This document shows positions 1 through 64,000 of a stretch of DNA of 64,000 bases, piece after piece; positions within the stretch are counted from its first letter, which is position 1; each line of letters begins with the position of its first letter. The stretch is from the NCBI GenBank assembly GCA_017411605.1, contig JAFQPR010000009.1, forward strand, positions 13,814 to 77,813. The letters run 5' to 3'. The notes under the pieces are model-generated. The model searched no databases and was not told where the DNA came from. It was given only the letters and a program-made list of their open reading frames with translations. Both the position numbers and the translations under genes were made by a program. The DNA is from Clostridia bacterium. Lineage in GTDB: Bacteria; Bacillota; Clostridia; Oscillospirales; CAG-272.

Positions 1-64
1 CGTTCTCGTTTTCGTCGCTGCTTTGTGCGTAGCGTTGGGAATTGTTTTTCTGAATTTTATTTAA
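1..64 (+). CDS. 3' end of an ORF starting upstream of the window; hydrophobic C-terminus (..VLVFVAALCVALGIVFLNFI*), function unknown
   Basis: Frame 2 is open from the window edge to TAA at 62-64 and is followed by a strong hairpin at 77-125. Confidence 0.25.
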   Translation, partial: VLVFVAALCVALGIVFLNFI

Positions 65-76
65 AAAAACACAAAG

Positions 77-125
77 AAAGCGGATGCTGAGTACCTTTCG
101 GTAAAGAGCATCCGCTTTATTCTTT
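77..125. terminator. Bidirectional rho-independent terminator between convergent genes
   Basis: Perfect 12-bp stem AAAGCGGATGCT (77-88) / AGCATCCGCTTT (107-118) with an A-run before and a T-rich tract after. Confidence 0.6.
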
Positions 126-164
126 TAGCTATTTTGTTGTGTGGGGGTTAAATGCTTTTTGAGT

Positions 165-1919
165 TTATTTTACAAGCTCGCAGAATTCATCAATATCGTC
201 TGCGATTACCTGAAGACCTGCGCGCCAGAAGTCACGCGAGGTAAGATCGATTCCTGCGATCATGGCGCAATCCTCGATATCGGTAACGCTCGTTGCGCGC
301 AGCAGCTTTTTGTAGGTATCAACAAAGGGTTTACCCTCTGCCTTGTATTTAGCGTAAAGACCTCTTGCGAAAAGACCGCCGAATGCGTAGGGGAAGTTAT
401 AGAACGAGAGCCCGCCGCTGTAATAGTGTCCCTTGCAGAGCCACATATAAGGATGCATAAAGTTCTCGTCAAGTCCGTCGCCGTATGCCTTTTTCTGAGC
501 CTCGAGCATAAGAGCGCACATTTTATCTGCGTTCATAAACTCGGTGGGGCGGTTTTCAAATACAGAGCTTTCAAAGGTGTATCTTGAATAGATATCGCAG
601 ATTATCTGGCAAGCGTCCATAAGCTGGCTTTCGATAAGAGCTATGCGCTCTTCCTTTTCCTTTGCCTCGGAGATTACCGTGGACATAACGAGCACCTCGT
701 TAAAGGTTGACGCGGTTTCCGCAACGGGCATCGAATAATCCTGGTTGAGCAGAGAGTGAGAGAACACCTGCCTGTCGTGGAATGAGTGTCCGAGCTCGTG
801 GGCGAGGGTTACGATATCGCTGAACGAGCCGTCAAAATTCGTGAGAACTCGGCTCTCTTTTGCGGAGGGAACACCGCAGTCGAAAGCTCCGCCGACCTTA
901 CCCTCACGAGGATAGAAATCTATCCAACGGTTTTCAAACGCGTATTTTACCATATCGTGAAGCTCGCTGTCAAAATTGCCGAATATCTTAAGAAGGTAAT
1001 CCTTCGCTTCTTCAACGGTATAGGTCTTGTCGCACTTGCCCATTGGCGCGAAGAGATCGTACCAGGGGAGTCCGCCCTCGTGACCGAGAGCCTTTGCTTT
1101 TGCCTTAAGGTATTTTCTGAAGTGAGGCATATACTCTTCCATAGCGCCGAGAAGAGCATCAAGGGTTTCTTTCTTCATTCTCGAGGTATAGAGAGTTTTT
1201 GCGAGAGGAGATTCGTAGCCTCTGAGCTCGCACTCGGTGAGCACCTGAAGCTTGATGCTGTTAAGTGAGAAGGCAATCGCGTCCTTTATGGAGTCGTAGC
1301 AGGCAAGCTCTGCCTCGTATGCCGCGCGACGGGTTTTTGCATCGGGGCTGTACGCGAGATTTCTTACGCTCGAAAGTCCCATTTCCTTACCGTCAACGGT
1401 AGCCTTTACACTGCTCGTAAGCGAGCTTTGAAGATCGCTCCACGCAGATGCGCCGCTGAGGTTAAGCTTTGCAAAAACAGTTTCCTCGCCCTCGGAGAGA
1501 AGATATTTGCTGTCGCGTAGAATGTTCATAAGGTAATACTTATACTCTGAAAGCGCAGGCGTACTGTTGATTACTTTCTCAAGATCATCGAAGCTTGCGA
1601 TAAGCTTGCTGAGAGCGGCGCTAGGCGCTGCTGTTGAGCTTATTATCGCCATAACTCTTCCGAGAGCGGAAGCGGCTTCTACGTCTGCGGTATTTGCTGA
1701 GTATCTGAGATTGGCGAATATTGCAAGCTTATTTGCAAGTGATGAAATTTTTTCGGTATTTGAAATGAAACTAACGAGAAGCTCGCTTTTTTCCATCGAA
1801 GCGGCTGATTTTGCAAAATCGGCAAGCGCTTTTGCTTCACCGTCTAAAGCTGCGAGGTCCTCTGCATATCGAGGATCGTCAAATCCGTTATATAAAATAC
1901 TAAGATCCCAGGTTTTCAT
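165..1919 (-). CDS. pepF: M3B family oligoendopeptidase F
   Basis: 584-aa ORF with zinc motif HELGH (TLAHELGHSFHD); length and overall sequence are PepF-like. Confidence 0.88.
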   Translation of the reverse strand: MKTWDLSILYNGFDDPRYAEDLAALDGEAKALADFAKSAASMEKSELLVSFISNTEKISSLANKLAIFANLRYSANTADVEAASALGRVMAIISSTAAPSAALSKLIASFDDLEKVINSTPALSEYKYYLMNILRDSKYLLSEGEETVFAKLNLSGASAWSDLQSSLTSSVKATVDGKEMGLSSVRNLAYSPDAKTRRAAYEAELACYDSIKDAIAFSLNSIKLQVLTECELRGYESPLAKTLYTSRMKKETLDALLGAMEEYMPHFRKYLKAKAKALGHEGGLPWYDLFAPMGKCDKTYTVEEAKDYLLKIFGNFDSELHDMVKYAFENRWIDFYPREGKVGGAFDCGVPSAKESRVLTNFDGSFSDIVTLAHELGHSFHDRQVFSHSLLNQDYSMPVAETASTFNEVLVMSTVISEAKEKEERIALIESQLMDACQIICDIYSRYTFESSVFENRPTEFMNADKMCALMLEAQKKAYGDGLDENFMHPYMWLCKGHYYSGGLSFYNFPYAFGGLFARGLYAKYKAEGKPFVDTYKKLLRATSVTDIEDCAMIAGIDLTSRDFWRAGLQVIADDIDEFCELVK

Positions 1920-2108
1920 AGGTTTATCCCTTCTTTTTTAAAATATATGCTGTTATTATATCATAATGAGATATAAAAGTAAAGTGCTTTCTCGTTTTTG
2001 TGACTCTATTCTTGCTTTTTCATAAAATGATAAGGGGTAAACCGTGCCAACGTTGTGATAACGTGGCGGCAGCCTCATATTACTCTATATCAGAGGAAGG
2101 AAAACGGT

Positions 2109-2180
2109 ATGAAGATCGTTCTTGTTCGTTCACCGAAATTTTTAGCGCCCATACTTAAAAAGCTTTTCGGAATTAAGTAA
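2109..2180 (+). CDS. spoVM: Stage V sporulation protein M-like 23-aa amphipathic peptide
   Basis: Short ORF not in the track: MKIVLVRSPKFLAPILKKLFGIK. It fits the SpoVM pattern (M-K-x-x-x-[IV]-[KR]-x-P-K-F-L, basic amphipathic helix, about 25 aa). Purine-rich RBS GAGGAAGG sits 8 nt upstream and its own terminator is at 2245-2278. Confidence 0.65.
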   Translation: MKIVLVRSPKFLAPILKKLFGIK

Positions 2181-2244
2181 AAAATGATTATTTCACTCAG
2201 GTTTCACTTGCCTGTGTGATATTATTTGTGCATCCTATATATTG

Positions 2245-2278
2245 AAAGCAGAGCGTTAACATTTCGCTCTGCTTTTTT
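2245..2278 (+). terminator. Rho-independent terminator after the spoVM-like ORF
   Basis: Stem AAAGCAGAGCG (2245-2255) / CGCTCTGCTTT (2265-2275) followed by TTT. Confidence 0.7.
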
Positions 2279-2351
2279 GATAATAGTTTGTCAACTTCGC
2301 GTATTATTCCAATTTTTCTCATATTATTAATCTCCGCATAAAATTTGATTT

Positions 2352-2418
2352 TTGTCCTGTTACAAGACAATTATTTCTTGAAAGTAGTATATCATAAAGT
2401 GTGTCTTATGTCAAGACA
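2352..2418. promoter_or_regulatory. Two operator-like palindromes with TTGTCTTG-type half-sites upstream of the XRE regulator
   Basis: TTGTCCTG-tta-CAAGACAA (2352-2370) and TGTCTT-atgtc-AAGACA (2402-2418), 50 bp apart, just upstream of the RBS/ATG at 2441. Confidence 0.35.
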
Positions 2419-2440
2419 AAACTTTGAGATGGAGATTGTT

Positions 2441-2698
2441 ATGGCGCGAATAATAGATGGCGAAAAAAAGAACCTAATAGGAAAAAATCTAAAAAAGCTC
2501 AGGAAAAAAATGAAAATAAGTCAGCAAGAATTATCAGCAAAGTTGGAACTGTTGGGAGTATATATTTGTCGAGGCTCAGTTTCAAGAATTGAGGACTATT
2601 CCAGAACAGTTACGGATATTGAGCTTTATGCCATTGCAGAAGTGCTGGGTGTTGACATCGGTGAACTTTATTCAAAGGATGGTTCAAAAGAGAATTAA
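2441..2698 (+). CDS. XRE-family helix-turn-helix transcriptional regulator (85 aa)
   Basis: HTH_3 pattern IGKNLKKLRKKMKISQQELSAKL..VSRIE. GGAGA RBS lies 7 nt before the ATG at 2441; the longer track ORF from 2345 has no RBS. Confidence 0.85.
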   Translation: MARIIDGEKKNLIGKNLKKLRKKMKISQQELSAKLELLGVYICRGSVSRIEDYSRTVTDIELYAIAEVLGVDIGELYSKDGSKEN

Positions 2699-2747
2699 GG
2701 CTTCCGTCTGCATCGATATATGAATAATGTATATTTTGAAATAACAT

Positions 2748-2790
2748 AGGCTGGTTCGGGTTGAAATAACCTTGACCAGCCTGTTTTGTT
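2748..2790 (+). terminator. Hairpin terminator after the XRE gene
   Basis: AGGCTGGT (2748-2755) / ACCAGCCT (2775-2782) followed by GTTTTGTT. Confidence 0.5.
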
Positions 2791-2847
2791 GATATAGCAA
2801 TGGGCCGAGTTGAAGCTTTTAATAAGTCAACAACTCAACCCTTCGTA

Positions 2848-3810
2848 TTAAATGTTTTCGCAAATAAATTTAAATATAAGGTCGCCCGAGCCCTTCAGCC
2901 CTTCGTGACCGTAATCGGGGTAGATCTCCATTTTCTTTTCTGCGGTTATTTTGTTATAAGCCGCAAATTGCGTGGATGGAGGACAGGTCGTATCCATAAG
3001 GCCTGTGGACATATAAACCTTAGCCTTTATTCTCGGAGCTAAGAACTGAAGATCGATATAACCGAGTTTTTCGAAAAATTCATCAATATGCTCGTGGCGG
3101 GGATCAAAGTGGCGGAGATAGTATCTCATACCTTCGTATGCGCCCTTGTCAAGGTCCATATCCCATACGCGCTTATAGTCGCAAAGATAAGGATAAACCG
3201 GAGCGCAGAGCTTGATTTCGGGAACAAGAGATGCGCAAGCGAGAGAAAGCGCGCCGCCCTGCGAGCCACCGGTTACGGCAACTCTGGTTTCGTCAACATA
3301 ATCAAGTGACATTACGACCTTTGCAAGAGCCGCTGTATCAAGGAAGAGATCGCGACATAGAAGGTCATTTGGCTCTCCGTCAAAGCCACGCATGAATGGT
3401 GTTGTATAGGTTGTGCCGGGAACGCCGCCGACGTCCTCGGAGTAACCGCCTTGACCGCGCGTGTCAAGCATAGCAACGACGTAGCCTTGAGCTACGTATT
3501 TAATCGCATCATTCCACTCGGGGGATGAGCCTGAAAGTCCGTGAAAAACGAGAACCGAGGGAGCCTTACCGACAATAGTTTTCGGCTTTAAGAATTTAGC
3601 AAATATTCGTGCGCCTTTTGTACCGTTAAAGGTGAGCTCGAATGCTTCGGATATCGAACAAGGAAAATCGTGTGGTGCGAATGCGGGATCGAGGTCGATA
3701 GAGTTAAGCTCTTCAAGCGATGAGTTCCAGAATTCATCAAAGTCATTTGGTTTAGGATTAACTCCCATATATTCTTTAAGTCGGGCGAGTGGCATGTCGA
3801 CAATTGGCAT
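2848..3810 (-). CDS. CE7 acetyl xylan esterase / cephalosporin-C deacetylase family
   Basis: All three CE7 signatures are present: RGQGG, GGSQGG (nucleophile elbow) and C-terminal YGHEG. 320 aa, no signal peptide. Confidence 0.88.
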   Translation of the reverse strand: MPIVDMPLARLKEYMGVNPKPNDFDEFWNSSLEELNSIDLDPAFAPHDFPCSISEAFELTFNGTKGARIFAKFLKPKTIVGKAPSVLVFHGLSGSSPEWNDAIKYVAQGYVVAMLDTRGQGGYSEDVGGVPGTTYTTPFMRGFDGEPNDLLCRDLFLDTAALAKVVMSLDYVDETRVAVTGGSQGGALSLACASLVPEIKLCAPVYPYLCDYKRVWDMDLDKGAYEGMRYYLRHFDPRHEHIDEFFEKLGYIDLQFLAPRIKAKVYMSTGLMDTTCPPSTQFAAYNKITAEKKMEIYPDYGHEGLKGSGDLIFKFICENI

Positions 3811-3848
3811 TTTTAAAAATCTCCTTTGTAAAAAATAATTAAATGTAA

Positions 3849-4847
3849 TTAATTGTTTTCGTTTTTGACACTATTTCCTTTTTTCTTAGGTTGATAATTG
3901 AGAATGAATATGCCGAGGCACACAAGAAGAAGCGCTGCTATAAGGTTGATTATTCCGACGTTACTGTCCTCGGTGAGAAGAAGAGAGGTAAGCAAAACTC
4001 CGAAGATAGGGGTGGTGAAGCTGAATATTGTAACCTTTGACACGGGGTTATACTTAAGCAAAATACCCCACAGTGAATATGCAATGGCTGAGAGAAAGGC
4101 GAGATAAACGAGAACTGCAATTCCTTTACCGGATCCGAGGTTGATTTCTCCGCCGAAGCAAAGACCGATTATTATCATAACGGCGCCGCCGAGGATGAAC
4201 TGATACCCGCTTATAGTTACGGGATCCTCGTCCTTTGAGAATATCTTTATGAGTGTTGAAGAAACCGCAAGGGAGATCGCAGAAAAAATACAGAATCCGT
4301 CACCAAGGAAGTTCATAGTAAGGTTAAGTCCCGTAAGATTTATAACGACTATGCCGCTAAGACCTAACACGCACGCAAGGATCTTTTTTGCGTTCAGCTT
4401 TTCAAGCTTGAACATCAAGGATGATACGAGAATAGCGAAGAAGGTAGATGAGCCTGTAAGAATAGTACCTTTAACGCCGCTTGTGTTTGCGAGTCCTACG
4501 TAGAAGAATATATACTGAAGAACCGTTTGAAACGCCGAAACTATCGCGATCTTTCCGTAATTTTCTACCTTGGGATAAAGAAATTTTTTTCTTGCGATGC
4601 TAAAAATTACGACGGTGAGCACTCCCGCGAAGAAGAAGCGTATTCCCGCAAACAGTATCGTGGAAGGAACGTCCTTTTCGGGAAGAAGCAAGCCGTAGCC
4701 TATCTTAATAAAGGGCGTTGCGCTGCCCCAGAGCGCGCAGCACAGAAGCGCTACGAGGGTTATGAAGAGGGGATGAGTAAAAAGAGCCTCTCCCTTGATT
4801 TTTAAAGCTTTCACAGTTTTGATACTCCGTTGATTTCGATCTATCAT
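3849..4847 (-). CDS. DMT superfamily (EamA-like) permease
   Basis: 332 aa, about 10 hydrophobic helices arranged as two EamA-like halves. Confidence 0.75.
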   Translation of the reverse strand: MIDRNQRSIKTVKALKIKGEALFTHPLFITLVALLCCALWGSATPFIKIGYGLLLPEKDVPSTILFAGIRFFFAGVLTVVIFSIARKKFLYPKVENYGKIAIVSAFQTVLQYIFFYVGLANTSGVKGTILTGSSTFFAILVSSLMFKLEKLNAKKILACVLGLSGIVVINLTGLNLTMNFLGDGFCIFSAISLAVSSTLIKIFSKDEDPVTISGYQFILGGAVMIIIGLCFGGEINLGSGKGIAVLVYLAFLSAIAYSLWGILLKYNPVSKVTIFSFTTPIFGVLLTSLLLTEDSNVGIINLIAALLLVCLGIFILNYQPKKKGNSVKNENN

Positions 4848-4932
4848 ATCATAACATAAGAAGCGGGTAAAGTCAAGATTGAAGAGGCTTTTCTTGTTAT
4901 TTGTTTTTTACTTTTATTTAGTCTTTATGATA

Positions 4933-6699
4933 TTATTGCGCTTTTGTAATATAAGTAGGCTTATATCCATAGGCTTCCTCGAATACGGTGTTCCAAGCAG
5001 CCGTGTTGTCCGCCATCATTTTTTTGACACGGTCGCGCTCGTCCAGTGACATATCGGGGTGGATCGGAGAGCAGATATTTACGGTGTATTCCTGGATAGG
5101 GAAGCCGTCCTCGCCTATAAGGTCGGTATCCTTCATAGTGATAAAGCAGGGAAGTATCGGCACTTCGTTTTTGACGGCAAAGCTGAATGCGCCGGCTTTT
5201 AGAGGTTTAGGCTTTCTGTAATTCCACCACATACTCTGCTCTGGGTAGACGAGAACAAAGTTACCTTTTTTGAGAAGGGTGTTCGTTGCATCAATGAATT
5301 TTTTTAGAGTTTTACAGTTCGAGGAGAGTGGGAGCGTGTTGCAGTTTCTCATAAGAAATCCGTAAAAGCCCGGGAAGCTCGTGTAGTTTCCCTCTCTTAT
5401 AACGCGAAAGAATTTTCTCTTTTTATGACCCGAGGCATCGTAAGCCATCTGTATCGCAAAGCTATCAAATGCATTGAAGTGGTTGCAGGTTATTACTGCA
5501 CCGCTGTCAAGGTTTTTGAAGTTTTCAACGCCACGGATCTCCTTGACGATCATTTTTTTGTCCTTGATAAGACGTCTTACGAAAAGACGCGCCGCGCCGA
5601 ATGCGACCTTGGTTTTTATCTTCTTAAAAATGCTGTTACTTAAGTAATTGATATCCTCGGGCATAAGGACCTTTGAGGGGGGATCGTTTTCAACGTCAAT
5701 ATCAAACTTTCCTTCTCTCTCGTATTCGTCAATCTTTTTTAAAACCGCAACTCTGTCGGCGGAACGCCCTTTTGCATTTAGGCGAGCAAGGTAATTGTCC
5801 TCTCTGTTTGTTTCGGTTATCGCGAGTTGTAAAAGCTTATCGCAGCTTTCGGCATCGCGCGCACGCTCCTCGTCGGTGTAAGCGTCAAGCTCGGCACGGA
5901 TATCGGAGTATACCGATGTATTTTCCGCATATTTCCAGAATATATCGCCGTGTCTGCAATCCGCATAATGCCAAGGCTTGCTCGTCATTATGTAATGAAG
6001 TATCTTTGCTTCCTCTATGGGGTATGGAATCTCACCGAAAATCTCGGTGTTCCATCTTTGGTCGAGCCAGAAAACGCGATCTTTGCAGATAAGGTTGAGA
6101 TAATCCTCGTCCTGAGTAACAACGAAATTATATTCACCGAGCAGCTTGATAAATTTATCAAGCACTTTTTTCTCTCTGAATTTTTGGCAATTTATTACTA
6201 TCATACCGGCGTTGAAGAATGCGTGCCTTGAAACTCCGACCACCTGCTCCGCATAAGTGCCGTATTCGTCAACCTGTACCATTGCTTGCTCGTGGCACGC
6301 GCCGACGTAGTTTTCCTTTATATCTATCTCGTAAAGCTCGCTTATATCTCCCTGTACTACGGTATCACTGTCGATGTATATTGCTTTATCGTAGCCACGG
6401 AAGAGCTCTGCGATAAACATTCTGTAGTATGTAGTTTTGGAGTAATAATCTCTTATGGGGAGTCTGTAAGCGATATCCTGAAGTCTGCTCGCGAGGTTTA
6501 TAAAGCTTAAAGAGAAGTTTTTGTTTTGCAGTTTTGTCAGCTCCGCTCTCATTTTTTCTGACAAACCCGTGTGTAGAATATATACTCTGTAATCGTAGTC
6601 TTTGCTTGCGTTTTGTATCATGGACGTGAGTGATACTATTGTGTATTTTATAAACGTATCATCACACGAGTAAAAAATAGGTATTGTCTTTTTGCTCAT
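4933..6699 (-). CDS. Fusion protein: N-terminal GT8 glycosyltransferase plus C-terminal lysophospholipid (PlsC-type) acyltransferase
   Basis: GT8 motifs YIDSDTVV (DxD), FNAGMIV and TQDEDYLN in aa 1-280. LPLAT motifs NHFNAFD (HX4D) and YPEQSMWW in aa 400-500. Confidence 0.8.
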   Translation of the reverse strand: MSKKTIPIFYSCDDTFIKYTIVSLTSMIQNASKDYDYRVYILHTGLSEKMRAELTKLQNKNFSLSFINLASRLQDIAYRLPIRDYYSKTTYYRMFIAELFRGYDKAIYIDSDTVVQGDISELYEIDIKENYVGACHEQAMVQVDEYGTYAEQVVGVSRHAFFNAGMIVINCQKFREKKVLDKFIKLLGEYNFVVTQDEDYLNLICKDRVFWLDQRWNTEIFGEIPYPIEEAKILHYIMTSKPWHYADCRHGDIFWKYAENTSVYSDIRAELDAYTDEERARDAESCDKLLQLAITETNREDNYLARLNAKGRSADRVAVLKKIDEYEREGKFDIDVENDPPSKVLMPEDINYLSNSIFKKIKTKVAFGAARLFVRRLIKDKKMIVKEIRGVENFKNLDSGAVITCNHFNAFDSFAIQMAYDASGHKKRKFFRVIREGNYTSFPGFYGFLMRNCNTLPLSSNCKTLKKFIDATNTLLKKGNFVLVYPEQSMWWNYRKPKPLKAGAFSFAVKNEVPILPCFITMKDTDLIGEDGFPIQEYTVNICSPIHPDMSLDERDRVKKMMADNTAAWNTVFEEAYGYKPTYITKAQ

Positions 6700-7535
6700 T
6701 TATTATTGATCTCCCTGTCGTACTTTTCCTTAAGATAAATGTACTCATAAAGAATGTCGTCAAAGGTGTAGTATCCGAATGTCTTGTGTATTCTGCTGAC
6801 CTGCCATTGCTTGATATTGTCGGTATGAGGGTAGGGAAGCCAGAACAGTCTTTTTGAAAAATGTCGAACGACTGTGCTTTTGTGCAAAAACTTTTGGTCG
6901 TTGAATTTTTGCGGAAGAACCTTTCTTTTTGCGCTCGAACGTATGAGCGCGCTTTGATCTGCGAAAACGAGTTTTTTTGTTTTTATCAGCTCGCGCGCTT
7001 TCTCGAAAAGCCCCGTTTCTCTCGCTCGTCGCATATTAAACAAAATAACGCCCGCGTTGATATAATTTGGGTTGATTAAATATTTTCCGTAGTGATCTCT
7101 TGCGGCGGCATACTCAACCTCTTCTACACTGAGTTTATAGAGAAGCCTTATATCTCGGTTGAATAGTATATCCGCATCAAGATACAGAAGCTTGTCAGGA
7201 ATGCCGTTTACCAAGTCGGCAAAAAGACGGATGAGGGTGTAGGGTGAGCAGTATGCTCCTTCGTTCGGACATCCCGAAAAATGCTTCATATATAAATCGG
7301 TTACGTCGCACTTTATAACTTTATTTTCGGAATTATAGTCCTTTACTACGTCCGAAAGAAATGCGACCTTACCGTCGCTTATGGAAATGTAGCTCTCTTT
7401 CAGGTGAGGCAAGTCCATAGTGAAGATATAGAAGGTGAACGGCTCTTTTGTGCTCGTGCGCTTGAGTATCGAGAGGGCGCTTGTTAAAATACCGTCGAAT
7501 ACTCCGTCGTTGCCGCAGAATAAAATATTAATCAT
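6696..7535 (-). CDS. GT8 family glycosyltransferase
   Basis: YLDADILF (DxD), INAGVILFN and ADQSAL motifs. The stop overlaps the start of the downstream fusion gene (ATGA, 6696-6699). Confidence 0.85.
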   Translation of the reverse strand: MINILFCGNDGVFDGILTSALSILKRTSTKEPFTFYIFTMDLPHLKESYISISDGKVAFLSDVVKDYNSENKVIKCDVTDLYMKHFSGCPNEGAYCSPYTLIRLFADLVNGIPDKLLYLDADILFNRDIRLLYKLSVEEVEYAAARDHYGKYLINPNYINAGVILFNMRRARETGLFEKARELIKTKKLVFADQSALIRSSAKRKVLPQKFNDQKFLHKSTVVRHFSKRLFWLPYPHTDNIKQWQVSRIHKTFGYYTFDDILYEYIYLKEKYDREINNK

Positions 7536-8319
7536 CTTTTTGATCTTTCTTTATATATTGTATCTTTACGTACGTTGAAGTTTTTGCCCGCTCGCTCATA
7601 CAGGCGTAGACCTTGTTACGCAGGTCTGCTCTTTGTTCTTTCGGCGAAAGCTCGGGGTCTGCATAGAACGGCCCGTCAACGTATGTGATTATTTTGACCT
7701 TGTTTCGGGAAAAAAACTTGCGCTCGTGGTAGGTGTTTGTAAAGCAGAATACGGGAGCGTTGAGCTTCACGGGATACGAGAATGATACGTCGGTAAATGG
7801 GCGTATTCCCGTATAATACGGCCAGATATGCGCTTCGGGATAGATAACTACAGCGCACCCTTCCTTGATCCGTCTTTCCACCGCGGCGATGAAGTTTTTA
7901 TAAGCCTTCATATTGTCGGGGAGCGGAATTGCTCCAAGGGACGGTGTGATCCTTCCGAGAAACGGCATAGATACGTTGTTCGGATGAACGATCACATATT
8001 TGTCCTGACTGACCCCGAGCATATTTGGTATTAATGCATCTCCGATGTCTTGAGAATGGTTACCGTAAATGAAGTAGCCTGTTTTTTTGAAGGTCTTGAG
8101 CTTTTTTGCCCCAACCGATTTGTGGGCAAACTTGAGCTTGGTATACAAAAACGCAAGAGGGGTTGCTATGATTCTATACCAAAAGAAGTGAGTGAATTTT
8201 TTGAAAAGCGAGTCGTGGCAATAAACGTAATTTTCATCTATTTTCTTAGGAGTTATTTTTGCTATCGAAAACTCGTCGTTTAATTCGTCTGTGTAATATA
8301 TAACTTTTCTTTTATCCAT
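7528..8319 (-). CDS. Lysophospholipid acyltransferase (LPLAT/PlsC-like) family protein
   Basis: YGNHSQDIGD and IYPEAHIWPYYTG blocks typical of the acyltransferase family. 8-nt overlap with the downstream GT8 gene. Confidence 0.78.
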   Translation of the reverse strand: MDKRKVIYYTDELNDEFSIAKITPKKIDENYVYCHDSLFKKFTHFFWYRIIATPLAFLYTKLKFAHKSVGAKKLKTFKKTGYFIYGNHSQDIGDALIPNMLGVSQDKYVIVHPNNVSMPFLGRITPSLGAIPLPDNMKAYKNFIAAVERRIKEGCAVVIYPEAHIWPYYTGIRPFTDVSFSYPVKLNAPVFCFTNTYHERKFFSRNKVKIITYVDGPFYADPELSPKEQRADLRNKVYACMSERAKTSTYVKIQYIKKDQKDD

Positions 8320-8506
8320 TTTTGAGTCCTCATATCTGTTTTCGCTGAGGTGTACTGATTTTTTTGCGTCGAAAGTATATCACAAGAAAATAATAAATTC
8401 AATATTTTTTGCTCTCGACCTGTTTCTATCAAAAATAGAATTCTCGGAGAAGGTGAACTTTGATGTCCGATAGGACTCCACAAAACTGAGAATTCCTCAT
8501 CACGTG

Positions 8507-8535
8507 TTGACTTTTGCGCCTTTTCGTGCTATAAT
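8507..8535 (+). promoter_or_regulatory. Sigma-A type promoter
   Basis: TTGACT (8507-8512), 17-nt spacer, TATAAT (8530-8535), about 120 nt upstream of the ATG at 8658. Confidence 0.55.
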
Positions 8536-8657
8536 TAGCATAAATACTAAAATATTTAATCGATATAATTAAAAAATATAATTTTCCGCAAATTAACAAA
8601 AAAACATTAAGCGTAAATAAAGATTTACATCAGTATAAGGCAAAAAGGAGGTACAAA

Positions 8658-9272
8658 ATGCAAAATGTAAAAGAAATTATAGCCAAAAATCTTGTCTCTT
8701 TGCGAAAAGCTCGTAAGCTTACTCAGCAGGATCTTGCCGAAAAGCTTAATTACTCGGATAAAGCAATTTCACGGTGGGAGCACGCGGAAACGCTTCCTGA
8801 TATAGAAACGCTTTGCAAAATATGCGATATCTACGGTGTGAGATTTGAATATTTGCTTCAGGAAGAGCAACCCGAAAAGAATAATCCGTACATAATAAGA
8901 ACCGATATTCCCAGCAGAATAGTTACTATGTGTATAGCAGTCTGCACTGTGTGGATAGTTGCTTTTGTCGCGTATATGTACAGTAATACAATCTTTGGTA
9001 ATAACAGATGGACATTATTCATTTGGGCCATTCCAATATCGTGTGTAGTTTGTCAGATATACAATAAGGTGTATTTTATGAACAACGCTTTTAGGTGTGT
9101 CATGTATTCCGTTGGGCAATGGAGTACGATACTTGCTATTTATCTGCAGCTTTTAGAGCATAATATCTGGATGCTATTCGTTGCGGGTGTACCTGTTCAG
9201 GCTGTAATAATTCTGACGACGATACAAAGGTATAAAATGGGAAAATTACATATTGCAAAGGAGAGTAAATAA
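8658..9272 (+). CDS. Membrane-anchored XRE-family HTH regulator
   Basis: N-terminal HTH_3 (LVSLRKARKLTQQDLAEKLNYSDKAISRWE) followed by about 4 predicted TM helices. AAAGGAGG RBS. Confidence 0.8.
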   Translation: MQNVKEIIAKNLVSLRKARKLTQQDLAEKLNYSDKAISRWEHAETLPDIETLCKICDIYGVRFEYLLQEEQPEKNNPYIIRTDIPSRIVTMCIAVCTVWIVAFVAYMYSNTIFGNNRWTLFIWAIPISCVVCQIYNKVYFMNNAFRCVMYSVGQWSTILAIYLQLLEHNIWMLFVAGVPVQAVIILTTIQRYKMGKLHIAKESK

Positions 9273-10225
9273 TGGGTACTGTTGGAATAATTATATTAGT
9301 AGTTGAATGCGTCGGGCTTTTAGCTCTTCTTGTTGCGTATCTCGGAAGTTATATAACCTACAGAATGGCATTTTACAATAATCCCGAGAAAAATAAGGTC
9401 GATCCTTATAGATATATCAAGGATAATGACGAGCCGAGAAATCTTTTTTCAAAGTCCTTGGTAGATAGGATACTTGCCATACCGTGTGAAAATATATACG
9501 TAACCTCTCACGATGGACTAAGGCTTCGCGGAAGGCTTTATATGGTGGACAAGGATGCTCCGTTTGCAATTCAGTTTCACGGTTATAAGAGCATGCCGAT
9601 GATAGATTTTTCGGGCGGCGGTGAGATGGTAATGAAGATGGGGATCAACGTTATTATGGTTGATGAGAGAGCGTGCGGCGAGAGCGAGGGGAAAACCGTT
9701 TCCTTCGGGTATCACGAGAGCCGTGACGTGCGCACGTGGATAAAGTATGTGACGGATAATTACGGTATTGACAGAAAGGTGCTTCTGTTTGGCGTTTCTA
9801 TGGGCGCTGCGACCGTTATAATTGCAGCAGGTCAGGGTTTGCCGAAAAACGTTGTGGGCGTATGCGCTGATTGCCCCTGCGCATCGACTAAAGAGATCGT
9901 TACAAAGGTTATTTACGATATGAAGCTGCCCGGAAAGCTTCTTTATCCCCTCGTAAGACTCGGCGCTATTATTTACGGTAGGTTTGATCCCGATACGGCT
10001 GACGCGAAAGCGATCGTTCACCGCGCGAGAGTTCCTATCCTTCTTATTCACGGCGAGGGAGATGATTTTGTTCCTTGTGATATGAGCCGTGATATTGCGA
10101 AAAATTCAAAACTCGTTGAGCTTCATACTTTCCCTGAGGCCGGTCACGGACTCAGCTTTGTGTATGATACGGAACGCTACATAGAAACTGCTGAAGAGTT
10201 CTGCAAAAGATGCTTAAATGCGTGA
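9272..10225 (+). CDS. Alpha/beta hydrolase with N-terminal TM anchor
   Basis: GVSMGA nucleophile elbow, HGEGDDFV and AGHG blocks. The start overlaps the upstream stop (TAATG). Confidence 0.8.
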   Translation: MGTVGIIILVVECVGLLALLVAYLGSYITYRMAFYNNPEKNKVDPYRYIKDNDEPRNLFSKSLVDRILAIPCENIYVTSHDGLRLRGRLYMVDKDAPFAIQFHGYKSMPMIDFSGGGEMVMKMGINVIMVDERACGESEGKTVSFGYHESRDVRTWIKYVTDNYGIDRKVLLFGVSMGAATVIIAAGQGLPKNVVGVCADCPCASTKEIVTKVIYDMKLPGKLLYPLVRLGAIIYGRFDPDTADAKAIVHRARVPILLIHGEGDDFVPCDMSRDIAKNSKLVELHTFPEAGHGLSFVYDTERYIETAEEFCKRCLNA

Positions 10226-10264
10226 ATATGACAACAAATAGTTACAAACAAGGAGAAATATATC

Positions 10265-13153
10265 ATGAAACCACAGAAGAATATGCATGGATTTGAATTC
10301 ATATCCTCGCGCGAGGTACCCGAGCTTTCGGGAACACTTCACGAGGCTGTATATACAAAGAACGGAGCAAAGCTTCTGTTTATCGACAGAGAGGATTCAA
10401 ACAAGACCTTTGCTATAGCTTTTAAAACCATACCGACGGATGATACCGGTGTTTTCCACATTATCGAGCACTCGGTCCTTTGCGGTTCCGAGAAATATCC
10501 CGTAAAGGAGCCGTTTGTTGAGCTTCTTAAAGGCTCTCTTAAAACATTCCTTAACGCCTTTACTTTCCCCGATAAAACTATGTATCCCGTGTCATCGAGA
10601 AACGAAAAGGATTTTTTAAACCTTGTTGATATCTATATGGATGCGGTGCTTCACCCACTGGCAATAAAGAAAAAGGAGATATTCTACCAGGAGGGTTGGC
10701 ATTACGAGCTTCACAAAAAAAGTGATGATATCATATATAAGGGCGTTGTTTTCAACGAGATGAAGGGAGCTTACTCTTCTGCCGATGAGGTTGAGATGGA
10801 AGAGATGAGCGCGCTTCTTTATAAGGATAGCTGCTACGGACGTGATTCGGGCGGTAATCCCACTGCGATCCCGACACTCACTTACGAGGACTTTGTTGCT
10901 TCTCACGCTAAATATTATCACCCCTCAAACTCAAGAATTATTCTTGACGGAAGCGTTGACCTTGATAAGACCCTGGCACTTCTTGATAGCTTCCTTTCCG
11001 AGTATGACTATCTTGAGGTGGATTCGGATATACCTATGGTAGAGCCTATGGGATATGCGGAGAAGACCATAGCATATGAGATATCCGAGGGTGAGGATCC
11101 CGAGGGTAAGGCGAGGGTATGCCTTGGATTTGCGGCATCCGATTTCAGCGACAGAAAAACTATCTCGGCTCTTACGATACTTTCCGATGCTATTGCGGGT
11201 ACGAACGAAGCGCCATTCAAAAAGGCAATGCTGGATTCAGGACTTTGCGAGGACGTTAACTTTATTTCATATGACGGAATTCAGCAGAATTCCATCCTTA
11301 TAGAGATAAAGAACGTTAAGGAGCAGAATATAGATAAGGTGAAGACTCTTTGCTTTGACACCCTCAGAGCTATTGCAGACAGCGGAATAAATAAAGATGC
11401 GCTCCTAGCTTCTCATAACAGTCTCGAATTCCGTATGCGCGAGCAGGATATGGCAACGTTCCCCGCAGGTATAGCTTATGCGATAAGCGCGCTTGATACG
11501 TGGCTTTACGGCGGAGATCCTATGAGCTCTCTTTCCTTTGAAAGTGATATAGCATTCTTAAGAGATGCGCTTTCGGGTGATTACTACGAAAAGCTTCTGA
11601 GAAGAATCTTTCTTGAATCAAAGCACAGCGCTGCTCTTTATATGCTTCCTTCCGCAAAGCTCGGCGAGCAGAGAATAGCGCTTGAAAAGAGCAGACTTGC
11701 GCTTGCAAAAGCAAATATGGATGACGAGGATCTTGATAAGCTCATAGCTCTCAATGATGAGCTTGAAGCCTGGCAAAAATCCTCCGACAGTGCTGAGGCT
11801 CTCGCGACGATACCCTCGCTCGGTGTTGAGGATATTAATAAGCTTCCCGAAAAATATCCTTCTACCATTTATGAGCTTGAAGGAGTTCCGGCGGTTTATA
11901 CCGAGTCGAGCTCAAGAGGAATAACTTATACGAGTCTTTTGTTTGACGTTTCCGATTTTGATAAGGACGAGCTTTGCGTGGCATCTCTGGTTATCGAAAT
12001 TTTAAAGAACGTTGAAACAGAAAACTATGATGCGGTATCTCTTCAGAATAAAATAAAAACCGAGCTAGGTACGCTCGGATTCGGTTCGATAGTTGCGACA
12101 AAGGATGGAAAAACGACTCCTTATATTCAAATAGGAATCAGCTGCCTTGATTCAAAGAGAGCGTCTGCCGTAGAGCTTTGCCGCGAGGTTGCTCTCGGTT
12201 CAAAGTTCACCGATAAGTCGGTAATCGAGATAATAGTAAAGCAGCTTAAAACTCAGAGCGCTGAGGCGATTGCAGCATCGGGCCACTCGGTTGCGTTCGC
12301 GAGAGCCGCATCGTACGTGAGCCGCGAAGCAGCAGTAAGCGAGTATATAGACGGACTCGAAAATTATCTTTGGATAAAAGAGCTTGATAAGAATTTTGCA
12401 GCGAGAGCCGACGAGTTTTGTGAAAAGCTTGCGACCGTATCTTCAAAGATATTCACGAGAGCGAGACTTACAGCTTGTCATTCGGGTTCAAGGGCAGACG
12501 AGTATATGAAAAATATGATCGATATGCTTCCCGAGGGGGTAGATTTTGAGCGCGGAAGTAAAATAGAGCCGCTCGGCGTAAGACGTGAAGGACTCCTTAT
12601 CCCCGCAAGCATTGCTTTCGCATCCAAAGCTGCAAACGTTTTCTCGGTTGCCGATACGCTTCACGGCTCTCTCGGAGCTGTTCGCTCCATTCTTTCGTTC
12701 GGATATCTTTGGAATGCTATCAGAGTTCAGGGCGGCGCATACGGAGCAGGGTTCATTAAGAGAAATAACGGTACCGTAGGTTATTATACCTACCGTGATC
12801 CCGATGCAAAGCGTTCGCTGGGTGTCTTTGACGAGAGTACGTCGTTCCTTCGTTCGCTTGCGGAGTCGGGTGATGATATCACGAACTTTATTATTGGAGC
12901 TGTGGGAGATAGCGATCCGCTTATTACACCCAAGGTGCTTTCCGCGCTTTCCGTGGCTTCTTATCTCAGGGGAGAAACATACGAGTCGAGAGCAAAGGCG
13001 CGTGAAGAGCTTATTTCCACGGGTAAGGATGAGCTTCTCGCGATGGCGGATATTCTCGATAGCGCTTTTGCGAATGCCGGTGTCTGTGTTGTTGGCGGTA
13101 AGGATAAGCTTGAGGCTTGCGGTGAGATACTCAATAGCATAATAGAGATTTAA
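10265..13153 (+). CDS. M16C (PreP/insulinase-like) zinc metallopeptidase
   Basis: Inverted zinc motif HIIEH (FHIIEHSVLCGSEKYP); 962 aa length typical of M16C. AAGGAG RBS. Confidence 0.88.
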   Translation: MKPQKNMHGFEFISSREVPELSGTLHEAVYTKNGAKLLFIDREDSNKTFAIAFKTIPTDDTGVFHIIEHSVLCGSEKYPVKEPFVELLKGSLKTFLNAFTFPDKTMYPVSSRNEKDFLNLVDIYMDAVLHPLAIKKKEIFYQEGWHYELHKKSDDIIYKGVVFNEMKGAYSSADEVEMEEMSALLYKDSCYGRDSGGNPTAIPTLTYEDFVASHAKYYHPSNSRIILDGSVDLDKTLALLDSFLSEYDYLEVDSDIPMVEPMGYAEKTIAYEISEGEDPEGKARVCLGFAASDFSDRKTISALTILSDAIAGTNEAPFKKAMLDSGLCEDVNFISYDGIQQNSILIEIKNVKEQNIDKVKTLCFDTLRAIADSGINKDALLASHNSLEFRMREQDMATFPAGIAYAISALDTWLYGGDPMSSLSFESDIAFLRDALSGDYYEKLLRRIFLESKHSAALYMLPSAKLGEQRIALEKSRLALAKANMDDEDLDKLIALNDELEAWQKSSDSAEALATIPSLGVEDINKLPEKYPSTIYELEGVPAVYTESSSRGITYTSLLFDVSDFDKDELCVASLVIEILKNVETENYDAVSLQNKIKTELGTLGFGSIVATKDGKTTPYIQIGISCLDSKRASAVELCREVALGSKFTDKSVIEIIVKQLKTQSAEAIAASGHSVAFARAASYVSREAAVSEYIDGLENYLWIKELDKNFAARADEFCEKLATVSSKIFTRARLTACHSGSRADEYMKNMIDMLPEGVDFERGSKIEPLGVRREGLLIPASIAFASKAANVFSVADTLHGSLGAVRSILSFGYLWNAIRVQGGAYGAGFIKRNNGTVGYYTYRDPDAKRSLGVFDESTSFLRSLAESGDDITNFIIGAVGDSDPLITPKVLSALSVASYLRGETYESRAKAREELISTGKDELLAMADILDSAFANAGVCVVGGKDKLEACGEILNSIIEI

Positions 13154-13212
13154 TACCTATCAAGAACTTTTCTAAAGCATCATTTTGTTAACAATTAATG
13201 ACAAAAAAACAG

Positions 13213-13249
13213 AAAAAGAGCGAATCTGGCGGAGATTCGCTCTTTTTTT
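13213..13249. terminator. Bidirectional rho-independent terminator
   Basis: AAAAAGAGCGAATCT (13213-13227) / AGATTCGCTCTTTTT (13233-13247), between convergent genes. Confidence 0.7.
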
Positions 13250-13291
13250 AAAATGATTCGTTTGTTTTACTTGTGGAGCATTCCTGGAAAA

Positions 13292-14164
13292 TTATGAAAA
13301 AGCTTCGTCTGACAGCATTTTGCGCAACGTTGTTTCTGCGTTTGCGTAACGCTCTTTTGCACGCTTCTTGCCTCCCGTGAACTGCGATAAAATTCTGAAG
13401 CAAATTACGGTATCTTCGGGGAGATATTTGAATCCCGATTTCTCGGCAAGCGGAGTAGAGGAGAGGTAAACCCCGTATTCGGATGCTAAGCGGTACCCTA
13501 TGTCATCCTTCTCATCTGCAATCACTGCATTTTCGGGAAGGTATGGCTTGATCTTCATAAAAGGATTATTTTTCTCGTTTTTTGTCCATTCTGTGAAAAG
13601 ATGCTCCGAGATAATGCATATGTAATAGTCGCCGTAAAGAACTTGCTGACTGAAATTATCAGCGTTTTCTTTGAGGAGAGCAGGGTTTATTGTATTTCCG
13701 TCATCTTCCTCTGCTGCGATTTCGCTATCCGAGGGAAGATATATATCAAGAAATGAAATATATCGGTTCCCGTCACCGTCAAAATCGTCAACGTATGTAC
13801 CTAATGTATCGTAAACCGGTTTGTACACAGCTTCTCCCGCATCGTCGTCAAAAGTTCTGAGATTTTTTCCTCCCGCGTAAAGAACATAAGCATCAAAGGT
13901 CGTTTTGTTGCAGGTCTGAAGCGTGCAGAATAGTATAACTACAACGAGAAAAAGCGCAATGATTGAGTGCCATTTATAGTGATATAAAAAGTTTTCGAGC
14001 CAAAGACGCGCTTTCGATTTTTCTTTAACTTCTTTTTTTGGAACGTCTCCACCGTTGTCGATATTATCCTCAGTGTTCGTTTTTCTTTTTTTAAACACTA
14101 TGTCGGGCGAAAAGCGCTCGTCATCGTTTTTTGTAAAATCGGATCTGTCGTTTTTGTCGCTCAT
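13292..14164 (-). CDS. Hypothetical single-pass membrane protein (Lys-rich cytoplasmic N-terminus, acidic extracytoplasmic domain)
   Basis: Long ORF with one TM helix (IIALFLVVVILFCTL). Start placed at the Met with a GAAAGGA RBS (14164) rather than the track start at 14206. Confidence 0.55.
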   Translation of the reverse strand: MSDKNDRSDFTKNDDERFSPDIVFKKRKTNTEDNIDNGGDVPKKEVKEKSKARLWLENFLYHYKWHSIIALFLVVVILFCTLQTCNKTTFDAYVLYAGGKNLRTFDDDAGEAVYKPVYDTLGTYVDDFDGDGNRYISFLDIYLPSDSEIAAEEDDGNTINPALLKENADNFSQQVLYGDYYICIISEHLFTEWTKNEKNNPFMKIKPYLPENAVIADEKDDIGYRLASEYGVYLSSTPLAEKSGFKYLPEDTVICFRILSQFTGGKKRAKERYANAETTLRKMLSDEAFS

Positions 14165-14275
14165 AGCCGATCCTTTCTTTTTTTGTTTATATGAAGAGTA
14201 TAGCATTTTAGACGGAAGTTGTCAATGAAAAGAGTGTTAACTTTAGGCTGTTACCTCTTTTTAGGGGCTCACGTG

Positions 14276-15187
14276 TCAATAGGTGAGAAGCTCGATCAGA
14301 ATAATTTCGGGTTTGTTATTCAGTCTGAAAGGGAAAAGGCTGTTTCCTATTCCGCGGCTGACTATCATACGGGTGTTATCACTTTCAAAGAGTCCCTCGT
14401 CATATTTTGGGAAGAAGCCTTGATTTGGCGCAAAAAGTCCGCCGATCCCGGGGAGTCTGAACTGACCGCCGTGCGCGTGTCCCGATAAGACGAGATCAAA
14501 TTCGTATTCGGCATAAATGGGGAAAAGCTCGGGTCTGTGTGATAGAAGCAACGTGAAGCTATCTTGCGAGGTATGCAAAGCTTCTATTTGTTCTTTAACT
14601 ATCTCTTTTTCGCTTTTGCTGTCAGGACCTTTATAAAACGAAGGATCGTTAATGCCCGATATACTGATGGCAGATGTCCCTTTTTTAATTGAAACCGTGT
14701 CATTTTCAAGCACTGTAACGCCGATTTCTTTCAATGAATCCCTTAAAGCATCATATTCTTCGATACGCGACTCGTGGTTGCCTGTCACATAATAACACGG
14801 AGCTATACTTATGGCTTCTTTTGCCAGATTTATAGAAATATCAATATTCGTTTTTCTCGAGTCGATAAGATCTCCTGTTATTACAATAATATCGGGGCAG
14901 GAAGTTTTTAGCTTTTTGATAAGCTTTTCGTTATCTTTGCCTATTTCTGCGTTATGGATATCTGAAATGTGAGCAATTCGGTATCCGTTAAACTCGCTGC
15001 CGAGCTTCTCTGTTTTGAGGGTATAAGAGTTTATCTCAAGCGCTTTATTTGCTATCAGCACCCATACCGTGATAAATATTATCGCGGATATCAAAATAAG
15101 CGACACGATGATAAGGGTAAGCTTTTTGTTTAAGCGTTTATTATTTTCGCTCGTTCCGCTATGCTCTTTTGCGTTCGCCATAAGCAC
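14276..15187 (-). CDS. Membrane-anchored calcineurin-like metallophosphoesterase
   Basis: Motifs ISDIH, GDLID, GNHE and SGHAHGGQ, with an N-terminal TM helix. Confidence 0.85.
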   Translation of the reverse strand: MLMANAKEHSGTSENNKRLNKKLTLIIVSLILISAIIFITVWVLIANKALEINSYTLKTEKLGSEFNGYRIAHISDIHNAEIGKDNEKLIKKLKTSCPDIIVITGDLIDSRKTNIDISINLAKEAISIAPCYYVTGNHESRIEEYDALRDSLKEIGVTVLENDTVSIKKGTSAISISGINDPSFYKGPDSKSEKEIVKEQIEALHTSQDSFTLLLSHRPELFPIYAEYEFDLVLSGHAHGGQFRLPGIGGLFAPNQGFFPKYDEGLFESDNTRMIVSRGIGNSLFPFRLNNKPEIILIELLTY

Positions 15188-15254
15188 CTCTTTTGTTGCG
15201 TTTTAACGAAAGTATATCATTTTTATATATGAAAGTCAATAAACGCAATGTTAA

Positions 15255-15959
15255 TTATGGACTAACTTCGCTGCCACCTTGCTTGATCTCCATTCTGCGC
15301 CAGCTGATAAATCCGTATATATCGTGTGCGAGAAAAGCGCAGAAGCATATTATAACCGAGAGATAGGATATGTTTTTTATTGCCGCCAGTGTCCAAAGCG
15401 CGATCAGCACAAGATCATTTAATGCATATGCGAGAGTGAAATACTTCGAGCGCTTGTATGTCAGGAAAACGGCAGCGAAGCTTGTGGTGACCGAAACTGT
15501 GCTTATTGTAAGATTTTCTGTTCCGAAATATTTCAGAGTAAAGAAGAAAATAACGGAAATTATAGGAGTAAGTACGGCAAGCTGATATACGTCCTTTTTC
15601 TTGATTTTTGCCGTTTTTACCTCTGCTTCACCTTTTTTATAAGGATTTTTAAGCCACGAAATAAGAGAAAGAACTGCCATGGGAGCCGTCATCCCAACGT
15701 ACGTGAGAACTTCACCGTAATATTTGCAAAAGAAGGAAATGATTCCGTACATTGAGCTGAATATAATTATAAGCACCTGACCGAGAGGATTTCCTTTTGC
15801 GCAGAGTATAAGCGCGAATATGCCGATAACAGATGCTATAAGAGTAAGATAATTCTCTCTGTCGAATATGAGAAACGAACCGATTATCGCGGCAAGCGAC
15901 GAGCAAATTAATATAAGCTCTGTTTTTGTAAAGTAGTTTTTTAGTTTGCTGATAGTCAT
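15255..15959 (-). CDS. pnuC: PnuC-family nicotinamide riboside (or related vitamin) transporter
   Basis: 234 aa, 7-8 TM helices. PnuC-like pattern KGNPLGQ..YGIISF..YGE...SWLKNP and C-terminal W-rich helix GFISW. Confidence 0.7.
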   Translation of the reverse strand: MTISKLKNYFTKTELILICSSLAAIIGSFLIFDRENYLTLIASVIGIFALILCAKGNPLGQVLIIIFSSMYGIISFFCKYYGEVLTYVGMTAPMAVLSLISWLKNPYKKGEAEVKTAKIKKKDVYQLAVLTPIISVIFFFTLKYFGTENLTISTVSVTTSFAAVFLTYKRSKYFTLAYALNDLVLIALWTLAAIKNISYLSVIICFCAFLAHDIYGFISWRRMEIKQGGSEVSP

Positions 15960-16020
15960 TATTTATACTCCAAAACAATAAAAAAACAAAATAAATGTAA
16001 ATAATAGTTATCTTTCTCTG

Positions 16021-16081
16021 ATTAAAAAAGCATTCGAATACACATCTTCTATGACCTAACGATGCGTAAACGAATGCTTTT
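16021..16081 (-). promoter_or_regulatory. Long terminator/attenuator-like hairpin in the pnuC 5' leader
   Basis: On the minus strand: AAAAGCATTCG-ttt-ACGCATC-(14-nt loop)-GATGTGT-att-CGAATGCTTTT followed by TTAAT, about 60 nt upstream of the pnuC ATG. Confidence 0.4.
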
Positions 16082-16241
16082 GCTTTCAGCTGAACATTCA
16101 CTACCCGGTGGCAGTTTGTTGTTTTTTGCTTTTATTTATACCGACGTTATCAGTTGGTTTCGGGCTTCATGGTTGGGATTTTATACCTGTTTTTTATGTA
16201 ACCCTACGTAAAGCCGATTTTCTTCTTTATTTTGCGGAGTT

Positions 16242-16332
16242 TAGATGACGGATAGCTTATCGGTCTTTTGTATTTTTGGCAGTGTATCGGAACGGACAAA
16301 CCGTTTGACGTGTATTTCGTTTCTTTTATCAT
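16242..16332 (-). pseudogene. 5' fragment (about 30 codons) of the AraC regulator gene, duplicated relic
   Basis: Encodes MIKETKYTSNGLSVPIHCQKYKRPIS.., matching the N-terminus of the 19718-20602 ORF. Homology ends at 16242. Confidence 0.75.
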
Positions 16333-16638
16333 AACTCCTCCGAGCAGAATTTTGATATTTTTTGATAGTTATATTATATCATACGTTTTCCCAACTTGCT
16401 ATACTAGAAATGAAAAGAAGCAAAAATTAATAATAAATTAAAATTCAAAGGAGAAACGATATGAAAAAAACGGCAAAATTGCTCATTCTCTCGGTTGTTT
16501 GTATGCTTGTGCTCTTCGTTTCCATCCTTGCGATTACTTCTTATGCAAGTGATGACGGAGCCGAGGCGACGCCTTACGGTGACGTTCCCGCAAATTATGC
16601 GGATGAGAACGTTTATCCATTCGTGATTTTTGATACGA
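16242..16638. repeat. Copy 1 of a 397-bp direct repeat (partner at 20512-20908)
   Basis: By-eye alignment at a constant 4270-bp offset finds 6 mismatches in 397 nt. The repeat spans the araC 5' end, the divergent promoter region and the first 59 codons of the giant gene. Confidence 0.9.
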
Positions 16639-16670
16639 GTTGTAATAGCGTGTTACTAAGGGGGAAATGA
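16461..16670 (+). pseudogene. Truncated duplicate of the giant-protein 5' end (signal peptide plus about 30 aa), 69-aa relic ORF
   Basis: 59 codons near-identical to 20731-20908, then divergence and a stop. The stop overlaps the ATG of the next gene. Confidence 0.7.
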
Positions 16671-18643
16671 ATATGAAAAGTTATTGGATATGGCATTATG
16701 GCGAATATGAAATTTTTCACACTATGAATGTTCATTTAAGAAGGGAAACCCGAGGATATCATATTCCTGCTTATTGGAAACTGTGTACACCTTATGCCTC
16801 GGTTAAATTTAGAAAACAAGTAAATTCAGAAGGTGGATATCTTCTTTGTTGCATAAACGGAAGCGGTTGTGTTTCCATCGACGGAAACCTGTATGATCCC
16901 GGAAAGCGTATTGAAATCGCACCCGGACTCCATACCGTTGATATTTGTGTTTCCAATTTCGGGGGGCTTCCCGCAGTATTTATAGAAAGTGATATTTGTC
17001 CAAGTGACGCAACTTGGAGTTGTAACCATTATGCAGGGGATTTCTCTCCCGTCGGTTATCATCCTTTTTTTGATGACGTTGCTAAAAACCCGGAGGTGTT
17101 TCCCTTTGAATACGAGAGACGCACGCCTATTAATAAGGAGTTGTTGAAAGGCGGTGTTTTGTATGATTTTGGTACGGAGCTCTTTGGATTCCTTAACATA
17201 GAGAATGCAAATGATGGCGAAACTATTGGCGTTTTTTATGGAGAAAGCCGTGAAGAGGCTCTTGATACAGCTTATAGTTATCTTTCGGACTCTGTTTGGG
17301 GGCAAAAGAGTTACCGTCTACGTCAAAGAGCATTTCGGTACGTTTATTTAGAGGGGAATGCTTGTGACGTTGCATTGTCCGCGGATTTTGAATATCTTCC
17401 CGTCGAAGCCAAAGGAACCTTCACGTGCGAAAACGCTCTTTTTAATAAAATATATAACGCCGCCGTCCGCACCTTTCACCTGAATTGCCGTGAAGGCTTT
17501 TTTGACGGAATCAAAAGAGACCGTTGGATATGGTCCGGGGATGCATATCAAAGCGCAAGAATAAACAGATATCTTTTTGCCGACAAGGATATTGAACAGC
17601 GCACGCTGATAGGACTTATAGGCAAGAAGCCTATTGAGCAATTTATCAACACCATAATGGATTACAGCTTGCTTTGGATCATTATGCTGAACGAACACTA
17701 TATGACATACGGGGATAAGGAATTTCTTAGCCGCATATTCCCAATGGCAAGTGAACTTTTGCGTTTTGTTGAAACACGATTAAATAGAGATGGATTTATC
17801 GAAGGCTTCAAGGGGGATTGGATTTTTGTCGACTGGTCAAATATGGATAAGTGCGGGGCGGTTTGCGCCGAGCAGATGCTGTTGATCGAAGCATACCGTG
17901 CCATGTCTTGTATTTCAATAGCGATTGGCGACGGCGATTGTGATGAGTTGGCAAAAAAAGAAAAAGAGCTTGTTGACCGCGTCAATAAATATTATTGGAA
18001 TGAAGAAAAGGGCGGTTTTATTGATAGCTATCAATCAGGAAAAAATAATGTTACCCGCCATGCCAACATTTTCGCTGTGCTTTATGGGATAGCAAACGAG
18101 CATCAAACTGCAAGTATACTTGAAAACGTATTGAAAAATGACAGTATTACTAAGATAACAACTCCATATTTTGAAGGATATGAACTGGATGCATTGGCAA
18201 AGCTTGGAGAATTTGCCGCACTTGAGGAAATGTTGAAAAACTACTGGGGCGGTATGATAGAATTGGGAGCCGAAACAATTTGGGAGGAATATCATCCCGA
18301 AATGGTTGGCATAGAGCATTATGCAATGTACGGTAGGAAATATGAAAAATCACTTTGTAATGCATGGGGCGCAGGACCTGTATACATTTTTGGAAGATAC
18401 TATTTGGGGGTATATGCAACGAAGCCGGGTTATGAAGCTTTTGAGGTCGCTCCGCAGCTTGGCGGTCTTTCTGAAATCAACGGTACTGTACCAATCAACG
18501 GAGGCTTGGTTAAGGTAAGCCTAAATTCAAAAACTTTGTCGGTTATCGCAACGAAATCAGGCGGGACGTTGATATGGAAGGGAAAACGATATTCCTTGAT
18601 GCCGGATCAGCCGATTATGCTTGTGAATAACGATAAAACTTGA
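16667..18643 (+). CDS. (alpha/alpha)6 six-hairpin glycosidase, GH78 alpha-L-rhamnosidase-like
   Basis: DGIKRDRWIWSGDA matches the D-x-P-x-R-[DE]-x-x-x-W-x-G-D block of the Bac_rhamnosid6H domain. No signal peptide. The alternative ATG at 16673 has better spacing to the GGGGGA RBS. Confidence 0.7.
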   Translation: MNMKSYWIWHYGEYEIFHTMNVHLRRETRGYHIPAYWKLCTPYASVKFRKQVNSEGGYLLCCINGSGCVSIDGNLYDPGKRIEIAPGLHTVDICVSNFGGLPAVFIESDICPSDATWSCNHYAGDFSPVGYHPFFDDVAKNPEVFPFEYERRTPINKELLKGGVLYDFGTELFGFLNIENANDGETIGVFYGESREEALDTAYSYLSDSVWGQKSYRLRQRAFRYVYLEGNACDVALSADFEYLPVEAKGTFTCENALFNKIYNAAVRTFHLNCREGFFDGIKRDRWIWSGDAYQSARINRYLFADKDIEQRTLIGLIGKKPIEQFINTIMDYSLLWIIMLNEHYMTYGDKEFLSRIFPMASELLRFVETRLNRDGFIEGFKGDWIFVDWSNMDKCGAVCAEQMLLIEAYRAMSCISIAIGDGDCDELAKKEKELVDRVNKYYWNEEKGGFIDSYQSGKNNVTRHANIFAVLYGIANEHQTASILENVLKNDSITKITTPYFEGYELDALAKLGEFAALEEMLKNYWGGMIELGAETIWEEYHPEMVGIEHYAMYGRKYEKSLCNAWGAGPVYIFGRYYLGVYATKPGYEAFEVAPQLGGLSEINGTVPINGGLVKVSLNSKTLSVIATKSGGTLIWKGKRYSLMPDQPIMLVNNDKT

Positions 18644-18667
18644 GTTGCTTTTTTATCCTATAAGCCC

Positions 18668-18702
18668 AAAAAATTCCGTACACGCAAGTGTGCGGAATTT
18701 TT
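18668..18702 (+). terminator. Rho-independent terminator of the GH78-like gene
   Basis: AAAAAATTCCGTACAC / GTGTGCGGAATTTTT stem (one G-U pair) with GCAA loop and T-run. Confidence 0.65.
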
Positions 18703-18719
18703 ACTTCATCATTTTGCAT

Positions 18720-18963
18720 ACTGCAATAAGTTCTGACGGTAATAAACGTAATAACCGTCAGCGCCGCAGTAGCAATACTCATGCATTCTTTGATAGGAAG
18801 TCCGCAGCAATCGGCGGCACTGAGCTTTTGAGTTTGCAAGAGGAAGAACACAAAGAAGGTGATCATCAGCATCGAAAAGAATACCGCAACGGACAGAAGA
18901 AGACTTCTTTTGCCGTTCTTTTTTTATTCTTCGCAGAGCAATTTTTGTAATAGGTGATATCAT
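18720..18963 (-). pseudogene. Remnant of an FtsX/MacB-type ABC permease (N-terminal 80 or so codons, frameshifted and truncated)
   Basis: MISPITKIALRRIKK then a frame change in the T7 run at 18919-18925 gives NGKRSLLLSVAVFFSMLMITFFVFF, a typical permease N-terminus and TM1. Nothing permease-like remains beyond about 18720. ATGA overlap with the ATPase stop. Confidence 0.55.
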
Positions 18964-19630
18964 TGCCTCCTATCGCTCACGATCGCTCCGTCTGAAATCG
19001 TGATAACTCTTTTTGCCTCGCGCGCCACCGCGTCGCTGTGCGTTACTACAAGAACGGTTATTTTATGCTCTTCGTTCATAGTTTTGAGCAAGCGCATGAT
19101 CTCGGCGCTGCTCTCGCTGTCAAGATTGCCCGTGGGCTCGTCCGCAAGGATGAGGCGAGGCCTGTTAAACAACGCTCGCGCGATTGCAACCCTCTGTTGC
19201 TGACCGCCCGAGAGGGTGCTTGGGTATGCTTGCTCGCGCCCGTCAAGACCTACTGTCTTTAAAATTTCCGAGAGCCACGAGCCATCCACCTCTCTTCCGT
19301 CAAGCTCGGTGGGGAGCGTTATGTTTTCGACGATGTTGAACTCCGGAATGAGGTTGTAAAACTGATATATCACTCCTGTTTTTTGACGGCGCAAAACTGC
19401 GCTATCTTTATTCGATAGCCGTACGATGTCTTTACCTTCGAAAAGAATACTGCCGCTGTCGGGAATATCAAGGCCTGCTATCATATTAAGGAGCGTTGTT
19501 TTGCCTGAGCCCGATTTCCGACGATAGCGATATACTCGCCTTCTTTAACCTGCAGATTTATATTGTCGAGCGCAACGATTTGACCGTCGGCAGTGAAATA
19601 TTTTTTGCTTAGATTACAAACGTTTAGCAT
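18960..19630 (-). pseudogene. MacB/LolD-type ABC transporter ATP-binding protein with a 1-nt frameshift in the Walker A motif
   Basis: ATG at 19630 gives MLNVCNLSKKYF..GEYIAIVG. The frame then breaks around 19514-19520. The next frame reads SGSGKTTLLNMIAGLD..LSGGQQQRVAIARAL..ILADEPTGNLD. Confidence 0.75.
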
Positions 19631-19717
19631 AATTCTGCTCCTTCACGTTTTTGTATTAATTATACTATAATTACGAATCCGTGTCAACAGATGTTGATAA
19701 AACTGCGGTTTTAGATG

Positions 19718-20602
19718 TTAATTTGTTGATAACAGTAAGTTTGATGCACGGTATTTGTGCGGAGTGATATGATGGGTTGAGCCGAAGATAGATATAAAGT
19801 ATGAGGTTGTTGAAAAGCCGCAGGCTGCTCCGATCTCGGTGATGGACATATCGGTCGTCAAAAGAAGCTTTTCGCATTCGGCAAGCTTCACAGAATTAAC
19901 GAAACTTGAGAATGACATATTGAGTCCGTTTTTGAAAAGCCTTGACAAATGCGAGGTGCTGACATTGAGCGCTTTGGCGCAAGCGGTTTGAGAGACGGCG
20001 GAGAAGTTATGCTTGATATATTCTATTGCTTTTTGCAACGTGAGTTCGTTTGCGGTACTAAGTTTTCTTGTTGCAAGCTCTGGGGTATCTTGTTTCCATA
20101 CTCTTATCGTATATAGAAACAGCTCCATAACGAAGGTGCGGAGCGCGAGCTCATAGCCGAACGAGCGGTCGTTATATTCATTTAATATTTTATCAAATAA
20201 ATTTCCGAAATGATATGCTTCGGTTTCGCTGCTTTTTAAAACAGCGCGGTGCTTTTCACAGTTTTGAAGTAAAAGAAGATATGAGTATTCGGATAACGTG
20301 TGTTCTCCGGAGAAGATGATGGACGGCAGAAATTTGATAACTACGTATTCGGCTGTGTCATCGAAAAATCCGATAAAATGCGGCTCTTCGCTGTTGACGA
20401 ATATTGTGTCGCCGGCTTCAAGGGTGTATTTGTTTGCGCCGATAATACAGTGGCAAGTTCCCGTGTGGACGAAAACCATCTCGCAATATTCGTGATAATG
20501 AATTAGTCTTATAGATGACGGATCGCTTATCGGTCTTTTGTATTTTTGGCAGTGTATCGGAACGGACAAACCGTTTGACGTGTATTTCGTTTCTTTTATC
20601 AT
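19718..20602 (-). CDS. AraC-family transcriptional regulator (cupin sensor plus HTH)
   Basis: N-terminal cupin-like region (HYHEYCEMVFVHTGT..GDTIFV) and C-terminal double HTH (ACAKALNVSTSHLSRLFK..ITEIGAACGFSTTSYF). Confidence 0.9.
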   Translation of the reverse strand: MIKETKYTSNGLSVPIHCQKYKRPISDPSSIRLIHYHEYCEMVFVHTGTCHCIIGANKYTLEAGDTIFVNSEEPHFIGFFDDTAEYVVIKFLPSIIFSGEHTLSEYSYLLLLQNCEKHRAVLKSSETEAYHFGNLFDKILNEYNDRSFGYELALRTFVMELFLYTIRVWKQDTPELATRKLSTANELTLQKAIEYIKHNFSAVSQTACAKALNVSTSHLSRLFKNGLNMSFSSFVNSVKLAECEKLLLTTDMSITEIGAACGFSTTSYFISIFGSTHHITPHKYRASNLLLSTN

Positions 20603-20908
20603 AACTCCTCCGAGCAGAATTTTGATATTTTTTGATGGTTATATTATATCATACGTTTTCCCAATTTGCTATACTAGAAATGAAAAAAAGCAAAAATTAA
20701 TAATAAATTAAAATTCAAAGGAGAAACGATATGAAAAAAACGGTAAAATTGCTCATTCTCTCGGTTGTTTGTATGCTTGTGCTCTTCGTTCCCATCCTTG
20801 CGATTACTTCTTATGCAAGTGATGACGGAGCCGAGGCGACGCCTTACGGTGACGTTCCCGCAAATTATGCGGATGAGAACGTTTATCCATTCGTGATTTT
20901 TGATACGA
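20512..20908. repeat. Copy 2 of the 397-bp direct repeat (partner at 16242-16638), the functional context
   Basis: Same alignment as copy 1; here both flanking genes continue intact. Confidence 0.9.
20620..20675 (+). promoter_or_regulatory. Candidate AraC-dependent promoter: phased direct repeat plus extended -10
   Basis: TTTTGAT at 20620-20626 and again at 20630-20636 (10-bp phase). TGcTATACT extended -10 at 20667-20675 with no good -35. The same elements are present in repeat copy 1 (16350-16405). Confidence 0.35.
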
Positions 20909-23892
20909 ATGGTAAATTTATTGCGGCATACGAAAAGCTCTACGGCCCGAACGGAGGTGGTGATCAATCTGCTTTAAACAAGCTTACGTATACCCATTTT
21001 GCCAAGAAAACCTATAGCTCGGAGAACGGATGGGCGGAAGGTGTGACCGAGCTTGTTTTGTATATGAGACGCGACTATACTCTTGATAGCGATGAGACGT
21101 ATGCTAACCTCTCTCATATACAGGGCAACCTTATCTTCGACCTTGGCGGACATACGATAAATCACACAACAACCTCGTGGAGACCTTTGTTTAAGGCGAA
21201 TGCAAAGGGAAGCTCTAACACCCTCGGTGAAAAAGAGTTTCCGACCTTGATAACCGTAAAAAACGGTAGTATTAAAACCTGCGGTGCGCCGTTGGTTGAA
21301 GTGAGCTCGTATAATTCTACCGGAAACGTAGATAAGAAGAAGCTTGAGTTTACGTTCGATAATATAACCTTCGGTCTTGCTCCCGGTTCTAACTTAGCTC
21401 ACTATATGCTTTGCTTCCAGAATCCCTACTCTACCTCTTACGGGCATAAGACCGCAACGGTAGATCTTATTTTTAACGAATGTACGTACGATCTTGTAAC
21501 TAACTACAACAATAAGTGCAATGAGATTTTCAGAAACACTCCTGCTGAAACCCAGTACGTAAAATGTAACGTTACGGTAAACGGCGGAAATATAATAACG
21601 AGTACTCCGAACCTTAAGCTTTACACCGTAAATACCGACGTCAGCGGCTCTTCGGTTGTTTTCGGAAAAACGACGGGCGGAAATTATACGTCGATAAAGG
21701 TTGTAGGCTCTGCCGCAAAACCGAGCTTCGTTGCATTGAATGCGGACGGAGGAACGCTCTCGTTCGTCAAAATTTCGGAGGATGACGAAGGTGCGCTTTA
21801 CAGATTAAGACCTACAGATCTTGCGAACATAAGCTTCGTTCCTATGATGAGTGTCACTCTCGCGAGCGATTTTATTGCCAACATCTACGTACCAAAAGAG
21901 GATTATCTTTTGAGCCTTGAGCTTGACGGAGTCAGCCAAAGTCTTGAGGCGCTTGAATTGAAAAATATTGACGGCAAGGATTATTATCTTATAAAAGTAC
22001 CGCTTGTTGCATCCGAAGCGGCAAGGGACGTTGTGCTCAAAGCCGGTATTTCTCTTGCGCAAAAGAATGCAAGCGCTACGTTTTCGTTCTCTATCCCCAA
22101 ATACGCAGAGAAGCTTCTTGATTCAGATTCGCTGAACGTTGAAAAGACTCTTATATCCGACGCGCTCTCTTATATAAAATATGCTTACATATACTTTGAC
22201 GCGGATGATAAAGACGAGGCTATAGCCAAGATTGAAAAGGTTATAGGAGATCACGTGGGAAGCCTTGTTGTTGAAGGCAGCGGCGCCGAGCCGACTGAGG
22301 GGCTTTTGGGAGCAAGCTATGTGCTTGGCGCAACTCCTGCAGTAAGGTTCTATATCCCCGACGGCGCGAGTGCTGACGAATATGGATTCTACGTAGACGG
22401 AACGAAGGTTATGGATATATCCGTCGGTTGCAATGATAGCGGCGCTTATATTGACGTAAAGCTTTACGCTTACAAGATGTGCGAGGAGATAACGTACAGT
22501 ATCGGCGGAGAAGAGATCGGAAGCTATCACATAAATTCCTATTATGAATTCGCAAAGACAAAGAATGACAAGTCTCTCGTTGATGTTGTGAGAAGCTTCT
22601 GGATATATTGCCAGAGTGCGCGCAGATATAAGGCAACGTTTTCCGTTGTAAACGGCGAGTTCAACCCTGTTGCTACTGTTGTTAATAAGAACGGAGCTGA
22701 TGCCACCGTATCGTACGTTATTGACGACGGCGCCTGGGGTACTGCGATATTCGTTAAAGAAATGATGGGAATTTATGATAATCTCAAGGTTTCTCACGCG
22801 GTCCCCGCAAAGCAGTTTGCTACTCTTGTAACCGAGGATTCGGATGGAGACGGAATTCCCGAATACGTAATGGTAGACGGCAAATACGTATATGAAGTCA
22901 ACGAAAGTGGTTTAAAATTCTGGAACAGCGTTTTGGTTGAAGGAAAGTGCGAGATAGTTTCGCATACCTTCTCTCACGCATTCTGGGGAACGAATGATGA
23001 CGGCGGAAGCTTTGAGTATATGAAGAACGGTGAGTCCTCGCCTACCGTATCCGAGGTTATGCCTGAGGGCAGCTCGACCAAAGAGATATATGCATCGAAG
23101 CAGATAATAGAAGAATTGTTTGGTGATTACGTTTATAAAAACGAGCTTCTTTCGCTTGTCGATGCCGGAATCTCAGTAAAAACAGTTAACCACACTCTTG
23201 CTGACGGAACGGTAGTCGTTTCATATAGGATATTCTTCAAAGAGCTTTTGGTTCTCGCTTACGAAAGAGGCGACCTTATCAGCGTTCGCGGAACGTTCGG
23301 TTGGAACTATGACCCAAGCCTTGATATATCATCGAAGGTCGTAACGGCTCAAAGATATGATACGTACGATGAACGTATGTCAACTCCCGCTTATATGGTA
23401 GAGTATTATAATTCTAATCCCGACGGCGACGGCAGCGACGACATATCAAACTGGATAGCTTATATTGACAGCGCGATAGAACTCAACGGCTGGGCTTGCT
23501 TCTGTATTCATATGATTGACGATAATGCGGAAAGCGGTCATTATATATATCAGTCGCAGGCTGAAAAAATGTTTGCATATACGAACTCTAAAAACGTTTG
23601 GGTTGCGACGTACACCGAGGCCGCGATGTATTACAGCGAGTGGTCAACGGCAAATATTGACGTAGCGTATGAAAACGGAGCGATAAGCGTAACCCTTACC
23701 GACGGTGAGCGCGATGACGTTTATACAGAGGAGCTCACGGTAAAGGTCAGCGTTCCCGAAGAGTGGCAGAGCGCAAAGTGCGGCTCGGAGTTGCTCACAG
23801 TGCACAGAGATGAAAACGGCGGCGCATACGTTTACGTGAATATAGTTCCGGATTCGGGTACCGTATACGTTACAGGCTTCTCGGCATCGTAA
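20731..23892 (+). CDS. Large secreted or membrane-anchored protein: beta-helix-like N-terminal region, tandem module of unknown function, C-terminal polysaccharide-deacetylase (CE4/NodB)-like domain
   Basis: Signal/anchor MKKTVKLLILSVVCMLVLFVPILAITSYA. Rung-like repeats (NGSI, FDNITF, FNECTY, VTVNGGNI). NodB-like SYVIDDG and SHTFSH motifs around 22700-22990. AAAGGAG RBS. Confidence 0.75.
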   Translation: MKKTVKLLILSVVCMLVLFVPILAITSYASDDGAEATPYGDVPANYADENVYPFVIFDTNGKFIAAYEKLYGPNGGGDQSALNKLTYTHFAKKTYSSENGWAEGVTELVLYMRRDYTLDSDETYANLSHIQGNLIFDLGGHTINHTTTSWRPLFKANAKGSSNTLGEKEFPTLITVKNGSIKTCGAPLVEVSSYNSTGNVDKKKLEFTFDNITFGLAPGSNLAHYMLCFQNPYSTSYGHKTATVDLIFNECTYDLVTNYNNKCNEIFRNTPAETQYVKCNVTVNGGNIITSTPNLKLYTVNTDVSGSSVVFGKTTGGNYTSIKVVGSAAKPSFVALNADGGTLSFVKISEDDEGALYRLRPTDLANISFVPMMSVTLASDFIANIYVPKEDYLLSLELDGVSQSLEALELKNIDGKDYYLIKVPLVASEAARDVVLKAGISLAQKNASATFSFSIPKYAEKLLDSDSLNVEKTLISDALSYIKYAYIYFDADDKDEAIAKIEKVIGDHVGSLVVEGSGAEPTEGLLGASYVLGATPAVRFYIPDGASADEYGFYVDGTKVMDISVGCNDSGAYIDVKLYAYKMCEEITYSIGGEEIGSYHINSYYEFAKTKNDKSLVDVVRSFWIYCQSARRYKATFSVVNGEFNPVATVVNKNGADATVSYVIDDGAWGTAIFVKEMMGIYDNLKVSHAVPAKQFATLVTEDSDGDGIPEYVMVDGKYVYEVNESGLKFWNSVLVEGKCEIVSHTFSHAFWGTNDDGGSFEYMKNGESSPTVSEVMPEGSSTKEIYASKQIIEELFGDYVYKNELLSLVDAGISVKTVNHTLADGTVVVSYRIFFKELLVLAYERGDLISVRGTFGWNYDPSLDISSKVVTAQRYDTYDERMSTPAYMVEYYNSNPDGDGSDDISNWIAYIDSAIELNGWACFCIHMIDDNAESGHYIYQSQAEKMFAYTNSKNVWVATYTEAAMYYSEWSTANIDVAYENGAISVTLTDGERDDVYTEELTVKVSVPEEWQSAKCGSELLTVHRDENGGAYVYVNIVPDSGTVYVTGFSAS

Positions 23893-23920
23893 ATTTAAGC
23901 TTTTCCAAAAGGAGAATAAA

Positions 23921-24055
23921 ATGAAAAGATATGAATCACCAAATCTTTTGGTAGTAAAGTTAGATGAGAGCGACGTTATTACTACCTCCCCGGGAACAGA
24001 AACCACTCCGAAGGACGAGTCGGACGGCATCTGGGATCTAGATCTAAATCTGTAA
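23921..24055 (+). CDS. 44-aa acidic mini-protein, family shared with 61185-61322 (function unknown)
   Basis: Not in the ORF track (under 60 aa). AAAAGGAGA RBS 6-8 nt before the ATG. MKRYESPNLLVVKLDESDVITTSPGTETTPKDESDGIWDLDLNL, followed by a terminator. Conserved core shared with the second mini-ORF. Confidence 0.55.
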   Translation: MKRYESPNLLVVKLDESDVITTSPGTETTPKDESDGIWDLDLNL

Positions 24056-24082
24056 TCAACGGATTTATTTATAAAGTTTATG

Positions 24083-24130
24083 AAAAAAGAGCTATGAATT
24101 AAGTGCATCGCGCCATTCATAGCTCTTTTA
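24083..24130. terminator. Bidirectional terminator between the mini-ORF and lysS
   Basis: AGAGCTATGAAT (24088-24099) / ATTCATAGCTCT (24115-24126) flanked by an A-run and a T-run. Confidence 0.65.
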
Positions 24131-24185
24131 ATTATGGAAATTTGTTTTTTAAGTAATTTTATTTACTGCGCAATGCGCGAAGGGA

Positions 24186-25694
24186 TTATACCTCGGGCTT
24201 CATGGTTGGGAACAGAAGTACATCTCTTATCGAGGGAGAGTCGGTAAGGAGCATAACAAGTCTGTCAACACCGAAGCCGAGACCACCTGTAGGAGGCATA
24301 CCGTATTCGAGGGCGGTTACGTAATCGTAGTCAACCTCTGCCGGAGAGGTAGGATCCTCTGCCTTTTTCTTTGCAACCTGCTTTTCAAATCTCTCGCGCT
24401 GATCAATAGGATCGTTGAGCTCGGAGAATGCGTTTCCATATTCCGTGCAGTTGATGAAGTACTCGAATCTCTCGGTAAATCTGGGATCCTCGGGCTTTCT
24501 CTTTGCAAGAGGACTGTTTTCAACGGGATAATCGTAAATGAAGGTGGGCTGAATGAGCTTGTCTTCAACGTATGCGTCGAAGAGCTCAACGAGAACGGTA
24601 CCTGCAGTAGCATCAGCGGGAACTTCAACGTGAAGTCTTTTTGCATCCGCTCTTGCTTCCTCGTCGCTTTGCCAGCTGTAGTAATCAACGCCTGCATACT
24701 TCTTAACAGCGTCAACCATTGTAAGACGCTCCCAGTTGCCGAGGTCGATCTCAACACCCTGATAAGTAATCTTTGTATCACCGCAAACCTCTTTTGCAAG
24801 AAGCTTGTAAAGCTCTTCAACGAGGTCCATCATTCCGTAATAATCGGTAAACGCCTCGTAAAGCTCAATGGTCGTAAATTCGGGATTGTGCTTAGGGTCC
24901 ATGCCCTCGTTTCTGAATATTCTTCCAACCTCGTAAACCTTTTGCATACCGCCGACGATGAGTCTTTTGAGGTAAAGCTCGGTTTCGATACGAAGGTACA
25001 TAGGGATATCAAGTGTATTGTGATGAGTTCTGAAGGAACGCGCCGAAGCTCCGATTTCGATAGGAAGGAGTATGGGCGTGTCAACTTCAAGATAACCCTT
25101 CGAATCGAGGTAGGAACGGATGATGGAGAGGATCTTGGAACGCTTTACAAAGGTGTCCTTAACCTCGGGGTTAACGATGAGGTCAACATATCTCTGTCTG
25201 TATCTCTGCTCAAGATTGGTAAGTCCGTGGAACTTTTCGGGGAGGGGAAGGAGGGATTTTGCAAGAAGGGTTGCGCTCTTTGCGTGAACGGATATTTCGC
25301 CTGTTCTTGTACGGAAAAGTACGCCCTCAACGCCGATAATATCGCCGACGTCCCACTTTTTAAATCCTGCGTATGCTTCTTCGCCGAGATCGTCGCGAGA
25401 AACGTAAAGCTGAATCTTTCCGTCACCGTCAAGAAGGTGAGCGAATGACGCCTTACCCATAACTCTCTTGCCGACCATTCTTCCCGCAACTCTTACGGTG
25501 AGCTCGCGTCCCTCTGCTGTAAGTGCATCTTCGTTGTCCGAAAATTCCTTGATTGCGTTAACGCTGGTGTGTGTTACGTCATATTTTGTGATTTCAAAAG
25601 GATTTTTGCCTGCTTCGCAAAGTCCCGCAAGCTTATCACGGCGGATCTTAAGCTCGCTTGTATCGTTTAAAACATTAGCTGTATTTTCTGCCAT
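24186..25694 (-). CDS. lysS: Lysine--tRNA ligase (class II)
   Basis: 502 aa with an OB-fold N-domain and class II core (FRNEG, GGLGFGVDRLVMLL). Confidence 0.95.
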   Translation of the reverse strand: MAENTANVLNDTSELKIRRDKLAGLCEAGKNPFEITKYDVTHTSVNAIKEFSDNEDALTAEGRELTVRVAGRMVGKRVMGKASFAHLLDGDGKIQLYVSRDDLGEEAYAGFKKWDVGDIIGVEGVLFRTRTGEISVHAKSATLLAKSLLPLPEKFHGLTNLEQRYRQRYVDLIVNPEVKDTFVKRSKILSIIRSYLDSKGYLEVDTPILLPIEIGASARSFRTHHNTLDIPMYLRIETELYLKRLIVGGMQKVYEVGRIFRNEGMDPKHNPEFTTIELYEAFTDYYGMMDLVEELYKLLAKEVCGDTKITYQGVEIDLGNWERLTMVDAVKKYAGVDYYSWQSDEEARADAKRLHVEVPADATAGTVLVELFDAYVEDKLIQPTFIYDYPVENSPLAKRKPEDPRFTERFEYFINCTEYGNAFSELNDPIDQRERFEKQVAKKKAEDPTSPAEVDYDYVTALEYGMPPTGGLGFGVDRLVMLLTDSPSIRDVLLFPTMKPEV

Positions 25695-25724
25695 TTCTAT
25701 GTCCTTTCTTTTTGTCTTTCGTTA

Positions 25725-26210
25725 TTAGCGGCTTTCCTTGGCTCTTGTCACGCTCTTTACCTGGAGGACCTGCTCGCGAACACCGGGAACGAGAACCTCG
25801 TCACCCTCGCCCGCGCCTAGGAGCGAACGTCCTACGGGGGAGTCGTCTGAAATCTTTCCGTTTACGGGATCGGTTTCGTAAGAGCCGACGATGTGGTAGG
25901 TAAACTCTCTGCCGCGTGTTACGTTGTAAACAACTACGATAGAGCCAACGCTTACCTTTGATTCGTCGATCTGAGATTCGTCTATGATCTTAGCATTTGC
26001 AATCATCTCGCGGAGCTCTGCGATGCGGGCGTGGATCTTGCCTTGTTCTTCCTTGGCAGCATCGTACTCGCTGTTTTCTGAAAGGTCGCCGAACGAGCGC
26101 GCGGTTGATATTTCCTTTTTGTTCTCTTCAACTCTTACGTTGACAAGAAAATCAAGTTCGTCCTGAAGCGCCTTGAAGCCTTCGGGGGTATAAGTCTTTG
26201 TTTCTGGCAT
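25725..26210 (-). CDS. greA: Transcription elongation factor GreA
   Basis: 161 aa; GDLSENSEYDAAKEEQ coiled-coil signature and the conserved greA-lysS adjacency. Confidence 0.95.
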   Translation of the reverse strand: MPETKTYTPEGFKALQDELDFLVNVRVEENKKEISTARSFGDLSENSEYDAAKEEQGKIHARIAELREMIANAKIIDESQIDESKVSVGSIVVVYNVTRGREFTYHIVGSYETDPVNGKISDDSPVGRSLLGAGEGDEVLVPGVREQVLQVKSVTRAKESR

Positions 26211-26227
26211 TTTTATATTTCTCCTGA

Positions 26228-27523
26228 TTAATTATTTTCTATAAGCTTGATGAGCTCGGAAAGAGCTGTGTTGAGACGCTCGCCGTCATCCTCCACGATC
26301 ACATCGGGAATTACGCCGACGTCGTTGAAGTTTTCACCCGAGGGCGGATTGTAAAGCGCTGTGGTAAACGTGAGGCTTGAGCCGTCATTGAATTCGTATG
26401 TGCTCTGCATAACGCCTTTTTTATAGGTGGTTACGCCGATAACAGTACTTTTCAGAAGTCCCATATCGTTGTAATCTCTCATAGCTGCGGTGAAAAGCTC
26501 TGCCGCGGAAGCGCTGGTTTCGTTACATATAACGACTGAGGGAACCTTAAGTGTGTGATCGTCTGTTTCAAAAATTCCGCCGTTCGTAGCATTTATAGGT
26601 GCTTTTGAGCTGGAAAACGAGGCTATCGGCGTTCCTGTCGGAACAAGGTAAGAGAGTATATCCGTGACCGCGGTAAGATAACCGCCGGGATTGCGTCTGA
26701 CGTCAAAAATAATTCCTTTGACGTTTGCTTCTTCAAGGGCGTTTATCGCTTTGAAGAATTGAGATGCGGTATTTGCCTTAAAGCTCGTGATTTTAACGTA
26801 TCCAACGTTTTCCTCTTCCATTACAGAGTAAGAAACGGTGGTTTCCGTGATTTTCGCGCGGACCATAGTAAAGCTTATCTCTTCTCCTGCTCGGTCTATC
26901 GTGACCGTAACCTCGGTGCCTTCCTCTCCTTTGATCATATTTACCGCTTCGAGAGTTCCGATATCCAAAACTCTCTTGCCGTTTACGGCAACTATATAAT
27001 CGTCCGGAAGAATGCCTGCACCGAACGCGGGCGAGCCGGGCTCAACGCTGTTGACAAATATGGTCTTTTCGAGATCGTTCCTGAGAACTGAAACGCCGAT
27101 TCCAACAAAGCTTCCGCTCATATCACCGGTGTATTCCTCAAATTCCTCGGGACTCCTGTAAAACGCGTACTTATCACCAATAGTATATATATAACAATCT
27201 ATTAATGAATATGTTACTTCCGTTATCGACGTGGGATCTACCTCGGAACAAAATTCAAAATATGCCGCTTTTGTTCCTTCTGCCAGCGTTTCATTGTCAG
27301 GCAGTTTTTTGTAATACATGCTTACAAAGCAATTTTCTACGGAAGCGAAAACTTTTTTGTCAAACTCCGGAACATCCTCCATGGCGCCAAGCCTTGAAGA
27401 TACCGAATTCGGGTCAAGCATCGTATCGTTTGGAATAATTCGATAGCACGATGCTAAGCTCGAGAATACAAGTATAAGAACGAGAATTGTGGAGAGTGTG
27501 CGCAGTTTTATTATTTTTATCAT
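26228..27523 (-). CDS. S41 family C-terminal processing peptidase (PDZ-containing), probable lipoprotein
   Basis: PDZ region (GSPAFGAGILPDDYIVAVNG). S41 blocks IFDVRRNPGGYL and NETSASAAELF. Start placed at MIKIIKLR.. (AAAGGTG RBS) with lipobox LASC. Confidence 0.88.
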   Translation of the reverse strand: MIKIIKLRTLSTILVLILVFSSLASCYRIIPNDTMLDPNSVSSRLGAMEDVPEFDKKVFASVENCFVSMYYKKLPDNETLAEGTKAAYFEFCSEVDPTSITEVTYSLIDCYIYTIGDKYAFYRSPEEFEEYTGDMSGSFVGIGVSVLRNDLEKTIFVNSVEPGSPAFGAGILPDDYIVAVNGKRVLDIGTLEAVNMIKGEEGTEVTVTIDRAGEEISFTMVRAKITETTVSYSVMEEENVGYVKITSFKANTASQFFKAINALEEANVKGIIFDVRRNPGGYLTAVTDILSYLVPTGTPIASFSSSKAPINATNGGIFETDDHTLKVPSVVICNETSASAAELFTAAMRDYNDMGLLKSTVIGVTTYKKGVMQSTYEFNDGSSLTFTTALYNPPSGENFNDVGVIPDVIVEDDGERLNTALSELIKLIENN

Positions 27524-27659
27524 ATACACCTTTAGTATTCGCATGATTTTACCCTGCATCGCAGGAAATGCGTCGCATCTCGCTTTCTGCTGAGCAGGGC
27601 AACAATTAAAACCTGTTTATAGATTTTATCAAACAGTCTTTAAAAAATCTGTCGAATTA

Positions 27660-28745
27660 TCAGAATTTGGTGGGCTTGCTCGTAAGATATTTCTTAACCA
27701 TGAGCGCTACCTTGAAGGTGACTGCGTGGTCAAACTCACGAAGATCAAGTCCTGTAAGCTTTCTGATCTTCTCAAGTCTGTATACGAGTGTGTTTCTATG
27801 TACGAAGAGTTTTCTTGAGGTCTCGGAAACGTTAAGGTTGTTTTCGAAGAAGCTTTGAACGGTCATAAGCGTTTCTTTGTCGAGCGACTCAAGCGAGCCT
27901 TTTTTGAATACTTCCTGAAGGAATATCTCGCAAAGAGTGGTGGGAAGCTGATAAATAAGTCTTCCAATACCGAGATTTTCGTAGGACATGATGGGCTGCT
28001 CGATGTCAAATACCTTTCCTACCTCAAGCGAAATTCTTGCTTCCTTATATGCTTTTGCAAGATCCTTAAGATTTTCAACTATAGATGAGATACCGATGAG
28101 CGCTTTTGCTCCGTATTCGTCGTGAGCGACCTTGAGAATGTCCTTGGCAAATGCTTCGAGCTCCTCACCGCCTTCGCTTCTGTCTACCTCTTTAACGATT
28201 ACAATATCCTGCTCGCTGATGCTGATAACGTAATCCTTTGTACTTTCATCAACGATATTCTGGATGATCTCATAAGGAGGAGTATCGGTTGAACCGTGGA
28301 ATTTTATTACGAGAACTGCGCGGCAATCATCATTGTTGAAATGAAGCTCGTTGGACTTGATATAAATATCACTCGGAAGAATGTTATCAAGAATTATATT
28401 CTTAATGAACGATCCTTTGTCGTACTTCTCGTCGTAAAGGCTCTTGATGTTACCGAGCGCGATTGCAAGTAGTTGAGTTACTTTGTCTGCCTCGGAGTCT
28501 GTACCCTCTGCGAAAGCGATACAGTCATTCTTGCCGGAAGCTGTTATAAAACGGTAGGAGTATCCTTCGTAGCATATAGAACCGTGAGAGAAGGTAAGCT
28601 CCTCGCGGATTCGCTGTCTTGATTCGCCTATTTTACCGAGTTCGCTGCAAGCGATAATGATTCCGTTTTCGTCGATCACACCAATGGTACGCCCAAGGAT
28701 ATCCTTCATCTGGTGGATGACAGTTTGGAATAAACGGTTAGACAT
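27660..28745 (-). CDS. PucR/CdaR-family transcriptional regulator
   Basis: C-terminal PucR-type HTH (NVSETSRKLFVHRNTLVYRLEKIRKLTGLD) and a CdaR-like N-terminal sensor region. Confidence 0.85.
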   Translation of the reverse strand: MSNRLFQTVIHQMKDILGRTIGVIDENGIIIACSELGKIGESRQRIREELTFSHGSICYEGYSYRFITASGKNDCIAFAEGTDSEADKVTQLLAIALGNIKSLYDEKYDKGSFIKNIILDNILPSDIYIKSNELHFNNDDCRAVLVIKFHGSTDTPPYEIIQNIVDESTKDYVISISEQDIVIVKEVDRSEGGEELEAFAKDILKVAHDEYGAKALIGISSIVENLKDLAKAYKEARISLEVGKVFDIEQPIMSYENLGIGRLIYQLPTTLCEIFLQEVFKKGSLESLDKETLMTVQSFFENNLNVSETSRKLFVHRNTLVYRLEKIRKLTGLDLREFDHAVTFKVALMVKKYLTSKPTKF

Positions 28746-28914
28746 ATTTTATCCCCTTTCAAATATTAACAAGTACGTTTTGTTTATACTGTACTATATT
28801 CTAACTTATTTTTTAGCATTTTTCAATAGTTTTTTCAAAAAAGTTTTATTTTTCACCAAAAAAAATACAATTTTTTTGTAAAGTTTGTATTTTTATCGGC
28901 TCAAAGTAAAAAAA

Positions 28915-29652
28915 TTATAGCTCAAAACGGTATGAAATTGCCGATAAGCAGTAGTCGGGAGCGGTTTCGCATCTCAAAATTCTCGGTCCGAGATTTGCGA
29001 GCAGAAGACCTGCATTCTTTGCCATATCGGCTTCCGCGGGGGAAAATCCTCCCTCACAGCCGACAACTACGGAAATTGTTTTCGGAGGTTCCGATTCGTC
29101 ATCGAGTATTTGCTTGAGAGATAAAGTGCCTTCACCTTCGTAACAGAATATGCCGAGCTCGCATTCCGCCGCAAGCTCGAGGGCTTCCGCATAGCTCAAC
29201 GGAAGCGATACCTCGGGAAGAATTGATCTTCCGCACTGCTTTGCGGCTTCTTCCGCGATTCTGACGAGCCTTAAGGTGCGTTCCGCAGCTTTCTCTGCCT
29301 TTGGCTTTTTTATACATCTTGAGGATTCGAAGGGGATTATTCTTGATGCTCCGAGCTCTACCGCCTTTTGAATAACGGTTTCCAGCTTGTCCGATTTTGG
29401 GTATGCCATAAACAAAGTGATTTTTGATTTCGGCTCTCGGCGCGAAAGCTTTTTTTCTATAATTTCGCAGTCGCAGCGGTCATCGCGTATTTTTGTGAGA
29501 GAAGAACGGTACTCTCCGCCTTCACCGTCGCAAACGGTTATCTCGTCACCTACCGCCATTCTGAGTGACCGAGCTATATGTCTTGCATCATCTCCGAGTA
29601 TAAATATGAAGTTATCTCCGATCTGCGATTTGTCAACAAAAAATCTAGGCAT
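28915..29652 (-). CDS. rsmE: 16S rRNA (uracil1498-N3)-methyltransferase
   Basis: MPRFFV.. N-terminus with PUA-like plus SPOUT layout, directly downstream of prmA. Confidence 0.88.
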   Translation of the reverse strand: MPRFFVDKSQIGDNFIFILGDDARHIARSLRMAVGDEITVCDGEGGEYRSSLTKIRDDRCDCEIIEKKLSRREPKSKITLFMAYPKSDKLETVIQKAVELGASRIIPFESSRCIKKPKAEKAAERTLRLVRIAEEAAKQCGRSILPEVSLPLSYAEALELAAECELGIFCYEGEGTLSLKQILDDESEPPKTISVVVGCEGGFSPAEADMAKNAGLLLANLGPRILRCETAPDYCLSAISYRFEL

Positions 29653-29653
29653 C

Positions 29654-30574
29654 TCAAGCTCCTCTTTTTATCATCATAGCAACCCAATCGTTTTCGCGTT
29701 CAATACGGACAACGCCGTACCCGTGCGCTGCTGCGGCAGATTTTATGTCATTCTCTCGCTCGGCAACTATTCCCGAAAGGATTATGGGAGCTTCGGGAGA
29801 GAGATAAGCGTGAATATCGGGAAGCATCCTTATAATTATATCCGCAACTATGTTCGCAACACAAAGATCGTAGCCGCCAGCTTTCTTTTCAACTCCGCGG
29901 AGAAGGTCTGACGTTCCAACGGTGATATTGTCGCAACCTGCGATTTTTGCGTTTTCTTTTGCTACCTTTACCGCCACAGGGTCGATATCGTACGCGTTGC
30001 ACTCTGCAGCTCCGAGTTTTGAAGCGGTTATGGCAAGTATACCCGAGCCGCATCCCACGTCAAGCACGCGTTCGCCGCCGCATACAACGTCTTGCATTAT
30101 TTTCATAACGAGTCTGGTCGTTTCATGCGTACCCGTGCCAAACGCCATACCGGGGTCAATCTTAATTATGACTTCGCCCTCCGAGGCGTCGTAATCCTCC
30201 CAAGCGGGTACTATCGTAACTCTTCCGAGCTTTATAGGCTTAAAATATTTTTTCCAGGAATCAGCCCAGTTTTCCTCTTCCATTCCTTCGATCTCTTTTT
30301 CAAATGAAATCGATAGGGAAGAGAGCTTAGCGTCAATGAACGCTATATATTCCGAAAGGTTTTTTTCTTCGGGAACGAAAATGGATATTCTGGCTTTTGT
30401 TTTGTCCGCGTGAAGTATAGAATCGTCAACGAGCTCTCCGTACATTCCGTTTAAGGAAAAATCGCTGTAATCCTCAATCATAAGACCGTTGTCAAGCATG
30501 CTGATTACTGCGCTTGCGCGGTCGAGGTCTTTTGTGCGTACCACTATTGTTAATTTAGTCCAAATTCCTGCCAT
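29654..30574 (-). CDS. prmA: Ribosomal protein L11 methyltransferase
   Basis: DPGMAFGTGTHETT and VLDVGCGSGILA motifs. Confidence 0.9.
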   Translation of the reverse strand: MAGIWTKLTIVVRTKDLDRASAVISMLDNGLMIEDYSDFSLNGMYGELVDDSILHADKTKARISIFVPEEKNLSEYIAFIDAKLSSLSISFEKEIEGMEEENWADSWKKYFKPIKLGRVTIVPAWEDYDASEGEVIIKIDPGMAFGTGTHETTRLVMKIMQDVVCGGERVLDVGCGSGILAITASKLGAAECNAYDIDPVAVKVAKENAKIAGCDNITVGTSDLLRGVEKKAGGYDLCVANIVADIIIRMLPDIHAYLSPEAPIILSGIVAERENDIKSAAAAHGYGVVRIERENDWVAMMIKRGA

Positions 30575-31518
30575 TTCACATCTCCTGATATTGCTAAAGC
30601 TCTATTTTTGTCAATATTTATTTGCATTATAAGTTCTTCTGCGCTTGAAAAACGTTTTTCATCGCGCAAATGAGCAATAAAATATATTCTGACATTTTGG
30701 TCGTAAAGATTGCCGTCAAAGTCGAGAATGAACGTTTCTATATGCGCTTTTCTTTTTTCAAACGTAGGGCAAGAGCCGATGTTTGTCAGAGCGCGGTATA
30801 TCTTGCCGTCGATTTTTATTGCGGTGAGGTAAACTCCGTATGGGAGAATAAATCTTTCTATCGGCAGCTCCGTGTTAATGGTTGGAATGCCAAGGCTTTT
30901 ACCAAGCCCCAACCCGTGTGAGACCTTTCCACTTAAAAAATAAGGCTTTCCAAGCAGAACTGCAGCTTCTTTCAGCTTTTTTTCGGAGAGCAAAGCTCTA
31001 ATGTACGATGATGAGAGCGTTTTGTTTTCATAGAGGTATTCGTCGAAAATTTTCGCTCCTCTTCCGGCGTTCATCATAAAGCGGCGAAGATCGTCCGAAT
31101 TGCCCGACGCGTTTTTACCGAATCTGAAATTGAAGCCCGATATTGCTACACGTGTATTTAAAGCGCTGACGAGAAAGTCTTTAACAAAATTTTCGGCGGA
31201 TATATCACGGAATACAGAAAAATCGGCTATTATCGCGCAGTCCGCGCCGCATTCTTCGAGCAGCGATAGTTTTTCATCGTCGGTGAACAGCCTTTTTGCA
31301 GAAGCCTTCAACTCGTTCGTGTCTCCGAAAAAGGTGAAGACCGTCAGCGGGAGATCTTGTTGATTTGCGATTTCTTTTGCTTCACTGATCAGGGCTCTGT
31401 GGGCAATATGAACTCCGTCAAAAAAACCAAGCACCGTAACCGTACCGAGTGGGGCAAAAGAACGGTATTCGTCAAGCGAATCTGTATAGCTGCTTTGCGT
31501 GACTCTGATGATTTTCAT
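30550..31518 (-). CDS. ribF: Bifunctional riboflavin kinase / FMN adenylyltransferase
   Basis: GFFDGVHIAHRAL (FAD synthetase) and a C-terminal riboflavin-kinase block. Start moved to MKIIRV.. (GGAAAGGAGAAAG RBS) at 31518. Confidence 0.9.
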   Translation of the reverse strand: MKIIRVTQSSYTDSLDEYRSFAPLGTVTVLGFFDGVHIAHRALISEAKEIANQQDLPLTVFTFFGDTNELKASAKRLFTDDEKLSLLEECGADCAIIADFSVFRDISAENFVKDFLVSALNTRVAISGFNFRFGKNASGNSDDLRRFMMNAGRGAKIFDEYLYENKTLSSSYIRALLSEKKLKEAAVLLGKPYFLSGKVSHGLGLGKSLGIPTINTELPIERFILPYGVYLTAIKIDGKIYRALTNIGSCPTFEKRKAHIETFILDFDGNLYDQNVRIYFIAHLRDEKRFSSAEELIMQINIDKNRALAISGDVKWQEFGLN

Positions 31519-31728
31519 CTTTCTCCTTTCCGACGCTTTGTCTTGACACAAAAATTTATCGCCCGAAGCCGAGCGATAAACCAATAATCTTAATTATTAT
31601 TATTTTAGCATTTTGAAAGAAAAATGTCAATAGCGTACTTTTGTCTTTTTACAGAAGAATAACTTTGTTATCTTTCACAAAAAGTGTTGTTTATCTTTAA
31701 CTAATTTTTTTATAATAAAATATTTTAT

Positions 31729-31757
31729 TTGACAAAATAATATTAGTGTGGTAAAAT
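31729..31757 (+). promoter_or_regulatory. Sigma-A type promoter for the MFS gene
   Basis: TTGACA (31729-31734), 17-nt spacer, TAAAAT (31752-31757). Confidence 0.5.
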
Positions 31758-31816
31758 TGCTTTGGCAATTATGTGATTTACATTTTGCCAAAATTCCACA
31801 AAGAAAGGTTTTCACT

Positions 31817-33100
31817 ATGAAGCTTAATTACAAACGCACGATACTCGTAGGCTTCGCGTTCTTCCTTATAAGCGCGTTCTGGCAGGCTTACGACACCATC
31901 GTTCCTCTTATCCTTACGAATAAATTTAATATGGAACAGGATATTTCCGGCTTTATTATGTCGCTTGACAATATTTTTGCCGTAGTTCTTCTTCCGATAT
32001 TCGGTACGCTTTCGGACAAGACAAGAACACGCTTTGGCAAAAGAACTCCTTACATTACCTTGGGTTGTATATTCGCTTCTGCATTCTTGATAGTTCTCGG
32101 ATATACCGGATCTCTTGCCTGGTTCATCGTTCTGCTGCTTGCGTGCCTTCTTTCTATGGCTACGTTCCGTTCTCCTGCGGTAGCGCTTATGCCTGACGTA
32201 ACAGTTAAGCCGCTTCGCTCTAAGGGTAACGCGATTATCAATTTGATGGGAACCGCAGGCGGTATGCTTGTTCTTGGGCTTGGTATAGTATTCAAGACTA
32301 ACACCGCGGGCAAAACCGATTTCTCCGCTTACCTCATTTCTGTCAGTGTGGTTATGGTTGCTGCGCTTGTTGTATTTTTATTTACCGTTAAAGAACCGCT
32401 TTGGTCATCTGAGGCTGAGGCCGAGAATGCAAAGCTTGATGAAGAAAAGAAGGCTGAGGAGATTCCCGCTGAGCCATTCAGAAAGCTTTCTCGCGGTGAG
32501 ATTACTTCGCTTATCCTGATTCTTGCATCGGTTGCTCTTTGGTATATCGGTTACAATGCCGTTACTTCAAAGTATTCGGTTTATGCTACAGAGGTTCTTA
32601 AGGTACCTTATACCGTAACGCTTCTTGTTGCTCAGGGGGCCGCGATAATTTCTTACATTCCAGTAGGTATCGTTGCTTCAAAAATAGGAAGAAAGAAGAC
32701 TATTCTTGCAGGCGTAACTATGCTTACGGTTGCGTTTGCTGCCGCTTCCTTCATAAAAGAGGGAACCGCTCCTATCGTGATGTATATCCTCTTCTGCCTT
32801 GCAGGTATTGGTTGGGCAACTATTAACGTTAACTCCTTCCCCATGGTTGTTGAACTTGCTAAGGGTGGCGACGTCGGAAAGTATACGGGATTCTATTACA
32901 CCGCGTCTATGGCAGCTCAGATAGTAACACCTACGTTGTCGGGAATACTTGTTAAACATATGGGATGGTGGATATTCTTCCCATACGCAGCCGTCTTCGC
33001 GGGACTTGCATTCGTTACTATGTTCTTCGTTAAGCACGGAGACGCAAAGCCTGAGACCCAGGGCGCTCTTGAGGCTCTCGCGGGTGCAGATGACGATTAA
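31817..33100 (+). CDS. MFS transporter
   Basis: 12 predicted TM helices in two six-helix halves separated by a charged loop (EAEAENAKLDEEKKAEE). Start at the ATG at 31817. Confidence 0.82.
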   Translation: MKLNYKRTILVGFAFFLISAFWQAYDTIVPLILTNKFNMEQDISGFIMSLDNIFAVVLLPIFGTLSDKTRTRFGKRTPYITLGCIFASAFLIVLGYTGSLAWFIVLLLACLLSMATFRSPAVALMPDVTVKPLRSKGNAIINLMGTAGGMLVLGLGIVFKTNTAGKTDFSAYLISVSVVMVAALVVFLFTVKEPLWSSEAEAENAKLDEEKKAEEIPAEPFRKLSRGEITSLILILASVALWYIGYNAVTSKYSVYATEVLKVPYTVTLLVAQGAAIISYIPVGIVASKIGRKKTILAGVTMLTVAFAAASFIKEGTAPIVMYILFCLAGIGWATINVNSFPMVVELAKGGDVGKYTGFYYTASMAAQIVTPTLSGILVKHMGWWIFFPYAAVFAGLAFVTMFFVKHGDAKPETQGALEALAGADDD

Positions 33101-33116
33101 TTACTTTGAGTTTATG

Positions 33117-33158
33117 ACGGCTCGTCCGCTTCGGCGAGCGAGCCGTTTTGCATTTCTT
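33117..33158 (+). terminator. Imperfect hairpin / partial terminator between the MFS and GDPD genes
   Basis: ACGGCTCGTCCGC-ttcg-GCGAGCGAGCCGT (2-nt internal mismatch) followed by TTTGCATTTCTT. Confidence 0.35.
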
Positions 33159-33174
33159 ATAGAAGGTAAAAAAT

Positions 33175-33999
33175 ATGTTAGCACTTTATATTTCTATTCC
33201 GATAGTTGTTATTCTCGGAATATGGCTGTTTCTTATAGCTCCCGGAAAAAACAAAAGAATGGATCGGTTTAAAACTGTAAAATACGCTCACAGAGGTCTC
33301 CACGGTACCGTTGATGCGGATACCTTTGCGGCAGAAAATTCGCTGACGGCGTTTGCCCGCGCGGTGGATCACGGCTTTGGTATTGAGCTTGACGTTCACG
33401 TGACTTCCGACGGAGAGGTAGTCGTTTTCCATGATAATACTCTTGACAGAGTAACAGGTGTGTCCGGTAGTGTTAAGGACTTTACGCTTGACGAGCTTCG
33501 TAAGCTTTCCCTTTCGGGAACGGAAGATGCCATCCCAACGCTGCGCGAGGTTCTTGATCTTGTTGACGGTAAGGTTCCGCTTCTGGTCGAACTTAAGGAA
33601 AGCAATTTTAATCATGCGATATCCGAAAAAACAGCGGAGATCCTTAAAGACTACAAAGGCGAATTTATAGTTGAGTCCTTCAGTCCGTTCGCTTTTGGAG
33701 CTATAAAGGAGAAAAATCCCGGCGTACCGTGCGGCTTTCTTGTGCATAAGTATACGGAAAATAAGAAGTATCGCGCCATTAAGTATAGACTCATGCAGAG
33801 ATTTTTGTTTAATTTTGTTGCAAGACCTTCCTTTATTGCTATGGATCACAAAAATCCTAAGCTTTTTCCCATAGGGCTCATCAAAAAGCTTTTCGGAACG
33901 CCTTTGATCGCGTGGACGGTACGTTCGAAGGAAGAGGAAGCTACGGCTTATCAAAACGGATTTTCGGGCGTGATATTTGAAGGATATCTTCCCGAATAA
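33175..33999 (+). CDS. Glycerophosphodiester phosphodiesterase family protein with N-terminal TM helix
   Basis: HRGLHG..ENSLTAF..GIELDVHVTSDGEVVVFHDNTLDR (GDPD catalytic blocks). Confidence 0.85.
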   Translation: MLALYISIPIVVILGIWLFLIAPGKNKRMDRFKTVKYAHRGLHGTVDADTFAAENSLTAFARAVDHGFGIELDVHVTSDGEVVVFHDNTLDRVTGVSGSVKDFTLDELRKLSLSGTEDAIPTLREVLDLVDGKVPLLVELKESNFNHAISEKTAEILKDYKGEFIVESFSPFAFGAIKEKNPGVPCGFLVHKYTENKKYRAIKYRLMQRFLFNFVARPSFIAMDHKNPKLFPIGLIKKLFGTPLIAWTVRSKEEEATAYQNGFSGVIFEGYLPE

Positions 34000-34019
34000 G
34001 TTTATTAAAGGAATATTAA

Positions 34020-35144
34020 ATGAAATTACAACTTGTTGCAACCTGTCTTTTCGGTCTTGAGCATTTGCTCGGTGAAGAAATAGATGCGCTCGGATACGAG
34101 CGCATCTCAACTATAGACGGTAGAGTGACCTTTCTCGGTGACGAGCAGGCAGTTGCTCTTTCGAACGTATTCTTGAGATACGCCGAAAGAGTGCTCATAA
34201 AGGTAGGCTCGTTTGAAGCGCGAAGCTTTACAGAGCTTTTTGACGGAACGTATGAGCTTCCGTGGGATAACTTTATCGGTAAGCTTGATGCTTTTCCCGT
34301 AAAGGGGCATTCGATAAAATCCGATCTTCACTCTATCCCCGATTGCCAGGCTATTATAAAAAAAGCAATAGTTAAGAAGCTATCTTCGATATACGGCATA
34401 ACGCTGTTTCCAGAAGAGCGCGTCAAATATCAGATAGAGTTCTTTATTCTCAATAACGAAGCAACTCTAATGATAGATACGAGCGGTATGCCGCTTCATA
34501 AGAGGGGGTACAGAAAAGAATCCAACGATGCTCCCATAAGAGAAACGCTTGCAGCGGCTATTGCGAAAACGTCGAGACCGAGAGAAGAGGTGCTTCTCTG
34601 GGACCCTATGTGTGGCAGCGGTACTATCGCTATTGAGGCTGCGATGCTTATGAATAATATTGCGCCGGGTAAATCGAGAGGCTTTGCCGCCGAGAGCTTT
34701 CCTTTCATTAAGCGGAGCCTTTGGGCGGATGCGAGAGAGGAAGCAATTGAAGGTGAGATCAAAAGCGGATTTGAGGTGTTCGCCTCGGATATTGATCACG
34801 CTTGTATTGAACTTACAAAGAAAAACGCAAAGCTCGCGGGAGTATCGGATACGGTTACGTCGTTCGTCTGCAACGCGCTCGATATTGAAGCTCCGGGAAG
34901 ACGCGCAACGATAGTTACGAACCCACCTTACGGCGAGCGTCTTATGAGCATATCGGACGTTGAGCAGCTCTATCGCAAGATGGGTAAGCATTTCAGATCG
35001 CTTGAGCCTTGGCAGGCTTATATCATAACCTCTCATAAGGGCTTTGAAACCTTCTACGGCAGGCGAGCCGACAAGGTAAGAAAGTTATACAACGGTATGA
35101 TACCGTGTTATCTTTATCAGTTCTTTAAAAATCAGAAAAAATAA
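34020..35144 (+). CDS. THUMP-domain class I SAM-dependent RNA methyltransferase (RlmL/YpsC-like)
   Basis: N-terminal THUMP region, DPMCGSGTI SAM motif and NPPYGERL catalytic motif. Confidence 0.85.
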   Translation: MKLQLVATCLFGLEHLLGEEIDALGYERISTIDGRVTFLGDEQAVALSNVFLRYAERVLIKVGSFEARSFTELFDGTYELPWDNFIGKLDAFPVKGHSIKSDLHSIPDCQAIIKKAIVKKLSSIYGITLFPEERVKYQIEFFILNNEATLMIDTSGMPLHKRGYRKESNDAPIRETLAAAIAKTSRPREEVLLWDPMCGSGTIAIEAAMLMNNIAPGKSRGFAAESFPFIKRSLWADAREEAIEGEIKSGFEVFASDIDHACIELTKKNAKLAGVSDTVTSFVCNALDIEAPGRRATIVTNPPYGERLMSISDVEQLYRKMGKHFRSLEPWQAYIITSHKGFETFYGRRADKVRKLYNGMIPCYLYQFFKNQKK

Positions 35145-35219
35145 TTTGCCGGTCATAAATGTCCGTGTATTTAAGCATTTGTCAACAATAAACAATTATA
35201 TATTAGTGAGGAAAGAAAA

Positions 35220-36998
35220 ATGAATAACAATGTTTGTCCGAGAGCTGAATATCCGCGTCCGAATCTCGTACGTGAGGATTGGCTTTGCCTTAACGGTGAG
35301 TGGGATTTTGAAATAGATCATTCCGTCTCGGGAAGTGAACGAGATTATCAGATGGGATATGAGTTTACCAAAAAGATAATCGTACCCTTCTGCCCCGAGA
35401 GCAAGCTTTCGGGAATAGGCAATACCGATTTTATGAATGCCGTATGGTATAAAAAGAAGATAACTCTGCCGAAGGAGTATGAGGGGAAGAAAATAATATT
35501 ACATATTGGTGCGTGCGATTGGAAGACGACCGTTTACGTTAACGGAAAGAGGACGGTTTGCCACCAGGGCGGATACACTCCAATCCGCGTTGATATTACC
35601 GATTATCTCCATGACGGTGAGAATGTTCTTGCAATAGAAGCCGAGGATGACGTTCGCTCGGGAAAGCAGATCGGCGGTAAACAGTCGCAGCGTTATGCAT
35701 CGCGCGGATGCTACTACACACGTACTACGGGAATATGGCAGACTGTATGGATCGAAGCTCTCGATTCTGCTCATATTGTAAACTATGGCGTGCATTGTGA
35801 TATAAATACACCGTCTGTAAGCTTTGACGTTGAAGTGACCGAGGCTGCGTTTGGAAAGAATATTTCCGCTGTTGTAACATATGAGGGACGCAAGGTCGGA
35901 CGTGGTAATACAACAATCCTATCGTCGTCTGCGCATCTTGATATCGCGCTTTCCGAAAAGCATCTTTGGGAAGTTGGAGAGGGAAGACTTTACGACGTTA
36001 AATTTGAAATTACAGACAACGGCGCTGCGCTTGATTCTGTTTCGGCATACTTTGGCCTTCGTTCGGTAAGAATCGGCAAGGACGGCTTCTTCCTTAACGG
36101 TAAATACGTATTTATGCGTATGGTTCTCGATCAGGGCTTTTATCCCGACGGAATTTATACCGCGCCCACAGATGAGGCTCTTAAGCAGGATATCGTAGAT
36201 TCTATGTCGCTCGGATTCAACGGCGCAAGACTTCACGAAAAGGTGTTTGAGCCGCGATTCCTCTACTATGCGGATAAGCTTGGTTATATGGTATTCGGCG
36301 AGGCAGGAAACTGGGGCTGGAATCACAGCGACGCCGAAAACATTTATACATTCCTTCCCGAGTGGATAGAAGAGATAGAGAGAGATAAGGCGCACCCATC
36401 TGTTATAGGCTGGTGCCCCCTCAACGAAACGTGGGACAGACCCAACGGAAGCCGTATGCCCGAAAAAGCGATAAGACTTATTTATGATATGACTCTCGCT
36501 AAGGATGATACGAGACCCGTTATAGCGAATAGCGGATTCGTTCCTTATTACGATATGTACGGTAAGTCTCTCGGAGCTGCGTTTGATGTTCATGATTACA
36601 CGCAGGATCCCGCGGCGTTTGCAAAGGTATTCGATGAATTGGATAAGGGAATTATCAAGGATCAGCTTTACAGAAATCCTTTATACAATAAGCGTCAGAT
36701 ACTCGATACCTCGAAGAGCATATTCGTCAGCGAATACGGAGGAATCGGTTGGGTAGAGAACGGCGATGGTTGGGGCTACGGAGCTTCCGTTAAGACTAAG
36801 GATGAATTCATAGAACGACTTGAAGGTCTTACCGCTGTTCTTCGTGAAAATCCGTATATCTGCGGTTTCTGCTATACTCAGCTTTATGACGTTGAGCAGG
36901 AAAAGAACGGAATTATGACCTATGAGCGTGAATTTAAATTTGACAAAAAGGTTATTCACGATATCTTCGCCGCTCCCTCGGTTAAGGAAAGAAAATAA
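35220..36998 (+). CDS. Glycoside hydrolase family 2 protein
   Basis: GH2 sugar-binding N-domain (EDWLCLNGEWDF), NGARLHE TIM-barrel block, and WCPLNETW acid/base region. Confidence 0.82.
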   Translation: MNNNVCPRAEYPRPNLVREDWLCLNGEWDFEIDHSVSGSERDYQMGYEFTKKIIVPFCPESKLSGIGNTDFMNAVWYKKKITLPKEYEGKKIILHIGACDWKTTVYVNGKRTVCHQGGYTPIRVDITDYLHDGENVLAIEAEDDVRSGKQIGGKQSQRYASRGCYYTRTTGIWQTVWIEALDSAHIVNYGVHCDINTPSVSFDVEVTEAAFGKNISAVVTYEGRKVGRGNTTILSSSAHLDIALSEKHLWEVGEGRLYDVKFEITDNGAALDSVSAYFGLRSVRIGKDGFFLNGKYVFMRMVLDQGFYPDGIYTAPTDEALKQDIVDSMSLGFNGARLHEKVFEPRFLYYADKLGYMVFGEAGNWGWNHSDAENIYTFLPEWIEEIERDKAHPSVIGWCPLNETWDRPNGSRMPEKAIRLIYDMTLAKDDTRPVIANSGFVPYYDMYGKSLGAAFDVHDYTQDPAAFAKVFDELDKGIIKDQLYRNPLYNKRQILDTSKSIFVSEYGGIGWVENGDGWGYGASVKTKDEFIERLEGLTAVLRENPYICGFCYTQLYDVEQEKNGIMTYEREFKFDKKVIHDIFAAPSVKERK

Positions 36999-37119
36999 TA
37001 ATCCGTAAGAAAAAATTTTAAAGATATTTGATATTTATTAATAGCTTTTTCATAAAATAATGCTAGAATATGATTGTAAACCAAATTCGGCAAACAATTT
37101 ATCAAATATCGGAGGAAAT

Positions 37120-38424
37120 ATGAAAAAAATTTCAAGAATTACTTCAATCTTATTATTACTGTTTGTTCTTATGTCACTTTTGACCTCCTGCCTTTGGATA
37201 TCGCCCGGGAATCTCACGGGAAATGCATCGGATAACAATGAGTACGCAACAAAAGAAGAGGTTCGTGACCTTGTTGAGGGAATAGAAGAAAACGTTACCG
37301 TAAACGGCGGAGATAATTATAACGTAGAGATTAATTCAAACGGAAATCAGAATCTTCTTGCTGCAAGCAAGGGGTTGCTCTCTGCGGTATCGGTTCACTG
37401 CAAGTTCAAGGTTACTACAGTGAGCACTCCTATGTTCGGTCAGTCCACAAGCAAGACGGAAACTATTCCGACTGCAGGCTCGGGTGTTATCTATCAGCTC
37501 GATAAGAATACGGGCTCTGCGTATATTATTACAAATTATCACGTTGTATATTATAAAGGCGCAAATACCGATAATGACATCAGCGATGATATAACCGTTC
37601 ATCTTTACGGACTCGAGGATGAAAAGTACGCTATCAACGCAGAGTATATCGGAGGCTCGATGAACTATGATATAGCTGTGCTTGAGGTTAAAAACAGCGA
37701 CGTTCTCCGCACGAGCAACGCAATGGCTGCTGAATTTGCCGATTCTAATGACGTTGCGATACTCGATACGGCTATCGCTATAGGAAATCCCGAGGATTTC
37801 GGTCTTTCGGCAACGGTTGGCGCAGTTAACGTTGAGAGTGAGAATATAGTTATGACGAGTGTTGACGGTAGCGCGTACATTTCGCTACGCGTTATACGTA
37901 CGGACGCTGCAGTAAACGGAGGTAACTCCGGAGGCGGACTATTCAATGATAAGGGTCAGATAATAGGTATCGTTAATGCAAAAATGTCGGATAGCTCCAT
38001 TGATAATATCGGATATGCTATTCCGTCAAACGTCGCAAAATACGTTGCGGACAATATTATCTTCTACGATAAGCAGGATTCCAAAAACGACTGTGTATAC
38101 AGAGCGCTTATAGGAATAACCGTTGGCGTAGAAGCTGCGGGAACAAATTATGATATCGAAACGGGTAAAATAACAAGGTATGAGAAGGTTCGCGTTGAAG
38201 AGGTTTCAGCGGGCGGACTTTCCGAGGGTAAGCTCTCTGTTGGAGATATCATAAAATCCGTGTCGGTTGACGGTGTGACGTATGAGGTGCAGAGAACCTT
38301 CAACGTCGTAGATATTATGCTCACCGCAAGAAAGACAAGTAAGGTCGTTATAAACATTGAGCGCGCGGGTGAAGCTATTGCTGTAGAATATGATATGAGT
38401 AAGGCATCGCTTTCCGCTTGGTAA
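37120..38424 (+). CDS. HtrA/DegP-like S1C serine protease with C-terminal PDZ, probable lipoprotein
   Basis: Lipobox LLTSC after the signal peptide. ITNYHV (His), DIAVL (Asp) and GNSGGGLF (Ser). GGAGG RBS before the ATG at 37120. Confidence 0.85.
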   Translation: MKKISRITSILLLLFVLMSLLTSCLWISPGNLTGNASDNNEYATKEEVRDLVEGIEENVTVNGGDNYNVEINSNGNQNLLAASKGLLSAVSVHCKFKVTTVSTPMFGQSTSKTETIPTAGSGVIYQLDKNTGSAYIITNYHVVYYKGANTDNDISDDITVHLYGLEDEKYAINAEYIGGSMNYDIAVLEVKNSDVLRTSNAMAAEFADSNDVAILDTAIAIGNPEDFGLSATVGAVNVESENIVMTSVDGSAYISLRVIRTDAAVNGGNSGGGLFNDKGQIIGIVNAKMSDSSIDNIGYAIPSNVAKYVADNIIFYDKQDSKNDCVYRALIGITVGVEAAGTNYDIETGKITRYEKVRVEEVSAGGLSEGKLSVGDIIKSVSVDGVTYEVQRTFNVVDIMLTARKTSKVVINIERAGEAIAVEYDMSKASLSAW

Positions 38425-38443
38425 ATAGATAATATAAATAGGT

Positions 38444-38487
38444 TAAACCCCACAAATGTAACTTCTTGTTGACATTTGTGGGGTTTA
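38444..38487. terminator. Strong hairpin between convergent genes
   Basis: 16-bp perfect stem TAAACCCCACAAATGT / ACATTTGTGGGGTTTA. Confidence 0.65.
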
Positions 38488-38515
38488 AAAATAAATTCGG
38501 TATTTTAATTTTGCG

Positions 38516-39361
38516 CTAAGCTTGTTTGTATGCTACTGCTTTTTTATACTTAAGCGGAGTTATTCCGTAGGATGCTTTAAAAAGGGCAATAAAATGAGAA
38601 TAGTCTGAAAAGCCGCTTTCGTCGCAGGCTTCGCTCACCGTTTTGCCTAAAAACAGAAGCTCGGCTGCGTGAGCGAGCCTCTTTTTCTTAAGATATGAGC
38701 CGGGGGAGATAGAAAGAATACTTCTGAAGTGCCTCTCAAGCGTGTTTATGCTGACTCCCGCACTACTTGCGATGTCGGCAACGCTGATGGAGCTGTTTTT
38801 AAAATTTTTATCAATGAAAGAGAGAGCCGTGTCAATTTCCGGCGGAAATTTAAGAGTTTTATCCGTAATTGCGCTCGCTTCTTCTATAAGTTTTATCATA
38901 GTGAAAAAGCCCGCGTATTTTTCCGGAAGAGTGAGGCTGCTCTCCGTCATTTTGTGGCACAGCGCAATAAGCTCATCGCTGCTTGCTTTTGGGAGAGTCA
39001 GCAGATTTGAAGCTCCGAGTGGACGGGAAAAGAATTTTGAAAAGAGTGAGCTTTGCATACTATCACTTTCACTCGGGAGAGAAAAGAGAATCCAAAAGTG
39101 GCGGTGGGGCTTATCCGTGTGATAAATACAGTGGTGATATTCGTAAGGTCTTGTCACTATAATACTTCCCGGAGTTATAGGATATATCCTTTTTTCAACC
39201 ATAAAAGATACGTCGCCTGATAAATTGATATATATCTCGCACTCGGGATGAACGTGTGAATCGTTTGTTCTGTCAGATTCCTCGGGGCGCATTTCGACGT
39301 ATTTTACGCTGAGTGTTATGGGGTCCTGAGCGGGAAGAGTGATTGAATTTGATTTTTCCAT
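38516..39361 (-). CDS. AraC-family transcriptional regulator
   Basis: Cupin-like N-domain plus C-terminal double HTH (IASSAGVSINTLERHF..VSEACDESGFSDYSHF). Confidence 0.9.
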   Translation of the reverse strand: MEKSNSITLPAQDPITLSVKYVEMRPEESDRTNDSHVHPECEIYINLSGDVSFMVEKRIYPITPGSIIVTRPYEYHHCIYHTDKPHRHFWILFSLPSESDSMQSSLFSKFFSRPLGASNLLTLPKASSDELIALCHKMTESSLTLPEKYAGFFTMIKLIEEASAITDKTLKFPPEIDTALSFIDKNFKNSSISVADIASSAGVSINTLERHFRSILSISPGSYLKKKRLAHAAELLFLGKTVSEACDESGFSDYSHFIALFKASYGITPLKYKKAVAYKQA

Positions 39362-39545
39362 AGCGTTTCTCCGTGAGAATATCTTTAATAAAAGTGATAT
39401 CCTCGCTAGCTTTTCTTGCGGCGATTTTTAAAAGTGCGGAATGTTTTTTTGCCTTGTAATGCATAGAATATCATATTTTTTGGTGAAAAGTCAATGGAAA
39501 TATCAATTTTTTTCTGTTATAATTAGTGTAAACATTTTTTGAGAG

Positions 39546-40484
39546 GTGATTTTTATTTATTTAATGCTTTTATGCGCGGCGATGCTTCTCGCGGTTTGCT
39601 TTGTTATCAATAAGCTTTACCAGAAGCAAGCGGGCACGAGTCTTGAGGCGGGACTTGTTTACAACAGTCTCTTGGGAATATTTGCGGCAATCATTTTCTT
39701 CTTTATAGGTGGATTCAAATTCGAGGTAACCGCATTTTCCGTGATTATGGCAACCGCTATGACGGTGGTGGTTATGGCTTATACCTTGCTTGGATTCAGG
39801 ATTCTGAAGAATGGAAGCGTTGCGATCTATTCGATATTTCTTATGAGCGGTGGAATGACAGTTCCTTACATATACGGTCTTTTGTTCCTTGATGAAGAGT
39901 TTAGCTGGCTTCGTACCGTCGGTCTTGTTGTTCTTATTTCAGCCGTTGCGATCTCGAACTTCGGCGGTAAGGGCGAAAAAAACGATATCAAAAGACTCGC
40001 GATGTGCATATGCGTGTTCTTGCTAAACGGATGCGTCAGTGTTATCTCAAAGGTTCATCAGGTTGAAAGTGTCCGTGCGACTGTCGGAGCTGAGCAATTT
40101 GTGATGCTTGCCGGAATCGCAAAATTTATAATCGGAGGCGTTGTTCTCGGAGTGCTTTTGCTTATAAGCAAGCATTCTACCGCTTCATCGAAAAATGATG
40201 AAATAAAGGAAAGCGCAGAGGTAAAACCGAAACTCTTCTCTGCGAAGAGTATAAAAATAATTCTTCCCTTGATAGTAATTGCTGCTGCGGTTGACGGTGT
40301 TTCGTATTTTCTTCAGCTCAAGGGCGCGGCAAATCTTCCCGCAACCGTGCTTTATCCTATGATAACGGGCGCGAGTATGATATTCTCCGCGGTAGCGGAT
40401 TTTGCGGTATTCAAGCAAAAGCCTACGAGATTTGTTGTTATCAGCGTTGCTCTTTGCTTTGCGGGAACGCTTATGTTCCTTTAA
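39546..40484 (+). CDS. DMT-like multi-pass membrane transporter (start codon uncertain)
   Basis: About 10 TM helices. The track start is a GTG overlapping the GAGAGG RBS, so the true start may differ. Confidence 0.65.
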   Translation: MIFIYLMLLCAAMLLAVCFVINKLYQKQAGTSLEAGLVYNSLLGIFAAIIFFFIGGFKFEVTAFSVIMATAMTVVVMAYTLLGFRILKNGSVAIYSIFLMSGGMTVPYIYGLLFLDEEFSWLRTVGLVVLISAVAISNFGGKGEKNDIKRLAMCICVFLLNGCVSVISKVHQVESVRATVGAEQFVMLAGIAKFIIGGVVLGVLLLISKHSTASSKNDEIKESAEVKPKLFSAKSIKIILPLIVIAAAVDGVSYFLQLKGAANLPATVLYPMITGASMIFSAVADFAVFKQKPTRFVVISVALCFAGTLMFL

Positions 40485-40532
40485 GACTAAATCACCTAAA
40501 ATCTATATGATATAATATTTAAGGAGAATGAT

Positions 40533-42458
40533 ATGAAGTTTTTATCGGATAACAAAAGATTTTCATTTCTATACGATAGGGTATCAGCTTTTGACTACCT
40601 TTATACCGCAAAAACCGCAGAGGGGGAAAATTCGCTCGTTACGGAATACCTTTTCGAGGATGCCTTGAAGGTAACGAACTCGGCAAGAAGGATTACGGGA
40701 TTTGATGCATACGAGTGGGTTAATTACTTCGAGAATACATCTGCTGATAATACTCGCGTTATATCCGAGCTTTGGGATGCAGACGTAGAGATACCTTGGC
40801 CTCACGAAGAGCCTCGACGTAAGACTCCGTGGCAAGCGAACAGGAAGTTACATACTATTATACATTCCACAAAGGGGTCATCCTCGGGCCCTGATGATTT
40901 TGCGGATTCCGAGAGAATAATATTCCCGGGAAATAATGCTACGTACCGCTCGAACGGCGGACGATCAAGCGACGGAAACGCACCGTATTTCAATATTAAT
41001 AAAAACGGTCACGGAGTAATCGTAGCTCTCGGTTGGACGGGTCAGTGGAACGCAAGATTTGACCTTGGAACGGACTCGCTCCGCATAAGAGCGAAAATTG
41101 AGGATACCGAGTTCTATCTTTGCCCGGGTGAAAGCTTCAGAACTCTTTCTGTTACCGTTATGAGCTATGAGGGAAGCGTTACCGACGGTCAGAATCTTTG
41201 GCGCAGACTTATGAAGCAGGAATATTCGGAAACGCTTACCCGTGTCGGAAAATTACCTGTTTGCGCTAACTTCTGGGGCGGACTCGAATCTGCTGATATC
41301 ATAGACCGTGTTGAAAAATTCAAGGCGGCTGAGATTCCATACTCATTTGTTTGGATAGATGCTGGATGGGGCGGAGCGGAAACTATGCCGACGTTTGATG
41401 AATATACGGGAGATTGGTATGAGAGAGTCGGAGATTGGAGAGTTAGTCCTAACGTGCATCCGTCCGGAATGGTTGACGTAGCAAATGCTATTCACGATGC
41501 GGGTTATAAGTTCATTCTTTGGTTTGAACCCGAGCGCGCAAGAGAGAATACGGAGGTCGTGAAAGCGCATCCCGAATACTTTTTATCGGATGGCGGTGTG
41601 AACCGACTTTTGAATCTTGGCTGCAAGGAAGCTTACGATTATATAAAGGATGCCGTATTCGGTGTAATAAGAAAGCTTGGCGTTGATTGCTACCGTCAGG
41701 ATTTCAATTTTTCGCCGCTTCCGTTCTGGAGAAGCAATGATAAGGAAAACAGACGCGGAATTACCGAAATTATGCACATCAATGCTCTGTACCGTTTCTT
41801 TGACGAGATGCTAGCCGAGTTCCCGACTTTGATCATAGATAACTGCGCTTCGGGCGGCAGACGCCTTGACATCGAGATGATGAAGCGCTCTTTCCCGCTT
41901 TGGAGAAGTGATGCGCAGTGCCCTGCAGACCCGACGCCTGAAACTACTCAGCTTAACAATATTAATTTCTCAAGGTGGCTTCCTTACACGGGTACGGGTT
42001 GCGGACGTGTTTACGATACATATCTCTGCAGAAGCTCTTATACTATGGGTATGGGATCGAACTTTGGCTTCTCGAAGCACGACGTATTCTATGACGAGCC
42101 CGAGAAGCTCATCTGGATAAAAGAAAGAATTGAAGAGCTGCAGTCAATACGCAGATTCTTTGATGGCGATATGTATCTTCTTACTTCTATGGCGTACGAT
42201 GACGTTAGCTGGTGCGCAGCGGAGTGGCGACTTCCCGCGAGCGACGAGGGAATGATACAGATATTCAAGCGCGAGAGAAGCCCCTTTGAATCCGCAGTGT
42301 TCAATCTTCACGGCATTGACAATGATAAAGTTTACGTTTTCAACGACATTGACGGCGGAAGCTTTGAGGTTGACGGACGTGAGCTTAACGAAAACGGCTT
42401 ATCGCTGATGATATCCGAAAAGCGTGCTGCGAAAATATTCACGTTTAAAGCAAAATAA
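40533..42458 (+). CDS. GH36-like alpha-galactosidase family protein
   Basis: CYRQDFN (KWDxN-equivalent) and IIDNCASGGRRLD (ExCxxGGxRxD-like) blocks. No signal peptide. Confidence 0.7.
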   Translation: MKFLSDNKRFSFLYDRVSAFDYLYTAKTAEGENSLVTEYLFEDALKVTNSARRITGFDAYEWVNYFENTSADNTRVISELWDADVEIPWPHEEPRRKTPWQANRKLHTIIHSTKGSSSGPDDFADSERIIFPGNNATYRSNGGRSSDGNAPYFNINKNGHGVIVALGWTGQWNARFDLGTDSLRIRAKIEDTEFYLCPGESFRTLSVTVMSYEGSVTDGQNLWRRLMKQEYSETLTRVGKLPVCANFWGGLESADIIDRVEKFKAAEIPYSFVWIDAGWGGAETMPTFDEYTGDWYERVGDWRVSPNVHPSGMVDVANAIHDAGYKFILWFEPERARENTEVVKAHPEYFLSDGGVNRLLNLGCKEAYDYIKDAVFGVIRKLGVDCYRQDFNFSPLPFWRSNDKENRRGITEIMHINALYRFFDEMLAEFPTLIIDNCASGGRRLDIEMMKRSFPLWRSDAQCPADPTPETTQLNNINFSRWLPYTGTGCGRVYDTYLCRSSYTMGMGSNFGFSKHDVFYDEPEKLIWIKERIEELQSIRRFFDGDMYLLTSMAYDDVSWCAAEWRLPASDEGMIQIFKRERSPFESAVFNLHGIDNDKVYVFNDIDGGSFEVDGRELNENGLSLMISEKRAAKIFTFKAK

Positions 42459-42470
42459 CCGATATGTAAA

Positions 42471-42520
42471 GAGGCTGGCTCAAGTTGTAAAAAAATGAGC
42501 CGGCCCCTTTTTTCTTTTTT
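42471..42520 (+). terminator. Rho-independent terminator (conserved-loop hairpin, copy A)
   Basis: GAGGCTGGCTCA / TGAGCCGGCCCC stem, loop AGTTGTAAAAAAA, then TTTTTTCTTTTTT. Confidence 0.6.
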
Positions 42521-42560
42521 GGAAATAATATCTAAATATATTAAAAAAATAAAAAGTCAC

Positions 42561-42589
42561 TTGACGGATTGATAAATTTATGTCATAAT
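42561..42589 (+). promoter_or_regulatory. Sigma-A type promoter with extended -10
   Basis: TTGACG (42561-42566), 17-nt spacer ending in TGt, CATAAT (42584-42589). Confidence 0.5.
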
Positions 42590-42622
42590 ATATGAGTAAA
42601 AAATTATAAAGGAGTTTTCCGA

Positions 42623-44050
42623 ATGAAAGATGTAGTAATTATCGGAGCGGGCGTTATCGGTGGCGCTGTCGCAAGAGAGCTTTCAAAATACAAGCTGGAT
42701 ATATGCATTCTTGAAAAGTGCGCTGACGTTGCAATGGGCGCAACTCGCGCAAACAGTGCTATAGTTCACGCAGGATTTGATGCAAAAGAGGGCAGCCTTA
42801 AGGCTAAGCTCAACGTTATGGGCTCCGAGATGATGGAGAATTACGCTCATGAGCTGGGCGTAAAATATAAGAGAAACGGTTCTCTTGTAGTAGGGTTTTC
42901 AGATGAAGATAAAAATACTCTTGAGGAGCTTCGCGCAAGAGGTGAAGCTAACGGAGTTCGCGGACTCCGTGTTATTTCGAGAGAAGAAATACTTAAGATA
43001 GAGCCTTCAATAGGCGAGGGCGTAACTTGTGCGCTCCACGCACCTACGGGCGCGATTATCTGCCCTTATGAGCTTTGTATGGCAACCGTTGGAAACGCTA
43101 TGGATAACGGCGCTGAGCTTAAGCTTAATTTTGAGGTTAAGGCCATAGAAAAGATTGACGGCGGATATAAGGTATCCTCGGAAAAGGAGTCCGTGTGCGC
43201 AAGATACGTTATCAACTGCGCGGGAGTATATTCCGATGCTGTTGCCAAAATGGCAGGCGACGATAGCTTCACGGTTATTCCGAGAAGAGGAGAATATATG
43301 CTTCTTGATAAGGAATGCGGAAGTCTTGTTTCTCATACCATTTTCCGTTGCCCCTCGAAGATGGGTAAGGGAATTCTTGTTTCTCCTACGGTTGACGGAA
43401 ACCTTCTTCTTGGTCCTACCGCCGAGAATATCGATGATAAGGAAGATAAGTCTACGACTGCAGCGGGTCTTGCGAAGGTAAGAATGCAGGCTAACGAGCA
43501 GGTTGCCGGTATTAATTTCGGTAAGATAATCACTTCGTTTACAGGTCTTAGAAGCGTTGGCTCTACCGGTGATTTCATTATTAACGAAAAGGACGGATTT
43601 ATAAACTGCGCGGGCATTGAAAGCCCAGGCCTTTCTTCCGCTCCCGCTATCGGTCAGTACGTAAGAGAGCTTATCGAGAATTCAGGCGAGAAGCTTATTA
43701 AGAATGAGAGCTTCAACGGAGCGCGCCGTCCGATGCATTACTTCAAGGAGTGCACCGAGGAGGAAAAAAACGCGATTATCGCTGAAAATCCCGCATATGC
43801 GCATATTATCTGCCGCTGCGAGATGACGAGCGAGGGAGAGATAGTTGAGGCTATTCATACTAATCCCAAGCCTCACGATCTTGATGCGATAAAGAGAAGA
43901 ACACGTTCGGGAATGGGACGCTGCCAGGGAGGATTTTGCTCTCCCTACGTTGTTGAGATCCTTGCGCGTGAGCTCGGTGTTGACTATGTTGACATCACCA
44001 AGTTTGGCGGTGAATCATACATCAATATCGGAAAGACTAAGGAGGTATGA
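42623..44050 (+). CDS. FAD-dependent oxidoreductase (GlpA / L-2-hydroxyglutarate oxidase-like) with BFD-like [2Fe-2S] domain
   Basis: VVIIGAGVIGGAVA dinucleotide fold. C-terminal CRCEMTSEGEI..RRTRSGMGRCQGGFC. Confidence 0.85.
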   Translation: MKDVVIIGAGVIGGAVARELSKYKLDICILEKCADVAMGATRANSAIVHAGFDAKEGSLKAKLNVMGSEMMENYAHELGVKYKRNGSLVVGFSDEDKNTLEELRARGEANGVRGLRVISREEILKIEPSIGEGVTCALHAPTGAIICPYELCMATVGNAMDNGAELKLNFEVKAIEKIDGGYKVSSEKESVCARYVINCAGVYSDAVAKMAGDDSFTVIPRRGEYMLLDKECGSLVSHTIFRCPSKMGKGILVSPTVDGNLLLGPTAENIDDKEDKSTTAAGLAKVRMQANEQVAGINFGKIITSFTGLRSVGSTGDFIINEKDGFINCAGIESPGLSSAPAIGQYVRELIENSGEKLIKNESFNGARRPMHYFKECTEEEKNAIIAENPAYAHIICRCEMTSEGEIVEAIHTNPKPHDLDAIKRRTRSGMGRCQGGFCSPYVVEILARELGVDYVDITKFGGESYINIGKTKEV

Positions 44051-44053
44051 TCA

Positions 44054-45322
44054 ATGAATACGAAGGCAGTTAAAGAAATAAATTGCGAGCTCGTTGTAGT
44101 TGGCGGCGGTCCTGCCGGCATGGCGGCAGCCGTTGCGGCTTACGAGGACGGACTTCGCGATATACTCATTCTTGAGCGCGATGATAACCTTGGCGGTATT
44201 CTCCGCCAGTGCATACATAACGGATTTGGTCTTCACCGTTTCGGCGAGGAGCTTACCGGCCCCGAGTATGCCTACAGATATGAAAAAATGGTAAGAGATT
44301 ACGGTATTCCTTTTATGACCGATACGATGGTAACGGGTATCTCGAAGGACAGAGTTGTTACCGCGCAGAATACCAAAGAGGGAATATTCAAGATCCGTGC
44401 CGGCGCTGTAATTCTCGCAATGGGCTGCCGTGAGCGTCCAAAGGGTGCTCTTAATATTGCGGGTCACCGCCCTGCAGGTATTTATACTGCGGGTACGGCG
44501 CAGAAGTTTGTTAATATGAAGGGTTATATGCCCGGTCGCGAGGTAGTAATACTCGGCTCGGGCGATATCGGACTTATAATGGCAAGAAGAATGACACTTG
44601 AGGGTGCAAAGGTAAAGGCTGTTTGCGAGCTTATGCCTTATTCGGGCGGTCTTGCAAGAAATATCGAGCAGTGCCTCAAGGACTTTGATATTCCGCTTAT
44701 GCTCAGCCATACCGTAGTTGAAATCCACGGTAAGGACAGACTTACGGGCGTTACCATAGGTAAAGTTGATGAAAACAGGCGTCCTATCCCCGAAACGTTC
44801 GAGTATATTCCTTGCGATACGCTCCTTCTTTCTTGCGGACTTATACCCGAGAACGAGCTTACAAAGGATGCGGGAATATCACTTGACAGAGTGACCAACG
44901 GCGCTATTGTTGACGGTGACAGAGAAACCGAAATTGAAGGCGTATTTGCTTGCGGTAACGTTCTTCACGTTCACGACCTTGTTGACTATGTTTCAGAGGA
45001 AGCGAGCATTGCAGGTCACGCGGCTGTAAGATTTATCCGCCACGAAACGAGTAAGACCGTCAACGTACAGGTTAAGGCTGACGGTCAGATAAGATACACT
45101 GTTCCGCAGAAGCTTACCGAGGTTGCTCCGACAAGAGTGTACTTCAGAGTTGCCGACGTTTATCGCGATAAGAAGGTCGTTGTCGCTGTTGGTGATAAGG
45201 TGCTTTACGAGAAGAAAAAGCAGAAGCTGGCTCCCGGTGAAATGGAAACCGTTGAGCTTACCGATAAGATGATAGCCGAGGCTGCAGAGCTTGGCGGTGT
45301 GCTTGAATTCAAGCTTGTGTAA
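44054..45322 (+). CDS. NAD(P)/FAD-dependent pyridine nucleotide-disulfide-type oxidoreductase
   Basis: Two Rossmann motifs, VVVGGGPAGMAAA and VILGSGDIGLIMA. GGAGG RBS. Confidence 0.85.
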   Translation: MNTKAVKEINCELVVVGGGPAGMAAAVAAYEDGLRDILILERDDNLGGILRQCIHNGFGLHRFGEELTGPEYAYRYEKMVRDYGIPFMTDTMVTGISKDRVVTAQNTKEGIFKIRAGAVILAMGCRERPKGALNIAGHRPAGIYTAGTAQKFVNMKGYMPGREVVILGSGDIGLIMARRMTLEGAKVKAVCELMPYSGGLARNIEQCLKDFDIPLMLSHTVVEIHGKDRLTGVTIGKVDENRRPIPETFEYIPCDTLLLSCGLIPENELTKDAGISLDRVTNGAIVDGDRETEIEGVFACGNVLHVHDLVDYVSEEASIAGHAAVRFIRHETSKTVNVQVKADGQIRYTVPQKLTEVAPTRVYFRVADVYRDKKVVVAVGDKVLYEKKKQKLAPGEMETVELTDKMIAEAAELGGVLEFKLV

Positions 45323-45333
45323 GGAGAAGAAAA

Positions 45334-45687
45334 ATGAAAAAAAGAGAACTTACCTGCATTGTATGCCCGAGAGGATGCACCCTCGTGTGCGAGCTTGATG
45401 ATGGGGGAAAGCTTATAAGTGTTTCGGGTAACCTTTGCCCGAGAGGAAAAAAGTATGCCGATGACGAGTGCACGAATCCTATGCGCGTTGTTACAAGCAC
45501 AGTCAGATGCGAGGACGGCGCAGTCGTAAGCTGCAAGACCTCGACGAGCATCCCGAAATCTCTCGTTCTTGAAGCGATGAAGGTTATAAATAATACGAAA
45601 GCTCCCGCTACCGTAAAAATAGGCGACGTTATTATCAAGAATGTTCTTGGCACGGGTGCGGACGTTATAGCTACATCTAATAAATAA
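45334..45687 (+). CDS. DUF1667 domain protein
   Basis: CIVCPRGCTL..GNLCPRGKKY Cys pattern and 117-aa size, characteristic of the third gene of this oxidoreductase trio. Confidence 0.82.
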   Translation: MKKRELTCIVCPRGCTLVCELDDGGKLISVSGNLCPRGKKYADDECTNPMRVVTSTVRCEDGAVVSCKTSTSIPKSLVLEAMKVINNTKAPATVKIGDVIIKNVLGTGADVIATSNK

Positions 45688-45810
45688 AACCGTCGCACAA
45701 TAATAGAAATAAGCGGGCGAGGGTTAGATACAACTTTCGCTCGTTTTTATAAGTACGCGTGTTATTTCTTGCTTTCAGGTCAATACTTAATAGAAAAAAA
45801 GGAGTCAGTT

Positions 45811-46683
45811 ATGGCAAATGTATATTTTACAAGAGAGATAACCCCCGAGGCGTGTAAAAGACTGTACGATCTTCTTATTGAAGAGAGATGCGGAATTCTC
45901 CCCGCTCCCGTAGCGGTGAAGGTGCATTCGGGCGAGGTGGGAAACCAGAACTTTATTAAGCCTGATTTCTTTGCGCCTACTATAATAGCATCGGGTGGAG
46001 TGGTCACCGAGTGTAATACGGCTTATGACGGTGGCAGAGATACTACCGCAAAGCATATCAAAACCTTAAAAAAGCACGGCTGGAGTGAGTATTTTGAGGT
46101 TGACCTGCTTGATGCCGAGGGCCCCGACCTTTGCCTTGATATTCCCGAGGGGAAGATAATAAAGAAGAATTATGTCGGTAAGAATATAGAAAAGTATTCC
46201 TCCGCTCTCGTTCTTTCTCACTTCAAGGGTCACCCTATGGGTGGATATGGCGGAGCGCTTAAGCAGCTCTCTATCGGCTTTGCTTCATCGTTTGGTAAGA
46301 AGTATATTCACGGGTCGGGTGACCCCGTGACAAGTTTTGCGGGCGATCACGATAGCTTCCTTGCGTCTATGGCAGATGCGGCAAAGAGCGTCGTCGAGCT
46401 GTTTGAGGGAAATATAGCATATATCAACGTTATGAAAAATATGTCTGTTGACTGCGATTGCTGCGCAGTTGCCGAGGATCCTTGTATTGCCGATATAGGA
46501 ATTCTTGCGTCCCTTGATCCTGTTGCGATAGATAAGGCTTGCCTGGACCTCGTTTATGCAAGCAAAGACAAGGGCAGAGATCATCTTATCGAAAGAATAG
46601 AATCCAGAAACGGCGCGTATACAATTGAGTGCGCAGAGAAGCTTGGCGTAGGTACTACAAATTATAAACTAATCGAAATATGA
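45811..46683 (+). CDS. DUF362 domain protein (putative Fe-S-binding)
   Basis: MANVYFT.. start with a GGAG RBS. KVHSGE..GN and CDCC blocks as in DUF362/COG2768 proteins. Confidence 0.75.
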   Translation: MANVYFTREITPEACKRLYDLLIEERCGILPAPVAVKVHSGEVGNQNFIKPDFFAPTIIASGGVVTECNTAYDGGRDTTAKHIKTLKKHGWSEYFEVDLLDAEGPDLCLDIPEGKIIKKNYVGKNIEKYSSALVLSHFKGHPMGGYGGALKQLSIGFASSFGKKYIHGSGDPVTSFAGDHDSFLASMADAAKSVVELFEGNIAYINVMKNMSVDCDCCAVAEDPCIADIGILASLDPVAIDKACLDLVYASKDKGRDHLIERIESRNGAYTIECAEKLGVGTTNYKLIEI

Positions 46684-47243
46684 AAACAAAACTTTACAAA
46701 AACAGTGATATTATAAGAAAAATTACGTTTGGAGCGGTATCGTTAGCGTTGTTTATGGTTTTGCCGTTTGTAACGGGCGCAATACCCGAAATAGGCGGGA
46801 TGCTTTGCCCGATGCATATACCGGCTCTGTTATCGGGTGCGCTTCTTGGACCTTGGATAGGCGGTCTTCTTTCTTTTATAGCACCAATAATCAGAAGTCT
46901 TATTTTTGGCGCGCCGCTGCTTTATCCAAGGGCGGTATCCATGGCGTTTGAGCTGGCAGCTTATGCAATTTGTTTTGGACTGCTGCTTAAGGTATTACCT
47001 AAAAAAATATACTGCGTTTACGCTTCTCTCGGTATTGCTATGCTTGCCGGAAGGATAGTTGGCGGAATTACAAAGATATTCTTCCTTGCTTTTGGTACGA
47101 TCAACTCGTACGGTTGGAAGCTTTTCTTTGTTGGTTATTTTGTTGAAACTCTCCCCGGCGTTGTTTTGCAGCTTATTCTGATTCCGCCGGTGCTCTTTGC
47201 TCTCGAGCGAGCAAAGTTGTACGATTATTCTAAAAAAACGTAA
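46680..47243 (+). CDS. ECF-transporter S-component-like membrane protein (substrate unknown)
   Basis: 187 aa, 5-6 TM helices, Gly/Pro-rich helix pattern (MHIPALLSGALLGPWIGG). ATGA overlap with the DUF362 stop. Confidence 0.6.
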   Translation: MKTKLYKNSDIIRKITFGAVSLALFMVLPFVTGAIPEIGGMLCPMHIPALLSGALLGPWIGGLLSFIAPIIRSLIFGAPLLYPRAVSMAFELAAYAICFGLLLKVLPKKIYCVYASLGIAMLAGRIVGGITKIFFLAFGTINSYGWKLFFVGYFVETLPGVVLQLILIPPVLFALERAKLYDYSKKT

Positions 47244-47322
47244 TAATGTGACCTTTATGCTTATAATTAATAAGTAAAAAGTAAATTGATAAACGAAAAA
47301 CAAAATGAAAGGAGTGGTATGA

Positions 47323-49431
47323 TTGAAGAGAAAAAGTAAGCTTCCCGAGCTTTTAGCCCCCGCGGGAGATTATAAGGCGCTGGTTGCCGCTATTCTCGGC
47401 GGCGCGGATGCGATATATCTCGGCGGTGAAAAATTCGGCGCGAGAGCTTATGCGAAAAACTTCTCCGAAGAAGAACTTGCGTCCGCGATAAAGCTTTGCC
47501 ATATGTGGGGCGTGCGTGTTTATACCACTCTTAATACCTTGATATTTGATAAGGAGCTCGACGATGCGGTGAGTTATGCCGCAAGACTTCACAAAATGGG
47601 CGTTGATGCGCTTATCGTTTCCGATCTCGGTGTTATATCGAGGATAAGGAAGGAAGTACCCGAGCTTGAGCTCCACGCTTCGACACAGATGGGCGTACAT
47701 AATACAGAGGGTGTTAATTTTGCCGCAGCGCTAGGCTGTAAAAGAGTCGTACTCGCGAGGGAGTGCTCTGCTGCCGATATAAAGATAATAACCGAGAATT
47801 CCGATGCTGAGATTGAGGTCTTTCTTCACGGCGCGCTTTGCGTTTGCCATTCGGGGCAATGTCTGTTTTCCTCAATGGTGGGTGGCAGAAGCGGAAACCG
47901 AGGTGAGTGCGCTCAGCCCTGCCGTTTACCTTATAACAACGGAAAATATCCCCTATCATTAAACGATCTTTCGCTCTCCGAGCATATTGAAGAGCTGATA
48001 GCGTCGGGAGTTGCATCTCTCAAGATTGAGGGAAGAATGAAATCGCCCGACTACGTTTACGAGGTAACGAGAATATACAGAGAGCTTCTTGATAAAAACA
48101 GAAGCTCAAACAAAAACGAAAGGCAAAGGCTTCTCGACATTTTCTCTCGCGGCGGATTTACCGACGGATACTTTGTCGGCGACGTGTTCCGTAAGATGAC
48201 GGGCGTGAGAAGCAATGAAGATAAGCAGATATCCCGTGAGATATCGGGCGGGAGCTTCGAGCTGACGAAGATACCTGTATATGCAAAGGCCGTCTTTGCG
48301 TCGGATAAGGCGGCATCGCTTACTCTTTCCGTGGATTCCTTTGAGCGCATAGATAAAGATAATACTAGAAGACTTTCGGTGACCGCTTACGGTGACGTAC
48401 CCGCCGCGGCTGAGCATTCTCCCTTGACAAAAGAGGGGCTTTCCGCAAGGCTTTCGAAAATGGGTAATACTCCATTCTCACTTGCTCTCGGAAATATTGA
48501 CCTTGAGCTCGACGAGGGGCTCAATTTGCCGCCATCCTCAATCAATGCGCTAAGGCGTGATGCGGTAGCTATGCTTGAGGAGCTGTTTGCGGTAAAGCTT
48601 GATATAATTTTGCAAAAAAACGAAGAAATACCAACCCGTAACACAATTTTTTGCATTAAAAAGCAAAAAGAAAGAGCTAAAAAGCTCGTTACTGCATTGT
48701 TTTTCAAAAAGGATACTTATGAGAAGCTGATCGATAAAAACTCAGATTCCTTAGGCGGTATTGATTTAATATTCCTTCCGCTTGCAGATTACGTGACGGC
48801 AGGAGAAAAAACTCGAAAAAGAGTTCTTGGAGTATACATTCCCCCCGTTATAATGGAGCGCGAATGGGAAGAGGTAAGCGGACTTGCGGCAAAGGCTCGC
48901 GAGCTTGGAGCAGAATACGCGCTGATAGGTAATATTTCGCACGTATCCTTAGCGAAGGCGGCAGAACTTACCCCGGTCGGTGACTTCAGGCTCAACGTTG
49001 CAAACTCCGCTTGCGCCGAGCTTTACGCTTCGCTTGGCGTTGATGCTATAGTTCTTTCACCCGAGCTGACGTTACCTCAGGCGCGTGATATAGGAGGCGG
49101 TGTTATAACGCTTGGAAGAATACCGCTTATGCTGACCGAAAGGTGCTTCGTAAAGGAAAACTTCGGGTGTGATAAGTGCGGAAGAGCAAGCTTTACCGAC
49201 AGGAAGGGAGCAAAATTCCCGATTATTCGTGAGTATTTGCACAGAAATATTATTTTCAACTCTGCGCCAACCTATATGGGAGATAAAAAGAGCGAGCTGC
49301 GCGCCGCAGCCATAGCTCACGAGCATTATATATTCTCATCGGAAACCGCCGATGAATGCGCGAAGCTTCTCATTGATTATAAGCGAGGAAATACACTTTC
49401 GATACCGCACAGAAGAATAGGAAAAAGATAA
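47323..49431 (+). CDS. U32 family peptidase (long form)
   Basis: PELLAPAGDYKALVAAILGGADAIYLGG, EVFLHGALCVCHSGQCLFS and E-x-F-x-H-G-A-L-C signature. TTG start 8 nt after an AAAGGAG RBS. Confidence 0.88.
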   Translation: MKRKSKLPELLAPAGDYKALVAAILGGADAIYLGGEKFGARAYAKNFSEEELASAIKLCHMWGVRVYTTLNTLIFDKELDDAVSYAARLHKMGVDALIVSDLGVISRIRKEVPELELHASTQMGVHNTEGVNFAAALGCKRVVLARECSAADIKIITENSDAEIEVFLHGALCVCHSGQCLFSSMVGGRSGNRGECAQPCRLPYNNGKYPLSLNDLSLSEHIEELIASGVASLKIEGRMKSPDYVYEVTRIYRELLDKNRSSNKNERQRLLDIFSRGGFTDGYFVGDVFRKMTGVRSNEDKQISREISGGSFELTKIPVYAKAVFASDKAASLTLSVDSFERIDKDNTRRLSVTAYGDVPAAAEHSPLTKEGLSARLSKMGNTPFSLALGNIDLELDEGLNLPPSSINALRRDAVAMLEELFAVKLDIILQKNEEIPTRNTIFCIKKQKERAKKLVTALFFKKDTYEKLIDKNSDSLGGIDLIFLPLADYVTAGEKTRKRVLGVYIPPVIMEREWEEVSGLAAKARELGAEYALIGNISHVSLAKAAELTPVGDFRLNVANSACAELYASLGVDAIVLSPELTLPQARDIGGGVITLGRIPLMLTERCFVKENFGCDKCGRASFTDRKGAKFPIIREYLHRNIIFNSAPTYMGDKKSELRAAAIAHEHYIFSSETADECAKLLIDYKRGNTLSIPHRRIGKR

Positions 49432-49480
49432 TAATATCAGCACTTTTCAAAATGATAAAAACTGCGAAAAAGGAATGCCT

Positions 49481-50164
49481 ATGAAGCTTGAAGCGCTTAA
49501 TGAAAAAATAAAAATAGCTATATTCGATATGGACGGAACTCTTGTTGATTCTCTTCCGTTTTTTAAGATACTTTGGAAACGTGTCGGAGAAAGATTTTTT
49601 GGAGATCCCGATTATTCGCCTCCTGTCTACATAGATAAAAAGATAAGAACTACTCACGTTGTGGAATCCTGCCGATTTATCAGAAGCGAGCTCTCACTAG
49701 ATTGCACGGATGAATATTTTCTTCAATTTCTTTCTGAAATAATGGTGAAATTCTACGAAGAAAAAGCAAAGCTTAAGACGGGAGTCTTAGAGTATATAAA
49801 GTACTTGAAGATGAGAGGTGTTAAGCTATGCGTTGCAAGCGCAAGCGCCACTGAGCATATAATGATAAACCTCAATAAATACGGCATAAGTGAATATTTT
49901 GATTTCGTTGTTTCGTGCGTCGACGTAGGATACAGTAAGGATAGACCCGACGTTTATTTTGCCGCGCTTGAAAAATCGGGAGAAGAGCTCTCGGGCGCGT
50001 GCGTTTTTGAGGATTCCTATCTCGCGCTGGAAACCGCAAAGAAAGCAGGATTTATGACCGTAGGAATCTACGACGAAGGAAACTATGAGCATAACAGACT
50101 TCGTGCGGCGTCGGATTTCTATATTGAAGACGGTATGACGTTTTTAAATATGATATGTAAATAA
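49481..50164 (+). CDS. HAD-family hydrolase (beta-phosphoglucomutase-like subfamily IA)
   Basis: IFDMDGTLVDS motif I, ASAS motif II, and C-terminal FEDS. Start at the ATG at 49481 (AAAAGGA RBS). Confidence 0.85.
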   Translation: MKLEALNEKIKIAIFDMDGTLVDSLPFFKILWKRVGERFFGDPDYSPPVYIDKKIRTTHVVESCRFIRSELSLDCTDEYFLQFLSEIMVKFYEEKAKLKTGVLEYIKYLKMRGVKLCVASASATEHIMINLNKYGISEYFDFVVSCVDVGYSKDRPDVYFAALEKSGEELSGACVFEDSYLALETAKKAGFMTVGIYDEGNYEHNRLRAASDFYIEDGMTFLNMICK

Positions 50165-50171
50165 GATAAAA

Positions 50172-50220
50172 GAGGCTAGCTCGAGAGTTGTAAAAAAATG
50201 AGCTAGTCTCTTTTAATTTT
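50172..50220. terminator. Terminator hairpin between convergent genes (conserved-loop hairpin, copy B)
   Basis: GAGGCTAGCTC / GAGCTAGTCTC stem, loop GAGAGTTGTAAAAAAAT, then TTTTAATTTTTT. Confidence 0.6.
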
Positions 50221-51126
50221 TTATAAGACACACCTAAGGAAGTTTATCACGTTTTCGCCCGCTATTTTTCTGACGGTACTCTCGGGGTAGCGGGACAAAA
50301 GATAATCTATAACTCTGTCGTGTATCGACGAGCTCTCATCAACGCCGTGCGGGTACTCTCCGTCAGTGCCGTCAATGTCAAATCCAAAGGCGAGTCCGTC
50401 CTCGCCGAAGTGCTCCAGGTGATACTCTATATGAGGTATAATATCTTCTAAAGCGGCGCCACCGTTTTTAACAAATGCGGGGTAGAGATTAAGGCCGACA
50501 ACTCCGCCTCTTGCAATTATAGTTCTTGCCATATCAAGCGTGAGGTTGCGCGGAGAGTTACATATATCTCTGTAGTTTGAATGAGTTGCAATCAAGGGTA
50601 GATGATAAACACCGCAAAGGTCATAAAAGCTTTTGTCCGATAGATGTGATACGTCGAGGACTATACCAAGCTCTGCGCATCTGTGAGCCATTCTTATTCC
50701 CTCGTCTGTGAGCCCTGTGTCGTTTTCATCCCACGCGCCGCAGGCAAGCTCGTTTGTATCCCAGGCGAGTCCCATAATGCGGAGCCCCGCGCGGTATAGT
50801 GTGAAAAGCTCCTCGGAATCGGCAAGCAGTCCACCGCCGCCCTCTATTGTGAACATTGCCGAGGGAAGATTGTTATCGGTGGCGTAATAAAGACTTCTGA
50901 CATCCTCAATTTTAGTGAGAGACAGTCTTTCGCACTCGTAAGCATATATATCCAGGCAGTGCATAACGTCGCGCCTGCGCATTTCCGGTGTGCGCGATCT
51001 TCTTGGTGTGAACGCAGCAAAAAATTGCAGAAACGGGTGCTTTTTTGATGTGTTGTATTCGCTTATGAGTCCTTTTTCCGAGTTTACGGTAAGAAAGCTG
51101 TCGCAATGCATATCGGCAACGTACAT
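50221..51126 (-). CDS. M19 family membrane dipeptidase
   Basis: MYVADMHCDSF start, VLDVSHLS, and ATHSN blocks. Confidence 0.88.
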   Translation of the reverse strand: MYVADMHCDSFLTVNSEKGLISEYNTSKKHPFLQFFAAFTPRRSRTPEMRRRDVMHCLDIYAYECERLSLTKIEDVRSLYYATDNNLPSAMFTIEGGGGLLADSEELFTLYRAGLRIMGLAWDTNELACGAWDENDTGLTDEGIRMAHRCAELGIVLDVSHLSDKSFYDLCGVYHLPLIATHSNYRDICNSPRNLTLDMARTIIARGGVVGLNLYPAFVKNGGAALEDIIPHIEYHLEHFGEDGLAFGFDIDGTDGEYPHGVDESSSIHDRVIDYLLSRYPESTVRKIAGENVINFLRCVL

Positions 51127-51247
51127 AATGGTCCTCCGTAGTTGGTAGGTTTTATTTATAATACTCCAAGACTCAAACAGTCAAGTCTTAGCAATGACAA
51201 TAGTTTACACCATTTAAAATAATATGTCAATCGAAAAAGTAAAATGC

Positions 51248-51276
51248 TTGACAAACAAAGAAAATATATATATAAT
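51248..51276 (+). promoter_or_regulatory. Consensus sigma-A promoter for the lrp-aminotransferase operon
   Basis: TTGACA (51248-51253), 17-nt spacer, TATAAT (51271-51276). Confidence 0.65.
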
Positions 51277-51322
51277 TATACCATATAAATTTATTTCGTT
51301 AAAATGAAAGGCGGAACTTATA

Positions 51323-51814
51323 ATGGATGCAATCGACAGAAAGATATTGAAGCTTCTTGAGGCTAATGCGAGAATGGATAATGAGGATATAGCAACGGTT
51401 ACGGACCTTACGGAGGATGAGGTAGCAGCGAGAATTGCGGCTCTTGAAAAGGCGGGAGTTATATGCGCGTATAAGAGTGTTATCGACTGGGAGAAGGTTG
51501 ATACTGACAGTGTCAGCGCTATAATCGAGCTCAAGGTTACTCCGAAGGCGGGGCTCGGCTTTGAAGAGGTTGCCGCAAGAGTGGCAAAATATCCCGAGGT
51601 TGAATCGGTATACCTTATGTCGGGCGCTTACGACCTTAACGTTGTGGTTAAAGGAAAGACCTTCCACGAGGTTTCAAATTTCGTTTCCCGCGAGCTCGCT
51701 ATGATAGATTCCGTAACTTCTACGGGTACGCAGTTTGTTATGAGAAGATATAAGGAATACAAGGTTGAGCTTATAGGTGACGATGAAGACGGAAGGAGTA
51801 AGATATCCTTATGA
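51323..51814 (+). CDS. Lrp/AsnC family transcriptional regulator
   Basis: MDAIDRKILKLLEANARM.. HTH plus a C-terminal RAM-like domain. Confidence 0.9.
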   Translation: MDAIDRKILKLLEANARMDNEDIATVTDLTEDEVAARIAALEKAGVICAYKSVIDWEKVDTDSVSAIIELKVTPKAGLGFEEVAARVAKYPEVESVYLMSGAYDLNVVVKGKTFHEVSNFVSRELAMIDSVTSTGTQFVMRRYKEYKVELIGDDEDGRSKISL

Positions 51815-52992
51815 TCAATTATTCAAAGGTCTTGAATGGGGTTGTCAAGGATATAAAGCCGTCGGGTATCCGAAAATTCTTTGATATCGCAAATACTATG
51901 GAGGACGTAATCTCTCTCGGTGTGGGTGAGCCGGATTTCAGAACGCCCTGGCAGGTGAGAAACGCGGGCATACGTTCGCTGGAGGTCGGTTCGACGCGCT
52001 ATACCTCGAACAGAGGTCTTGAGGCGCTGAGAGATGAGCTTTCGAAATACGTTAAAAGAAAATACGGCGTTGAATACAGACCGAAAGATGAGATTTTGGT
52101 TACCGTCGGCGGCAGCGAAGCCATTGACGCGGCAGTTCGCGCTATCACTGAGCCCGGGGATGAAATAATCATACCTCAGCCAAGCTACGTTTGCTATGAG
52201 CCGATAGTACGCCTTGCGGGAGGAGTTCCCGTTATTATCGATACTAAAGCGGAGAATGATTTTAAGCTGACAAGAGCAGAGCTTGAAGCGGTAATCACTT
52301 CAAAAACTAAAGCTGTGATTTTGCCTTACCCCTGTAACCCTACGGGAGCTATTATGGAGTACGAGGACATACTCGCTATTTCCGAAACTTTAAAGGATAC
52401 CGATATTATGGTCATTTCCGATGAGATATACGCGGAGCTTACCTTTGGCGGTAAGCGTCACGTCAGCGTACCGTCAGTCCCGGGGATGAAGGAGAGAACT
52501 ATCCTTATAAACGGATTTTCAAAAACCTTCGCTATGACGGGGTGGCGTCTCGGTTATGCATGCGGTCCGGCGGAGCTTATGGCTATGATAACTAAAATTC
52601 ATCAGTTTGCTATAATGTGCGCTCCCACGACCTCTCAGTATGCTGCGGTAGAAGCACTGCGCAATTGCGACGGCGAAGTTGCGAAAATGCTCGAGGAATA
52701 TGATATGCGAAGAAAGATAATCGTTTCGGGCTTCAATAAGCTCGGGCTCACCTGCCGTGAGCCAAAGGGCGCGTTTTATGCCTTCCCGTGTATTAAAAGC
52801 ACGGGCCTCACGAGCGAGGAATTCTGCGAAAGACTTCTTGAAAGCAAGCACGTTGCGGTAGTACCCGGAACGGCATTCGGTGAGTCGGGAGAGGGATTTG
52901 TCAGAACGTCGTACTGCTATTCGACGGCTCATATAAAGGAAGCTTTAAAGCGCATAGGCGAGTTCCTTGAAGAATTAAAAACCAAAGCCTGA
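51811..52992 (+). CDS. Class I/II pyridoxal-phosphate-dependent aminotransferase
   Basis: NGFSKTFAMTGWRLGY (PLP lysine block) and NPTG motif. ATGA overlap with lrp. Confidence 0.9.
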   Translation: MINYSKVLNGVVKDIKPSGIRKFFDIANTMEDVISLGVGEPDFRTPWQVRNAGIRSLEVGSTRYTSNRGLEALRDELSKYVKRKYGVEYRPKDEILVTVGGSEAIDAAVRAITEPGDEIIIPQPSYVCYEPIVRLAGGVPVIIDTKAENDFKLTRAELEAVITSKTKAVILPYPCNPTGAIMEYEDILAISETLKDTDIMVISDEIYAELTFGGKRHVSVPSVPGMKERTILINGFSKTFAMTGWRLGYACGPAELMAMITKIHQFAIMCAPTTSQYAAVEALRNCDGEVAKMLEEYDMRRKIIVSGFNKLGLTCREPKGAFYAFPCIKSTGLTSEEFCERLLESKHVAVVPGTAFGESGEGFVRTSYCYSTAHIKEALKRIGEFLEELKTKA

Positions 52993-53001
52993 GGGTTTTA
53001 A

Positions 53002-53697
53002 ATGAGAATTGTATTTGTAAGGCACGGTAAGCCTGACTATAAAACCGATTCGCTTACCGAGCTTGGATGGATTCAGGCGAGAGCCACGGCAAAAAGATTG
53101 CTCGCAGAGGGGATAAGTGAAATTTATACCTCAAGTATGGGCAGAGCAAAGCAAACGGCAGAGGCTTTTTCGGAAGCTTCGGGACTTGCTGTAACGATAC
53201 TTGATTTTATGAGAGAAATAACGTGGGGTAGTGAGGTGGACGGTGAAGAATTGCCGTTTGGAGGCCACCCGTGGTTGCTTTTACCCGAATACGTAAAGGC
53301 GGGAAAGAGTCTTTCGTTACCCGATTGGACTAAGGATGAGGTGTTTGCAAAGAATATAAAGCTGCAAAAGTCAACAGAGCGTGTTATTCTTGGATTCGAT
53401 GCTTGGTTATCGGGTTTTGGATTTGAACGCGAAGGTGAATTTTACCGCGTAACACGTGATGATACCGATAAAACCATAGCTCTCTTCAGCCACGGTGGCG
53501 CATCTACTGCCGTTTTCTCGCATATATTCAATATTCCGTTTCTTTCCGCGTGTCTTTTTATAAGACCGTACTTCTGTTCTGTAGGAATAATTAAAATCGA
53601 TGGTAAGCTCGGTGAGCTGACCATTCCGAAGATTGAAATTCTTAACGATGACCGCCATGTTCCAAAAGCATCGGATGAAGCAAGAATAGATAATTAA
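53002..53697 (+). CDS. Histidine phosphatase (phosphoglycerate mutase-like) family protein
   Basis: VRHGKPDY (RHG motif) and a downstream SHGG block. Confidence 0.85.
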   Translation: MRIVFVRHGKPDYKTDSLTELGWIQARATAKRLLAEGISEIYTSSMGRAKQTAEAFSEASGLAVTILDFMREITWGSEVDGEELPFGGHPWLLLPEYVKAGKSLSLPDWTKDEVFAKNIKLQKSTERVILGFDAWLSGFGFEREGEFYRVTRDDTDKTIALFSHGGASTAVFSHIFNIPFLSACLFIRPYFCSVGIIKIDGKLGELTIPKIEILNDDRHVPKASDEARIDN

Positions 53698-53752
53698 TAA
53701 TCAAAAAGTAAACTAAAGTTATAATTTAAACAATATTTATCTAAAAATAGTG

Positions 53753-53786
53753 AGTGCTCGGTTGAATCAAACCGAGCACTTTTTCT
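53753..53786. terminator. Terminator hairpin between convergent genes
   Basis: AGTGCTCGGTT / AACCGAGCACT followed by TTTTT. Confidence 0.65.
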
Positions 53787-53788
53787 AT

Positions 53789-54604
53789 TTATTTCTTGTG
53801 TAACTTTTTGTATTCGTTGGGTGATAGTCCTGTGTGTGCTTTGAAAACGGATAAAAAAGATGAAAGTGAACGAAATCCCGAATCAAAGCAAGCATCTATA
53901 ACTCGTGCGCCGTGGCTAAGTAAAACTTTCGAGTATTCTACTTTTATACTGTTAAGACGTGAAACGTAGCTTTCGCCTACGTGCTTCTTGAAAATATTGC
54001 TGAAATAAGACGTATTATATCCCGCAATTTTTGCCATATCTTCAAGACTGGGGTTTTCAAAGAAATGTGTATTGAGATAGGCTATCGCGCGCTGTATTCC
54101 CGCATCTTGCGCTGATATTGTTTTTTTATTTGCCGATTCGTTGTCTGCAAGGATCAGACTTAAGAAGCTTTCGCAAAGCTCAACCGAGCATCCCCCGTTC
54201 TCCTTTCTGCATTCCTTAAAGAGAATATCTCCAATAGCGGATGCATCAAGAATTTGCTCTTCGGAAAGTGTGATCGGTTTGGTTTTATCTAAAGAGAAAA
54301 TCTTTGATATCAATTTTGGGGAGATAACCGACGTATCAAAATTTAAGCAGTATGCTTTAAGAGGAGAATGCAATGCGTACGTATGAAAATCTATAGGAGA
54401 AAGTATGTAGGCGCTTCCTCTTTTTATTTCATACTGCTGACCGTTTATAATATGTGTTGCTTCGCCATCAAGCACCAATTCGAGCTCATAGTATTTATGA
54501 GCGTGAAGAGGACATATTTTGTTTGTATATCCGCATCCGATATAAATTGGGATTACGCTATTAGCAGGATTTATCTTGAATTGCCTGGTAATTTCATTTT
54601 TCAT
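53789..54604 (-). CDS. AraC-family transcriptional regulator
   Basis: Cupin-like N-domain (HAHKYYELELVLDGE..GSAYILSP) and C-terminal double HTH (MAKIAGYNTSYFSNIFK..VIDACFDSGFRSLSSF). Confidence 0.9.
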   Translation of the reverse strand: MKNEITRQFKINPANSVIPIYIGCGYTNKICPLHAHKYYELELVLDGEATHIINGQQYEIKRGSAYILSPIDFHTYALHSPLKAYCLNFDTSVISPKLISKIFSLDKTKPITLSEEQILDASAIGDILFKECRKENGGCSVELCESFLSLILADNESANKKTISAQDAGIQRAIAYLNTHFFENPSLEDMAKIAGYNTSYFSNIFKKHVGESYVSRLNSIKVEYSKVLLSHGARVIDACFDSGFRSLSSFLSVFKAHTGLSPNEYKKLHKK

Positions 54605-54747
54605 AAAAGGTTTCTTTCTCTTTTAACTTTTTGGCTTTTTCTCTGCTTTGACAAAATATACTGTATGTTAATTTTATCATAACGAATATAAAATGTCAAT
54701 ATTTTTGAAAAATCCAAAAAAAGTGCGTGTTATTATATACAAACTAG

Positions 54748-54777
54748 TTGCCGAAATATGGTTATTTATTTTAGAAT
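54748..54777 (+). promoter_or_regulatory. Candidate promoter of the giant GH20 gene
   Basis: TTGCCG (54748-54753), 18-nt spacer, TAGAAT (54772-54777); weak call. Confidence 0.3.
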
Positions 54778-54825
54778 AATTACAAAAACAGTTAATAAAC
54801 TGTGTTTTATGAAAGGAGATTAATT

Positions 54826-57800
54826 ATGAAAGTGAAAACAAAAACCAAAAGATGCGTTAAAATGATAATTATCGCACTCTTGGCATCGGTGGTGATACTT
54901 TGCACAGGAATTGCTATGTATGCGACGGATACGGCTTCCGGAGTTTTATCTACGATAGCGACTGTGAGTCCAACGTTATCTGCCGATGGTAAATCAATTA
55001 TACTCCCGGGCGTTCCGGATGGATATACGGTATCCGTAAACGGCACGTCAAATGAAAGTGTTATCGATATTGACGGTAACGTATACACCCCGCTTGTGGA
55101 TACTACCGTTAAAGTTAATTACAAGGTAACAAAAATCGAAGACGGTATGAGTGCTGTCGATAATTATCAGGAGGCTTCCATTGTGATAAACGGAAAATAT
55201 ACAGCCGAAGAATTCGATAACGCCGAACCTGCAGTACTTCCTAAGCTTCAGGAATGGAAGGGCGGTCAGGGTACCGTTAAGGTATCCGAGTCATCACGCA
55301 TAGTGGTTTCTCACGCCGCGTTTATGCCTCAGGCTGAGCTTATAAACGAATATTTTGCCGACATTTTAGGATCTCCGCTCGAAATCGTTACGGATGAAGC
55401 ATCCGCTGGAGATATCATTATTGGATATGCCGACGCCAAGGAACTTGGTAAGGAAGGTTATACTGTTGAACTTTCCGACCGCATAATTATTGAAGCTTAC
55501 AGTGAAACAGGAGCGCTTTACGGCGGAACTACCGTAGCGCAAATGCTTACTCTTTATGAAGGCTATGAGTTACCGCAGGGATATATCAGGGATTATCCTG
55601 CGTATGAAGTCAGATCTTCAATGATAGACGTTGCAAGACATTATTTACCTTTGGAACAGCTTGTTGACACGAGTAAATATCTTGCATATTTCAAGGTAAA
55701 TCAGATTCACGTACATATTAACGACAACGGGGGACAGCAGAATTATGCTTTCAGAGTGGAGAGCAAAAGATATCCCGAGATAAATTCTTTACTTGGCGAT
55801 AATATTTATTCGCAGGAGGATTACCGCGCTTACCAGACCGAGCTTCTTAAGTACGGAGTTAAGGTGATAACCGAGATAGATTCGCCTGCTCACGCAGGAT
55901 TTGCAGGACTTTACGACTCTTCTCTTGTAATATCCAGCGACAAAGGAAAACTTGATCTTACGAATAATTACGACGGTGTTGTCACTTTTATGAAGGGACT
56001 TGTCGACGAGTTTGTTAACGGTTACGATGGCAATCCCTCCGTCATAATTGATGAAATAGATACTATTCATCTCGGTATGGACGAATATTATTATAATCAC
56101 GATCAGTACAAGGTATATATGAAAGAGATGTGTGATTATACAAAGTCTCTTGGTAAGTGTGTTCAGGTATGGAGCGCTTTGAAAACTGCCGATTTTTCCG
56201 AGGAGCTTCCTATAACCCCTGAAAATACGATAGTAAACTACTGGGGTGATGCGGATCTGAAAGCGTACGCAAACTTAGACTTTCCTGCGGTATCAAACTA
56301 TCCATTAAAGCTGTACGTGGTGCCGGGTGTAACTAATGCGTTTGGAGATTGGATTGATATTCCAACTATTTACGACAGTTATGAGGCAAATATCGTTTCG
56401 TCATCCTTGACCTTTGCTGAATCATCACCGCTTTTACTCGGTGTTGAGGGCGCTATTTGGCACGATAATAACGCCGGACATTCAAAGGAAGGTGTTTTTG
56501 CCCGTGTAAGAGACCAGATGCTTCTTGTGTCCGAAAAAGCATGGCACGGTAAGGCGGATGGCGTAACGGGTGAACAGTTTGAAAAAAGACTTCGCGCTAT
56601 TCAGGACCTCGTGCCTATCGTTAATCCTCAGAGCTTCGTTCCCTCGAACGAGGACGGAGTTGTTGCGGATTATGATTTTGATGAAGTAGAAAACGGAAAG
56701 ATTAAGGATACCGCTCAGGGACTTGACGCAACGCTTAACGAAATTTCCGTAAGCAATTCCAAATTAACACTTGATGGTACGGGATACCTCTCTCTTCCTA
56801 TAGATCAGATAGGCTTCCCGTATACAGTGAGCTTCGGTCTTACCTATTCTTCTACTACCTCGGGAATTCTTTTTGCGGGCGGTGACTCTACGTTCTGGCT
56901 CAACAAGAACGCTGACGGAAAAATTACGTTTGCAAGAGAGCTTCATACTTTCGGCTTTGATTTTGTATTCGTAAAGAATTTGCACTACGATATAATGCTT
57001 GTATGTGACAGAGAAACGATTAGCCTTTACGTAGACGGAGTTTATATTGAAGATGCGCACGTTATTTCCGCGGAAACGAAAAAACAAAATCTCAGCAGTA
57101 TCAAGTTTAGTGAATCCGTATTGTCAACGTCAAGGATAGGCGAGGGAATTGTAGGTACCTTAGATAGCTTGAAGATACTTGGAAGTGCAGACAAAGTTGC
57201 GCTCAGCGGTATCGATAATATGAAATACGGAAACGTGGCGCTCGGTAAAGAGACCAGTGCTTCCGGTACCGAAGTAAATTATAAATGGTTCCCCGAAAAT
57301 GCTGTAGACGGTATAACGGAAGGCTCGGATTTTAAGGTGTCCTTGAACAGAGTTGATAACGCTTGGCTCACCATAGATCTTGGTGAAGTATACTCTATAG
57401 ATAAGATCAAGATCTATTTCCTTCAGTCACCTGTGGCATATAAATTCCTTATTTCTGTAGATGGAATAAACTATACCGAGGTGTATAATCAGCCTTCTGC
57501 TAACGCAGCAAAAAAATCCACAGACACCATCGAACTTGGAACAAACGTTGCAGCGAGATACGTTAAGTATCAGCAGGTTGAAATGTTTTCCGCAACTCTC
57601 AGCAACGGCAACGTTGCAAAATACAGCGGAAGCTTTGCTGAAATTGAGGTTTACGGAAGCGAAATCGCGATAAATAAAAACCTCGCGCTTGGAAAAGAAG
57701 TTGTAGAATGCACTTATAATGAAAATGGTACGACCGGTGTACCTCAGAATCTTACAGACGGTAATAACGAGGCATCCTGGAGCAACAGAGTATGCTTCGA

Positions 57801-60800
57801 GAAGCTGGACGAAGTGTATTTCACGGTTGACCTTGAAAGCGAGTGTCTTATCAGCGGTGTAAATCTTTATTGGTATCAAAGACCTAACAAGTATCGGATA
57901 TACGTATCATCAGACAGGAGCAATTGGACTCTCGTTTATGAGGATCTGAAGGATAACGGTGGGGTCAAGTCAACTGACTGTGTGTCTATCCCCAACACCG
58001 TTATCGGTAGATACGTAAGGGTTATGTTAACCGAGTGCTTCGAAGCCTCTAACGGAAACTTGTATTGCGGAAGTATTGCCGAAGTGGAGGTTATAGGAAC
58101 AGGAACCGACATTGGCGCTCTTGATACGATAGATAGATATCTTAAGACACTTGACGGAGATGCAAAAACTCATCTTTATAACAGAGTAGCCCTCGTTAAG
58201 AGAATAATAAGCAAAGGAAATACCGATATTTCAGCGGTTGCAATCAAGCTGCTTTATGAAGAATATGAGAGAATGCTCAATTCTTCTTACACTTTAGATA
58301 CTTCAAAGGGAAATATCTATAATGCGCTTCTTGATATTAAACTAAGAAAGCACGCGAGCAGCGATTCTGCATATGCAGCGTACATGGAGGCGTATAAGCT
58401 TACTCTCAGTGCATACATCAATTCAAAGACGGATACATCGGTTAGAACGAACAGACTTTCCATGCTGAATAGTGCAACTTTGAAAATTGCGAAGCCCGAC
58501 AGTATCGAGACGGACTTTACGTTCGCTGATTTAAACCTTCTCAAGGACGGAAATGTCAGCACATATTATGCTACCACCGAAACCACGCAGGCGGTAGGTA
58601 ATTACTTCACAATCAATTATAATAATCCCATTACTTTTGCATCCATAAGATTAGCCACCAAGGATATTAATTCATCTCTTTCAACAGCTAAGATTGAATA
58701 TTCTCTTGACGGAACGACGTTCACAACGCTTAAGGAGATAAATGGTGCCGGAAACATAAGAGATTATCGCTTTGGTGTAAATCGCAAGAATATGTGCGAG
58801 CTTGTTGTCAAGAATCCGATAGACAACGTAGTAGCAATACGTATAACCGTAACGGCAAGCTCCACTAAGAAATTACAACTTGCTGAAATCTTAGTGAATG
58901 AAAACATAGACCTTGACGTTCTTATTCCCGAAGCAAGCGGCTATCTGCTCGAGAATTATACTACTGCCAGCAGCTTCCCGTTCTTCCAGTATTATAAATC
59001 CGAAGCTGTTTCTCGTGCGTTTGTCGACAATTTAGCTACGTATATAAGATACCTTGTTCCAAAGGCAGACGTTGAGGCAGTAAATGCCAAAATATCCGAG
59101 CTTAAGGCAATTGACACAACGCTTTATACCGATTCATCTGTAGCCGTACTTAATGCGGCAATAGCATCAGCTGAAAGCTTTGTTTCAAGTATCAACGATA
59201 ACGTATCAATATATGCGTCGGATGATGTGATTGAAGAGCTTTGTAACGCGAAGAATGCTCTTGTCAGAAATACTGCTATTAATACCGCAGAGCTCGAGAG
59301 CGCTATTGCCTCGGCAAGCGTAAATTCGTGGGAATACACCTATTATTCCTATAAATTCCTTAGCGATACGGTATATTACGCTAAATCGCTTCTTAACAAT
59401 GCAAACGCAACACAGGAAATAATCAATGAAGCTTGCATAAGGGTTAATTATGCGATATCAAAACTCGAAACTCGCGGAACGCGTGTTAATGTGGCTCTTA
59501 ATAAGAATCTCATCATATCAGGTCGCGAATCGGCAAGCTCGCTCGGTCCTGAGCTTGCGGTAGACGGCGATCTGACAACGAGATTCTCACCGAATCGCGA
59601 AGATGGTGCATACTTTATCATAGATCTCGGCGAGATACTGATGATCGACACTATTGAGGCAGTATGGAATCATAATCCGAGAAAATATAATATCCAGATT
59701 TCCGTCGACAACAAAAAATACGTTACTGTTTATGAATCGTATGACTCTCTTGTATTCGGCAAAGCAGTAACAGATACTATTAATTTCGAAGAAGCTGTAC
59801 AGGCGAGATATGTAAAATTTGATCTTGTATCAAGATTTCTCGGTAGTAGCGATCAGCATACGCTTTACAGTGGTTCACCTAATGAAGTTATGATATACTC
59901 AGCTGATATGACACCCTCAAAGAGCGAGCTTCAGTATCTCGTAGATCTCTATGCAAACGGAATCACTCAGAGCTTTGCTCCGGAGTGCAAGGCGAAGATA
60001 GAGGCGGCACTTGCCGAAGCGGAAGCACTTCTCGCAAACGATAGCGCAACTGCAGAGGAAATTGAGGCGCTCGTTAACAGCCTTACTCACACTACCGATG
60101 CTTTAAACTTTAAGTTTGCAAACAATAGTGTACATACACATACTTGTCCATGTGGTGTTTCGGTAAGTGAAGAGCATATCTTTGATGCGGGAACGGTAGC
60201 TATGAAACCTTCAGCGTTTGAAGAAGGCGAGATGGTTTATACTTGTTCTGTCTGCGGAGGCAATAAGACCGAGGCAATACCTACTGTTGACCTTTATCTT
60301 TCTTCGATGAAGTTGAATCTTGCCGAAAGTATAAATGTTGTATATATTGCCGAAGTTAATGAAAGTCTTGCTGAACCTTATCTTATAGTTAAGCTTCTCG
60401 GTAATGAATATAAGCTTACAAAGTATACAGTTCGTGCAGACGGCAGATATGAATTCGTTTTCAAAGGGGCAACACCTTCGAATATGACCGATGATATGAG
60501 CGCTACTCTTTATGCCAAGAGAGGGGATGAAACGGTAAGCTCCGATGAAAGAAGCTTTACCATCAGAGAATACTGCGCGGCTGTTCTTAAGGCGTACAGC
60601 GCTGACGTAAAGCTCAGAACTCTCATCAGCGATATTCTTGTTTACGGTGCGGCACTTCAGAATTACGTAGGTCACGAAACCGATAATCTCGCTACCTCAT
60701 CCGTACCGCGTCTTACGTCGAGCGAGTACGATGAAACAATTACGAGTAAGCTTCTTATTTCAGGTACTGCAAACGGATATAAGTGGATAAGCGCGGGACT

Positions 60801-61188
60801 TGTATGCACAGGACGTATGAGTGTTGATTTTAAGTTCGAATGCGCAAATCCTGATGATACTGTTATCAGATTTACTGTATGCGGCAGAGAGATGACCTAC
60901 AAGGTAAGCGATCTCGATTGCGACAGTGACGGACGTTACAGCATTCGTTTGAACGGAATTATGGCATATGAATTTGATGAAACGATAACTGCTGAATTCG
61001 TAACAGACGGAGAAGCTGTCGGTGAGAAGTTAAACTTCTCGGTTAACTCGTATATCGTTTATATGAATGAGCTTTATGCTTCCTCTACGAATGAAACCGA
61101 ATTAAAGCTTGTGGAGCTCGTTCGTGCTATTTCGTGCTACGGAAACAGTGCTAAGGCTTACTACGAGCAAATCAAAGGAGAAAAATGA
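54826..61188 (+). CDS. Giant (about 2120 aa) secreted or anchored GH20 beta-N-acetylhexosaminidase-like protein with LamG, four F5/8-type-C (CBM32-like), FIVAR-like helical domains and a C-terminal tandem module of unknown function
   Basis: Signal/anchor MKVKTKTKRCVKMIIIALLASVVILC. GH20b plus catalytic blocks (MIDVARHY, HVHINDNGG, HLGMDEY). LamG-like region (LTLDGTGYLSL..ILFAGG). Repeated NxALGK..AVDG..W..IDLG discoidin-type units. AAAGGAGA RBS before the ATG at 54826. Confidence 0.85.
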   Translation: MKVKTKTKRCVKMIIIALLASVVILCTGIAMYATDTASGVLSTIATVSPTLSADGKSIILPGVPDGYTVSVNGTSNESVIDIDGNVYTPLVDTTVKVNYKVTKIEDGMSAVDNYQEASIVINGKYTAEEFDNAEPAVLPKLQEWKGGQGTVKVSESSRIVVSHAAFMPQAELINEYFADILGSPLEIVTDEASAGDIIIGYADAKELGKEGYTVELSDRIIIEAYSETGALYGGTTVAQMLTLYEGYELPQGYIRDYPAYEVRSSMIDVARHYLPLEQLVDTSKYLAYFKVNQIHVHINDNGGQQNYAFRVESKRYPEINSLLGDNIYSQEDYRAYQTELLKYGVKVITEIDSPAHAGFAGLYDSSLVISSDKGKLDLTNNYDGVVTFMKGLVDEFVNGYDGNPSVIIDEIDTIHLGMDEYYYNHDQYKVYMKEMCDYTKSLGKCVQVWSALKTADFSEELPITPENTIVNYWGDADLKAYANLDFPAVSNYPLKLYVVPGVTNAFGDWIDIPTIYDSYEANIVSSSLTFAESSPLLLGVEGAIWHDNNAGHSKEGVFARVRDQMLLVSEKAWHGKADGVTGEQFEKRLRAIQDLVPIVNPQSFVPSNEDGVVADYDFDEVENGKIKDTAQGLDATLNEISVSNSKLTLDGTGYLSLPIDQIGFPYTVSFGLTYSSTTSGILFAGGDSTFWLNKNADGKITFARELHTFGFDFVFVKNLHYDIMLVCDRETISLYVDGVYIEDAHVISAETKKQNLSSIKFSESVLSTSRIGEGIVGTLDSLKILGSADKVALSGIDNMKYGNVALGKETSASGTEVNYKWFPENAVDGITEGSDFKVSLNRVDNAWLTIDLGEVYSIDKIKIYFLQSPVAYKFLISVDGINYTEVYNQPSANAAKKSTDTIELGTNVAARYVKYQQVEMFSATLSNGNVAKYSGSFAEIEVYGSEIAINKNLALGKEVVECTYNENGTTGVPQNLTDGNNEASWSNRVCFEKLDEVYFTVDLESECLISGVNLYWYQRPNKYRIYVSSDRSNWTLVYEDLKDNGGVKSTDCVSIPNTVIGRYVRVMLTECFEASNGNLYCGSIAEVEVIGTGTDIGALDTIDRYLKTLDGDAKTHLYNRVALVKRIISKGNTDISAVAIKLLYEEYERMLNSSYTLDTSKGNIYNALLDIKLRKHASSDSAYAAYMEAYKLTLSAYINSKTDTSVRTNRLSMLNSATLKIAKPDSIETDFTFADLNLLKDGNVSTYYATTETTQAVGNYFTINYNNPITFASIRLATKDINSSLSTAKIEYSLDGTTFTTLKEINGAGNIRDYRFGVNRKNMCELVVKNPIDNVVAIRITVTASSTKKLQLAEILVNENIDLDVLIPEASGYLLENYTTASSFPFFQYYKSEAVSRAFVDNLATYIRYLVPKADVEAVNAKISELKAIDTTLYTDSSVAVLNAAIASAESFVSSINDNVSIYASDDVIEELCNAKNALVRNTAINTAELESAIASASVNSWEYTYYSYKFLSDTVYYAKSLLNNANATQEIINEACIRVNYAISKLETRGTRVNVALNKNLIISGRESASSLGPELAVDGDLTTRFSPNREDGAYFIIDLGEILMIDTIEAVWNHNPRKYNIQISVDNKKYVTVYESYDSLVFGKAVTDTINFEEAVQARYVKFDLVSRFLGSSDQHTLYSGSPNEVMIYSADMTPSKSELQYLVDLYANGITQSFAPECKAKIEAALAEAEALLANDSATAEEIEALVNSLTHTTDALNFKFANNSVHTHTCPCGVSVSEEHIFDAGTVAMKPSAFEEGEMVYTCSVCGGNKTEAIPTVDLYLSSMKLNLAESINVVYIAEVNESLAEPYLIVKLLGNEYKLTKYTVRADGRYEFVFKGATPSNMTDDMSATLYAKRGDETVSSDERSFTIREYCAAVLKAYSADVKLRTLISDILVYGAALQNYVGHETDNLATSSVPRLTSSEYDETITSKLLISGTANGYKWISAGLVCTGRMSVDFKFECANPDDTVIRFTVCGREMTYKVSDLDCDSDGRYSIRLNGIMAYEFDETITAEFVTDGEAVGEKLNFSVNSYIVYMNELYASSTNETELKLVELVRAISCYGNSAKAYYEQIKGEK

Positions 61189-61322
61189 TGGATAAATATG
61201 AAGCGCCGATTGCGATAATGATAAACATTTCATCATCGGATATAATAACCACAAGTCCTATCGGAGACTCCGATGATTACGAGCCCGGAATCGAGCTTCC
61301 GGAGCTTGAATTTCCGAGATAA
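61185..61322 (+). CDS. 45-aa acidic mini-protein, family shared with 23921-24055 (function unknown)
   Basis: Not in the ORF track. The ATG overlaps the TGA of the giant gene (ATGA), and an AAAGGAG RBS lies inside the giant gene's end. MMDKYEAPIAIMINISSSDIITTSPIGDSDDYEPGIELPELEFPR, followed by a strong terminator. Confidence 0.55.
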   Translation: MMDKYEAPIAIMINISSSDIITTSPIGDSDDYEPGIELPELEFPR

Positions 61323-61348
61323 TAATTTGTAATTTGTTGAAATACAAA

Positions 61349-61400
61349 GGGGTTAACTCAAGACATTTAAAGCTTGAGTTAACCCCGATTTTTGTTTTTT
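61349..61400. terminator. Strong bidirectional rho-independent terminator
   Basis: 14-bp perfect stem GGGGTTAACTCAAG / CTTGAGTTAACCCC followed by GATTTTTGTTTTTT. Confidence 0.75.
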
Positions 61401-61403
61401 ATA

Positions 61404-62573
61404 TTAAAGCTTTTTGAGAGTATCCATTACGTAGTTACCGAACTCCTCGCAGGTAGCACCGGTATCTCTTCCGGTGATAGTGAGCTTCTTTTCCTCAAAC
61501 GAGCAGATGTCAAGAGCGCGCTCAAGCTTTGCGGAGTATTCACCGTAGCCTATGTGGGAGAGGAGCATTACGCAGGCTCTGAGCATCGAGCAGGGATCTG
61601 CAAAGATAGCCCTGCCTTCCTTGACCATTCTCGGCGCTGAGCCGTGGATAGCTTCGAACATTGCGTATTTTTTACCTATGTTCGCGCATCCCGCGGTACC
61701 AACGCCACCCTGGAATTCGGCTGCCTCATCGGAGATGATATCACCGTAGAGGTTGGGGAGGAGCAGTACCTGGAAGTCGCGTCTGCGCTTTTTATCGACG
61801 AGCTTTGCGGTCATAATATCCGCGTACCACTCGTCGGTCGTGATCTCGGGATAAAGGTCTGCAACCTTGTGGCAATCCTCAAGGAAGTTACCGTCGGTGG
61901 TTTTGATAACGTTCGCTTTTGTAACGAGGGAAACTCTCGTCATACCGTTGCGTCTTGCATAATCATACGCGAGTCTTGCAATTCTGTCCGAGCCCTGCTT
62001 TGTGGTTATGGTAAAGTCAACGGCAAGGTCCTCGGTAACGTTGAAGCCCGACGAGCCTACCGCGTAGCCGCCCTCTGTGTTTTCTCTGAAGATAACCCAA
62101 TTGATGCCCTCTTCGGGAACTTTGACGGGACGTATATTTGCGAAGAGGTCAAGCGCCTTTCTCATTGCAACGTTTGCAGATTCAATGTTAGGCATACCGT
62201 CGCCCTTCTGAGGCGTAGTCGTGGGACCTTTAAGAATAACGTCGCAGGATTTGAGAGCTGCCATAACGTCGTCGGGAATAGCCTTCCCGTGAGCTATTCT
62301 GTTTTCTATTGTAAGACCGTCTATTGTTATAAATTCAATGCGACCCGCAGCCTCTTCTTTAGCGAGTATAAATTTGAGCACGCGCTCGGCTTCTTTTGAA
62401 ATAGTGGGGCCGATACCGTCGCCGCCGCAGATACCGATTTTTATGGTTTTTAATGCTGCATAGTCGGTGAAGTCTCCCTGCGCCTTCATATCCTCAACTC
62501 GGATAAGCTGCTTTTCAAGTATTGCTCTGAACTTTTCGCATGCGAGCTCAAGTTCTTTATTATAACCGTTCAT
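61404..62573 (-). CDS. Isocitrate/isopropylmalate dehydrogenase family protein, probably NAD-dependent isocitrate dehydrogenase
   Basis: NLYGDIISDEAAEFQGGVGTAG signature. Located immediately downstream of an aconitase gene. Confidence 0.8.
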   Translation of the reverse strand: MNGYNKELELACEKFRAILEKQLIRVEDMKAQGDFTDYAALKTIKIGICGGDGIGPTISKEAERVLKFILAKEEAAGRIEFITIDGLTIENRIAHGKAIPDDVMAALKSCDVILKGPTTTPQKGDGMPNIESANVAMRKALDLFANIRPVKVPEEGINWVIFRENTEGGYAVGSSGFNVTEDLAVDFTITTKQGSDRIARLAYDYARRNGMTRVSLVTKANVIKTTDGNFLEDCHKVADLYPEITTDEWYADIMTAKLVDKKRRRDFQVLLLPNLYGDIISDEAAEFQGGVGTAGCANIGKKYAMFEAIHGSAPRMVKEGRAIFADPCSMLRACVMLLSHIGYGEYSAKLERALDICSFEEKKLTITGRDTGATCEEFGNYVMDTLKKL

Positions 62574-62587
62574 TGTTTTTACCTCTC

Positions 62588-64000
62588 TTAATTTGAGTTT
62601 TCCTTTGTGTAGTTAAGAAGGCCGCCCGCAAGCAGTATCTTGCGCTGACGCTCTGTGAGCGAAAGGTTAAGTTTAACCTCTGCGCCGCCTTCGCTTTTTA
62701 TCGTAACGGTGTCAAGAGAAGCGATCGCTTCCTTGAAGTTTTCTATCGTGGTAAAGTCACCCTCGCTAAGCTTTTCATAATCGTCGGGATCTGCAAGAGT
62801 GAAGGGAACTATACCGAAGTTGATAAGGTTCGCAACGTGTATTCTTGCAAAGCTCTTTGCGATAACGGCGCGTATTCCCAGATAAAGGGGAACGAGAGCC
62901 GCGTGCTCTCTTGATGAGCCTTGTCCGTAATTTTGTCCGCCGAGAATAATTCCGCCGCCTTCTGCTTTTGCTCTTTCGGGGAAGGCGGGATCGCATACGG
63001 TAAAGCAGAACTCTGAAAGCTTCGGTACGTTGGATCTGTAAGGAAGTATTTTTGTTCCCGCGGGCATGATGTGGTCCGTTGTGATATTGTCTTCTACCTT
63101 GAGGATTATCTTTGCCGAAAGCTTCTCGTCGGGAGCCTTGCCCTTCGGGATAGGTTTGATGTTTGGACCTCTGACAACCTCGACTTCGGGCGCTTCCGCT
63201 TCGCTCGCGGGAAGCTCTATCATATTATCGTTAACAAGGAATTTCTCAGGCAAAGTAATTTTTGGCGCTTCGCCAAGCTCTCTCGGATCAGCAAACACAC
63301 CTGCAATTGCGGATGCCGCCGCAACCTCGGGGGATACGAGATAGACGTTCGCATCCTTAGTGCCTGAGCGTGCCAAGAAATTACGGTTAAAAGTACGCAA
63401 GCTGACGCCTGCAGATTCGGGTGAGAAGCCCATACCGATGCAAGGACCGCAAGCGCATTCTAGTATTCTCGCGCCGGCACCGATAAGGTCGGCGAGAGCG
63501 CCGCATTCGGCGAGCATAGTATATACCTGCTTTGAGCCGGGGGAAATAGAGAGGCTCACGTCGGGGTGAACCGTTTTACCCTTAAGCATTTTCGCTACGG
63601 TAAGAAGGTCGCGAAGCGATGAGTTCGTACAAGAGCCAATACATACCTGGTTTATCTTCATTCCGCGAAGCTCATCCACGGATTTTATATTGTCGGGAGA
63701 GTGCGGACAAGCCGCCAAGGGAGAGAGCGTGCTGAGATCTACCGTGTATTCTGCATCGTATACTGCGTCGGGGTCGGACGCGAGAGGTATGAAGCATTCG
63801 CCCCTTCCTTCCGCCTCAAGGAATGCCTTAGTGGTTTCATCCGATGGAAATATAGAGGTGGTAGCTCCAAGCTCTGCGCCCATATTTGTGATAGTTGCGC
63901 GTTCGGGAACGGAAAGAGATTTAACGCCCTCTCCCGCGTACTCAACGATAGCGCCGACACCGCCCTTTACCGAAAGCAACCGCAGTACCTCAAGAATAAC
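62588..64000 (-). CDS. Aconitate hydratase (partial; N-terminus lies beyond the window end)
   Basis: The ORF stays open to position 64000. Aconitase domain 3/4 blocks are present (CIGSCTNSS, ACGPCIGMG, swivel-domain GQNYGQGSSREHAA). Confidence 0.85.
   Translation of the reverse strand, partial: VILEVLRLLSVKGGVGAIVEYAGEGVKSLSVPERATITNMGAELGATTSIFPSDETTKAFLEAEGRGECFIPLASDPDAVYDAEYTVDLSTLSPLAACPHSPDNIKSVDELRGMKINQVCIGSCTNSSLRDLLTVAKMLKGKTVHPDVSLSISPGSKQVYTMLAECGALADLIGAGARILECACGPCIGMGFSPESAGVSLRTFNRNFLARSGTKDANVYLVSPEVAAASAIAGVFADPRELGEAPKITLPEKFLVNDNMIELPASEAEAPEVEVVRGPNIKPIPKGKAPDEKLSAKIILKVEDNITTDHIMPAGTKILPYRSNVPKLSEFCFTVCDPAFPERAKAEGGGIILGGQNYGQGSSREHAALVPLYLGIRAVIAKSFARIHVANLINFGIVPFTLADPDDYEKLSEGDFTTIENFKEAIASLDTVTIKSEGGAEVKLNLSLTERQRKILLAGGLLNYTKENSN

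Follow-up and report, generated by a model that had tools for sequence, protein, structure and literature searches.

Why should a gene for a peptide of some 44 residues stand immediately behind a gene for a giant secreted protein, and what could so small a product contribute to the enzyme made with it? The question is raised by a locus at positions 19718 to 24055 of the window, the whole 64-kb stretch of Clostridia DNA analyzed here. An earlier note, made from the sequence alone, had described a layout of divergent araC, giant exported protein, mini-ORF, and terminator and had reported that it occurs twice in the window. When both loci were located and matched, this observation was confirmed as real and exact: each consists of a minus-strand AraC gene, a signal-peptide giant, a mini-ORF of 44 to 45 aa, and a terminator. 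The same mini-protein family follows both giants, as had been proposed (BLASTP E 4e-8 over the first 24 residues), and the two mini-ORFs are the only ones of their kind within the 64-kb window.

The first locus opens with an AraC/XylS regulator of 294 aa (19718..20602, minus strand), in which Pfam recognizes an N-terminal cupin and a C-terminal HTH_18 domain. Between araC and giant 1 lies their divergent intergenic (promoter) region, 128 nt long by its coordinates (20603..20730), with a weak predicted sigma-70-like match on the plus strand at 20675-20704. The ORF of giant 1 (20731..23892, plus strand) encodes a secreted protein of 1053 aa. A typical signal peptide at aa 1-29 (MKKTVKLLILSVVCMLVLFVPILAITSYA, followed by SDD) precedes a beta-rich domain at about aa 33-350, a type-A tandem module of ~288 aa at aa 351-639 (21781..22647, plus strand), and a C-terminal domain of about 414 aa (aa 640-1053; 22648..23889, plus strand). 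Mini-ORF 1, of type A and 44 aa, lies at 23921..24055 on the plus strand and is backed by profile relatives and by a ribosome-binding site, AGGAG at 23910-23914, 6 nt upstream. The locus closes with an intrinsic terminator hairpin at about 24085..24129 (RNA fold -24 kcal/mol, z -5.2) that is bordered by an A-run and a T-run and is probably bidirectional, serving the converging lysS gene as well.

In the second locus, a regulator of 271 aa, also assigned to AraC/XylS by Pfam (53789..54604, minus strand), accompanies giant 2 (54802..61188, plus strand), which measures 2128 aa from a GTG or 2120 aa from the ATG at 54826; gene callers elsewhere set the start at MKVKTK (2120 aa). Its type-B tandem module occupies the extreme C terminus (aa about 1801-2128; 60202..61185, plus strand). 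Mini-ORF 2 (type B; 61185..61322, plus strand) encodes 45 aa, or 44 aa if translation begins at the second ATG. Its start overlaps the TGA stop of giant 2, and behind the mini-ORF lies an intrinsic terminator at about 61349..61386 on the plus strand (-26 kcal/mol, z -5.8) with a 14-bp G+C-rich stem and then a T-run. This locus recurs identically on three metagenome contigs.

The catalytic assignments made for the two giants fared differently. The earlier note had called giant 1 beta-helix-like and CE4-like, labels that found no support in Pfam, PDB sequence, or Foldseek searches: giant 1 matched no Pfam family even at E<=10, no NCBIfam family, and no PDB sequence, and Foldseek returned generic Ig-like matches only. 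AF2 modeled aa 33-637 with pLDDT of 75-90 and aa 638-1053 with pLDDT <50. Only the short motifs VIDDG and SHTFSH in the C-terminal domain recall CE4; that domain gave no match to the CE4 NodB homology domain (Pfam Polysacc_deac_1) at E<=10, the PDB sequence search with it was empty, and AF2 was unconfident there. The first ~57% of giant 1 is common to homologues with other cargo, and every internal module is followed by a further 414-418 aa. Word-indexed homologue searches returned only 14 proteins for giant 1 and only 10 for the module profile. For giant 2, the assignment to GH20 was correct, with Glyco_hydro_20b (E 5e-21) and Glyco_hydro_20 (E 8e-24) both above their Pfam gathering scores. 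In this protein, the signal peptide is followed by GH20b and GH20 domains, four F5/8 type C domains, a Cys-rich mini-domain, and the C-terminal type-B module; a FIVAR match was weak and below threshold (E 2e-5, 25.6 bits against a 29.2-bit cut-off). No LPXTG, SLH, dockerin, choline-binding, or cohesin family was found by Pfam in either giant, in agreement with the earlier statement that the first four of these anchors are lacking, and both C termini are devoid of a hydrophobic, charged tail. Cargo among the module-bearing proteins ranges over GH20, GH95, SASA, Metallophos, GDPD, and LRR domains. It is thus variable and extracellular, as had been suggested, but not exclusively glycan-active, since it includes Metallophos, GDPD, Laminin_G_3, and BspA-type LRR/DUF285 domains.

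The part common to both giants is the tandem module. In AF2 models, the type-A module is composed of two units, each a beta-sandwich of 7-8 strands and then a hairpin of helices that closes with Y..(S/A)A..Y. The claim that the two giants carry homologous modules holds: their similarity is evident by BLASTP (E 7e-4), profile-profile comparison of types A and B by hhalign gave 96% probability and E 1e-9 over 222 columns, and an HMM of type-A modules matches relatives of giant 2's module at E 1e-15. With jackhmmer, the type-A module was found in 46 proteins encoded at related loci (E 1e-51 to 1e-120). The earlier note had named one outcome that would count against its proposal, that the module be a common, already characterized domain; the module (~285 aa) has no Pfam, NCBIfam, or PDB sequence match. 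Compared with PDB folds by Foldseek, it gave only generic Ig-like matches at E>1e-3 and no RRE-like or other peptide-binding fold, and its identification as an RRE or another known fold was rejected on these Foldseek results and the empty PDB and Pfam sequence searches. This tandem Ig-like/helical module is previously undescribed.

The mini-peptides likewise belong to a family absent from Pfam and NCBIfam, and the mini-ORFs bear no functional name in the sources. Mini-ORF 1 divides into a leader-like head, MKRYESPNLLVVKLDESDVI, and an acidic, Trp-containing tail, TTSPGTETTPKDESDGIWDLDLNL; the corresponding parts of mini-ORF 2 are MMDKYEAPIAIMINISSSDII and TTSPIGDSDDYEPGIELPELEFPR, and its type-B tail contains GIELPELEFPR. 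A profile search of a 5.8-billion-protein set found 713 relatives of mini-ORF 1. The family forms 731 clusters at 50% identity, all of 30-85 aa (typically ~43 aa), and in none of the 731 is the peptide fused to a large protein. Its head is conserved throughout and its tails differ by lineage, being almost uniform among the paralogues of one genome and different between genomes. At the invariant residues (Y, P, E, D, TTS, and PGT), 0 non-synonymous differences per codon pair stand against 0.39-0.74 synonymous ones. Among 11 paralogues of one MAG, the DIITTS segment plus tail shows 0.41 synonymous versus 0.10 non-synonymous differences per codon, which indicates selection rather than gene conversion. 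Judged by these codon comparisons, the mini-peptide is a real product under strong purifying selection. It has no signal sequence and, as a leader peptide should, lacks a predicted fold when taken alone; it is then disordered, and its head is extended and prone to form strands. A likeness of the head to TRAP (MtrB) had a per-domain E of about 2 and was treated as chance; the look-alike forms a beta-hairpin in TRAP and illustrates hairpin propensity only. Literature searches with the motifs DVITTS, DIITTS, TTSPGTE, and GIWDL yielded nothing relevant.

How firmly is this peptide tied to the secreted protein? In more than 100 related loci, the peptide gene lies directly behind a secreted-protein gene. 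Among 46 peptide genes from gut MAGs, 44 lie 1-75 nt behind a signal-peptide protein of 900-2780 aa, the two exceptions being contig edges, and in a broader set an upstream secreted giant was present for 43 of 48. The stop codon of the giant is followed directly by a strong GGAGG/AAGGAG site or overlaps the start of the peptide gene. The frame of the peptide relative to the giant is random (17/11/10), marking the peptide as a separate product; a frameshift or read-through fusion to the giant was rejected on this distribution, on the strong Shine-Dalgarno (SD) site that each peptide gene has of its own, and on the lack of any fused homologue. The module occurs in all 37 non-redundant gut-MAG upstream proteins, and the two divergent type-B forms, of peptide and of module, occur together in the window and elsewhere; in type-B relatives elsewhere, the peptide gene likewise overlaps the stop codon of its giant, which has 2099 aa and a type-B module. 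Many upstream secreted proteins of the broader family end in a C-terminal domain other than the module, so that the universal link is between secreted protein and peptide rather than between module and peptide. Of the three parts that the earlier note had taken as constant, module and peptide are so in the gut-MAG set (37/37), with the module not always present in the broader family, and AraC is not (16/28). Within genomes, module identity and peptide co-vary weakly (tail rho 0.25, head rho 0.02), and one pair of modules that are 71% identical (L019/L030) even has different tails. Because this co-variation is weak and confounded by co-inheritance, we did not use it as evidence of contact. Paralogue tails are far more conserved than their modules (module identity, 41-74%), which a single shared partner would explain at least as well as binding to the module. 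The pairing of a secreted giant with a mini-peptide, which is found hundreds of times in uncultured gut and rumen Clostridia, has not been described.

The head of the peptide offers the clearest indication of its kind. Lasso peptide leaders follow a rule of YxxPxL at positions -17 to -12 before the core, and beside the usual Thr at the penultimate position (-2), a rarer class with Ile or Val there has been described (PMC10368454). Of 254 family members, 250 have their Y exactly 17 residues ahead of the TTS site, counted to its first T; position -2 is filled by Ile (177 members) or Val (74) in 251, and 226 have an acidic residue at core positions 7-9. At the level of sequence, the head, about the first 20 residues, matches the lasso-leader grammar of YxxPxL(-17) and, for the rarer class only, Ile/Val(-2), the grammar of leaders that PqqD-family (RRE) proteins recognize. 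Core residue 1 is Thr in 243 of the 254; in lasso peptides, Gly, Ala, Ser, or Cys is expected there, in a core of about 15-26 aa with bulky plug residues. Type-A cores are 23-24 aa long (24 in mini-ORF 1) and contain Trp, and some family cores have 10-14 aa. Clustering of recurrent neighbors over about 100 loci produced no lasso cyclase and no recurrent B2-type protease, nor does the window encode either; the only SGGxDS PP-loop ORF at these loci belongs to one ThiI-like protein, named from its N-terminal sequence. A true lasso peptide was rejected because of the missing cyclase and B2 genes, the Thr at residue 1, and the shortness of some cores.

Relatives of the peptide have RRE, maturase, or exporter genes beside them (L043, L070, L072, L074, L077, L080, L088, L110, L117, and L121). 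L043 has peptide, rSAM, GT2, and PqqD genes; the L070 and L072 clusters comprise giant, peptide, rSAM, HprK-like, PqqD, S26-like, ABC, and NTP_transf_5 genes; those at L077 and L080 are without rSAM; and that at L121 includes a C39 ABC exporter. The best NCBIfam match of the relatives' PqqD proteins is the lasso PqqD chaperone (E 9.5e-9, under the family cut-off), and the best matches of the rSAM maturases are TIGR04463 and PapB, both under their cut-offs. Cys-containing cores accompany rSAM (L043, L070, L072, L088, and L103), and Cys-less acidic cores, those of the window among them, occur without it. The Pro of SPGTE stands where Cys stands in SCGTD. The earlier note, which described the mini-protein as acidic, had missed both its RiPP leader grammar and the location of its relatives in PqqD/radical SAM/ABC-exporter clusters. 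No RRE, maturase, or exporter gene was present in the window or within +-10 kb of about 35 gut-MAG type A/B loci, so that processing in trans is only assumed for them. At five loci (L065, L068, L071, L076, and L080), small lipoprotein-like exported proteins share their tail with the neighboring peptide, as in ...KPIELPLVPLR (lipoprotein-like) and ...EPIELPLVPLR (peptide), which resemble the type-B tail GIELPELEFPR of the window. These shared tails hint that the peptide tail acts outside the cell. In the gut-MAG lineage DNA searched, no ORF lacking the head ended in a type-A or type-B tail.

We tentatively favor the explanation that a RiPP-type pro-peptide, encoded at dispersed sites, is made with each exoenzyme, with processing, export, and module binding as its conjectural steps. 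Each locus would then be one copy of a lineage-wide two-gene cassette under a local AraC sugar regulator, the first gene giving a Sec-exported multidomain exoenzyme with the tandem module and the second a translationally coupled, RiPP-type pro-peptide. One machinery encoded in trans may recognize the many dispersed pro-peptides by their common head; they would be cut near the invariant D(I/V)I-TTSPG site and exported by an ABC transporter, and the short acidic Trp/Phe tail would act extracellularly with the co-expressed enzyme. The tail's most likely role would be that of a ligand of the tandem module, and such pairing would modulate the retention, assembly, or release of otherwise anchorless enzymes. 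A separate gene would be a sensible arrangement, because leader-dependent handling in the cytoplasm is impossible on a chain threaded unfolded through Sec, and tight coupling would hold peptide and enzyme output proportional. Genomes with at least 10 precursor genes, each in its own exoenzyme operon, are unusual for RiPPs and speak against this explanation. We regard as rather unlikely a more specific proposal, in which the ABC-exported peptide, or the same motif on stalked lipoproteins, docks to the module outside the cell and controls anchoring or release as a "detachable dockerin" evolved from the lasso-type leader/RRE toolkit.

Must the peptide serve the enzyme at all? It might be an independent RiPP or pheromone, exported for signaling or as an antimicrobial and tied to the giant only by co-transcription, with the module fulfilling an unrelated structural or anchoring role; peptide output would then report exoenzyme production as a public-goods signal. 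All the RiPP evidence counts equally for such a peptide, the distribution of tails within and between genomes is pherotype-like, within a genome both head and tail follow the module only loosely, and the C-terminal domain of the upstream protein varies in the broader family. We nevertheless consider this alternative doubtful: the 1-75 nt spacing, kept with near-perfect regularity even in very divergent members and within full clusters (L070 and L088 among them), exceeds what co-regulation needs, the window genome has two tails that differ greatly and are accompanied by different module types, and neither histidine kinase nor RRNPP-type receptor genes are recurrent neighbors of the loci. A cytoplasmic partner is also conceivable, the unprocessed 44-mer binding the new giant by adding its beta-strand head to the Ig-like module and acting as a holdase, a targeting adaptor, or a safeguard against premature folding or activity, comparable to the staphostatins/Spi encoded after secreted proteases. 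Sec exports unfolded chains, however, so that a ligand of the folded module would have no obvious role in the cytoplasm, and the cargo enzymes are unrelated, so that a common inhibitor could act via the module only. Operons with two giants have a single peptide gene, the head is clearly the same leader as in bona fide PqqD/rSAM/ABC clusters, and exported lipoproteins bear the same tails. A role of this kind thus appears improbable, notwithstanding the stop/start overlap and strong SD sites that suggest stoichiometric co-production, the lack of a signal peptide or nearby exporter, the disorder of the lone peptide with its extended, strand-prone head, and the beta-hairpin of its chance look-alike in TRAP.

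The divergent regulators suggest a further possibility, a secretion-coupled co-regulator in which the peptide toggles between the pre-export giant and AraC and so provides feedback on export, a behavior known from IpgC-MxiE and SicA-InvF of type III secretion. Both window regulators pass the Pfam cut-offs for AraC/XylS proteins, defined by a C-terminal double HTH and an N-terminal cupin ligand domain (regulator 1, HTH_18 E 6e-21, Cupin_2 E 3e-9, AraC_binding E 1e-6; regulator 2, HTH_18 E 4e-16, AraC_binding E 2e-10). A divergent upstream AraC gene occurs at about 16 of 28 complete gut-MAG loci, where it is the only recurrent neighbor other than the giant. None of the 68 broader-family loci has it (0/68), the cupin domain is the usual sugar sensor, and the same divergent layout stands in the window at a cytoplasmic EamA + GH36 locus that has no mini-ORF. 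The AraC paralogues, moreover, are only about 24% identical (24% and E 5e-13 for the two in the window), while tails are near-identical within a genome. The co-regulator model is accordingly very improbable; a role for AraC as peptide receptor or core part of the system was rejected on the same identity, distribution, and GH36-locus evidence, and AraC is most plausibly a local sugar regulator of the ordinary kind, not a constant part. That the mini-ORF is spurious, or a conserved nucleic-acid element instead of a peptide gene, is almost certainly wrong. Such ORFs are very short, and every source leaves them unannotated or unnamed, but hundreds of diverse homologues, strong SD sites, and purifying selection at the protein level refute the idea, and Rfam has no match in the window, on which ground a conserved RNA element was rejected as well. 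A polymorphic toxin/immunity pair was also rejected, given that the C-terminal module is constant, the cargo is N-terminal and variable, and one conserved peptide family lies downstream.

Many giant mucin- and glycan-degrading enzymes encoded by uncultured Clostridia of gut and rumen have no recognizable anchor, and the retention, sharing, or release of these enzymes shapes cross-feeding in the gut. This study defines two unnamed, widespread sequence families, the ~285-aa tandem module and the mini-peptide family, and links the peptide to lasso-type leader/RRE biology despite the lack of a cyclase. If processed and exported, the peptides would constitute a new class of RiPP, unusual in its genomic arrangement because the precursors are dispersed and each exoenzyme operon has its own; if they bind the module, they would represent a new principle of enzyme display. 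Were the detachable-dockerin proposal true, it would amount to an unrecognized mode of extracellular enzyme deployment in Gram-positive gut and rumen bacteria.

Among the closest known systems are the lasso precursors, with which most members share YxxPxL at -17 to -12, Ile/Val at -2, and an acidic residue at 7-9. Lasso clusters with a kinase or nucleotidyltransferase are known from Firmicutes and Bradymonadales, including the paeninodin type and the Bsf cluster (PMC10368454). The relatives' clusters resemble them in their PqqD-family RRE, HprK-like kinase, NTP_transf_5, and ABC exporter genes and differ in having no cyclase and no recurrent B2-type protease over about 100 loci; a signal-peptidase-like protein is present instead, with or without rSAM/SPASM. 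Unlike in lasso peptides, core residue 1 would be Thr, many cores (10-14 aa) are too short to thread, and the precursor genes lie scattered and tightly joined to genes for giant secreted proteins. Cys-containing relatives located directly upstream of PapB-/TIGR04463-like maturases recall the radical SAM/SPASM thioether RiPPs (ranthipeptides and sactipeptides), in contrast to the window peptides, which have no Cys and no rSAM gene nearby. In the prochlorosin/ProcM system, precursor genes sharing a leader are numerous and lie dispersed through the genome at a distance from any enzyme gene, and the mini-peptides are alike in this. Prochlorosin cores are hypervariable, whereas mini-peptide cores are conserved; each mini-peptide precursor is, moreover, coupled to an exoenzyme gene, and no enzyme was identified in the gut-MAG lineage. 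Gene order and tight coupling are as in the toxin/immunity pairs WapA-WapI and CdiA-CdiI, but the giants have a constant C-terminal module and variable N-terminal cargo, and the mini-peptide, unlike an immunity protein, is an unfolded 44-mer with a RiPP leader. The arrangement of variable catalytic cargo with a constant, non-catalytic C-terminal module and no LPXTG or SLH anchor is reminiscent of cohesin-dockerin and other modular display of extracellular glycoside hydrolases in Clostridia, from which it differs in lacking any cohesin or dockerin signature and in having as its putative ligand a free, separately encoded peptide.

The AraC gene, giant protein, mini-ORF and terminator that the earlier note described as occurring twice in the window are indeed present at both loci, and its coordinates for locus 1 are exact. 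At locus 1, a divergent spacer of 128 nt separates an AraC/XylS regulator (19718-20602, minus strand; Pfam) from giant 1 (20731-23892, plus strand; 1053 aa), which has a classical signal peptide at its N terminus and is followed by the 44-aa mini-ORF 1 (23921-24055, plus strand), with AGGAG 6 nt upstream, and by a hairpin with A-/T-run flanks (-24 kcal/mol, z -5.2). At locus 2, AraC (53789-54604, minus strand; Pfam) accompanies giant 2 (54802-61188, plus strand; 2128 aa), whose TGA stop is overlapped by the start of the 45-aa mini-ORF 2 (61185-61322), with a terminator downstream (z -5.8). The two peptides belong, as proposed, to one family (first 24 residues common to both, E 4e-8), and the window holds no further mini-ORF of this kind. 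Pfam upheld the GH20 assignment of giant 2 (GH20b and GH20) and added four F5/8 type C domains; a FIVAR match is weak (25.6 bits, under the 29.2-bit gathering score). Giant 1 and both mini-ORFs had no match in Pfam or NCBIfam, and no search (Pfam, PDB sequence or Foldseek) confirmed the "beta-helix-like" and "CE4-like" labels given to giant 1.

The giants share a tandem module of about 285 aa, type A in giant 1 and type B in giant 2. The common region is detectable by BLASTP (giant 1 aa 452-633 vs giant 2 aa 1918-2120, E 7e-4) and secure by profile (hhalign 96% probability, E 1e-9, 222 columns), and the type-A HMM matches close relatives of giant 2's module (E 1e-15). AF2 (15 sequences) modeled giant 1 aa 33-637 at a pLDDT of about 75-90: a beta-rich domain at the N terminus (aa 33-350), also present beside the module in other giants, then a pair of repeats in which a sandwich of 7-8 strands leads into a helical hairpin with a conserved Y..(S/A)A..Y motif at its end. 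Model confidence was low over the final 415 residues. Because PDB and Pfam sequence searches with the module were empty and Foldseek against PDB returned only generic Ig-like matches (E>1e-3), it counts as an undescribed domain pair. In most giants only 3 residues separate its end from the stop; in the others, as in giant 1, a domain of 414-418 aa with no Pfam or PDB match follows it. This constant-size domain lies at 22648-23889 in the window and recurs after internal modules in fetched loci L005, L007, L011 and L016; the giant 1 version carries the short CE4-like motifs VIDDG and SHTFSH.

Comparison across genomes shows a cassette made of a secreted protein and a coupled peptide. In species-representative genomes, type-A peptides are confined to uncultured "Eubacteriales/Clostridia bacterium" gut MAGs, where copy numbers are high: JAZONS has at least 11 copies and JAZRDI at least 7. 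When gut MAGs and related metagenome loci are taken together, 44 of 46 peptide genes sit 3' of a 900-2780 aa signal-peptide protein at a gap of 1-74 nt, the two exceptions being at contig edges, and a strong SD site precedes every peptide gene. Peptide genes fall at random into the three possible frames with respect to the giant (17/11/10), so a frameshift or read-through part of the giant was ruled out. All of the non-redundant upstream proteins (37/37) carry the module (jackhmmer from giant 1 aa 351-640), and their cargo is variable, as had been suggested: SASA, GH95, GH20, Metallophos, Laminin_G_3, GDPD, Big_5, BspA-type LRR/DUF285 or unrecognizable. Type-B peptides elsewhere also overlap the stop of giants bearing a type-B module. 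A metagenome scan with "EDVITTSP" peptides added 68 loci of a broader family; 43 of the 48 peptide genes recognized there again lie 3' of a signal-peptide protein, and other C-terminal domains occur in the upstream proteins.

Several loci depart from the simple arrangement. Two consecutive module-bearing secreted proteins with one peptide gene after the second occur at L005:2-9982, L020:3-9983, L121:1-9983 and L042:4627-8176, so the ratio of peptide to giant genes is not strictly 1:1. L027:2585-6792 is an exception to the usual order: a module-bearing giant, with its module internal, an F5/8-like C terminus and no peptide gene 3' of it, is preceded at 69 nt by a peptide gene; the contig may be rearranged or the upstream giant broken. 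In JAZONS, a repeated AT-rich stretch (ATGCAGAATTCAAAATGCAGAATGCAGAATGAAAAGAATGAATT...) precedes several peptide genes (L012:9934-10006, L013:17145-17210, L016:9927-10000 and L017:9929-9994) and, if translated, would give the peptide an N-terminal extension, MQNSKCKMQNEKNEF....

Of the three components that the earlier note expected to co-occur across Clostridia, module and peptide held together in the gut-MAG partners, but AraC, also taken there for a constant part, did not: it is absent from all 68 broader-family loci, and its paralogues are about 24% identical. In gut-MAG loci it is the sole recurrent non-giant neighbor (26 genes, 21 loci); of the 28 loci that reach the 5' end of the giant gene, about 16 have it directly upstream in divergent orientation. 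A third AraC (38516-39361, minus strand) is transcribed divergently from the genes of an EamA transporter and a GH36 melibiase, the latter cytoplasmic (region 38516-42458), which have neither signal peptide nor mini-ORF, so the divergent layout is generic in this genome. AraC is shown to be accessory to the cassette; the best reading is a local, sugar-responsive activator of the kind usual at glycoside-hydrolase loci. Elsewhere in the window, two glycoside hydrolases that look cytoplasmic, an alpha-L-rhamnosidase-like enzyme and a GH2, lie at 16667-18643 and 35220-36998; taken with GH20, GH36 and the unknown giant, these characterize the organism as a degrader of host or plant glycans. Just beyond the locus 1 araC, an ABC-transporter ATPase (18960-19630, minus strand) is broken into the ORFs 19481-19630 and 18960-19484 and is probably a frameshifted pseudogene, with no intact permease ORF obvious beside it.

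The peptide is a real product under strong protein-level constraint. A two-sequence profile search recovered 713 proteins of about 43 aa, none named beyond "hypothetical protein," and when 1.84 billion cluster representatives were searched exhaustively with HMMER, 731 clusters matched at E<=0.001; among the 150 matches listed, lengths were 30-85 aa and none lay inside a larger protein. The consensus, M-K-K-Y-x-x-P-E-(L/I)-E-(V/I)-I-x-x-x-x-x-D-(V/I)-I-T-T-S-(P), leads into a short acidic, Pro/Gly/Thr-rich tail often ending near Trp or Phe: PGTETTPKDExDGIWDLDLG in type A (mini-ORF 1) and P(I/V)xDxDDYEPGIELPELEFPR in type B (mini-ORF 2). Comparison of 36 distinct genes gave zero non-synonymous change at the invariant residues, with 39-74% of codon pairs differing synonymously. 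In 11 paralogues of one MAG, the DIITTS-plus-tail half has 0.41 synonymous versus 0.10 non-synonymous changes per codon, so selection and not gene conversion keeps the tail constant within the genome; the strand-like region before DIITTS has 0.18 versus 0.49. AF2 gave the peptide alone no secondary structure. The head-tail junction (...VIKLxxxDIITTSPGTETTPKDE; e.g., window 23951-24020) resembles the last beta-hairpin of TRAP/MtrB (PDB 9be8), probably by chance given a per-domain E of about 2. Neither Pfam nor NCBIfam holds the peptide family or the module, and the peptide's signature motifs do not occur in the searchable literature.

The head follows a RiPP-leader grammar, and relatives have cognate clusters. 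In 250 of 254 members the distance from Tyr to the first T of TTS is exactly 17 residues; 251 have Ile/Val at position -2, and 226 have an acidic residue at core positions 7-9. In lasso leaders, YxxPxL is "always spanning positions -17 to -12," and an Ile/Val(-2) class has been described (PMC10368454). A distant member (P0255, core SCGTDTTI, locus L043) is followed by a radical SAM/SPASM maturase, GT2 and PqqD, and P0235 precedes the same kind of maturase. Processing or export genes occur in about 16 of the 68 broader-family loci: rSAM/SPASM in 6, PqqD in 5, an HprK-like kinase in 5, a signal-peptidase-I-like protein in 5, NTP_transf_5 in 7 and ABC exporters in 9, the one scanned (L121) having a C39 peptidase domain. 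In NCBIfam the PqqD protein matches the lasso PqqD chaperone best (E 9.5e-9), at a score under the family cut-off. Cys-containing cores go with rSAM; Cys-less acidic cores, as in the window, occur in clusters without rSAM (L077, L080) or with nothing nearby. Neither lasso cyclase nor B2 protease was found in any locus examined, so the peptide is not a lasso peptide; it is a putative lasso relative re-using the leader/RRE, kinase, nucleotidyltransferase and ABC toolkit. No processing genes lie within ±10 kb of about 35 gut-MAG loci or in the 64-kb window.

Six complete, putative RiPP clusters stand out (L070:256-9673, L072:1-6430, L077:3771-11596, L080:5701-12038, L088:3-11576 and L121:2736-12754), each with a giant secreted protein immediately before the precursor. 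Their genes run giant, peptide, (rSAM/SPASM), HprK-like kinase, PqqD, signal-peptidase-like protein, ABC or C39-ABC exporter and NTP_transf_5; L070 is typical (giant, peptide, rSAM, HprK-like, PqqD, S26-like, ABC).

In L065 (10264-10858), L068 (1202-1333 and the preceding ORF), L071, L076 and L080 (7175-7775), small lipoprotein-like exported proteins of 140-180 aa, with a signal peptide plus Cys and a long Thr/Pro-rich linker, share a motif of 10-15 residues at their ends with the adjacent downstream peptide, for example ...DKPIELPLVPLR vs ...DEPIELPLVPLR and ...ELPDDGLNWSPLVPVE vs ...DLPDDGLNWSELLPAD; one such pair reads ...KPIELPLVPLR vs ...EPIELPLVPLR. The motif of the first example resembles the window's type-B tail, GIELPELEFPR. 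That exported proteins carry the motif at the tip of a stalk suggests recognition of the tail outside the cell. The type A/B loci fetched contain no tail-bearing lipoprotein.

We tentatively favor a model, itself somewhat short of an even chance, in which pro-peptides dispersed over the genome would be handled in trans via their common head, cut near the D(I/V)I-TTSPG junction and exported. The tail would then act alongside the enzyme made with it, its most plausible role being that of a tandem-module ligand affecting retention or release. The lack of processing genes within reach in this lineage, the weak module-peptide co-variation within genomes and the other C-terminal domains of the broader family count against this model, as does the tail's conservation among paralogues, which far exceeds that of the modules and fits a single shared partner. 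An independent RiPP or pheromone, linked to the giant by co-transcription only, is an appreciable but unlikely alternative. That the peptide acts as a cytoplasmic partner or safeguard of the giant is doubtful: the lipoprotein ends point outward. A co-regulator of AraC, a notion to which their adjacency in many gut-MAG loci lends itself, is very improbable beside the regulator's absence from the broader family, and an artefact, conceivable for so short an ORF, is next to impossible given the codon-level constraint.

If the peptide of the favored model docks onto the module, the system could be something categorically new. A RiPP-type precursor coupled genomically to giant exoenzymes is unprecedented; among known systems, lasso precursors with kinase/nucleotidyltransferase clusters and the rSAM thioether RiPPs come closest.

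Follow-up and report, generated by a model that had tools for sequence, protein, structure and literature searches.

Two short open reading frames that lie immediately downstream of giant secreted proteins in a Clostridia genome raise the question of whether they are genuine genes and, if so, what such small acidic peptides do behind very large enzymes. Within the 64-kb window (the whole stretch of DNA analysed), a sequence-only reading had noted that the two ORFs share a Y-E-x-P motif and an S-D-[VI]-I-T-T-S-P block, carry acidic tails, lack Cys and signal peptides, possess good ribosome-binding sites and are followed by strong terminators. We re-examined each of these features, and the observation was confirmed. 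The relevant features are as follows.

19718..20602 (-): divergent AraC-type regulator (cupin and HTH_18 by Pfam), 129 nt upstream of giant 1
20731..23892 (+): giant 1, a 1053-aa secreted protein with a signal peptide and no Pfam hit
21778..22656 (+): tandem C-terminal-type module of giant 1, here termed domain X
23910..23914 (+): ribosome-binding site AGGAG, 6 nt before the P1 ATG
23921..24055 (+): P1, a 44-aa peptide gene
24085..24135 (+): terminator-like stem-loop with U tract after P1, between P1 and the convergent lysyl-tRNA synthetase gene
53789..54604 (-): divergent AraC-type regulator (Pfam), 198 nt upstream of giant 2
54802..61188 (+): giant 2, a 2128-aa secreted enzyme with GH20, four F5/8 type C domains and FIVAR
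60349..61185 (+): C-terminal domain X module of giant 2, ending ...LVELVRAISCYGNSAKAYYEQIKGEK
61185..61322 (+): P2, a 45-aa peptide gene (44 aa if it starts at 61188)
61344..61400 (+): terminator-like stem-loop with U tract after P2

P1 translates to MKRYESPNLLVVKLDESDVITTSPGTETTPKDESDGIWDLDLNL and P2 to MMDKYEAPIAIMINISSSDIITTSPIGDSDDYEPGIELPELEFPR. Y-E-x-P is present in both, and the S-D-[VI]-I-T-T-S-P block starts 13 residues after the Tyr in both. The net charge counted from the sequences is -6 for P1 and -8 for P2, and neither peptide has Cys or a hydrophobic signal segment. They are the only two ORFs containing D[VIL]I[TS]TS in the six-frame translation of the window. P1 starts 28 nt after the stop of giant 1, while P2 overlaps the stop codon of giant 2. 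An AAGGAG sequence lies 4 or 7 nt before the two possible P2 ATGs, and a GGAGG-type site occupies the same position as the P1 ribosome-binding site in related loci. The stem-loops following P1 and P2 have fold energies of -23.1 and -25.4 kcal/mol (z-scores -6.4 and -6.8, respectively), although a simple terminator scan missed both. One small correction is required: P2 more likely starts at the second ATG (61188, MDKY...), which places Tyr at position 4 as in the rest of the family and creates a TGATG stop/start overlap, and the database version of this protein is the 44-aa form.

To determine whether the ORFs are genuine, homologues and their codon usage were analysed; an absence of syntenic homologues, or of coding constraint across them, had been named in advance as grounds for abandoning the idea. 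P1 has 384 near-full-length homologues of 42-45 aa, whereas P2 has three close homologues plus itself and aligns with the family. A profile search of 1.84 billion clusters returned 792 cluster representatives at E<=1e-3, nearly all 31-60 aa. Across 35 distinct genes, the invariant residues Y, P, D, I, T, T, S, P, G, T and E each use 2-5 synonymous codons, showing that selection acts on the protein. Paralogues within one genome differ at 31-50% of codons for identical residues yet keep 88-94% tail identity, which points to selection and not gene conversion. The alternative that these are chance ORFs, or that a DNA or RNA element is conserved and not a peptide, draws on their short length and on the fact that gene callers with length cut-offs miss them; it is refuted by the codon analysis, is opposed by the hundreds of full-length homologues with conserved starts, stops and ribosome-binding sites, and no Rfam match was found anywhere in the window.

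The family has no name in the databases searched, in agreement with the sequence-only reading, which recognised no characterised family. Pfam and NCBIfam scans of both peptides and of giant 1 gave no hit, and none of the 30 clusters looked up names the peptide beyond "hypothetical protein". A search of solved structures with the peptide profile gave only chance-level hits (TRAP/MtrB, ribosomal protein S19 and the KLF1 activation domain), full-text literature searches for DVITTS-type strings and for ScmC found nothing relevant, and a metagenome scan with a DNA pattern whose spacer was 2 nt too long returned one chance hit (locus L040).

We next asked whether the gene context is general, as the tabulation of gene neighbours had been proposed as a test. 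In about 40 of 44 cases the peptide ATG lies -4 to +66 nt after the stop of a 910-2736 aa signal-peptide protein. Among related loci, 49 of 52 hits to domain X are followed by a peptide gene, often with overlapping stop and start. At least 11 copies occur in one genome bin (MAG JAZONS01) and 8 in JAZRDI01. Distant members also follow secreted proteins with the same terminal helix. In contrast, the downstream neighbours at three related loci (L037, L050 and L054) are not homologous to each other, and there is thus no conserved downstream partner.

Residues 37-642 of giant 1 are shared with other peptide-linked giants, with 35-38% identity to the C-terminal 600 aa of the giants at loci L001 and L004. 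Within this region domain X is predicted to consist of two Ig-like beta-sandwiches with helices (AF2 model, pLDDT 86.7), and it ends in the helix LVDVVRSFWIYCQSARRYKA. HMM hits of 3.7e-41 and 3.9e-07 show two copies; in giant 1 the module is internal and is followed by about 410 further residues. The corresponding module of giant 2 was detected by BLASTP to giant 1 residues 452-633 (E 7e-4) and by the HMM (2.3e-24 and 3.7e-22). A Foldseek search of the PDB with the AF2 model found no fold match with E below 1e-3, only a generic sandwich-linker-sandwich topology as in IsdH. Neither giant has a recognised wall anchor among its Pfam hits.

Each peptide has two parts. In P1, residues 1-23 form the leader-like part (M-K-R-Y-E-S-P-N-L...D-V-I-T-T-S) and residues 24-44 the acidic tail (PGTETTPKDESDGIWDLDLNL); in P2 these are MDKYEAPIAIMINISSSDIITTS and PIGDSDDYEPGIELPELEFPR, respectively. 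The S-D-[VI]-I-T-T-S-P block, previously regarded as the core, lies at the junction between them. The Tyr-to-Ser spacing is 20 residues in 141 of 147 members; 99% of tails are net negative, 75% have an aromatic residue in the last 8, and 5% contain Cys, so that the conserved core Cys residues of lanthipeptides, sactipeptides and ranthipeptides are absent. The N-terminus alternates charged and aliphatic residues (MKKYxxPELEIIEL) and has no hydrophobic stretch, as a Sec or lipoprotein signal peptide would require. An AF2 model of P1 alone gave no secondary structure, with pLDDT 82-88 for residues 1-20 and 56-63 for the tail, as expected for a peptide that binds a partner in extended form.

A point that had been missed is that the conserved N-terminal half resembles the [Y/W]xxPx[L/V] leader bound by RiPP recognition elements (RREs) in the biosynthesis of lasso peptides and of the recently described linear polyphosphorylated peptides (LPPs) (PMC13381572). 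Popov et al. show that Y/W, P and the following hydrophobic residue are the RRE contacts, and that LPP precursors have a conserved N-terminus, variable C-termini and a phospho-Ser just after the cleavage site (PMC13381572). In the family described here Y4, P7 and L/I9 are invariant or nearly so. The consensus KKYINPELEVIEL aligns with the paeninodin-like lasso leader KEWLKPELEVLDV (PbaA, translated from primers), although RRE binding itself was not tested. At locus L037, the distant member P0275 is followed at 70 nt by an HprK-related kinase gene (TIGR04355, 2e-5) and then by an overlapping PqqD-family gene (2e-4; E 2e-5 to a Clostridial SpI-associated RRE), which is the A-K-B gene order of lpp clusters; the contig ends there.

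The resemblance has clear limits. Compared with the LppA precursors of Bacilli (PMC13381572), the peptides share K-x-Y-x-x-P-x-[LV], a conserved Thr/Ser junction (FET|xxS in LPPs, ITTS here) followed by a highly variable C-terminus, and an almost complete lack of Cys. However, profile-profile comparison (hhalign of profiles A1 and A4) with nine LPP precursors aligned only 6-8 columns around KxYxxPx[LV], with probability below 1% and E 0.1-0.2. The rest of the leader (ELEIIxFxxEDVITTS) differs from that of the LPPs (VLxHQxIxFETxxS), with no HQ and no FET, and the Tyr-to-Ser spacing is 20 residues, not 19. The tails are acidic, whereas the LPP cores inspected are Gly/Pro/Lys/His-rich; the hosts are uncultured Clostridia, not Bacilli; and the genes are dispersed behind giant secreted enzymes and not part of a biosynthetic cluster in a capsule locus. 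Among the components of lpp clusters (HprK-like kinase, discrete RRE, SipW-like SpI peptidase, MsbA-like exporter and NTP transferase), none is present in the 64-kb window, and neither the L037 kinase nor its RRE has a homologue in the 615 kb of related loci collected at that stage. L037 is the only supporting context out of about 20 distinct ones; the genomes as a whole were not searched for this machinery.

The paeninodin-like precursors (PbaA, PadeA) are nearly identical at the start of the leader (MKKEWLKPELEVLDV against MKKY..PELEVIEL), are associated with an HprK-like kinase and a discrete PqqD-type RRE, and the paeninodin core is likewise acidic and Pro/Thr-rich. Here, however, the motif has Tyr and not Trp, a choice that Popov et al. 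show switches RRE specificity, the leader is 4-5 residues longer, Thr is not at position -2, many tails are too short for a lasso, and no cyclase or B2 protease was found nearby. Prochlorosins are also dispersed multi-copy RiPP precursors that share one leader type and lie far from a single set of modifying enzymes, but the tails within one genome are nearly identical here and not hypervariable, and each copy is tied to a specific kind of neighbouring gene.

Support for a role of the tail outside the cell comes from loci L062 and L063, where the operon encodes a domain X protein, then a lipoprotein (lipobox, (PTEE)n linker, C-terminal ...VNLPGMDF) and then the peptide (...VDLPGMDF). A Sec-exported protein therefore displays the same C-terminal motif, although this lipoprotein was seen in one lineage only. 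In functional terms the arrangement recalls cohesin-dockerin and similar enzyme-display systems of Clostridia, in which large secreted carbohydrate-active enzymes carry a conserved non-catalytic C-terminal module and a short acidic partner sequence can be presented on a lipid-anchored, linker-rich protein. There is no sequence or fold similarity to these systems, the candidate ligand is a separate 20-aa peptide, and binding has not been shown. Because the tail is acidic we tested whether the module is basic; domain X is itself acidic (about -5.5 charges per 100 aa), so simple charge complementarity is not supported.

Our preferred model, which we consider about as likely as not, is that P1 and P2 belong to a large, unannotated family of 31-60 aa precursors of modified, exported peptides from uncultured gut and rumen Clostridia. 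In this view the first about 23 residues (M-K-K-Y-x-x-P-E-[LI]-E-[VI]-I-x-[LF]-x-x-x-D-[VI]-I-T-T-S) form an RRE-bound leader, in which the invariant Tyr, Pro and following hydrophobic residue would fit the RRE pockets and the next residues would add a beta-strand to it. The remaining 8-25 residues, an acidic, Cys-free tail that usually has an aromatic residue near its end, would be the product. The genes would be dispersed "satellite" precursors, transcribed and often translationally coupled with genes for giant Sec-secreted enzymes carrying domain X, and matured by enzymes encoded elsewhere in the genome: by analogy with LPPs and paeninodin-type lasso peptides, a PqqD-type RRE, an HprK-like kinase, a leader peptidase and an exporter. 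The kinase would most likely act on the invariant Ser23, a candidate by position only; phosphorylation was not measured. After export, the tail would work outside the cell together with the giant enzyme's C-terminal module, most likely as a docking or tethering ligand. What the analysis demonstrates is that the genes are real, that the family is large, that the synteny is near-obligatory, that the leader motif resembles RRE-bound leaders and that one member sits in a peptide-kinase-RRE operon, whereas processing in trans, phosphorylation, export and binding to the giant's module are inferences.

The earlier interpretation was partly supported: the claim that these are real, related genes and not chance ORFs is strongly supported by the size of the family, the synonymous-codon pattern and the recurrent synteny, and of the four roles it suggested an exported signal or peptide fits best, a chaperone or secretion partner remains a live rival, a regulator of the divergent AraC protein is the weakest, and a strand-donating subunit was not tested. 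The peptide-module complex was not modelled. In the chaperone model, which we regard as less likely, the unmodified peptide stays in the cell, is made by the same ribosome immediately after the giant's C-terminus, binds the tandem module by beta-strand addition, keeps it export-competent or unaggregated until SecYEG threads it, and is stripped off at the translocon. The stop and start overlap or lie 2-20 nt apart with a strong ribosome-binding site, typical of 1:1 partners, and such tight coupling is unusual for RiPP precursors and fits a cytoplasmic escort equally well. No fusion of peptide to giant appears among the top 150 family hits, so the separate ORF seems to matter, and the association with one C-terminal module is near-obligatory. 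Like T3SS class I chaperones, VirE1 and phage tail-fibre assembly proteins, the peptide is small and acidic, lacks a signal peptide and is encoded immediately downstream of, and co-translated with, its putative client, a very large beta-rich protein; those clients are not Sec substrates, however, and those chaperones are folded proteins of 70-200 aa without an RRE-type leader motif. Moreover, distant members keep the same N-terminal 23 residues behind proteins with other C-terminal domains (L037, L045 and L055), three domain X proteins at L041 share one peptide gene with its own promoter, and tails are genome-specific, not giant-specific. Nor does this model explain why the only invariant N-terminal residues are the Y-x-x-P of RRE-bound leaders, the kinase and RRE next to P0275, or the same tail on an exported lipoprotein.

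A true lasso peptide is unlikely. If the leader were removed after ...TTSP, Gly25 could form a macrolactam with the acidic residue at core position 8 or 9 (in P1, G1-D8 with W14 as the plug); an acidic residue sits at position 8 (or 9) in every tail type seen, the P1-type core would be 19-20 aa, a typical lasso length, the leader start is almost that of PbaA, and HprK-like kinases and PqqD-type RREs are typical of Firmicute lasso clusters (PMC7533575, PMC13381572). However, the tails are so acidic that such a residue is not surprising, this cleavage puts Ser and not the canonical Thr at -2, cleavage after the invariant Ser would leave Pro as the first core residue, P2-type cores would begin with I, V or N instead of Gly/Ala/Ser/Cys, and many members have tails of 8-13 aa, too short for a ring plus a threaded tail against a usual core of about 14-25 aa with Asp or Glu at 7-9. 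With P1-type peptides fitting under one cleavage site and others not, the precursor sequences alone do not settle the matter either way. No Asn-synthetase-like lasso cyclase or B2 cysteine protease was found among the window genes scanned with Pfam, and none was listed among the called genes of the related loci; a genome-wide check was not made. A pheromone-like signal, reporting to neighbouring cells or back to the producer that giant "public-good" enzymes are being made, is similarly unlikely. A conserved leader with lineage-specific short tails is the pattern seen in pheromone families, the tails are nearly identical within a genome and differ between genomes, and divergent transcription regulators are frequent neighbours, but a signal does not need 8-11 copies each translationally coupled to a separate enzyme gene, AraC/cupin regulators are not known peptide receptors, no receptor or transporter is conserved nearby, and the lipoprotein displaying the same tail on a long linker suggests a tethered ligand, not a diffusible cue. 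Feedback through a cytoplasmic peptide acting on the AraC-type regulator is very unlikely. A divergent AraC gene lies 120-275 nt upstream of the giant in at least 11 loci, including both window loci, and the acidic and hydrophobic tail superficially resembles an acidic activation motif, but the KLF1 match (E 2.6) is at chance level. The peptide tracks the secreted giant and not the regulator: L001 has three giant-peptide pairs in tandem with no AraC between them, distant members at L035, L050, L059 and L062 have no AraC nearby, and the third AraC of the window controls a cytoplasmic melibiase and has no peptide. A sortase motif (SPxTG, suggested by S-P-G-T-E) was rejected because Glu replaces Gly and there is no hydrophobic tail, and a nascent-chain arrest peptide because a terminator follows and there is no downstream gene to regulate.

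A bolder and unlikely extension, which the data do not rule out, is that the peptides are the missing half of a new enzyme-display system. A RiPP-type pathway would process and export a short acidic peptide, perhaps fixing it to the cell envelope through a phosphorylated or glycosylated Ser, and the tandem C-terminal module of each giant would dock onto it, with the lipoprotein carrying the same tail on a (PTEE)n linker as an alternative anchor. In this way uncultured gut Clostridia would hold wall-anchor-less giant glycan-degrading enzymes at their surface, which would also give the first biological role for the LPP and paeninodin-type class of phosphorylated peptides.

The arrangement of such peptide genes behind giant secreted enzymes has not been described before. 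Hundreds of these small genes are absent from current annotation of gut and rumen Clostridia, the tandem module on the giant enzymes is previously undescribed, and precursor-centred RiPP mining should look behind large secreted-protein genes as well as next to tailoring enzymes. RRE-dependent phosphorylated peptides (paeninodin-type lasso peptides and LPPs) have no known biological role, the only existing clue being that their clusters sit in capsule loci (PMC13381572). Here a related-looking leader family is wired, gene by gene, to giant secreted carbohydrate-active enzymes that share one uncharacterised C-terminal module, which makes a concrete role testable, namely the surface docking or assembly of enzymes.

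P1 and P2 translate exactly as the sequence-only reading had described, and its observation holds. The features of the window considered here are as follows.

4933-8319 (-), a run of two GT8 glycosyltransferases and two acyltransferase-domain proteins, a possible envelope-glycan modification cluster for which no link to the peptides was found
18960-19630 (-), an ABC-transporter ATPase split into a 49-aa ORF and a 174-aa ORF that overlap by a few bases, a frameshifted pseudogene or an assembly error
22660-23892 (+), residues 650-1053 of giant 1, the secreted protein preceding P1
23921-24055, P1
24008-24046, tail of P1
38516-42458, a third AraC-type regulator next to an EamA transporter and a melibiase-like enzyme
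54802-54830, start of giant 2, the enzyme preceding P2
61185-61322, P2

Both peptides contain Y-E-x-P near the N-terminus, an alternating hydrophobic stretch, the block S-D-[VI]-I-T-T-S-P starting 13 residues after the Tyr, and an acidic tail, with net charges of -6 and -8 for P1 and P2, respectively. They are the only two D[VIL]I[TS]TS ORFs in the six-frame translation of the window. P1 starts 28 nt after the stop of giant 1, a 1053-aa signal-peptide protein, while P2 overlaps the stop of giant 2, a 2128-aa enzyme with GH20, four F5/8 type C domains and FIVAR. The listed GTG start of giant 2 gives VFYERRLIMKVKTK..., whereas the ATG eight codons downstream (MKVKTKTKRCVKMIIIALLASVV...) looks like the real start of the signal peptide. 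Each peptide gene has an AGGAG-type ribosome-binding site and is followed by a strong stem-loop with a U tract (-23.1 and -25.4 kcal/mol, z about -6.5). P2 more probably starts at its second ATG (61188), which gives a TGATG stop/start overlap and places Tyr at position 4, as in the rest of the family.

To determine whether these ORFs belong to a wider family, homologues were sought by sequence and by profile. P1 finds 384 proteins, almost all 42-45 aa, 65-98% identical over the full length and unnamed beyond 'hypothetical protein'. A profile built from 26 members finds 792 cluster representatives at E<=1e-3 among 1.84 billion, and nearly all of those listed are 31-60 aa. An absence of coding constraint among homologues had been put forward as evidence that would overturn the identification of these ORFs as genes. 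In contrast, across 35 distinct genes the invariant residues (Y, P, D, I, T, T, S, P, G, T, E) are each written with 2-5 synonymous codons, and selection therefore acts on the peptide and not on a DNA or RNA element. Rfam finds nothing in the window, Pfam and NCBIfam have no model for the peptides, and none of the 30 clusters looked up names the peptide beyond 'hypothetical protein'. The interpretation offered by the sequence-only reading is thus supported in part: these are real, related genes, while the roles it proposed fare unevenly (see below).

The family consensus is M-K-K-Y-x-x-P-E-[LI]-E-[VI]-I-x-[LF]-x-x-x-D-[VI]-I-T-T-S, followed by a tail. The Tyr-to-Ser distance is 20 residues in 141 of 147 members. 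Across the family, tails are 8-49 aa long (median 20), 99% carry a net negative charge (mean -4.1), 75% have an aromatic residue in the last eight positions and 5% contain Cys. Tails are lineage-specific, as illustrated by PGTETTPKDESDGIWDLDLG, PGTETPWYEENDGIWDLSIN, PGTETPILPDEEFSW, the P2 type PIGDSDDYEPGIELPELEFPR, and short forms such as GEFGETEWD. Within one genome the tails are 88-94% identical, while 31-50% of codons for identical residues differ, indicating that they are held by selection and not by recent gene conversion. This points to a partner that is common to all copies in a genome. An AF2 model of P1 alone predicts no secondary structure, with moderately high confidence for an extended N-terminal 20 residues and low confidence for the tail. 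The tail of P1, PGTETTPKDESDGIWDLDL, resembles the acidic activation domain of KLF1 (PGEEEDDERGADATWDLDL, PDB 2l2i chain B) only at chance level (E 2.6), although the comparison illustrates its acidic-plus-aromatic short-motif character.

Recurrence of the mini-ORFs in syntenic positions in related genomes had likewise been set as a test, and here the gene context generalizes. A scan of the genome collection returned 27 loci (locus numbers are prefixed L), all from uncultured 'Eubacteriales/Clostridia bacterium' bins of herbivore guts; one bin has at least 11 distinct copies and another has 8. In about 40 of 44 cases, the peptide ATG lies -4 to +66 nt after the stop of a 910-2736 aa protein with an N-terminal signal peptide, and a GGAGG-type site sits in the gap. 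L001 carries three giant-peptide pairs in tandem. At L001 (10234-10293) and L003 (544-612), a leaderless remnant encoding ...PKEDNDGIWDLDLG lies about 100 nt after an intact peptide gene and looks like a partial duplication of the tail-coding part. At L011, L012, L015 and L016 (about 60-70 nt before the Y-x-x-P codons) and at L027 (9240-9380), some copies have N-terminal extensions (MQNSKCKMQNEKNEF...) built from ATGCAGAAT-like repeats and one copy starts with TTG; simple ATG-based ORF finders therefore miss them.

While the giants differ in catalytic domains (GH20, SASA esterase, metallophosphoesterase, LamG and GH141), they share a module whose last 300 residues are predicted to form two Ig-like sandwiches with helices, ending in a helix of the type LVxLVExLWKYxxSAxxYRxSV. 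The AF2 model has a pLDDT of 86.7, and the predicted fold has no PDB neighbour with E below 1e-3. Using an HMM of this module, 49 of 52 hits in the loci are followed by a peptide gene, a count that includes copies with TTG or extended starts. In giant 1 the module is internal and is followed by about 410 further residues with no Pfam or NCBIfam hit; the giants on L010 and L015 have a similar extra C-terminal part of about 415 aa, and the peptide gene still follows in all three. A divergent AraC-type regulator lies 120-275 nt upstream of the giant in at least 11 loci, including both in the window, but is absent from many others. Moreover, the third AraC-type regulator of the window has neither a giant nor a peptide gene beside it, which shows that the peptide tracks secreted giants and not AraC regulators.

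Distant family members (numbered with the prefix P0) behave in the same way. Peptides sharing only the N-terminal 23 residues (P0243, P0217, P0229, P0286, P0282, P0272 and P0189) also follow secreted proteins that end in the same kind of terminal helix, and these upstream proteins include DUF285/LRR and other large secreted proteins. Three members (P0275, P0284 and P0279) follow large secreted proteins with other C-termini. On L041 (397-9855), three consecutive large surface proteins (Flg_new, DUF6878 and DUF285/LRR) all end in the same terminal-helix domain and share one peptide gene, which follows only the last of them and has its own near-consensus promoter (TTGACA-17-TATACT). No downstream neighbour is conserved.

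The only invariant residues of the N-terminal part are Tyr and Pro in a Y-x-x-P spacing, followed by a conserved aliphatic residue and a strand-like pattern. This is the [Y/W]xxPx[L/V] motif by which lasso-peptide leaders bind their PqqD-type RiPP recognition element (RRE), a resemblance that the sequence-only reading had not drawn. A second family using this motif, the linear polyphosphorylated peptides (LPPs), was described by Popov et al. (2026, PMC13381572). The LPP cluster contains lppA, an HprK-like kinase, an RRE, a SipW-like peptidase, an exporter and an NTP transferase; the precursors have a conserved N-terminus (YxxPxVLxHQxIxFETxxS) and variable C-termini; the leader is cut after Thr-1 and Ser3 of the core is polyphosphorylated; and the biological role is unknown. 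Translation of the primers from that study gave the paeninodin-like lasso leader MKKEWLKPELEVLDVNQTM and the LppA leader MEENTKREQKLYARPMVLSQQPVRFET, and the consensus of the present family, KKYINPELEVIEL, aligns with KEWLKPELEVLDV. However, profile-profile comparison with nine LPP precursors aligns only the KxYxxPx[LV] stretch and is not significant. We therefore do not assign the peptides to the LPP family; they look like a separate leader family built on the same recognition motif.

A direct link to maturation enzymes was seen once. On L037 the peptide P0275 (MEKYEVPELEIIRLESEDVITTSGDLSDDDDDWFGEDVFED) is followed after 70 nt by a gene for a 246-aa HprK-related kinase (TIGR04355, 2e-5, with a P-loop) and then by an overlapping PqqD-family gene cut by the contig end (PqqD 2e-4; E 2e-5 to a Clostridial SpI-associated RRE tabulated in PMC13381572). 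This is the A-K-B order of lpp clusters, and it also lies behind a large Flg_new surface protein. A kinase-RRE pair is rare in a genome, so meeting one directly downstream in about 20 contexts is unlikely by chance. It is still a single case: neither the L037 kinase nor its RRE has a homologue in the 615 kb of loci searched, and the window itself has no such gene. A further arrangement hints that the tail works outside the cell. On L062 and L063 the operon encodes, in order, a 997-aa module-bearing protein, a 188-aa lipoprotein (L062 7043-7609; L063 6638-7168) with a lipobox, a long (PTEE)n linker and the C-terminus ...GDGSVNLPGMDF (VNLPGMDF/L), the peptide P0189 ending ...TTEDGGVDLPGMDF (VDLPGMDF), and a second, more divergent family peptide of 51 aa. 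A membrane-anchored, Sec-exported protein thus presents the same C-terminal motif at the end of a flexible linker, and the peptide has a parallel layout, with the invariant Thr-Thr-Ser followed by a Pro/Thr-rich stretch and then the acidic and aromatic end. This suggests that the tail is an extracellular ligand, for which the constant neighbour, the tandem C-terminal module, is the obvious candidate receptor. Against this, or leaving room for doubt, the module is acidic overall, the lipoprotein is from one lineage, and no complex of peptide and module was modelled. The most likely reading is that the peptides are dispersed RiPP-type precursors with an RRE-bound leader.

Among the alternatives, the main rival is an unmodified cytoplasmic escort for the giant's C-terminal module, a role close to the chaperone or secretion partner suggested from the sequence alone. 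While this model explains the tight translational coupling, it does not explain the Y-x-x-P invariance, the L037 operon or the lipoprotein tail, and we consider it possible but unlikely. A true lasso product is possible for P1-type tails (G1-D8) but impossible for the many short tails, and both this reading and that of a diffusible signal appear doubtful. Modulation of the AraC-type regulator, which had also been suggested, is less likely again, and chance ORFs are excluded.

The recognition motif and the likely enzymology belong to the RRE-dependent RiPPs, which are already known. In contrast, literature searches found no description of the present arrangement, and the new elements are the leader family itself, its size and its hosts, and its near-obligatory, often translationally coupled placement behind giant secreted enzymes carrying a previously undescribed tandem module. 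The existence of the genes, the extent of the family and this placement are shown here, while their processing, export and extracellular action are inferred. In the most likely reading, which we hold with moderate confidence, the dispersed precursors would be matured in trans, exported, and then act with the giant enzymes; that they do so by docking or tethering is, taken on its own, a tentative proposal.

What the first reader, a model, noticed from the sequence alone, without database searches (positions are those of the whole stretch)
53789..61322. Locus 2 of the same architecture with GH20/LamG/4x F5-8-type-C cargo
The order is the same as locus 1: AraC (53789-54604, minus strand), a 221-bp control region, the giant gene (54826-61188), the mini-ORF (61185-61322), and a strong terminator.

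In this locus the shared tandem module forms the extreme C-terminus of the giant protein, directly abutting the mini-ORF. In locus 1 the module is internal.

The GH20, LamG, multiple discoidin-type (CBM32-like) and FIVAR-like combination is typical of host-glycan or mucin-degrading exoglycosidases of gut Firmicutes. This gives a plausible physiological setting for the system.
Basis: partly seen in the sequence, partly recalled or inferred. Interest (0 to 1): 0.65.

Follow-up and report, generated by a model that had tools for sequence, protein, structure and literature searches.

The report
Giant GH20 enzyme with trailer peptide
In an uncultured gut Clostridia genome, a three-gene unit encodes an AraC-type regulator, a 2,120-residue secreted sugar-cleaving enzyme and a tightly coupled 45-residue peptide that looks like the precursor of a processed, exported peptide; this enzyme-plus-peptide pairing recurs about 25 times in the genome and has not been described.

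Summary
AraC gene (53789-54604, minus), 221-bp control region, giant gene (54826-61188), mini-ORF (61185-61322, ATGA overlap) and a strong terminator are all present.

HMMs confirm GH20b plus GH20, with an intact HLGMDE catalytic motif, and four F5/8-type-C domains. LamG and FIVAR matches fall below Pfam's cut-offs.

The last 300 residues form two repeats, each an Ig-like sandwich plus a helical hairpin (AF2 pLDDT 89). They are homologous to the internal module of locus 1 (hhalign 98.5%). The family is large and has no Pfam model (3,073 cluster representatives) and almost always sits at the extreme C-terminus.

The mini-ORF is the interesting part. It has a YxxP leader, an invariant D-I-I-T-T-S site and an acidic core ending GIELPELEF. 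The genome carries about 30 such genes, essentially all next to giant secreted proteins. It also encodes, elsewhere, one PqqD-type recognition protein coupled to an S24/signal-peptidase-like peptidase, a P-loop kinase-like protein and an NTP_transf_5 enzyme. This is the toolkit of the recently described LPP peptides.

Across 201 genomes of the order, all 31 with such peptides have the peptidase. Peptide core type tracks module type, and the same core motif occurs on acidic lipoproteins in equivalent loci elsewhere. Direct peptide-module binding is not shown: the single AF2 fusion test was negative.

The parts
53752..53781 (.). Bidirectional terminator-like hairpin that closes the unit on the AraC side
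   Evidence: 12-bp stem with 6 G-C pairs, found on both strands.
53789..54604 (-). AraC/XylS-family regulator, 271 aa: N-terminal cupin ligand-binding domain and C-terminal double HTH
   Evidence: PF12833 at 4.1e-16, PF00165 at 2e-13, PF02311 at 2e-10. It is 24% identical to the AraC of locus 1. A 271-aa AraC occupies the same position in orthologue L021.
54605..54825 (.). 221-bp divergent control region. Holds an AraC promoter-like site (54699-54671, minus) and a giant-gene promoter-like site (54748-54777, plus). Holds a conserved block GTGCGTGTTATTAT upstream of the -35 and a conserved CAGT-N6-ACTG repeat before the RBS.
   Evidence: Promoter scan: TTGACA-17-TAAAAT with TG, 11/12 matches, and TTGCCG-18-TAGAAT, 9/12. 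These blocks are conserved in orthologous loci whose proteins are about 76% identical. Function is inferred.
54826..61188 (+). Giant secreted protein, 2,120 aa (P0001)
   Evidence: Open frame with RBS. N-terminal basic plus hydrophobic signal sequence. Orthologues at 98%, 77% and 76% identity. Three short metatranscriptome contigs map to it at 95-99% identity.
55228..56550 (+). GH20b (aa 135-257) and GH20 catalytic domain (aa 260-575). The catalytic motif H-L-G-M-D-E is at aa 415-420 (56068-56085).
   Evidence: PF02838 at 4.9e-21 and PF00728 at 7.5e-24. Best solved relatives are beta-N-acetylhexosaminidases 7ezt/6jqf, E 7e-46 over aa 49-600; lacto-N-biosidases score only 1e-16 to 2e-11. The motif is read from the sequence.
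56776..57084 (+). Possible ConA/LamG-like domain (aa about 651-753)
   Evidence: PF13385 Laminin_G_3, E 0.0018, 18.9 bits, below the 27.6 cut-off. Inconclusive.
57199..59901 (+). Four F5/8-type-C (discoidin, CBM32-like) domains at aa 792-944, 949-1091, 1221-1359 and 1553-1692, separated by helical FIVAR-like spacers
   Evidence: PF00754 at 3.6e-55 and PF22633 at 2.7e-46, four stretches each. The third copy is confirmed separately at 5.6e-8. FIVAR matches are below the cut-off. Boundaries come from the sequence.
60133..60282 (+). Small Cys4 (CxC...CxxC) domain of about 50 aa, aa 1770-1819
   Evidence: No Pfam family. The same segment recurs up to 9 times in other giant Clostridia proteins at 35-53% identity.
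60292..61185 (+). C-terminal module (aa 1823-2120): two tandem repeats, each an Ig-like beta-sandwich followed by a helical hairpin ending in ..Y-G-x-[AS]-A-x-x-Y
   Evidence: - AF2 with 13-row alignment: pLDDT 89.3, pTM 0.85.
- Foldseek against PDB finds only generic tandem Ig folds, TM about 0.2.
- No Pfam or PDB sequence match.
- hhalign against the canonical module, which includes the locus-1 copy: 98.5%.
- 3,073 cluster representatives at E<=1e-3. About 93% of the top 150 end within 15 aa of the C-terminus.
61185..61256 (+). Mini-ORF leader part (aa 1-24, MMDKYEAPIAIMINISSSDIITTS): Y5-x-x-P8 motif, a beta-strand-like stretch, and the invariant D19, T22 and S24
   Evidence: Invariant columns Y, P, D, T, S in 18 paralogues. 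The same islands are conserved in orthologues. The YxxP motif is the RRE-binding motif of lasso and LPP leaders (PMC13381572).
61257..61322 (+). Mini-ORF core part (aa 25-45, PIGDSDDYEPGIELPELEFPR) and stop codon. It is acidic, with the C-terminal motif E-P-G-I-E-L-P-E-x-x-F-P-R.
   Evidence: The motif is conserved in orthologues as EPG[IV]ELPE..FPRI. Related motifs end the mini-ORFs behind other locus-2-type modules.
61344..61401 (+). Intrinsic terminator that closes the operon
   Evidence: dG -24.1 kcal/mol, z -7.43, 0 of 200 shuffles fold as well; followed by a T-run.

Best explanation
Locus 2 is a self-contained three-gene unit between two terminators.

1. A divergent AraC/XylS regulator probably controls the operon. 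The domains are shown; the control is inferred from adjacency and a conserved intergenic region.

2. The operon's main product is a 2,120-residue exported, multi-modular GH20 beta-N-acetylhexosaminidase. It has four discoidin/CBM32-like sugar-binding domains and suits the removal of terminal HexNAc from host or dietary glycans in the gut. Fold and catalytic motif are shown; substrate is inferred.

3. Its last 300 residues are a conserved, unnamed module. The module has two repeats of an Ig-like sandwich plus a helical hairpin and marks a very large family of giant secreted Clostridia proteins.

4. The translationally coupled 45-residue ORF is a leader/core precursor peptide of the LPP (linear polyphosphorylated peptide) kind.
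   - It has a YxxP motif for a PqqD-type recognition protein.
   - It has an invariant D-I-I-T-T-S processing or modification site.
   - It has a 21-residue acidic core ending in GIELPELEF.
   - It is most likely bound by the genome's single discrete RRE.
   - It is most likely cut near T22-S24 by the RRE-coupled S24/signal-peptidase-like peptidase.
   - It may be modified on S24 by the P-loop kinase-like protein and the NTP_transf_5 enzyme, then exported.
   - All of these enzymes are encoded elsewhere in the genome and would serve all of the roughly 30 such peptides in trans.
   - Gene content and co-occurrence are shown; the chemistry is inferred by analogy.

5. Three observations link peptide and enzyme.
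   - The peptide gene is coupled one-to-one to a giant-enzyme gene.
   - The core motif co-varies with the module subtype.
   - The same motif sits on membrane-tethered acidic lipoproteins in equivalent loci of other genomes.
   From these I infer that the released core acts outside the cell together with the enzyme's C-terminal module, for example by docking or retaining the enzyme at the cell surface. This last step is a hypothesis and is not shown.
For: Anatomy and domains.

Conservation of the trio in orthologous loci:
- The AraC, giant and 46-aa peptide trio, with its ATGA overlap, is kept in loci about 76% identical, although the flanking genes differ.
- The peptide is only about 50% identical, but three islands are conserved: KYE.P, SDIIT[TA]S and EPG[IV]ELPE..FPR.

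Family size:
- 35 copies in this genome, and 384 database homologues of the canonical type with a nearly invariant core.

Trans machinery in the same genome:
- PqqD at 1.3e-13, with a 1-nt gap to an S24 peptidase (PF00717 at 8.5e-6; TIGR02228 at 3e-7; Ser30/His68/Asp85 read by eye).
- A P-loop protein at C26.
- NTP_transf_5 at 5e-36 inside a wall-polysaccharide locus.

Clustered form in other genomes:
- Kinase-like, RRE, peptidase, sometimes an ABC exporter, and NTP_transf_5 lie together.
- They lie next to a leader-bearing mini-ORF and module-bearing giant proteins.

Co-occurrence in 201 genomes of the order:
- Mini-ORF in 31 genomes, all 31 with the peptidase (Fisher p 2e-18) and 30 with the kinase-like gene.
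- Peptidase and kinase-like gene together in 62 of 66 and 69 genomes.
- Module in 18 genomes, of which 16 have the peptidase.

Mini-ORFs behind other modules:
- Other-cargo giants with a locus-2-type module have a mini-ORF directly downstream in about 70% of the loci inspected.
- Those peptide cores end in G-x-[IV]-x-[LT]-P-[ED]-x-x-[FL].
- All canonical modules of this genome pair with DG[IN]WD-type cores.

Lipoproteins carrying the same motifs downstream: L025, L026, G019 (L058) and G136/G082.

The LPP reference system is PMC13381572.
Against: - No experiment or expression data connects the peptide, the enzymes and the module. The only RNA evidence is three short contigs on the giant gene.
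- The leader differs from the published LPP motif. The Thr-to-Ser spacing is shorter by one residue and there is no H-Q.
- The kinase-like protein matches HprK-type models only faintly, E 0.03-0.16.
- In this genome the enzymes are not clustered with any precursor.
- An AF2 model of a natural read-through fusion of a canonical module with its mini-ORF left the peptide disordered (pLDDT 38-65), so it gives no support for binding of the unmodified peptide to the module.
- Co-variation of core and module could reflect common descent of a duplicated cassette rather than co-evolution.
- The co-occurrence statistics are not phylogenetically independent.
- About 30% of locus-2-type module genes inspected have no mini-ORF downstream.
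- One orthologue (L051) lacks the AraC gene.
Confidence: 0.55

Rival explanations
1. The mini-ORF is an independent RiPP, such as a signalling, biofilm or antagonistic peptide. It merely shares transcription with giant-enzyme genes. Its product has no physical or functional relation to the enzyme or its C-terminal module. The pairing arose because module, mini-ORF and terminator were duplicated together as the 3' end of an expanding gene family.
For: - The canonical loci share near-identical 3' ends, and contigs break there, as expected for recent duplication or gene conversion.
- Leader-bearing peptides in other genomes follow proteins without the module.
- Some variants are Cys-rich and sit next to radical SAM enzymes. 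The leader therefore serves several RiPP classes.
- The AF2 fusion shows no docking.
- The roles of LPPs are unknown.
Against: - Pairing with a giant secreted protein holds in distant genomes with unrelated cargo and only 25-31% module identity.
- The trio is kept while the flanks change.
- ATGA coupling is conserved.
- The core motif tracks the module type and reappears on lipoproteins in the same loci.
- It is hard to see why one genome would keep about 30 intact copies of a product that is nearly identical.
Confidence: 0.3
2. The peptide is not a RiPP precursor. It is a cytoplasmic escort or chaperone made one-to-one with the giant protein. It would bind the nascent C-terminal module, or target it to an export or anchoring route, through beta-strand addition by its ELEVI-type strand.
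For: - Translational coupling suggests stoichiometric synthesis.
- The peptide has no signal peptide.
- The module is the part of the giant protein made last.
Against: - The AF2 fusion shows no docking of the leader strand.
- In some giants, including locus 1, the module is internal.
- Co-occurrence with the RRE-peptidase-kinase cassette is perfect, and the genes are physically clustered in other genomes.
- The best-conserved part of the canonical family is the core, not the strand.
Confidence: 0.08
3. The mini-ORF is not a gene. It would be a conserved 3' UTR, repeat or terminator-associated sequence that happens to be open.
For: It is short, has no Pfam or NCBIfam family, and no RNA or protein evidence covers it.
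Against: - Conservation is at the amino-acid level, with in-frame indels and an RBS.
- There are 384 protein homologues with variable leader positions but fixed Y, P, D, T and S residues.
- The frame is open in all three phases relative to the upstream gene.
- The ORF is distinct from the terminator hairpin downstream.
Confidence: 0.03

Closest known systems
LPP (linear polyphosphorylated peptide) RiPP system of Bacilli: LppA precursor, LppB discrete RRE, LppS archaeal-type signal-peptidase-I-like leader peptidase, LppK HprK-like kinase, LppN NTP transferase, LppD exporter (Popov et al. 2026, PMC13381572)
   Same: - The leader has a YxxP RRE motif followed by a conserved Thr..Ser site.
- A discrete PqqD-type RRE is translationally coupled to an S24/S26-type peptidase.
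- A P-loop kinase-like gene and NTP_transf_5 belong to the same conserved cassette in this order.
- Both are associated with wall or capsule polysaccharide loci.
- The biological role is unknown in both.
   Different: - Here the host is uncultured gut Clostridia.
- The leader lacks the H-Q, and its Thr-Ser spacing is shorter by one residue.
- The core is only about 20 residues.
- About 30 precursor genes are dispersed through one genome, each joined to a giant secreted enzyme gene instead of to the enzymes.
- Module-bearing giant proteins and motif-bearing lipoproteins belong to the neighbourhood.
- Phosphorylation is not shown.
Paeninodin-type lasso peptide clusters of Bacillota
   Same: YxxP/WxxP leader recognised by a PqqD-like B1 protein; HprK-like kinase and nucleotidyltransferase as tailoring enzymes.
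   Different: No lasso B2 protease (PF13471) is found in this genome. The peptidase is a serine S24/S26 type. The core has no lasso-ring pattern.
Multi-modular secreted GH20 and related exo-glycosidases of gut and mucosal Firmicutes and bifidobacteria, which combine GH20 or GH84 with CBM32 and FIVAR modules (my own knowledge of these families; solved GH20 relatives 7ezt/6jqf)
   Same: Signal peptide; GH20b plus GH20 with the D-E catalytic pair; several discoidin/CBM32-type domains; helical spacers; gut origin.
   Different: No LPXTG, SLH or other known wall anchor was found. Instead there is an unnamed C-terminal tandem Ig-plus-hairpin module and a coupled peptide gene.
Non-covalent surface-docking pairs of Gram-positive bacteria, such as cohesin-dockerin (a functional analogy only, for the novel reading)
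   Same: A conserved C-terminal module sits on many different secreted enzymes. A short acidic motif is displayed on separate, sometimes membrane-tethered, proteins encoded nearby.
   Different: No sequence or fold relation. Binding is not demonstrated. One partner would be a RiPP-type processed peptide.

Membership tests
Glycoside hydrolase family 20 | GH20 catalytic (beta/alpha)8 domain and the N-terminal GH20b domain | tested here: met
   PF00728 at 7.5e-24 (85 bits, cut-off 22.3) and PF02838 at 4.9e-21. PDB GH20 hexosaminidases 7ezt/6jqf match at E 7e-46.
Glycoside hydrolase family 20 | Adjacent Asp-Glu catalytic pair in the H-x-G-x-D-E motif | tested here: met
   HLGMDE at aa 415-420, read from the translation. 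Its alignment to the catalytic residues of a solved enzyme was not inspected residue by residue.
Glycoside hydrolase family 20 | Beta-N-acetylhexosaminidase (or lacto-N-biosidase) activity | not testable with these tools
   Needs an enzyme assay. Hexosaminidases score far better than lacto-N-biosidases.
F5/8 type C (discoidin, CBM32-like) domain | Match to the domain model above the curated cut-off, in four copies | tested here: met
   PF00754 at 185.9 bits (cut-off 28.2), 4 stretches; PF22633 at 156.6 bits, 4 stretches.
LamG / ConA-like lectin domain | Match to a LamG-type model above the cut-off | tested here: inconclusive
   PF13385 at 18.9 bits against a cut-off of 27.6, E 0.0018, aa about 651-753. 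No structure was predicted for this region.
FIVAR domain | Match to PF07554 above the cut-off | tested here: inconclusive
   Three partial matches of 17-26 bits against a cut-off of 29.2.
AraC/XylS transcription regulators | C-terminal double HTH plus N-terminal cupin-type ligand-binding domain | tested here: met
   PF12833 at 59.5 bits, PF00165 at 50.6 bits, PF02311 at 41 bits.
AraC/XylS transcription regulators | Regulates the adjacent divergent operon | not testable with these tools
   There is only adjacency (8 of 17 paralogous loci; orthologues) and a conserved intergenic region. One orthologue lacks the AraC gene.
LPP-type RiPP system (PMC13381572) | Precursor with N-terminal YxxPxVLxHQxIxFETxxS leader motif | tested here: inconclusive
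   YxxP, a following hydrophobic strand and an invariant D-[IV]-I-T-[TA]-S are present. H-Q is absent and the Thr-Ser spacing is one residue shorter. No HMM of LppA was available.
LPP-type RiPP system (PMC13381572) | Discrete RRE (PqqD-like) protein | tested here: met
   A 92-aa ORF at C80:14903-15181, PF05402 at 51.5 bits (cut-off 23.4). It is the only match over the cut-off in the genome.
LPP-type RiPP system (PMC13381572) | Archaeal-type signal-peptidase-I-like leader peptidase next to the RRE | tested here: met
   A 158-aa ORF one nucleotide after the RRE gene. PF00717 at 25.9 bits (cut-off 23.3); TIGR02228 sigpep_I_arch at E 3e-7, below its cut-off. Ser30, His68 and Asp85 were read by eye. 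It was not compared directly with LppS.
LPP-type RiPP system (PMC13381572) | HprK-like kinase | tested here: inconclusive
   A conserved 238-aa P-loop protein (SGVGKTTH) lies beside the RRE-peptidase pair in most genomes of the order. Only faint matches to HprK_rel_B (0.031) and ScmC (0.16) were found, and none to Pfam or PDB.
LPP-type RiPP system (PMC13381572) | NTP_transf_5-type nucleotidyltransferase | tested here: met
   C70:17350-18507, PF14907 at 124.9 bits. The same family lies in the clustered loci L016-L019.
LPP-type RiPP system (PMC13381572) | Precursor and enzymes in one gene cluster | tested here: not met
   In this genome the RRE-peptidase pair (C80), the kinase-like gene (C26), the NTP transferase (C70) and about 30 precursors are dispersed. 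They are clustered in other genomes of the order.
LPP-type RiPP system (PMC13381572) | Leader cleavage and Ser polyphosphorylation of the core | not testable with these tools
   Needs heterologous expression and mass spectrometry.
Lasso peptides | B2 transglutaminase-like leader protease (and lasso cyclase) | tested here: not met
   PF13471 gives no match in the genome, which is 82% complete. The cyclase was not searched.

The most novel reading that the evidence does not exclude
The short acidic C-terminal motif of the trailer peptides is an extracellular 'hook'. In locus 2 it is GIELPELEF; in the canonical loci it is DGIWDFD. The unnamed C-terminal tandem Ig-plus-hairpin module of the giant enzymes would be its receptor.

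Each giant exoenzyme gene would then bring its own docking ligand. The ligand would be matured by an LPP-type RRE, peptidase, kinase and nucleotidyltransferase pathway and perhaps joined to a wall polymer. In other genomes the same hook is instead presented on an acidic lipoprotein.

This would be a new non-covalent surface-display system of monoderm gut bacteria, and the first biological role for LPP-type RiPPs.
Probability: 0.22. Interest if true: 0.85.

Novelty: new variant of a known kind. Interest (0 to 1): 0.64.

Why it matters
The GH20 enzyme by itself is an ordinary, if very large, gut glycosidase. The interest lies in the coupling.

- One small genome spends roughly 6% of its DNA on about 25 giant secreted enzymes.
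- Each of them carries a conserved uncharacterised C-terminal module and is followed by a leader-bearing peptide gene.
- The processing enzymes for those peptides are of a RiPP type first described in 2026, whose function is unknown.

If the peptide and the module work together, this would explain how these bacteria hold or organise their glycan-degrading enzymes. It would also give LPP-type peptides a role.

Even without that, two things are useful for annotating gut metagenomes. One is the module family, with more than 3,000 sequence clusters and no Pfam model. The other is the trailer-peptide family, with hundreds of members and no family model.

Tried and rejected
- **Frameshift or read-through joining the mini-ORF to the giant protein.** Rejected. 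The gaps between the genes run from 8 to 76 nt and occur in all three phases. The in-phase group has two stop codons between the genes.
- **Peptide docking onto the module.** I modelled a natural TGA read-through fusion of a canonical module, linker and mini-ORF with an unpaired alignment. The module was confident and the peptide disordered. The result is negative or inconclusive. No second complex could be run.
- **Fold search of both module models against PDB.** Only generic tandem Ig, Fab or Fc folds matched, with TM 0.15-0.25.
- **Sequence searches of the module and the kinase-like protein against PDB.** Nothing was found.
- **Pfam and NCBIfam on the mini-ORFs and the module.** Nothing was found.
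- **Lasso-peptide reading.** No B2 protease is present.
- **The search for related loci with the module alignment.** The single-protein scan gave only three loci.
- **Hook-bearing lipoproteins in this genome.** A regex scan found the motif only in mini-ORFs.
- **RNA evidence for co-transcription.** One metatranscriptome gave three 200-250-nt contigs on the giant gene only. Nothing covered the AraC gene or the mini-ORF.
- **Iterative HMM search from the locus-2 module at strict thresholds.** It stayed within three paralogues. Homology to the canonical module needed profile-profile comparison.

Full report
**1. Observation**

The ORF map matches the finding exactly.
- A 271-aa ORF lies on the minus strand at 53789-54604.
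- A 221-bp gap follows it.
- A long plus-strand ORF has its RBS-preceded ATG at 54826 and its stop at 61186-61188, giving 2,120 aa.
- A 45-aa ORF lies at 61185-61322. Its ATG overlaps the TGA of the giant gene, in the sequence AAAGGAGAAAAATGATGG.
- Downstream is a 14-bp G+C-rich stem plus T-run, dG -24.1 kcal/mol, z = -7.4.
- A bidirectional hairpin at 53752-53781 closes the unit on the other side.

The flanking genes are housekeeping genes: an AsnC regulator, an aminotransferase and a histidine phosphatase on one side, and isocitrate dehydrogenase and aconitase on the other.

**2. Domains of the giant protein**

Pfam results:
- GH20b at aa 135-257, 4.9e-21.
- GH20 at aa 260-575, 7.5e-24.
- Four F5/8-type-C domains, 3.6e-55.

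The GH20 signature HLGMDE is present at aa 415-420. The best solved relatives are beta-N-acetylhexosaminidases 7ezt/6jqf (E 7e-46 over aa 49-600). Lacto-N-biosidases score much lower.

Laminin_G_3 scores 18.9 bits against a cut-off of 27.6. FIVAR scores 17-26 bits against 29.2. A 50-aa CxC...CxxC segment (aa 1770-1819) precedes the C-terminal module. This segment is a repeated element of many other giant Clostridia proteins.

**3. The shared module**

Direct BLASTP between the two giants in the window is weak (E 7e-4).

Within the genome, about 17 giant proteins share a module of about 290 aa, mostly at the extreme C-terminus. It is internal in locus 1 and in three other proteins. Locus 2 carries a divergent subtype shared with two paralogues, C28 at 40% identity and C17 at 28%.

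Profile-profile comparison of the two subtypes gives 98.5% probability and E 1.6e-15 over 263 columns.

AF2 on a 13-row alignment gives pLDDT 89.3 and pTM 0.85. The model shows two repeats, each a 7-8-strand beta-sandwich followed by a helical hairpin. Foldseek finds only generic tandem Ig folds. There is no Pfam, NCBIfam or PDB sequence match.

Against 1.84 billion cluster representatives, the module finds 3,073 proteins at E<=1e-3 and 1,143 at E<=1e-10. In about 93% of the top 150, the match ends within 15 residues of the C-terminus.

**4. The mini-ORF family**

A motif scan and then an HMM find 35 copies in this 2.8-Mb, 104-contig genome.

Every copy not truncated by a contig end adjoins a signal-peptide-bearing protein of 700-2,800 aa. 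The mini-ORF is usually 8-76 nt downstream of the giant gene, and once it lies upstream. The intergenic phase varies, which rules out a recoding fusion.

The invariant residues are Y, P, D, T and S, in the pattern Y-x-x-P ... D-[IV]-I-T-[TA]-S.

The canonical type, Y..PELEVI.L...DIITTSPGTETTPKEDNDGIWDFDLG, has 384 database homologues. Their leader positions vary, but the core is almost invariant.

The locus-2 peptide is a divergent member. In orthologous loci whose giant protein is about 76% identical, the peptide is only about 50% identical. Three islands are kept: KYE.P, SDIIT[TA]S and EPG[IV]ELPE..FPR. The ATGA overlap and the RBS are also kept.

**5. What processes the peptides**

The YxxP leader motif is the ligand of PqqD-type RiPP recognition elements. 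A 2026 paper describes LPP peptides of Bacilli (PMC13381572). Their properties are:
- The leader, YxxPxVLxHQxIxFET|xxS, is bound by a discrete RRE.
- The core is phosphorylated on Ser3 by an HprK-like kinase.
- An NTP transferase and an exporter are also part of the cluster.

This genome has matching genes, each on a different contig:
- One PqqD gene over the Pfam cut-off, at C80:14903-15181, 1.3e-13.
- One nucleotide downstream, a 158-aa S24/S26-type peptidase (PF00717 at 8.5e-6; TIGR02228 at 3e-7).
- A conserved P-loop protein at C26:6294-7010.
- An NTP_transf_5 enzyme at C70:17350-18507, 5e-36, inside a wall-polysaccharide locus.

No lasso B2 protease is present.

In other genomes of the same order these genes form one cassette: kinase-like, RRE, peptidase, sometimes an ABC exporter, and NTP_transf_5. 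The cassette lies next to a leader-bearing mini-ORF and giant secreted proteins, several of which carry the module.

**6. Co-occurrence**

Counts in an even sample of 201 genomes of the order:

| Feature | Genomes with it | Overlap |
|---|---|---|
| Peptidase | 66 | 62 also have the kinase-like gene (p 1e-38); the two genes are usually within 1 kb |
| Kinase-like gene | 69 | 62 also have the peptidase |
| Mini-ORF HMM | 31 | all 31 have the peptidase (p 2e-18); 30 have the kinase-like gene |
| Locus-2-type module | 18 | 16 have the peptidase; 11 have a detectable mini-ORF |

These p-values ignore phylogeny and are upper bounds on significance. The all-or-none pattern and the physical clustering are nevertheless clear.

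**7. Link between peptide and module**

Proteins with unrelated cargo that share the locus-2-type module at only 25-31% identity also have a mini-ORF directly downstream. Three metagenome loci (L024-L026) and ten further genome loci show this. Six loci have none.

The cores of these peptides end in a recurrent motif, G-x-[IV]-x-[LT]-P-[ED]-x-x-[FL]:

| Locus | Motif at the end of the core |
|---|---|
| Locus 2 | PGIELPELEF |
| L024 | EPIELPDL |
| L025 | PIETPDDDF |
| L026 | PGIDLPIDNF |
| C28 | GIIETPEDEF |
| G120 | GEVILPEDEF |
| G049 | GDRVDLPDDLD |
| G078 | PDELPDDEW |
| G026 | VQMPDDDF |

In contrast, all canonical modules of this genome pair with DG[IN]WD-type cores.

Acidic lipoproteins encoded just downstream in four independent loci carry the same motifs:
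- L025 has three copies of I[IV]LP[ED]DEF.
- L026 ends in EGIELPMDFFD.
- G019 ends in SSDVELPFVPFD and sits between the mini-ORF and the kinase-RRE-peptidase genes.
- G136/G082 carry GDFxSLFG and D[SG]DW[NK]PWF, against the mini-ORF core GDGDWKDFGDLFG.

A motif displayed on a lipoprotein acts outside the cytoplasm. This suggests that the peptide core does too, and that the module is a candidate partner.

I tested the idea once, using a natural TGA read-through fusion of a canonical module and its mini-ORF. The module folded confidently, but the peptide stayed disordered at pLDDT 38-65. Direct binding is therefore unsupported so far. Common descent of a duplicated module-plus-peptide cassette remains an alternative explanation for the co-variation.

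**8. The AraC link**

- The regulator has the canonical cupin plus double-HTH architecture.
- Eight of the 17 giant genes with complete 5' ends in this genome have a divergent AraC gene directly upstream. The genome holds 55 AraC-like genes in 2.8 Mb.
- The trio of AraC, giant gene and mini-ORF is kept in the orthologous locus L021, although the flanking genes differ. In L022 the AraC gene is split into two ORFs. In L021 the GH20 gene is split.
- A 71%-identical orthologue, L051, sits behind sugar-metabolism genes instead and has no AraC gene.
- The intergenic region shows conserved promoter-like blocks for both genes and a conserved block upstream of the -35 of the giant gene.
- Regulation is therefore plausible but inferred. 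The only RNA evidence is three short metatranscriptome contigs on the giant gene.

**9. Source**

Near-identical DNA is found in pig, goat and other gut metagenomes. Related contigs are titled as MAGs of Eubacteriales or Clostridia, some from yak gut.

**10. Verdict**

Locus 2 is real and correctly delineated. Its enzyme is a new member of a known kind, a giant GH20 exo-glycosidase with CBM32-like domains.

The architecture it exemplifies is a new variant of a very recently described RiPP system. It consists of an AraC regulator, a giant exoenzyme with an unnamed C-terminal module, and an LPP-like trailer peptide processed in trans. Its function is unknown. The most interesting reading still open is that peptide and module form a docking pair.

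Earlier notes of this scan on locus 1 and on the mini-ORF family reached the same 'leader-type peptide' reading. I re-derived it independently. New here are the trans-encoded machinery, the co-occurrence counts, the module structure, the correlation between core type and module type, and the motif-bearing lipoproteins.

Noticed in passing
window 60133-60282 (aa 1770-1819 of the giant protein): A 50-aa CxC...CxxC segment (HTHTCPCG...CSVCGG) has no Pfam family. It recurs up to nine times per protein in other giant Clostridia surface proteins at 35-53% identity. It is probably a small zinc-knuckle-like extracellular repeat.
   Followed up: partly
L025:10571-11059; L026:10423-10812; L058 (G019:C9) 413-1051 in the orientation of the module gene; L020:9821-10285; L019:10931-11359: Acidic, low-complexity lipoproteins are encoded just after module-bearing giants and mini-ORFs. 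They carry the same short motif as the local mini-ORF core, for example I[IV]LP[ED]DEF three times, or a C-terminal GIELPMDFFD or DVELPFVPFD.
   Followed up: partly
L055 (G190:C35) 136-260 and L060 (G147:C57), both oriented with the module gene: Some trailer peptides behind module-bearing giants are Cys-rich (..DIICTSGCGNLEENG..C..C..) and are followed by a radical SAM/SPASM enzyme. The same leader type therefore seems to serve a second RiPP class.
   Followed up: no
own genome C26:3415-8549: The kinase-like P-loop gene overlaps the end of a 960-aa leucine-rich-repeat-like secreted protein. It is followed by a Wzz/CpsD-like chain-length regulator. The NTP_transf_5 gene (C70:17350-18507) lies in a locus with TagD-like, LicD-like, flippase and glycosyltransferase genes.
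   Followed up: no
own genome C85:19610-24004: This is the one case where the mini-ORF precedes its giant secreted protein (1,413 aa) by 18 nt instead of following it.
   Followed up: no
L021:2520-8869 and L022:1925-2769: In one orthologous locus the GH20 giant is split into a 497-aa and a 1,622-aa gene. In another, the AraC gene is split into 102-aa and 172-aa ORFs. These may be frameshifts, decay or assembly errors. The mini-ORF is intact in both.
   Followed up: no
window 54790-54803: A conserved inverted repeat CAGT-N6-ACTG lies in the 5' untranslated region just before the RBS of the giant gene. It is kept in all four orthologous sequences.
   Followed up: no
own genome, ends of contigs C2, C12, C19, C39, C44, C46, C72, C83: Many contigs of the assembly break at or within about 300 nt of a mini-ORF. 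The near-identical 3' cassettes (module end plus mini-ORF) fragment the assembly, so the true copy number may be higher than counted.
   Followed up: no
own genome C84:63713-64402: A 470-aa ORF has a weak PqqD-like match (E 6e-4) and similarity to the radical SAM/SPASM enzyme of L018. It may be a second, fused-RRE RiPP enzyme in the genome.
   Followed up: no
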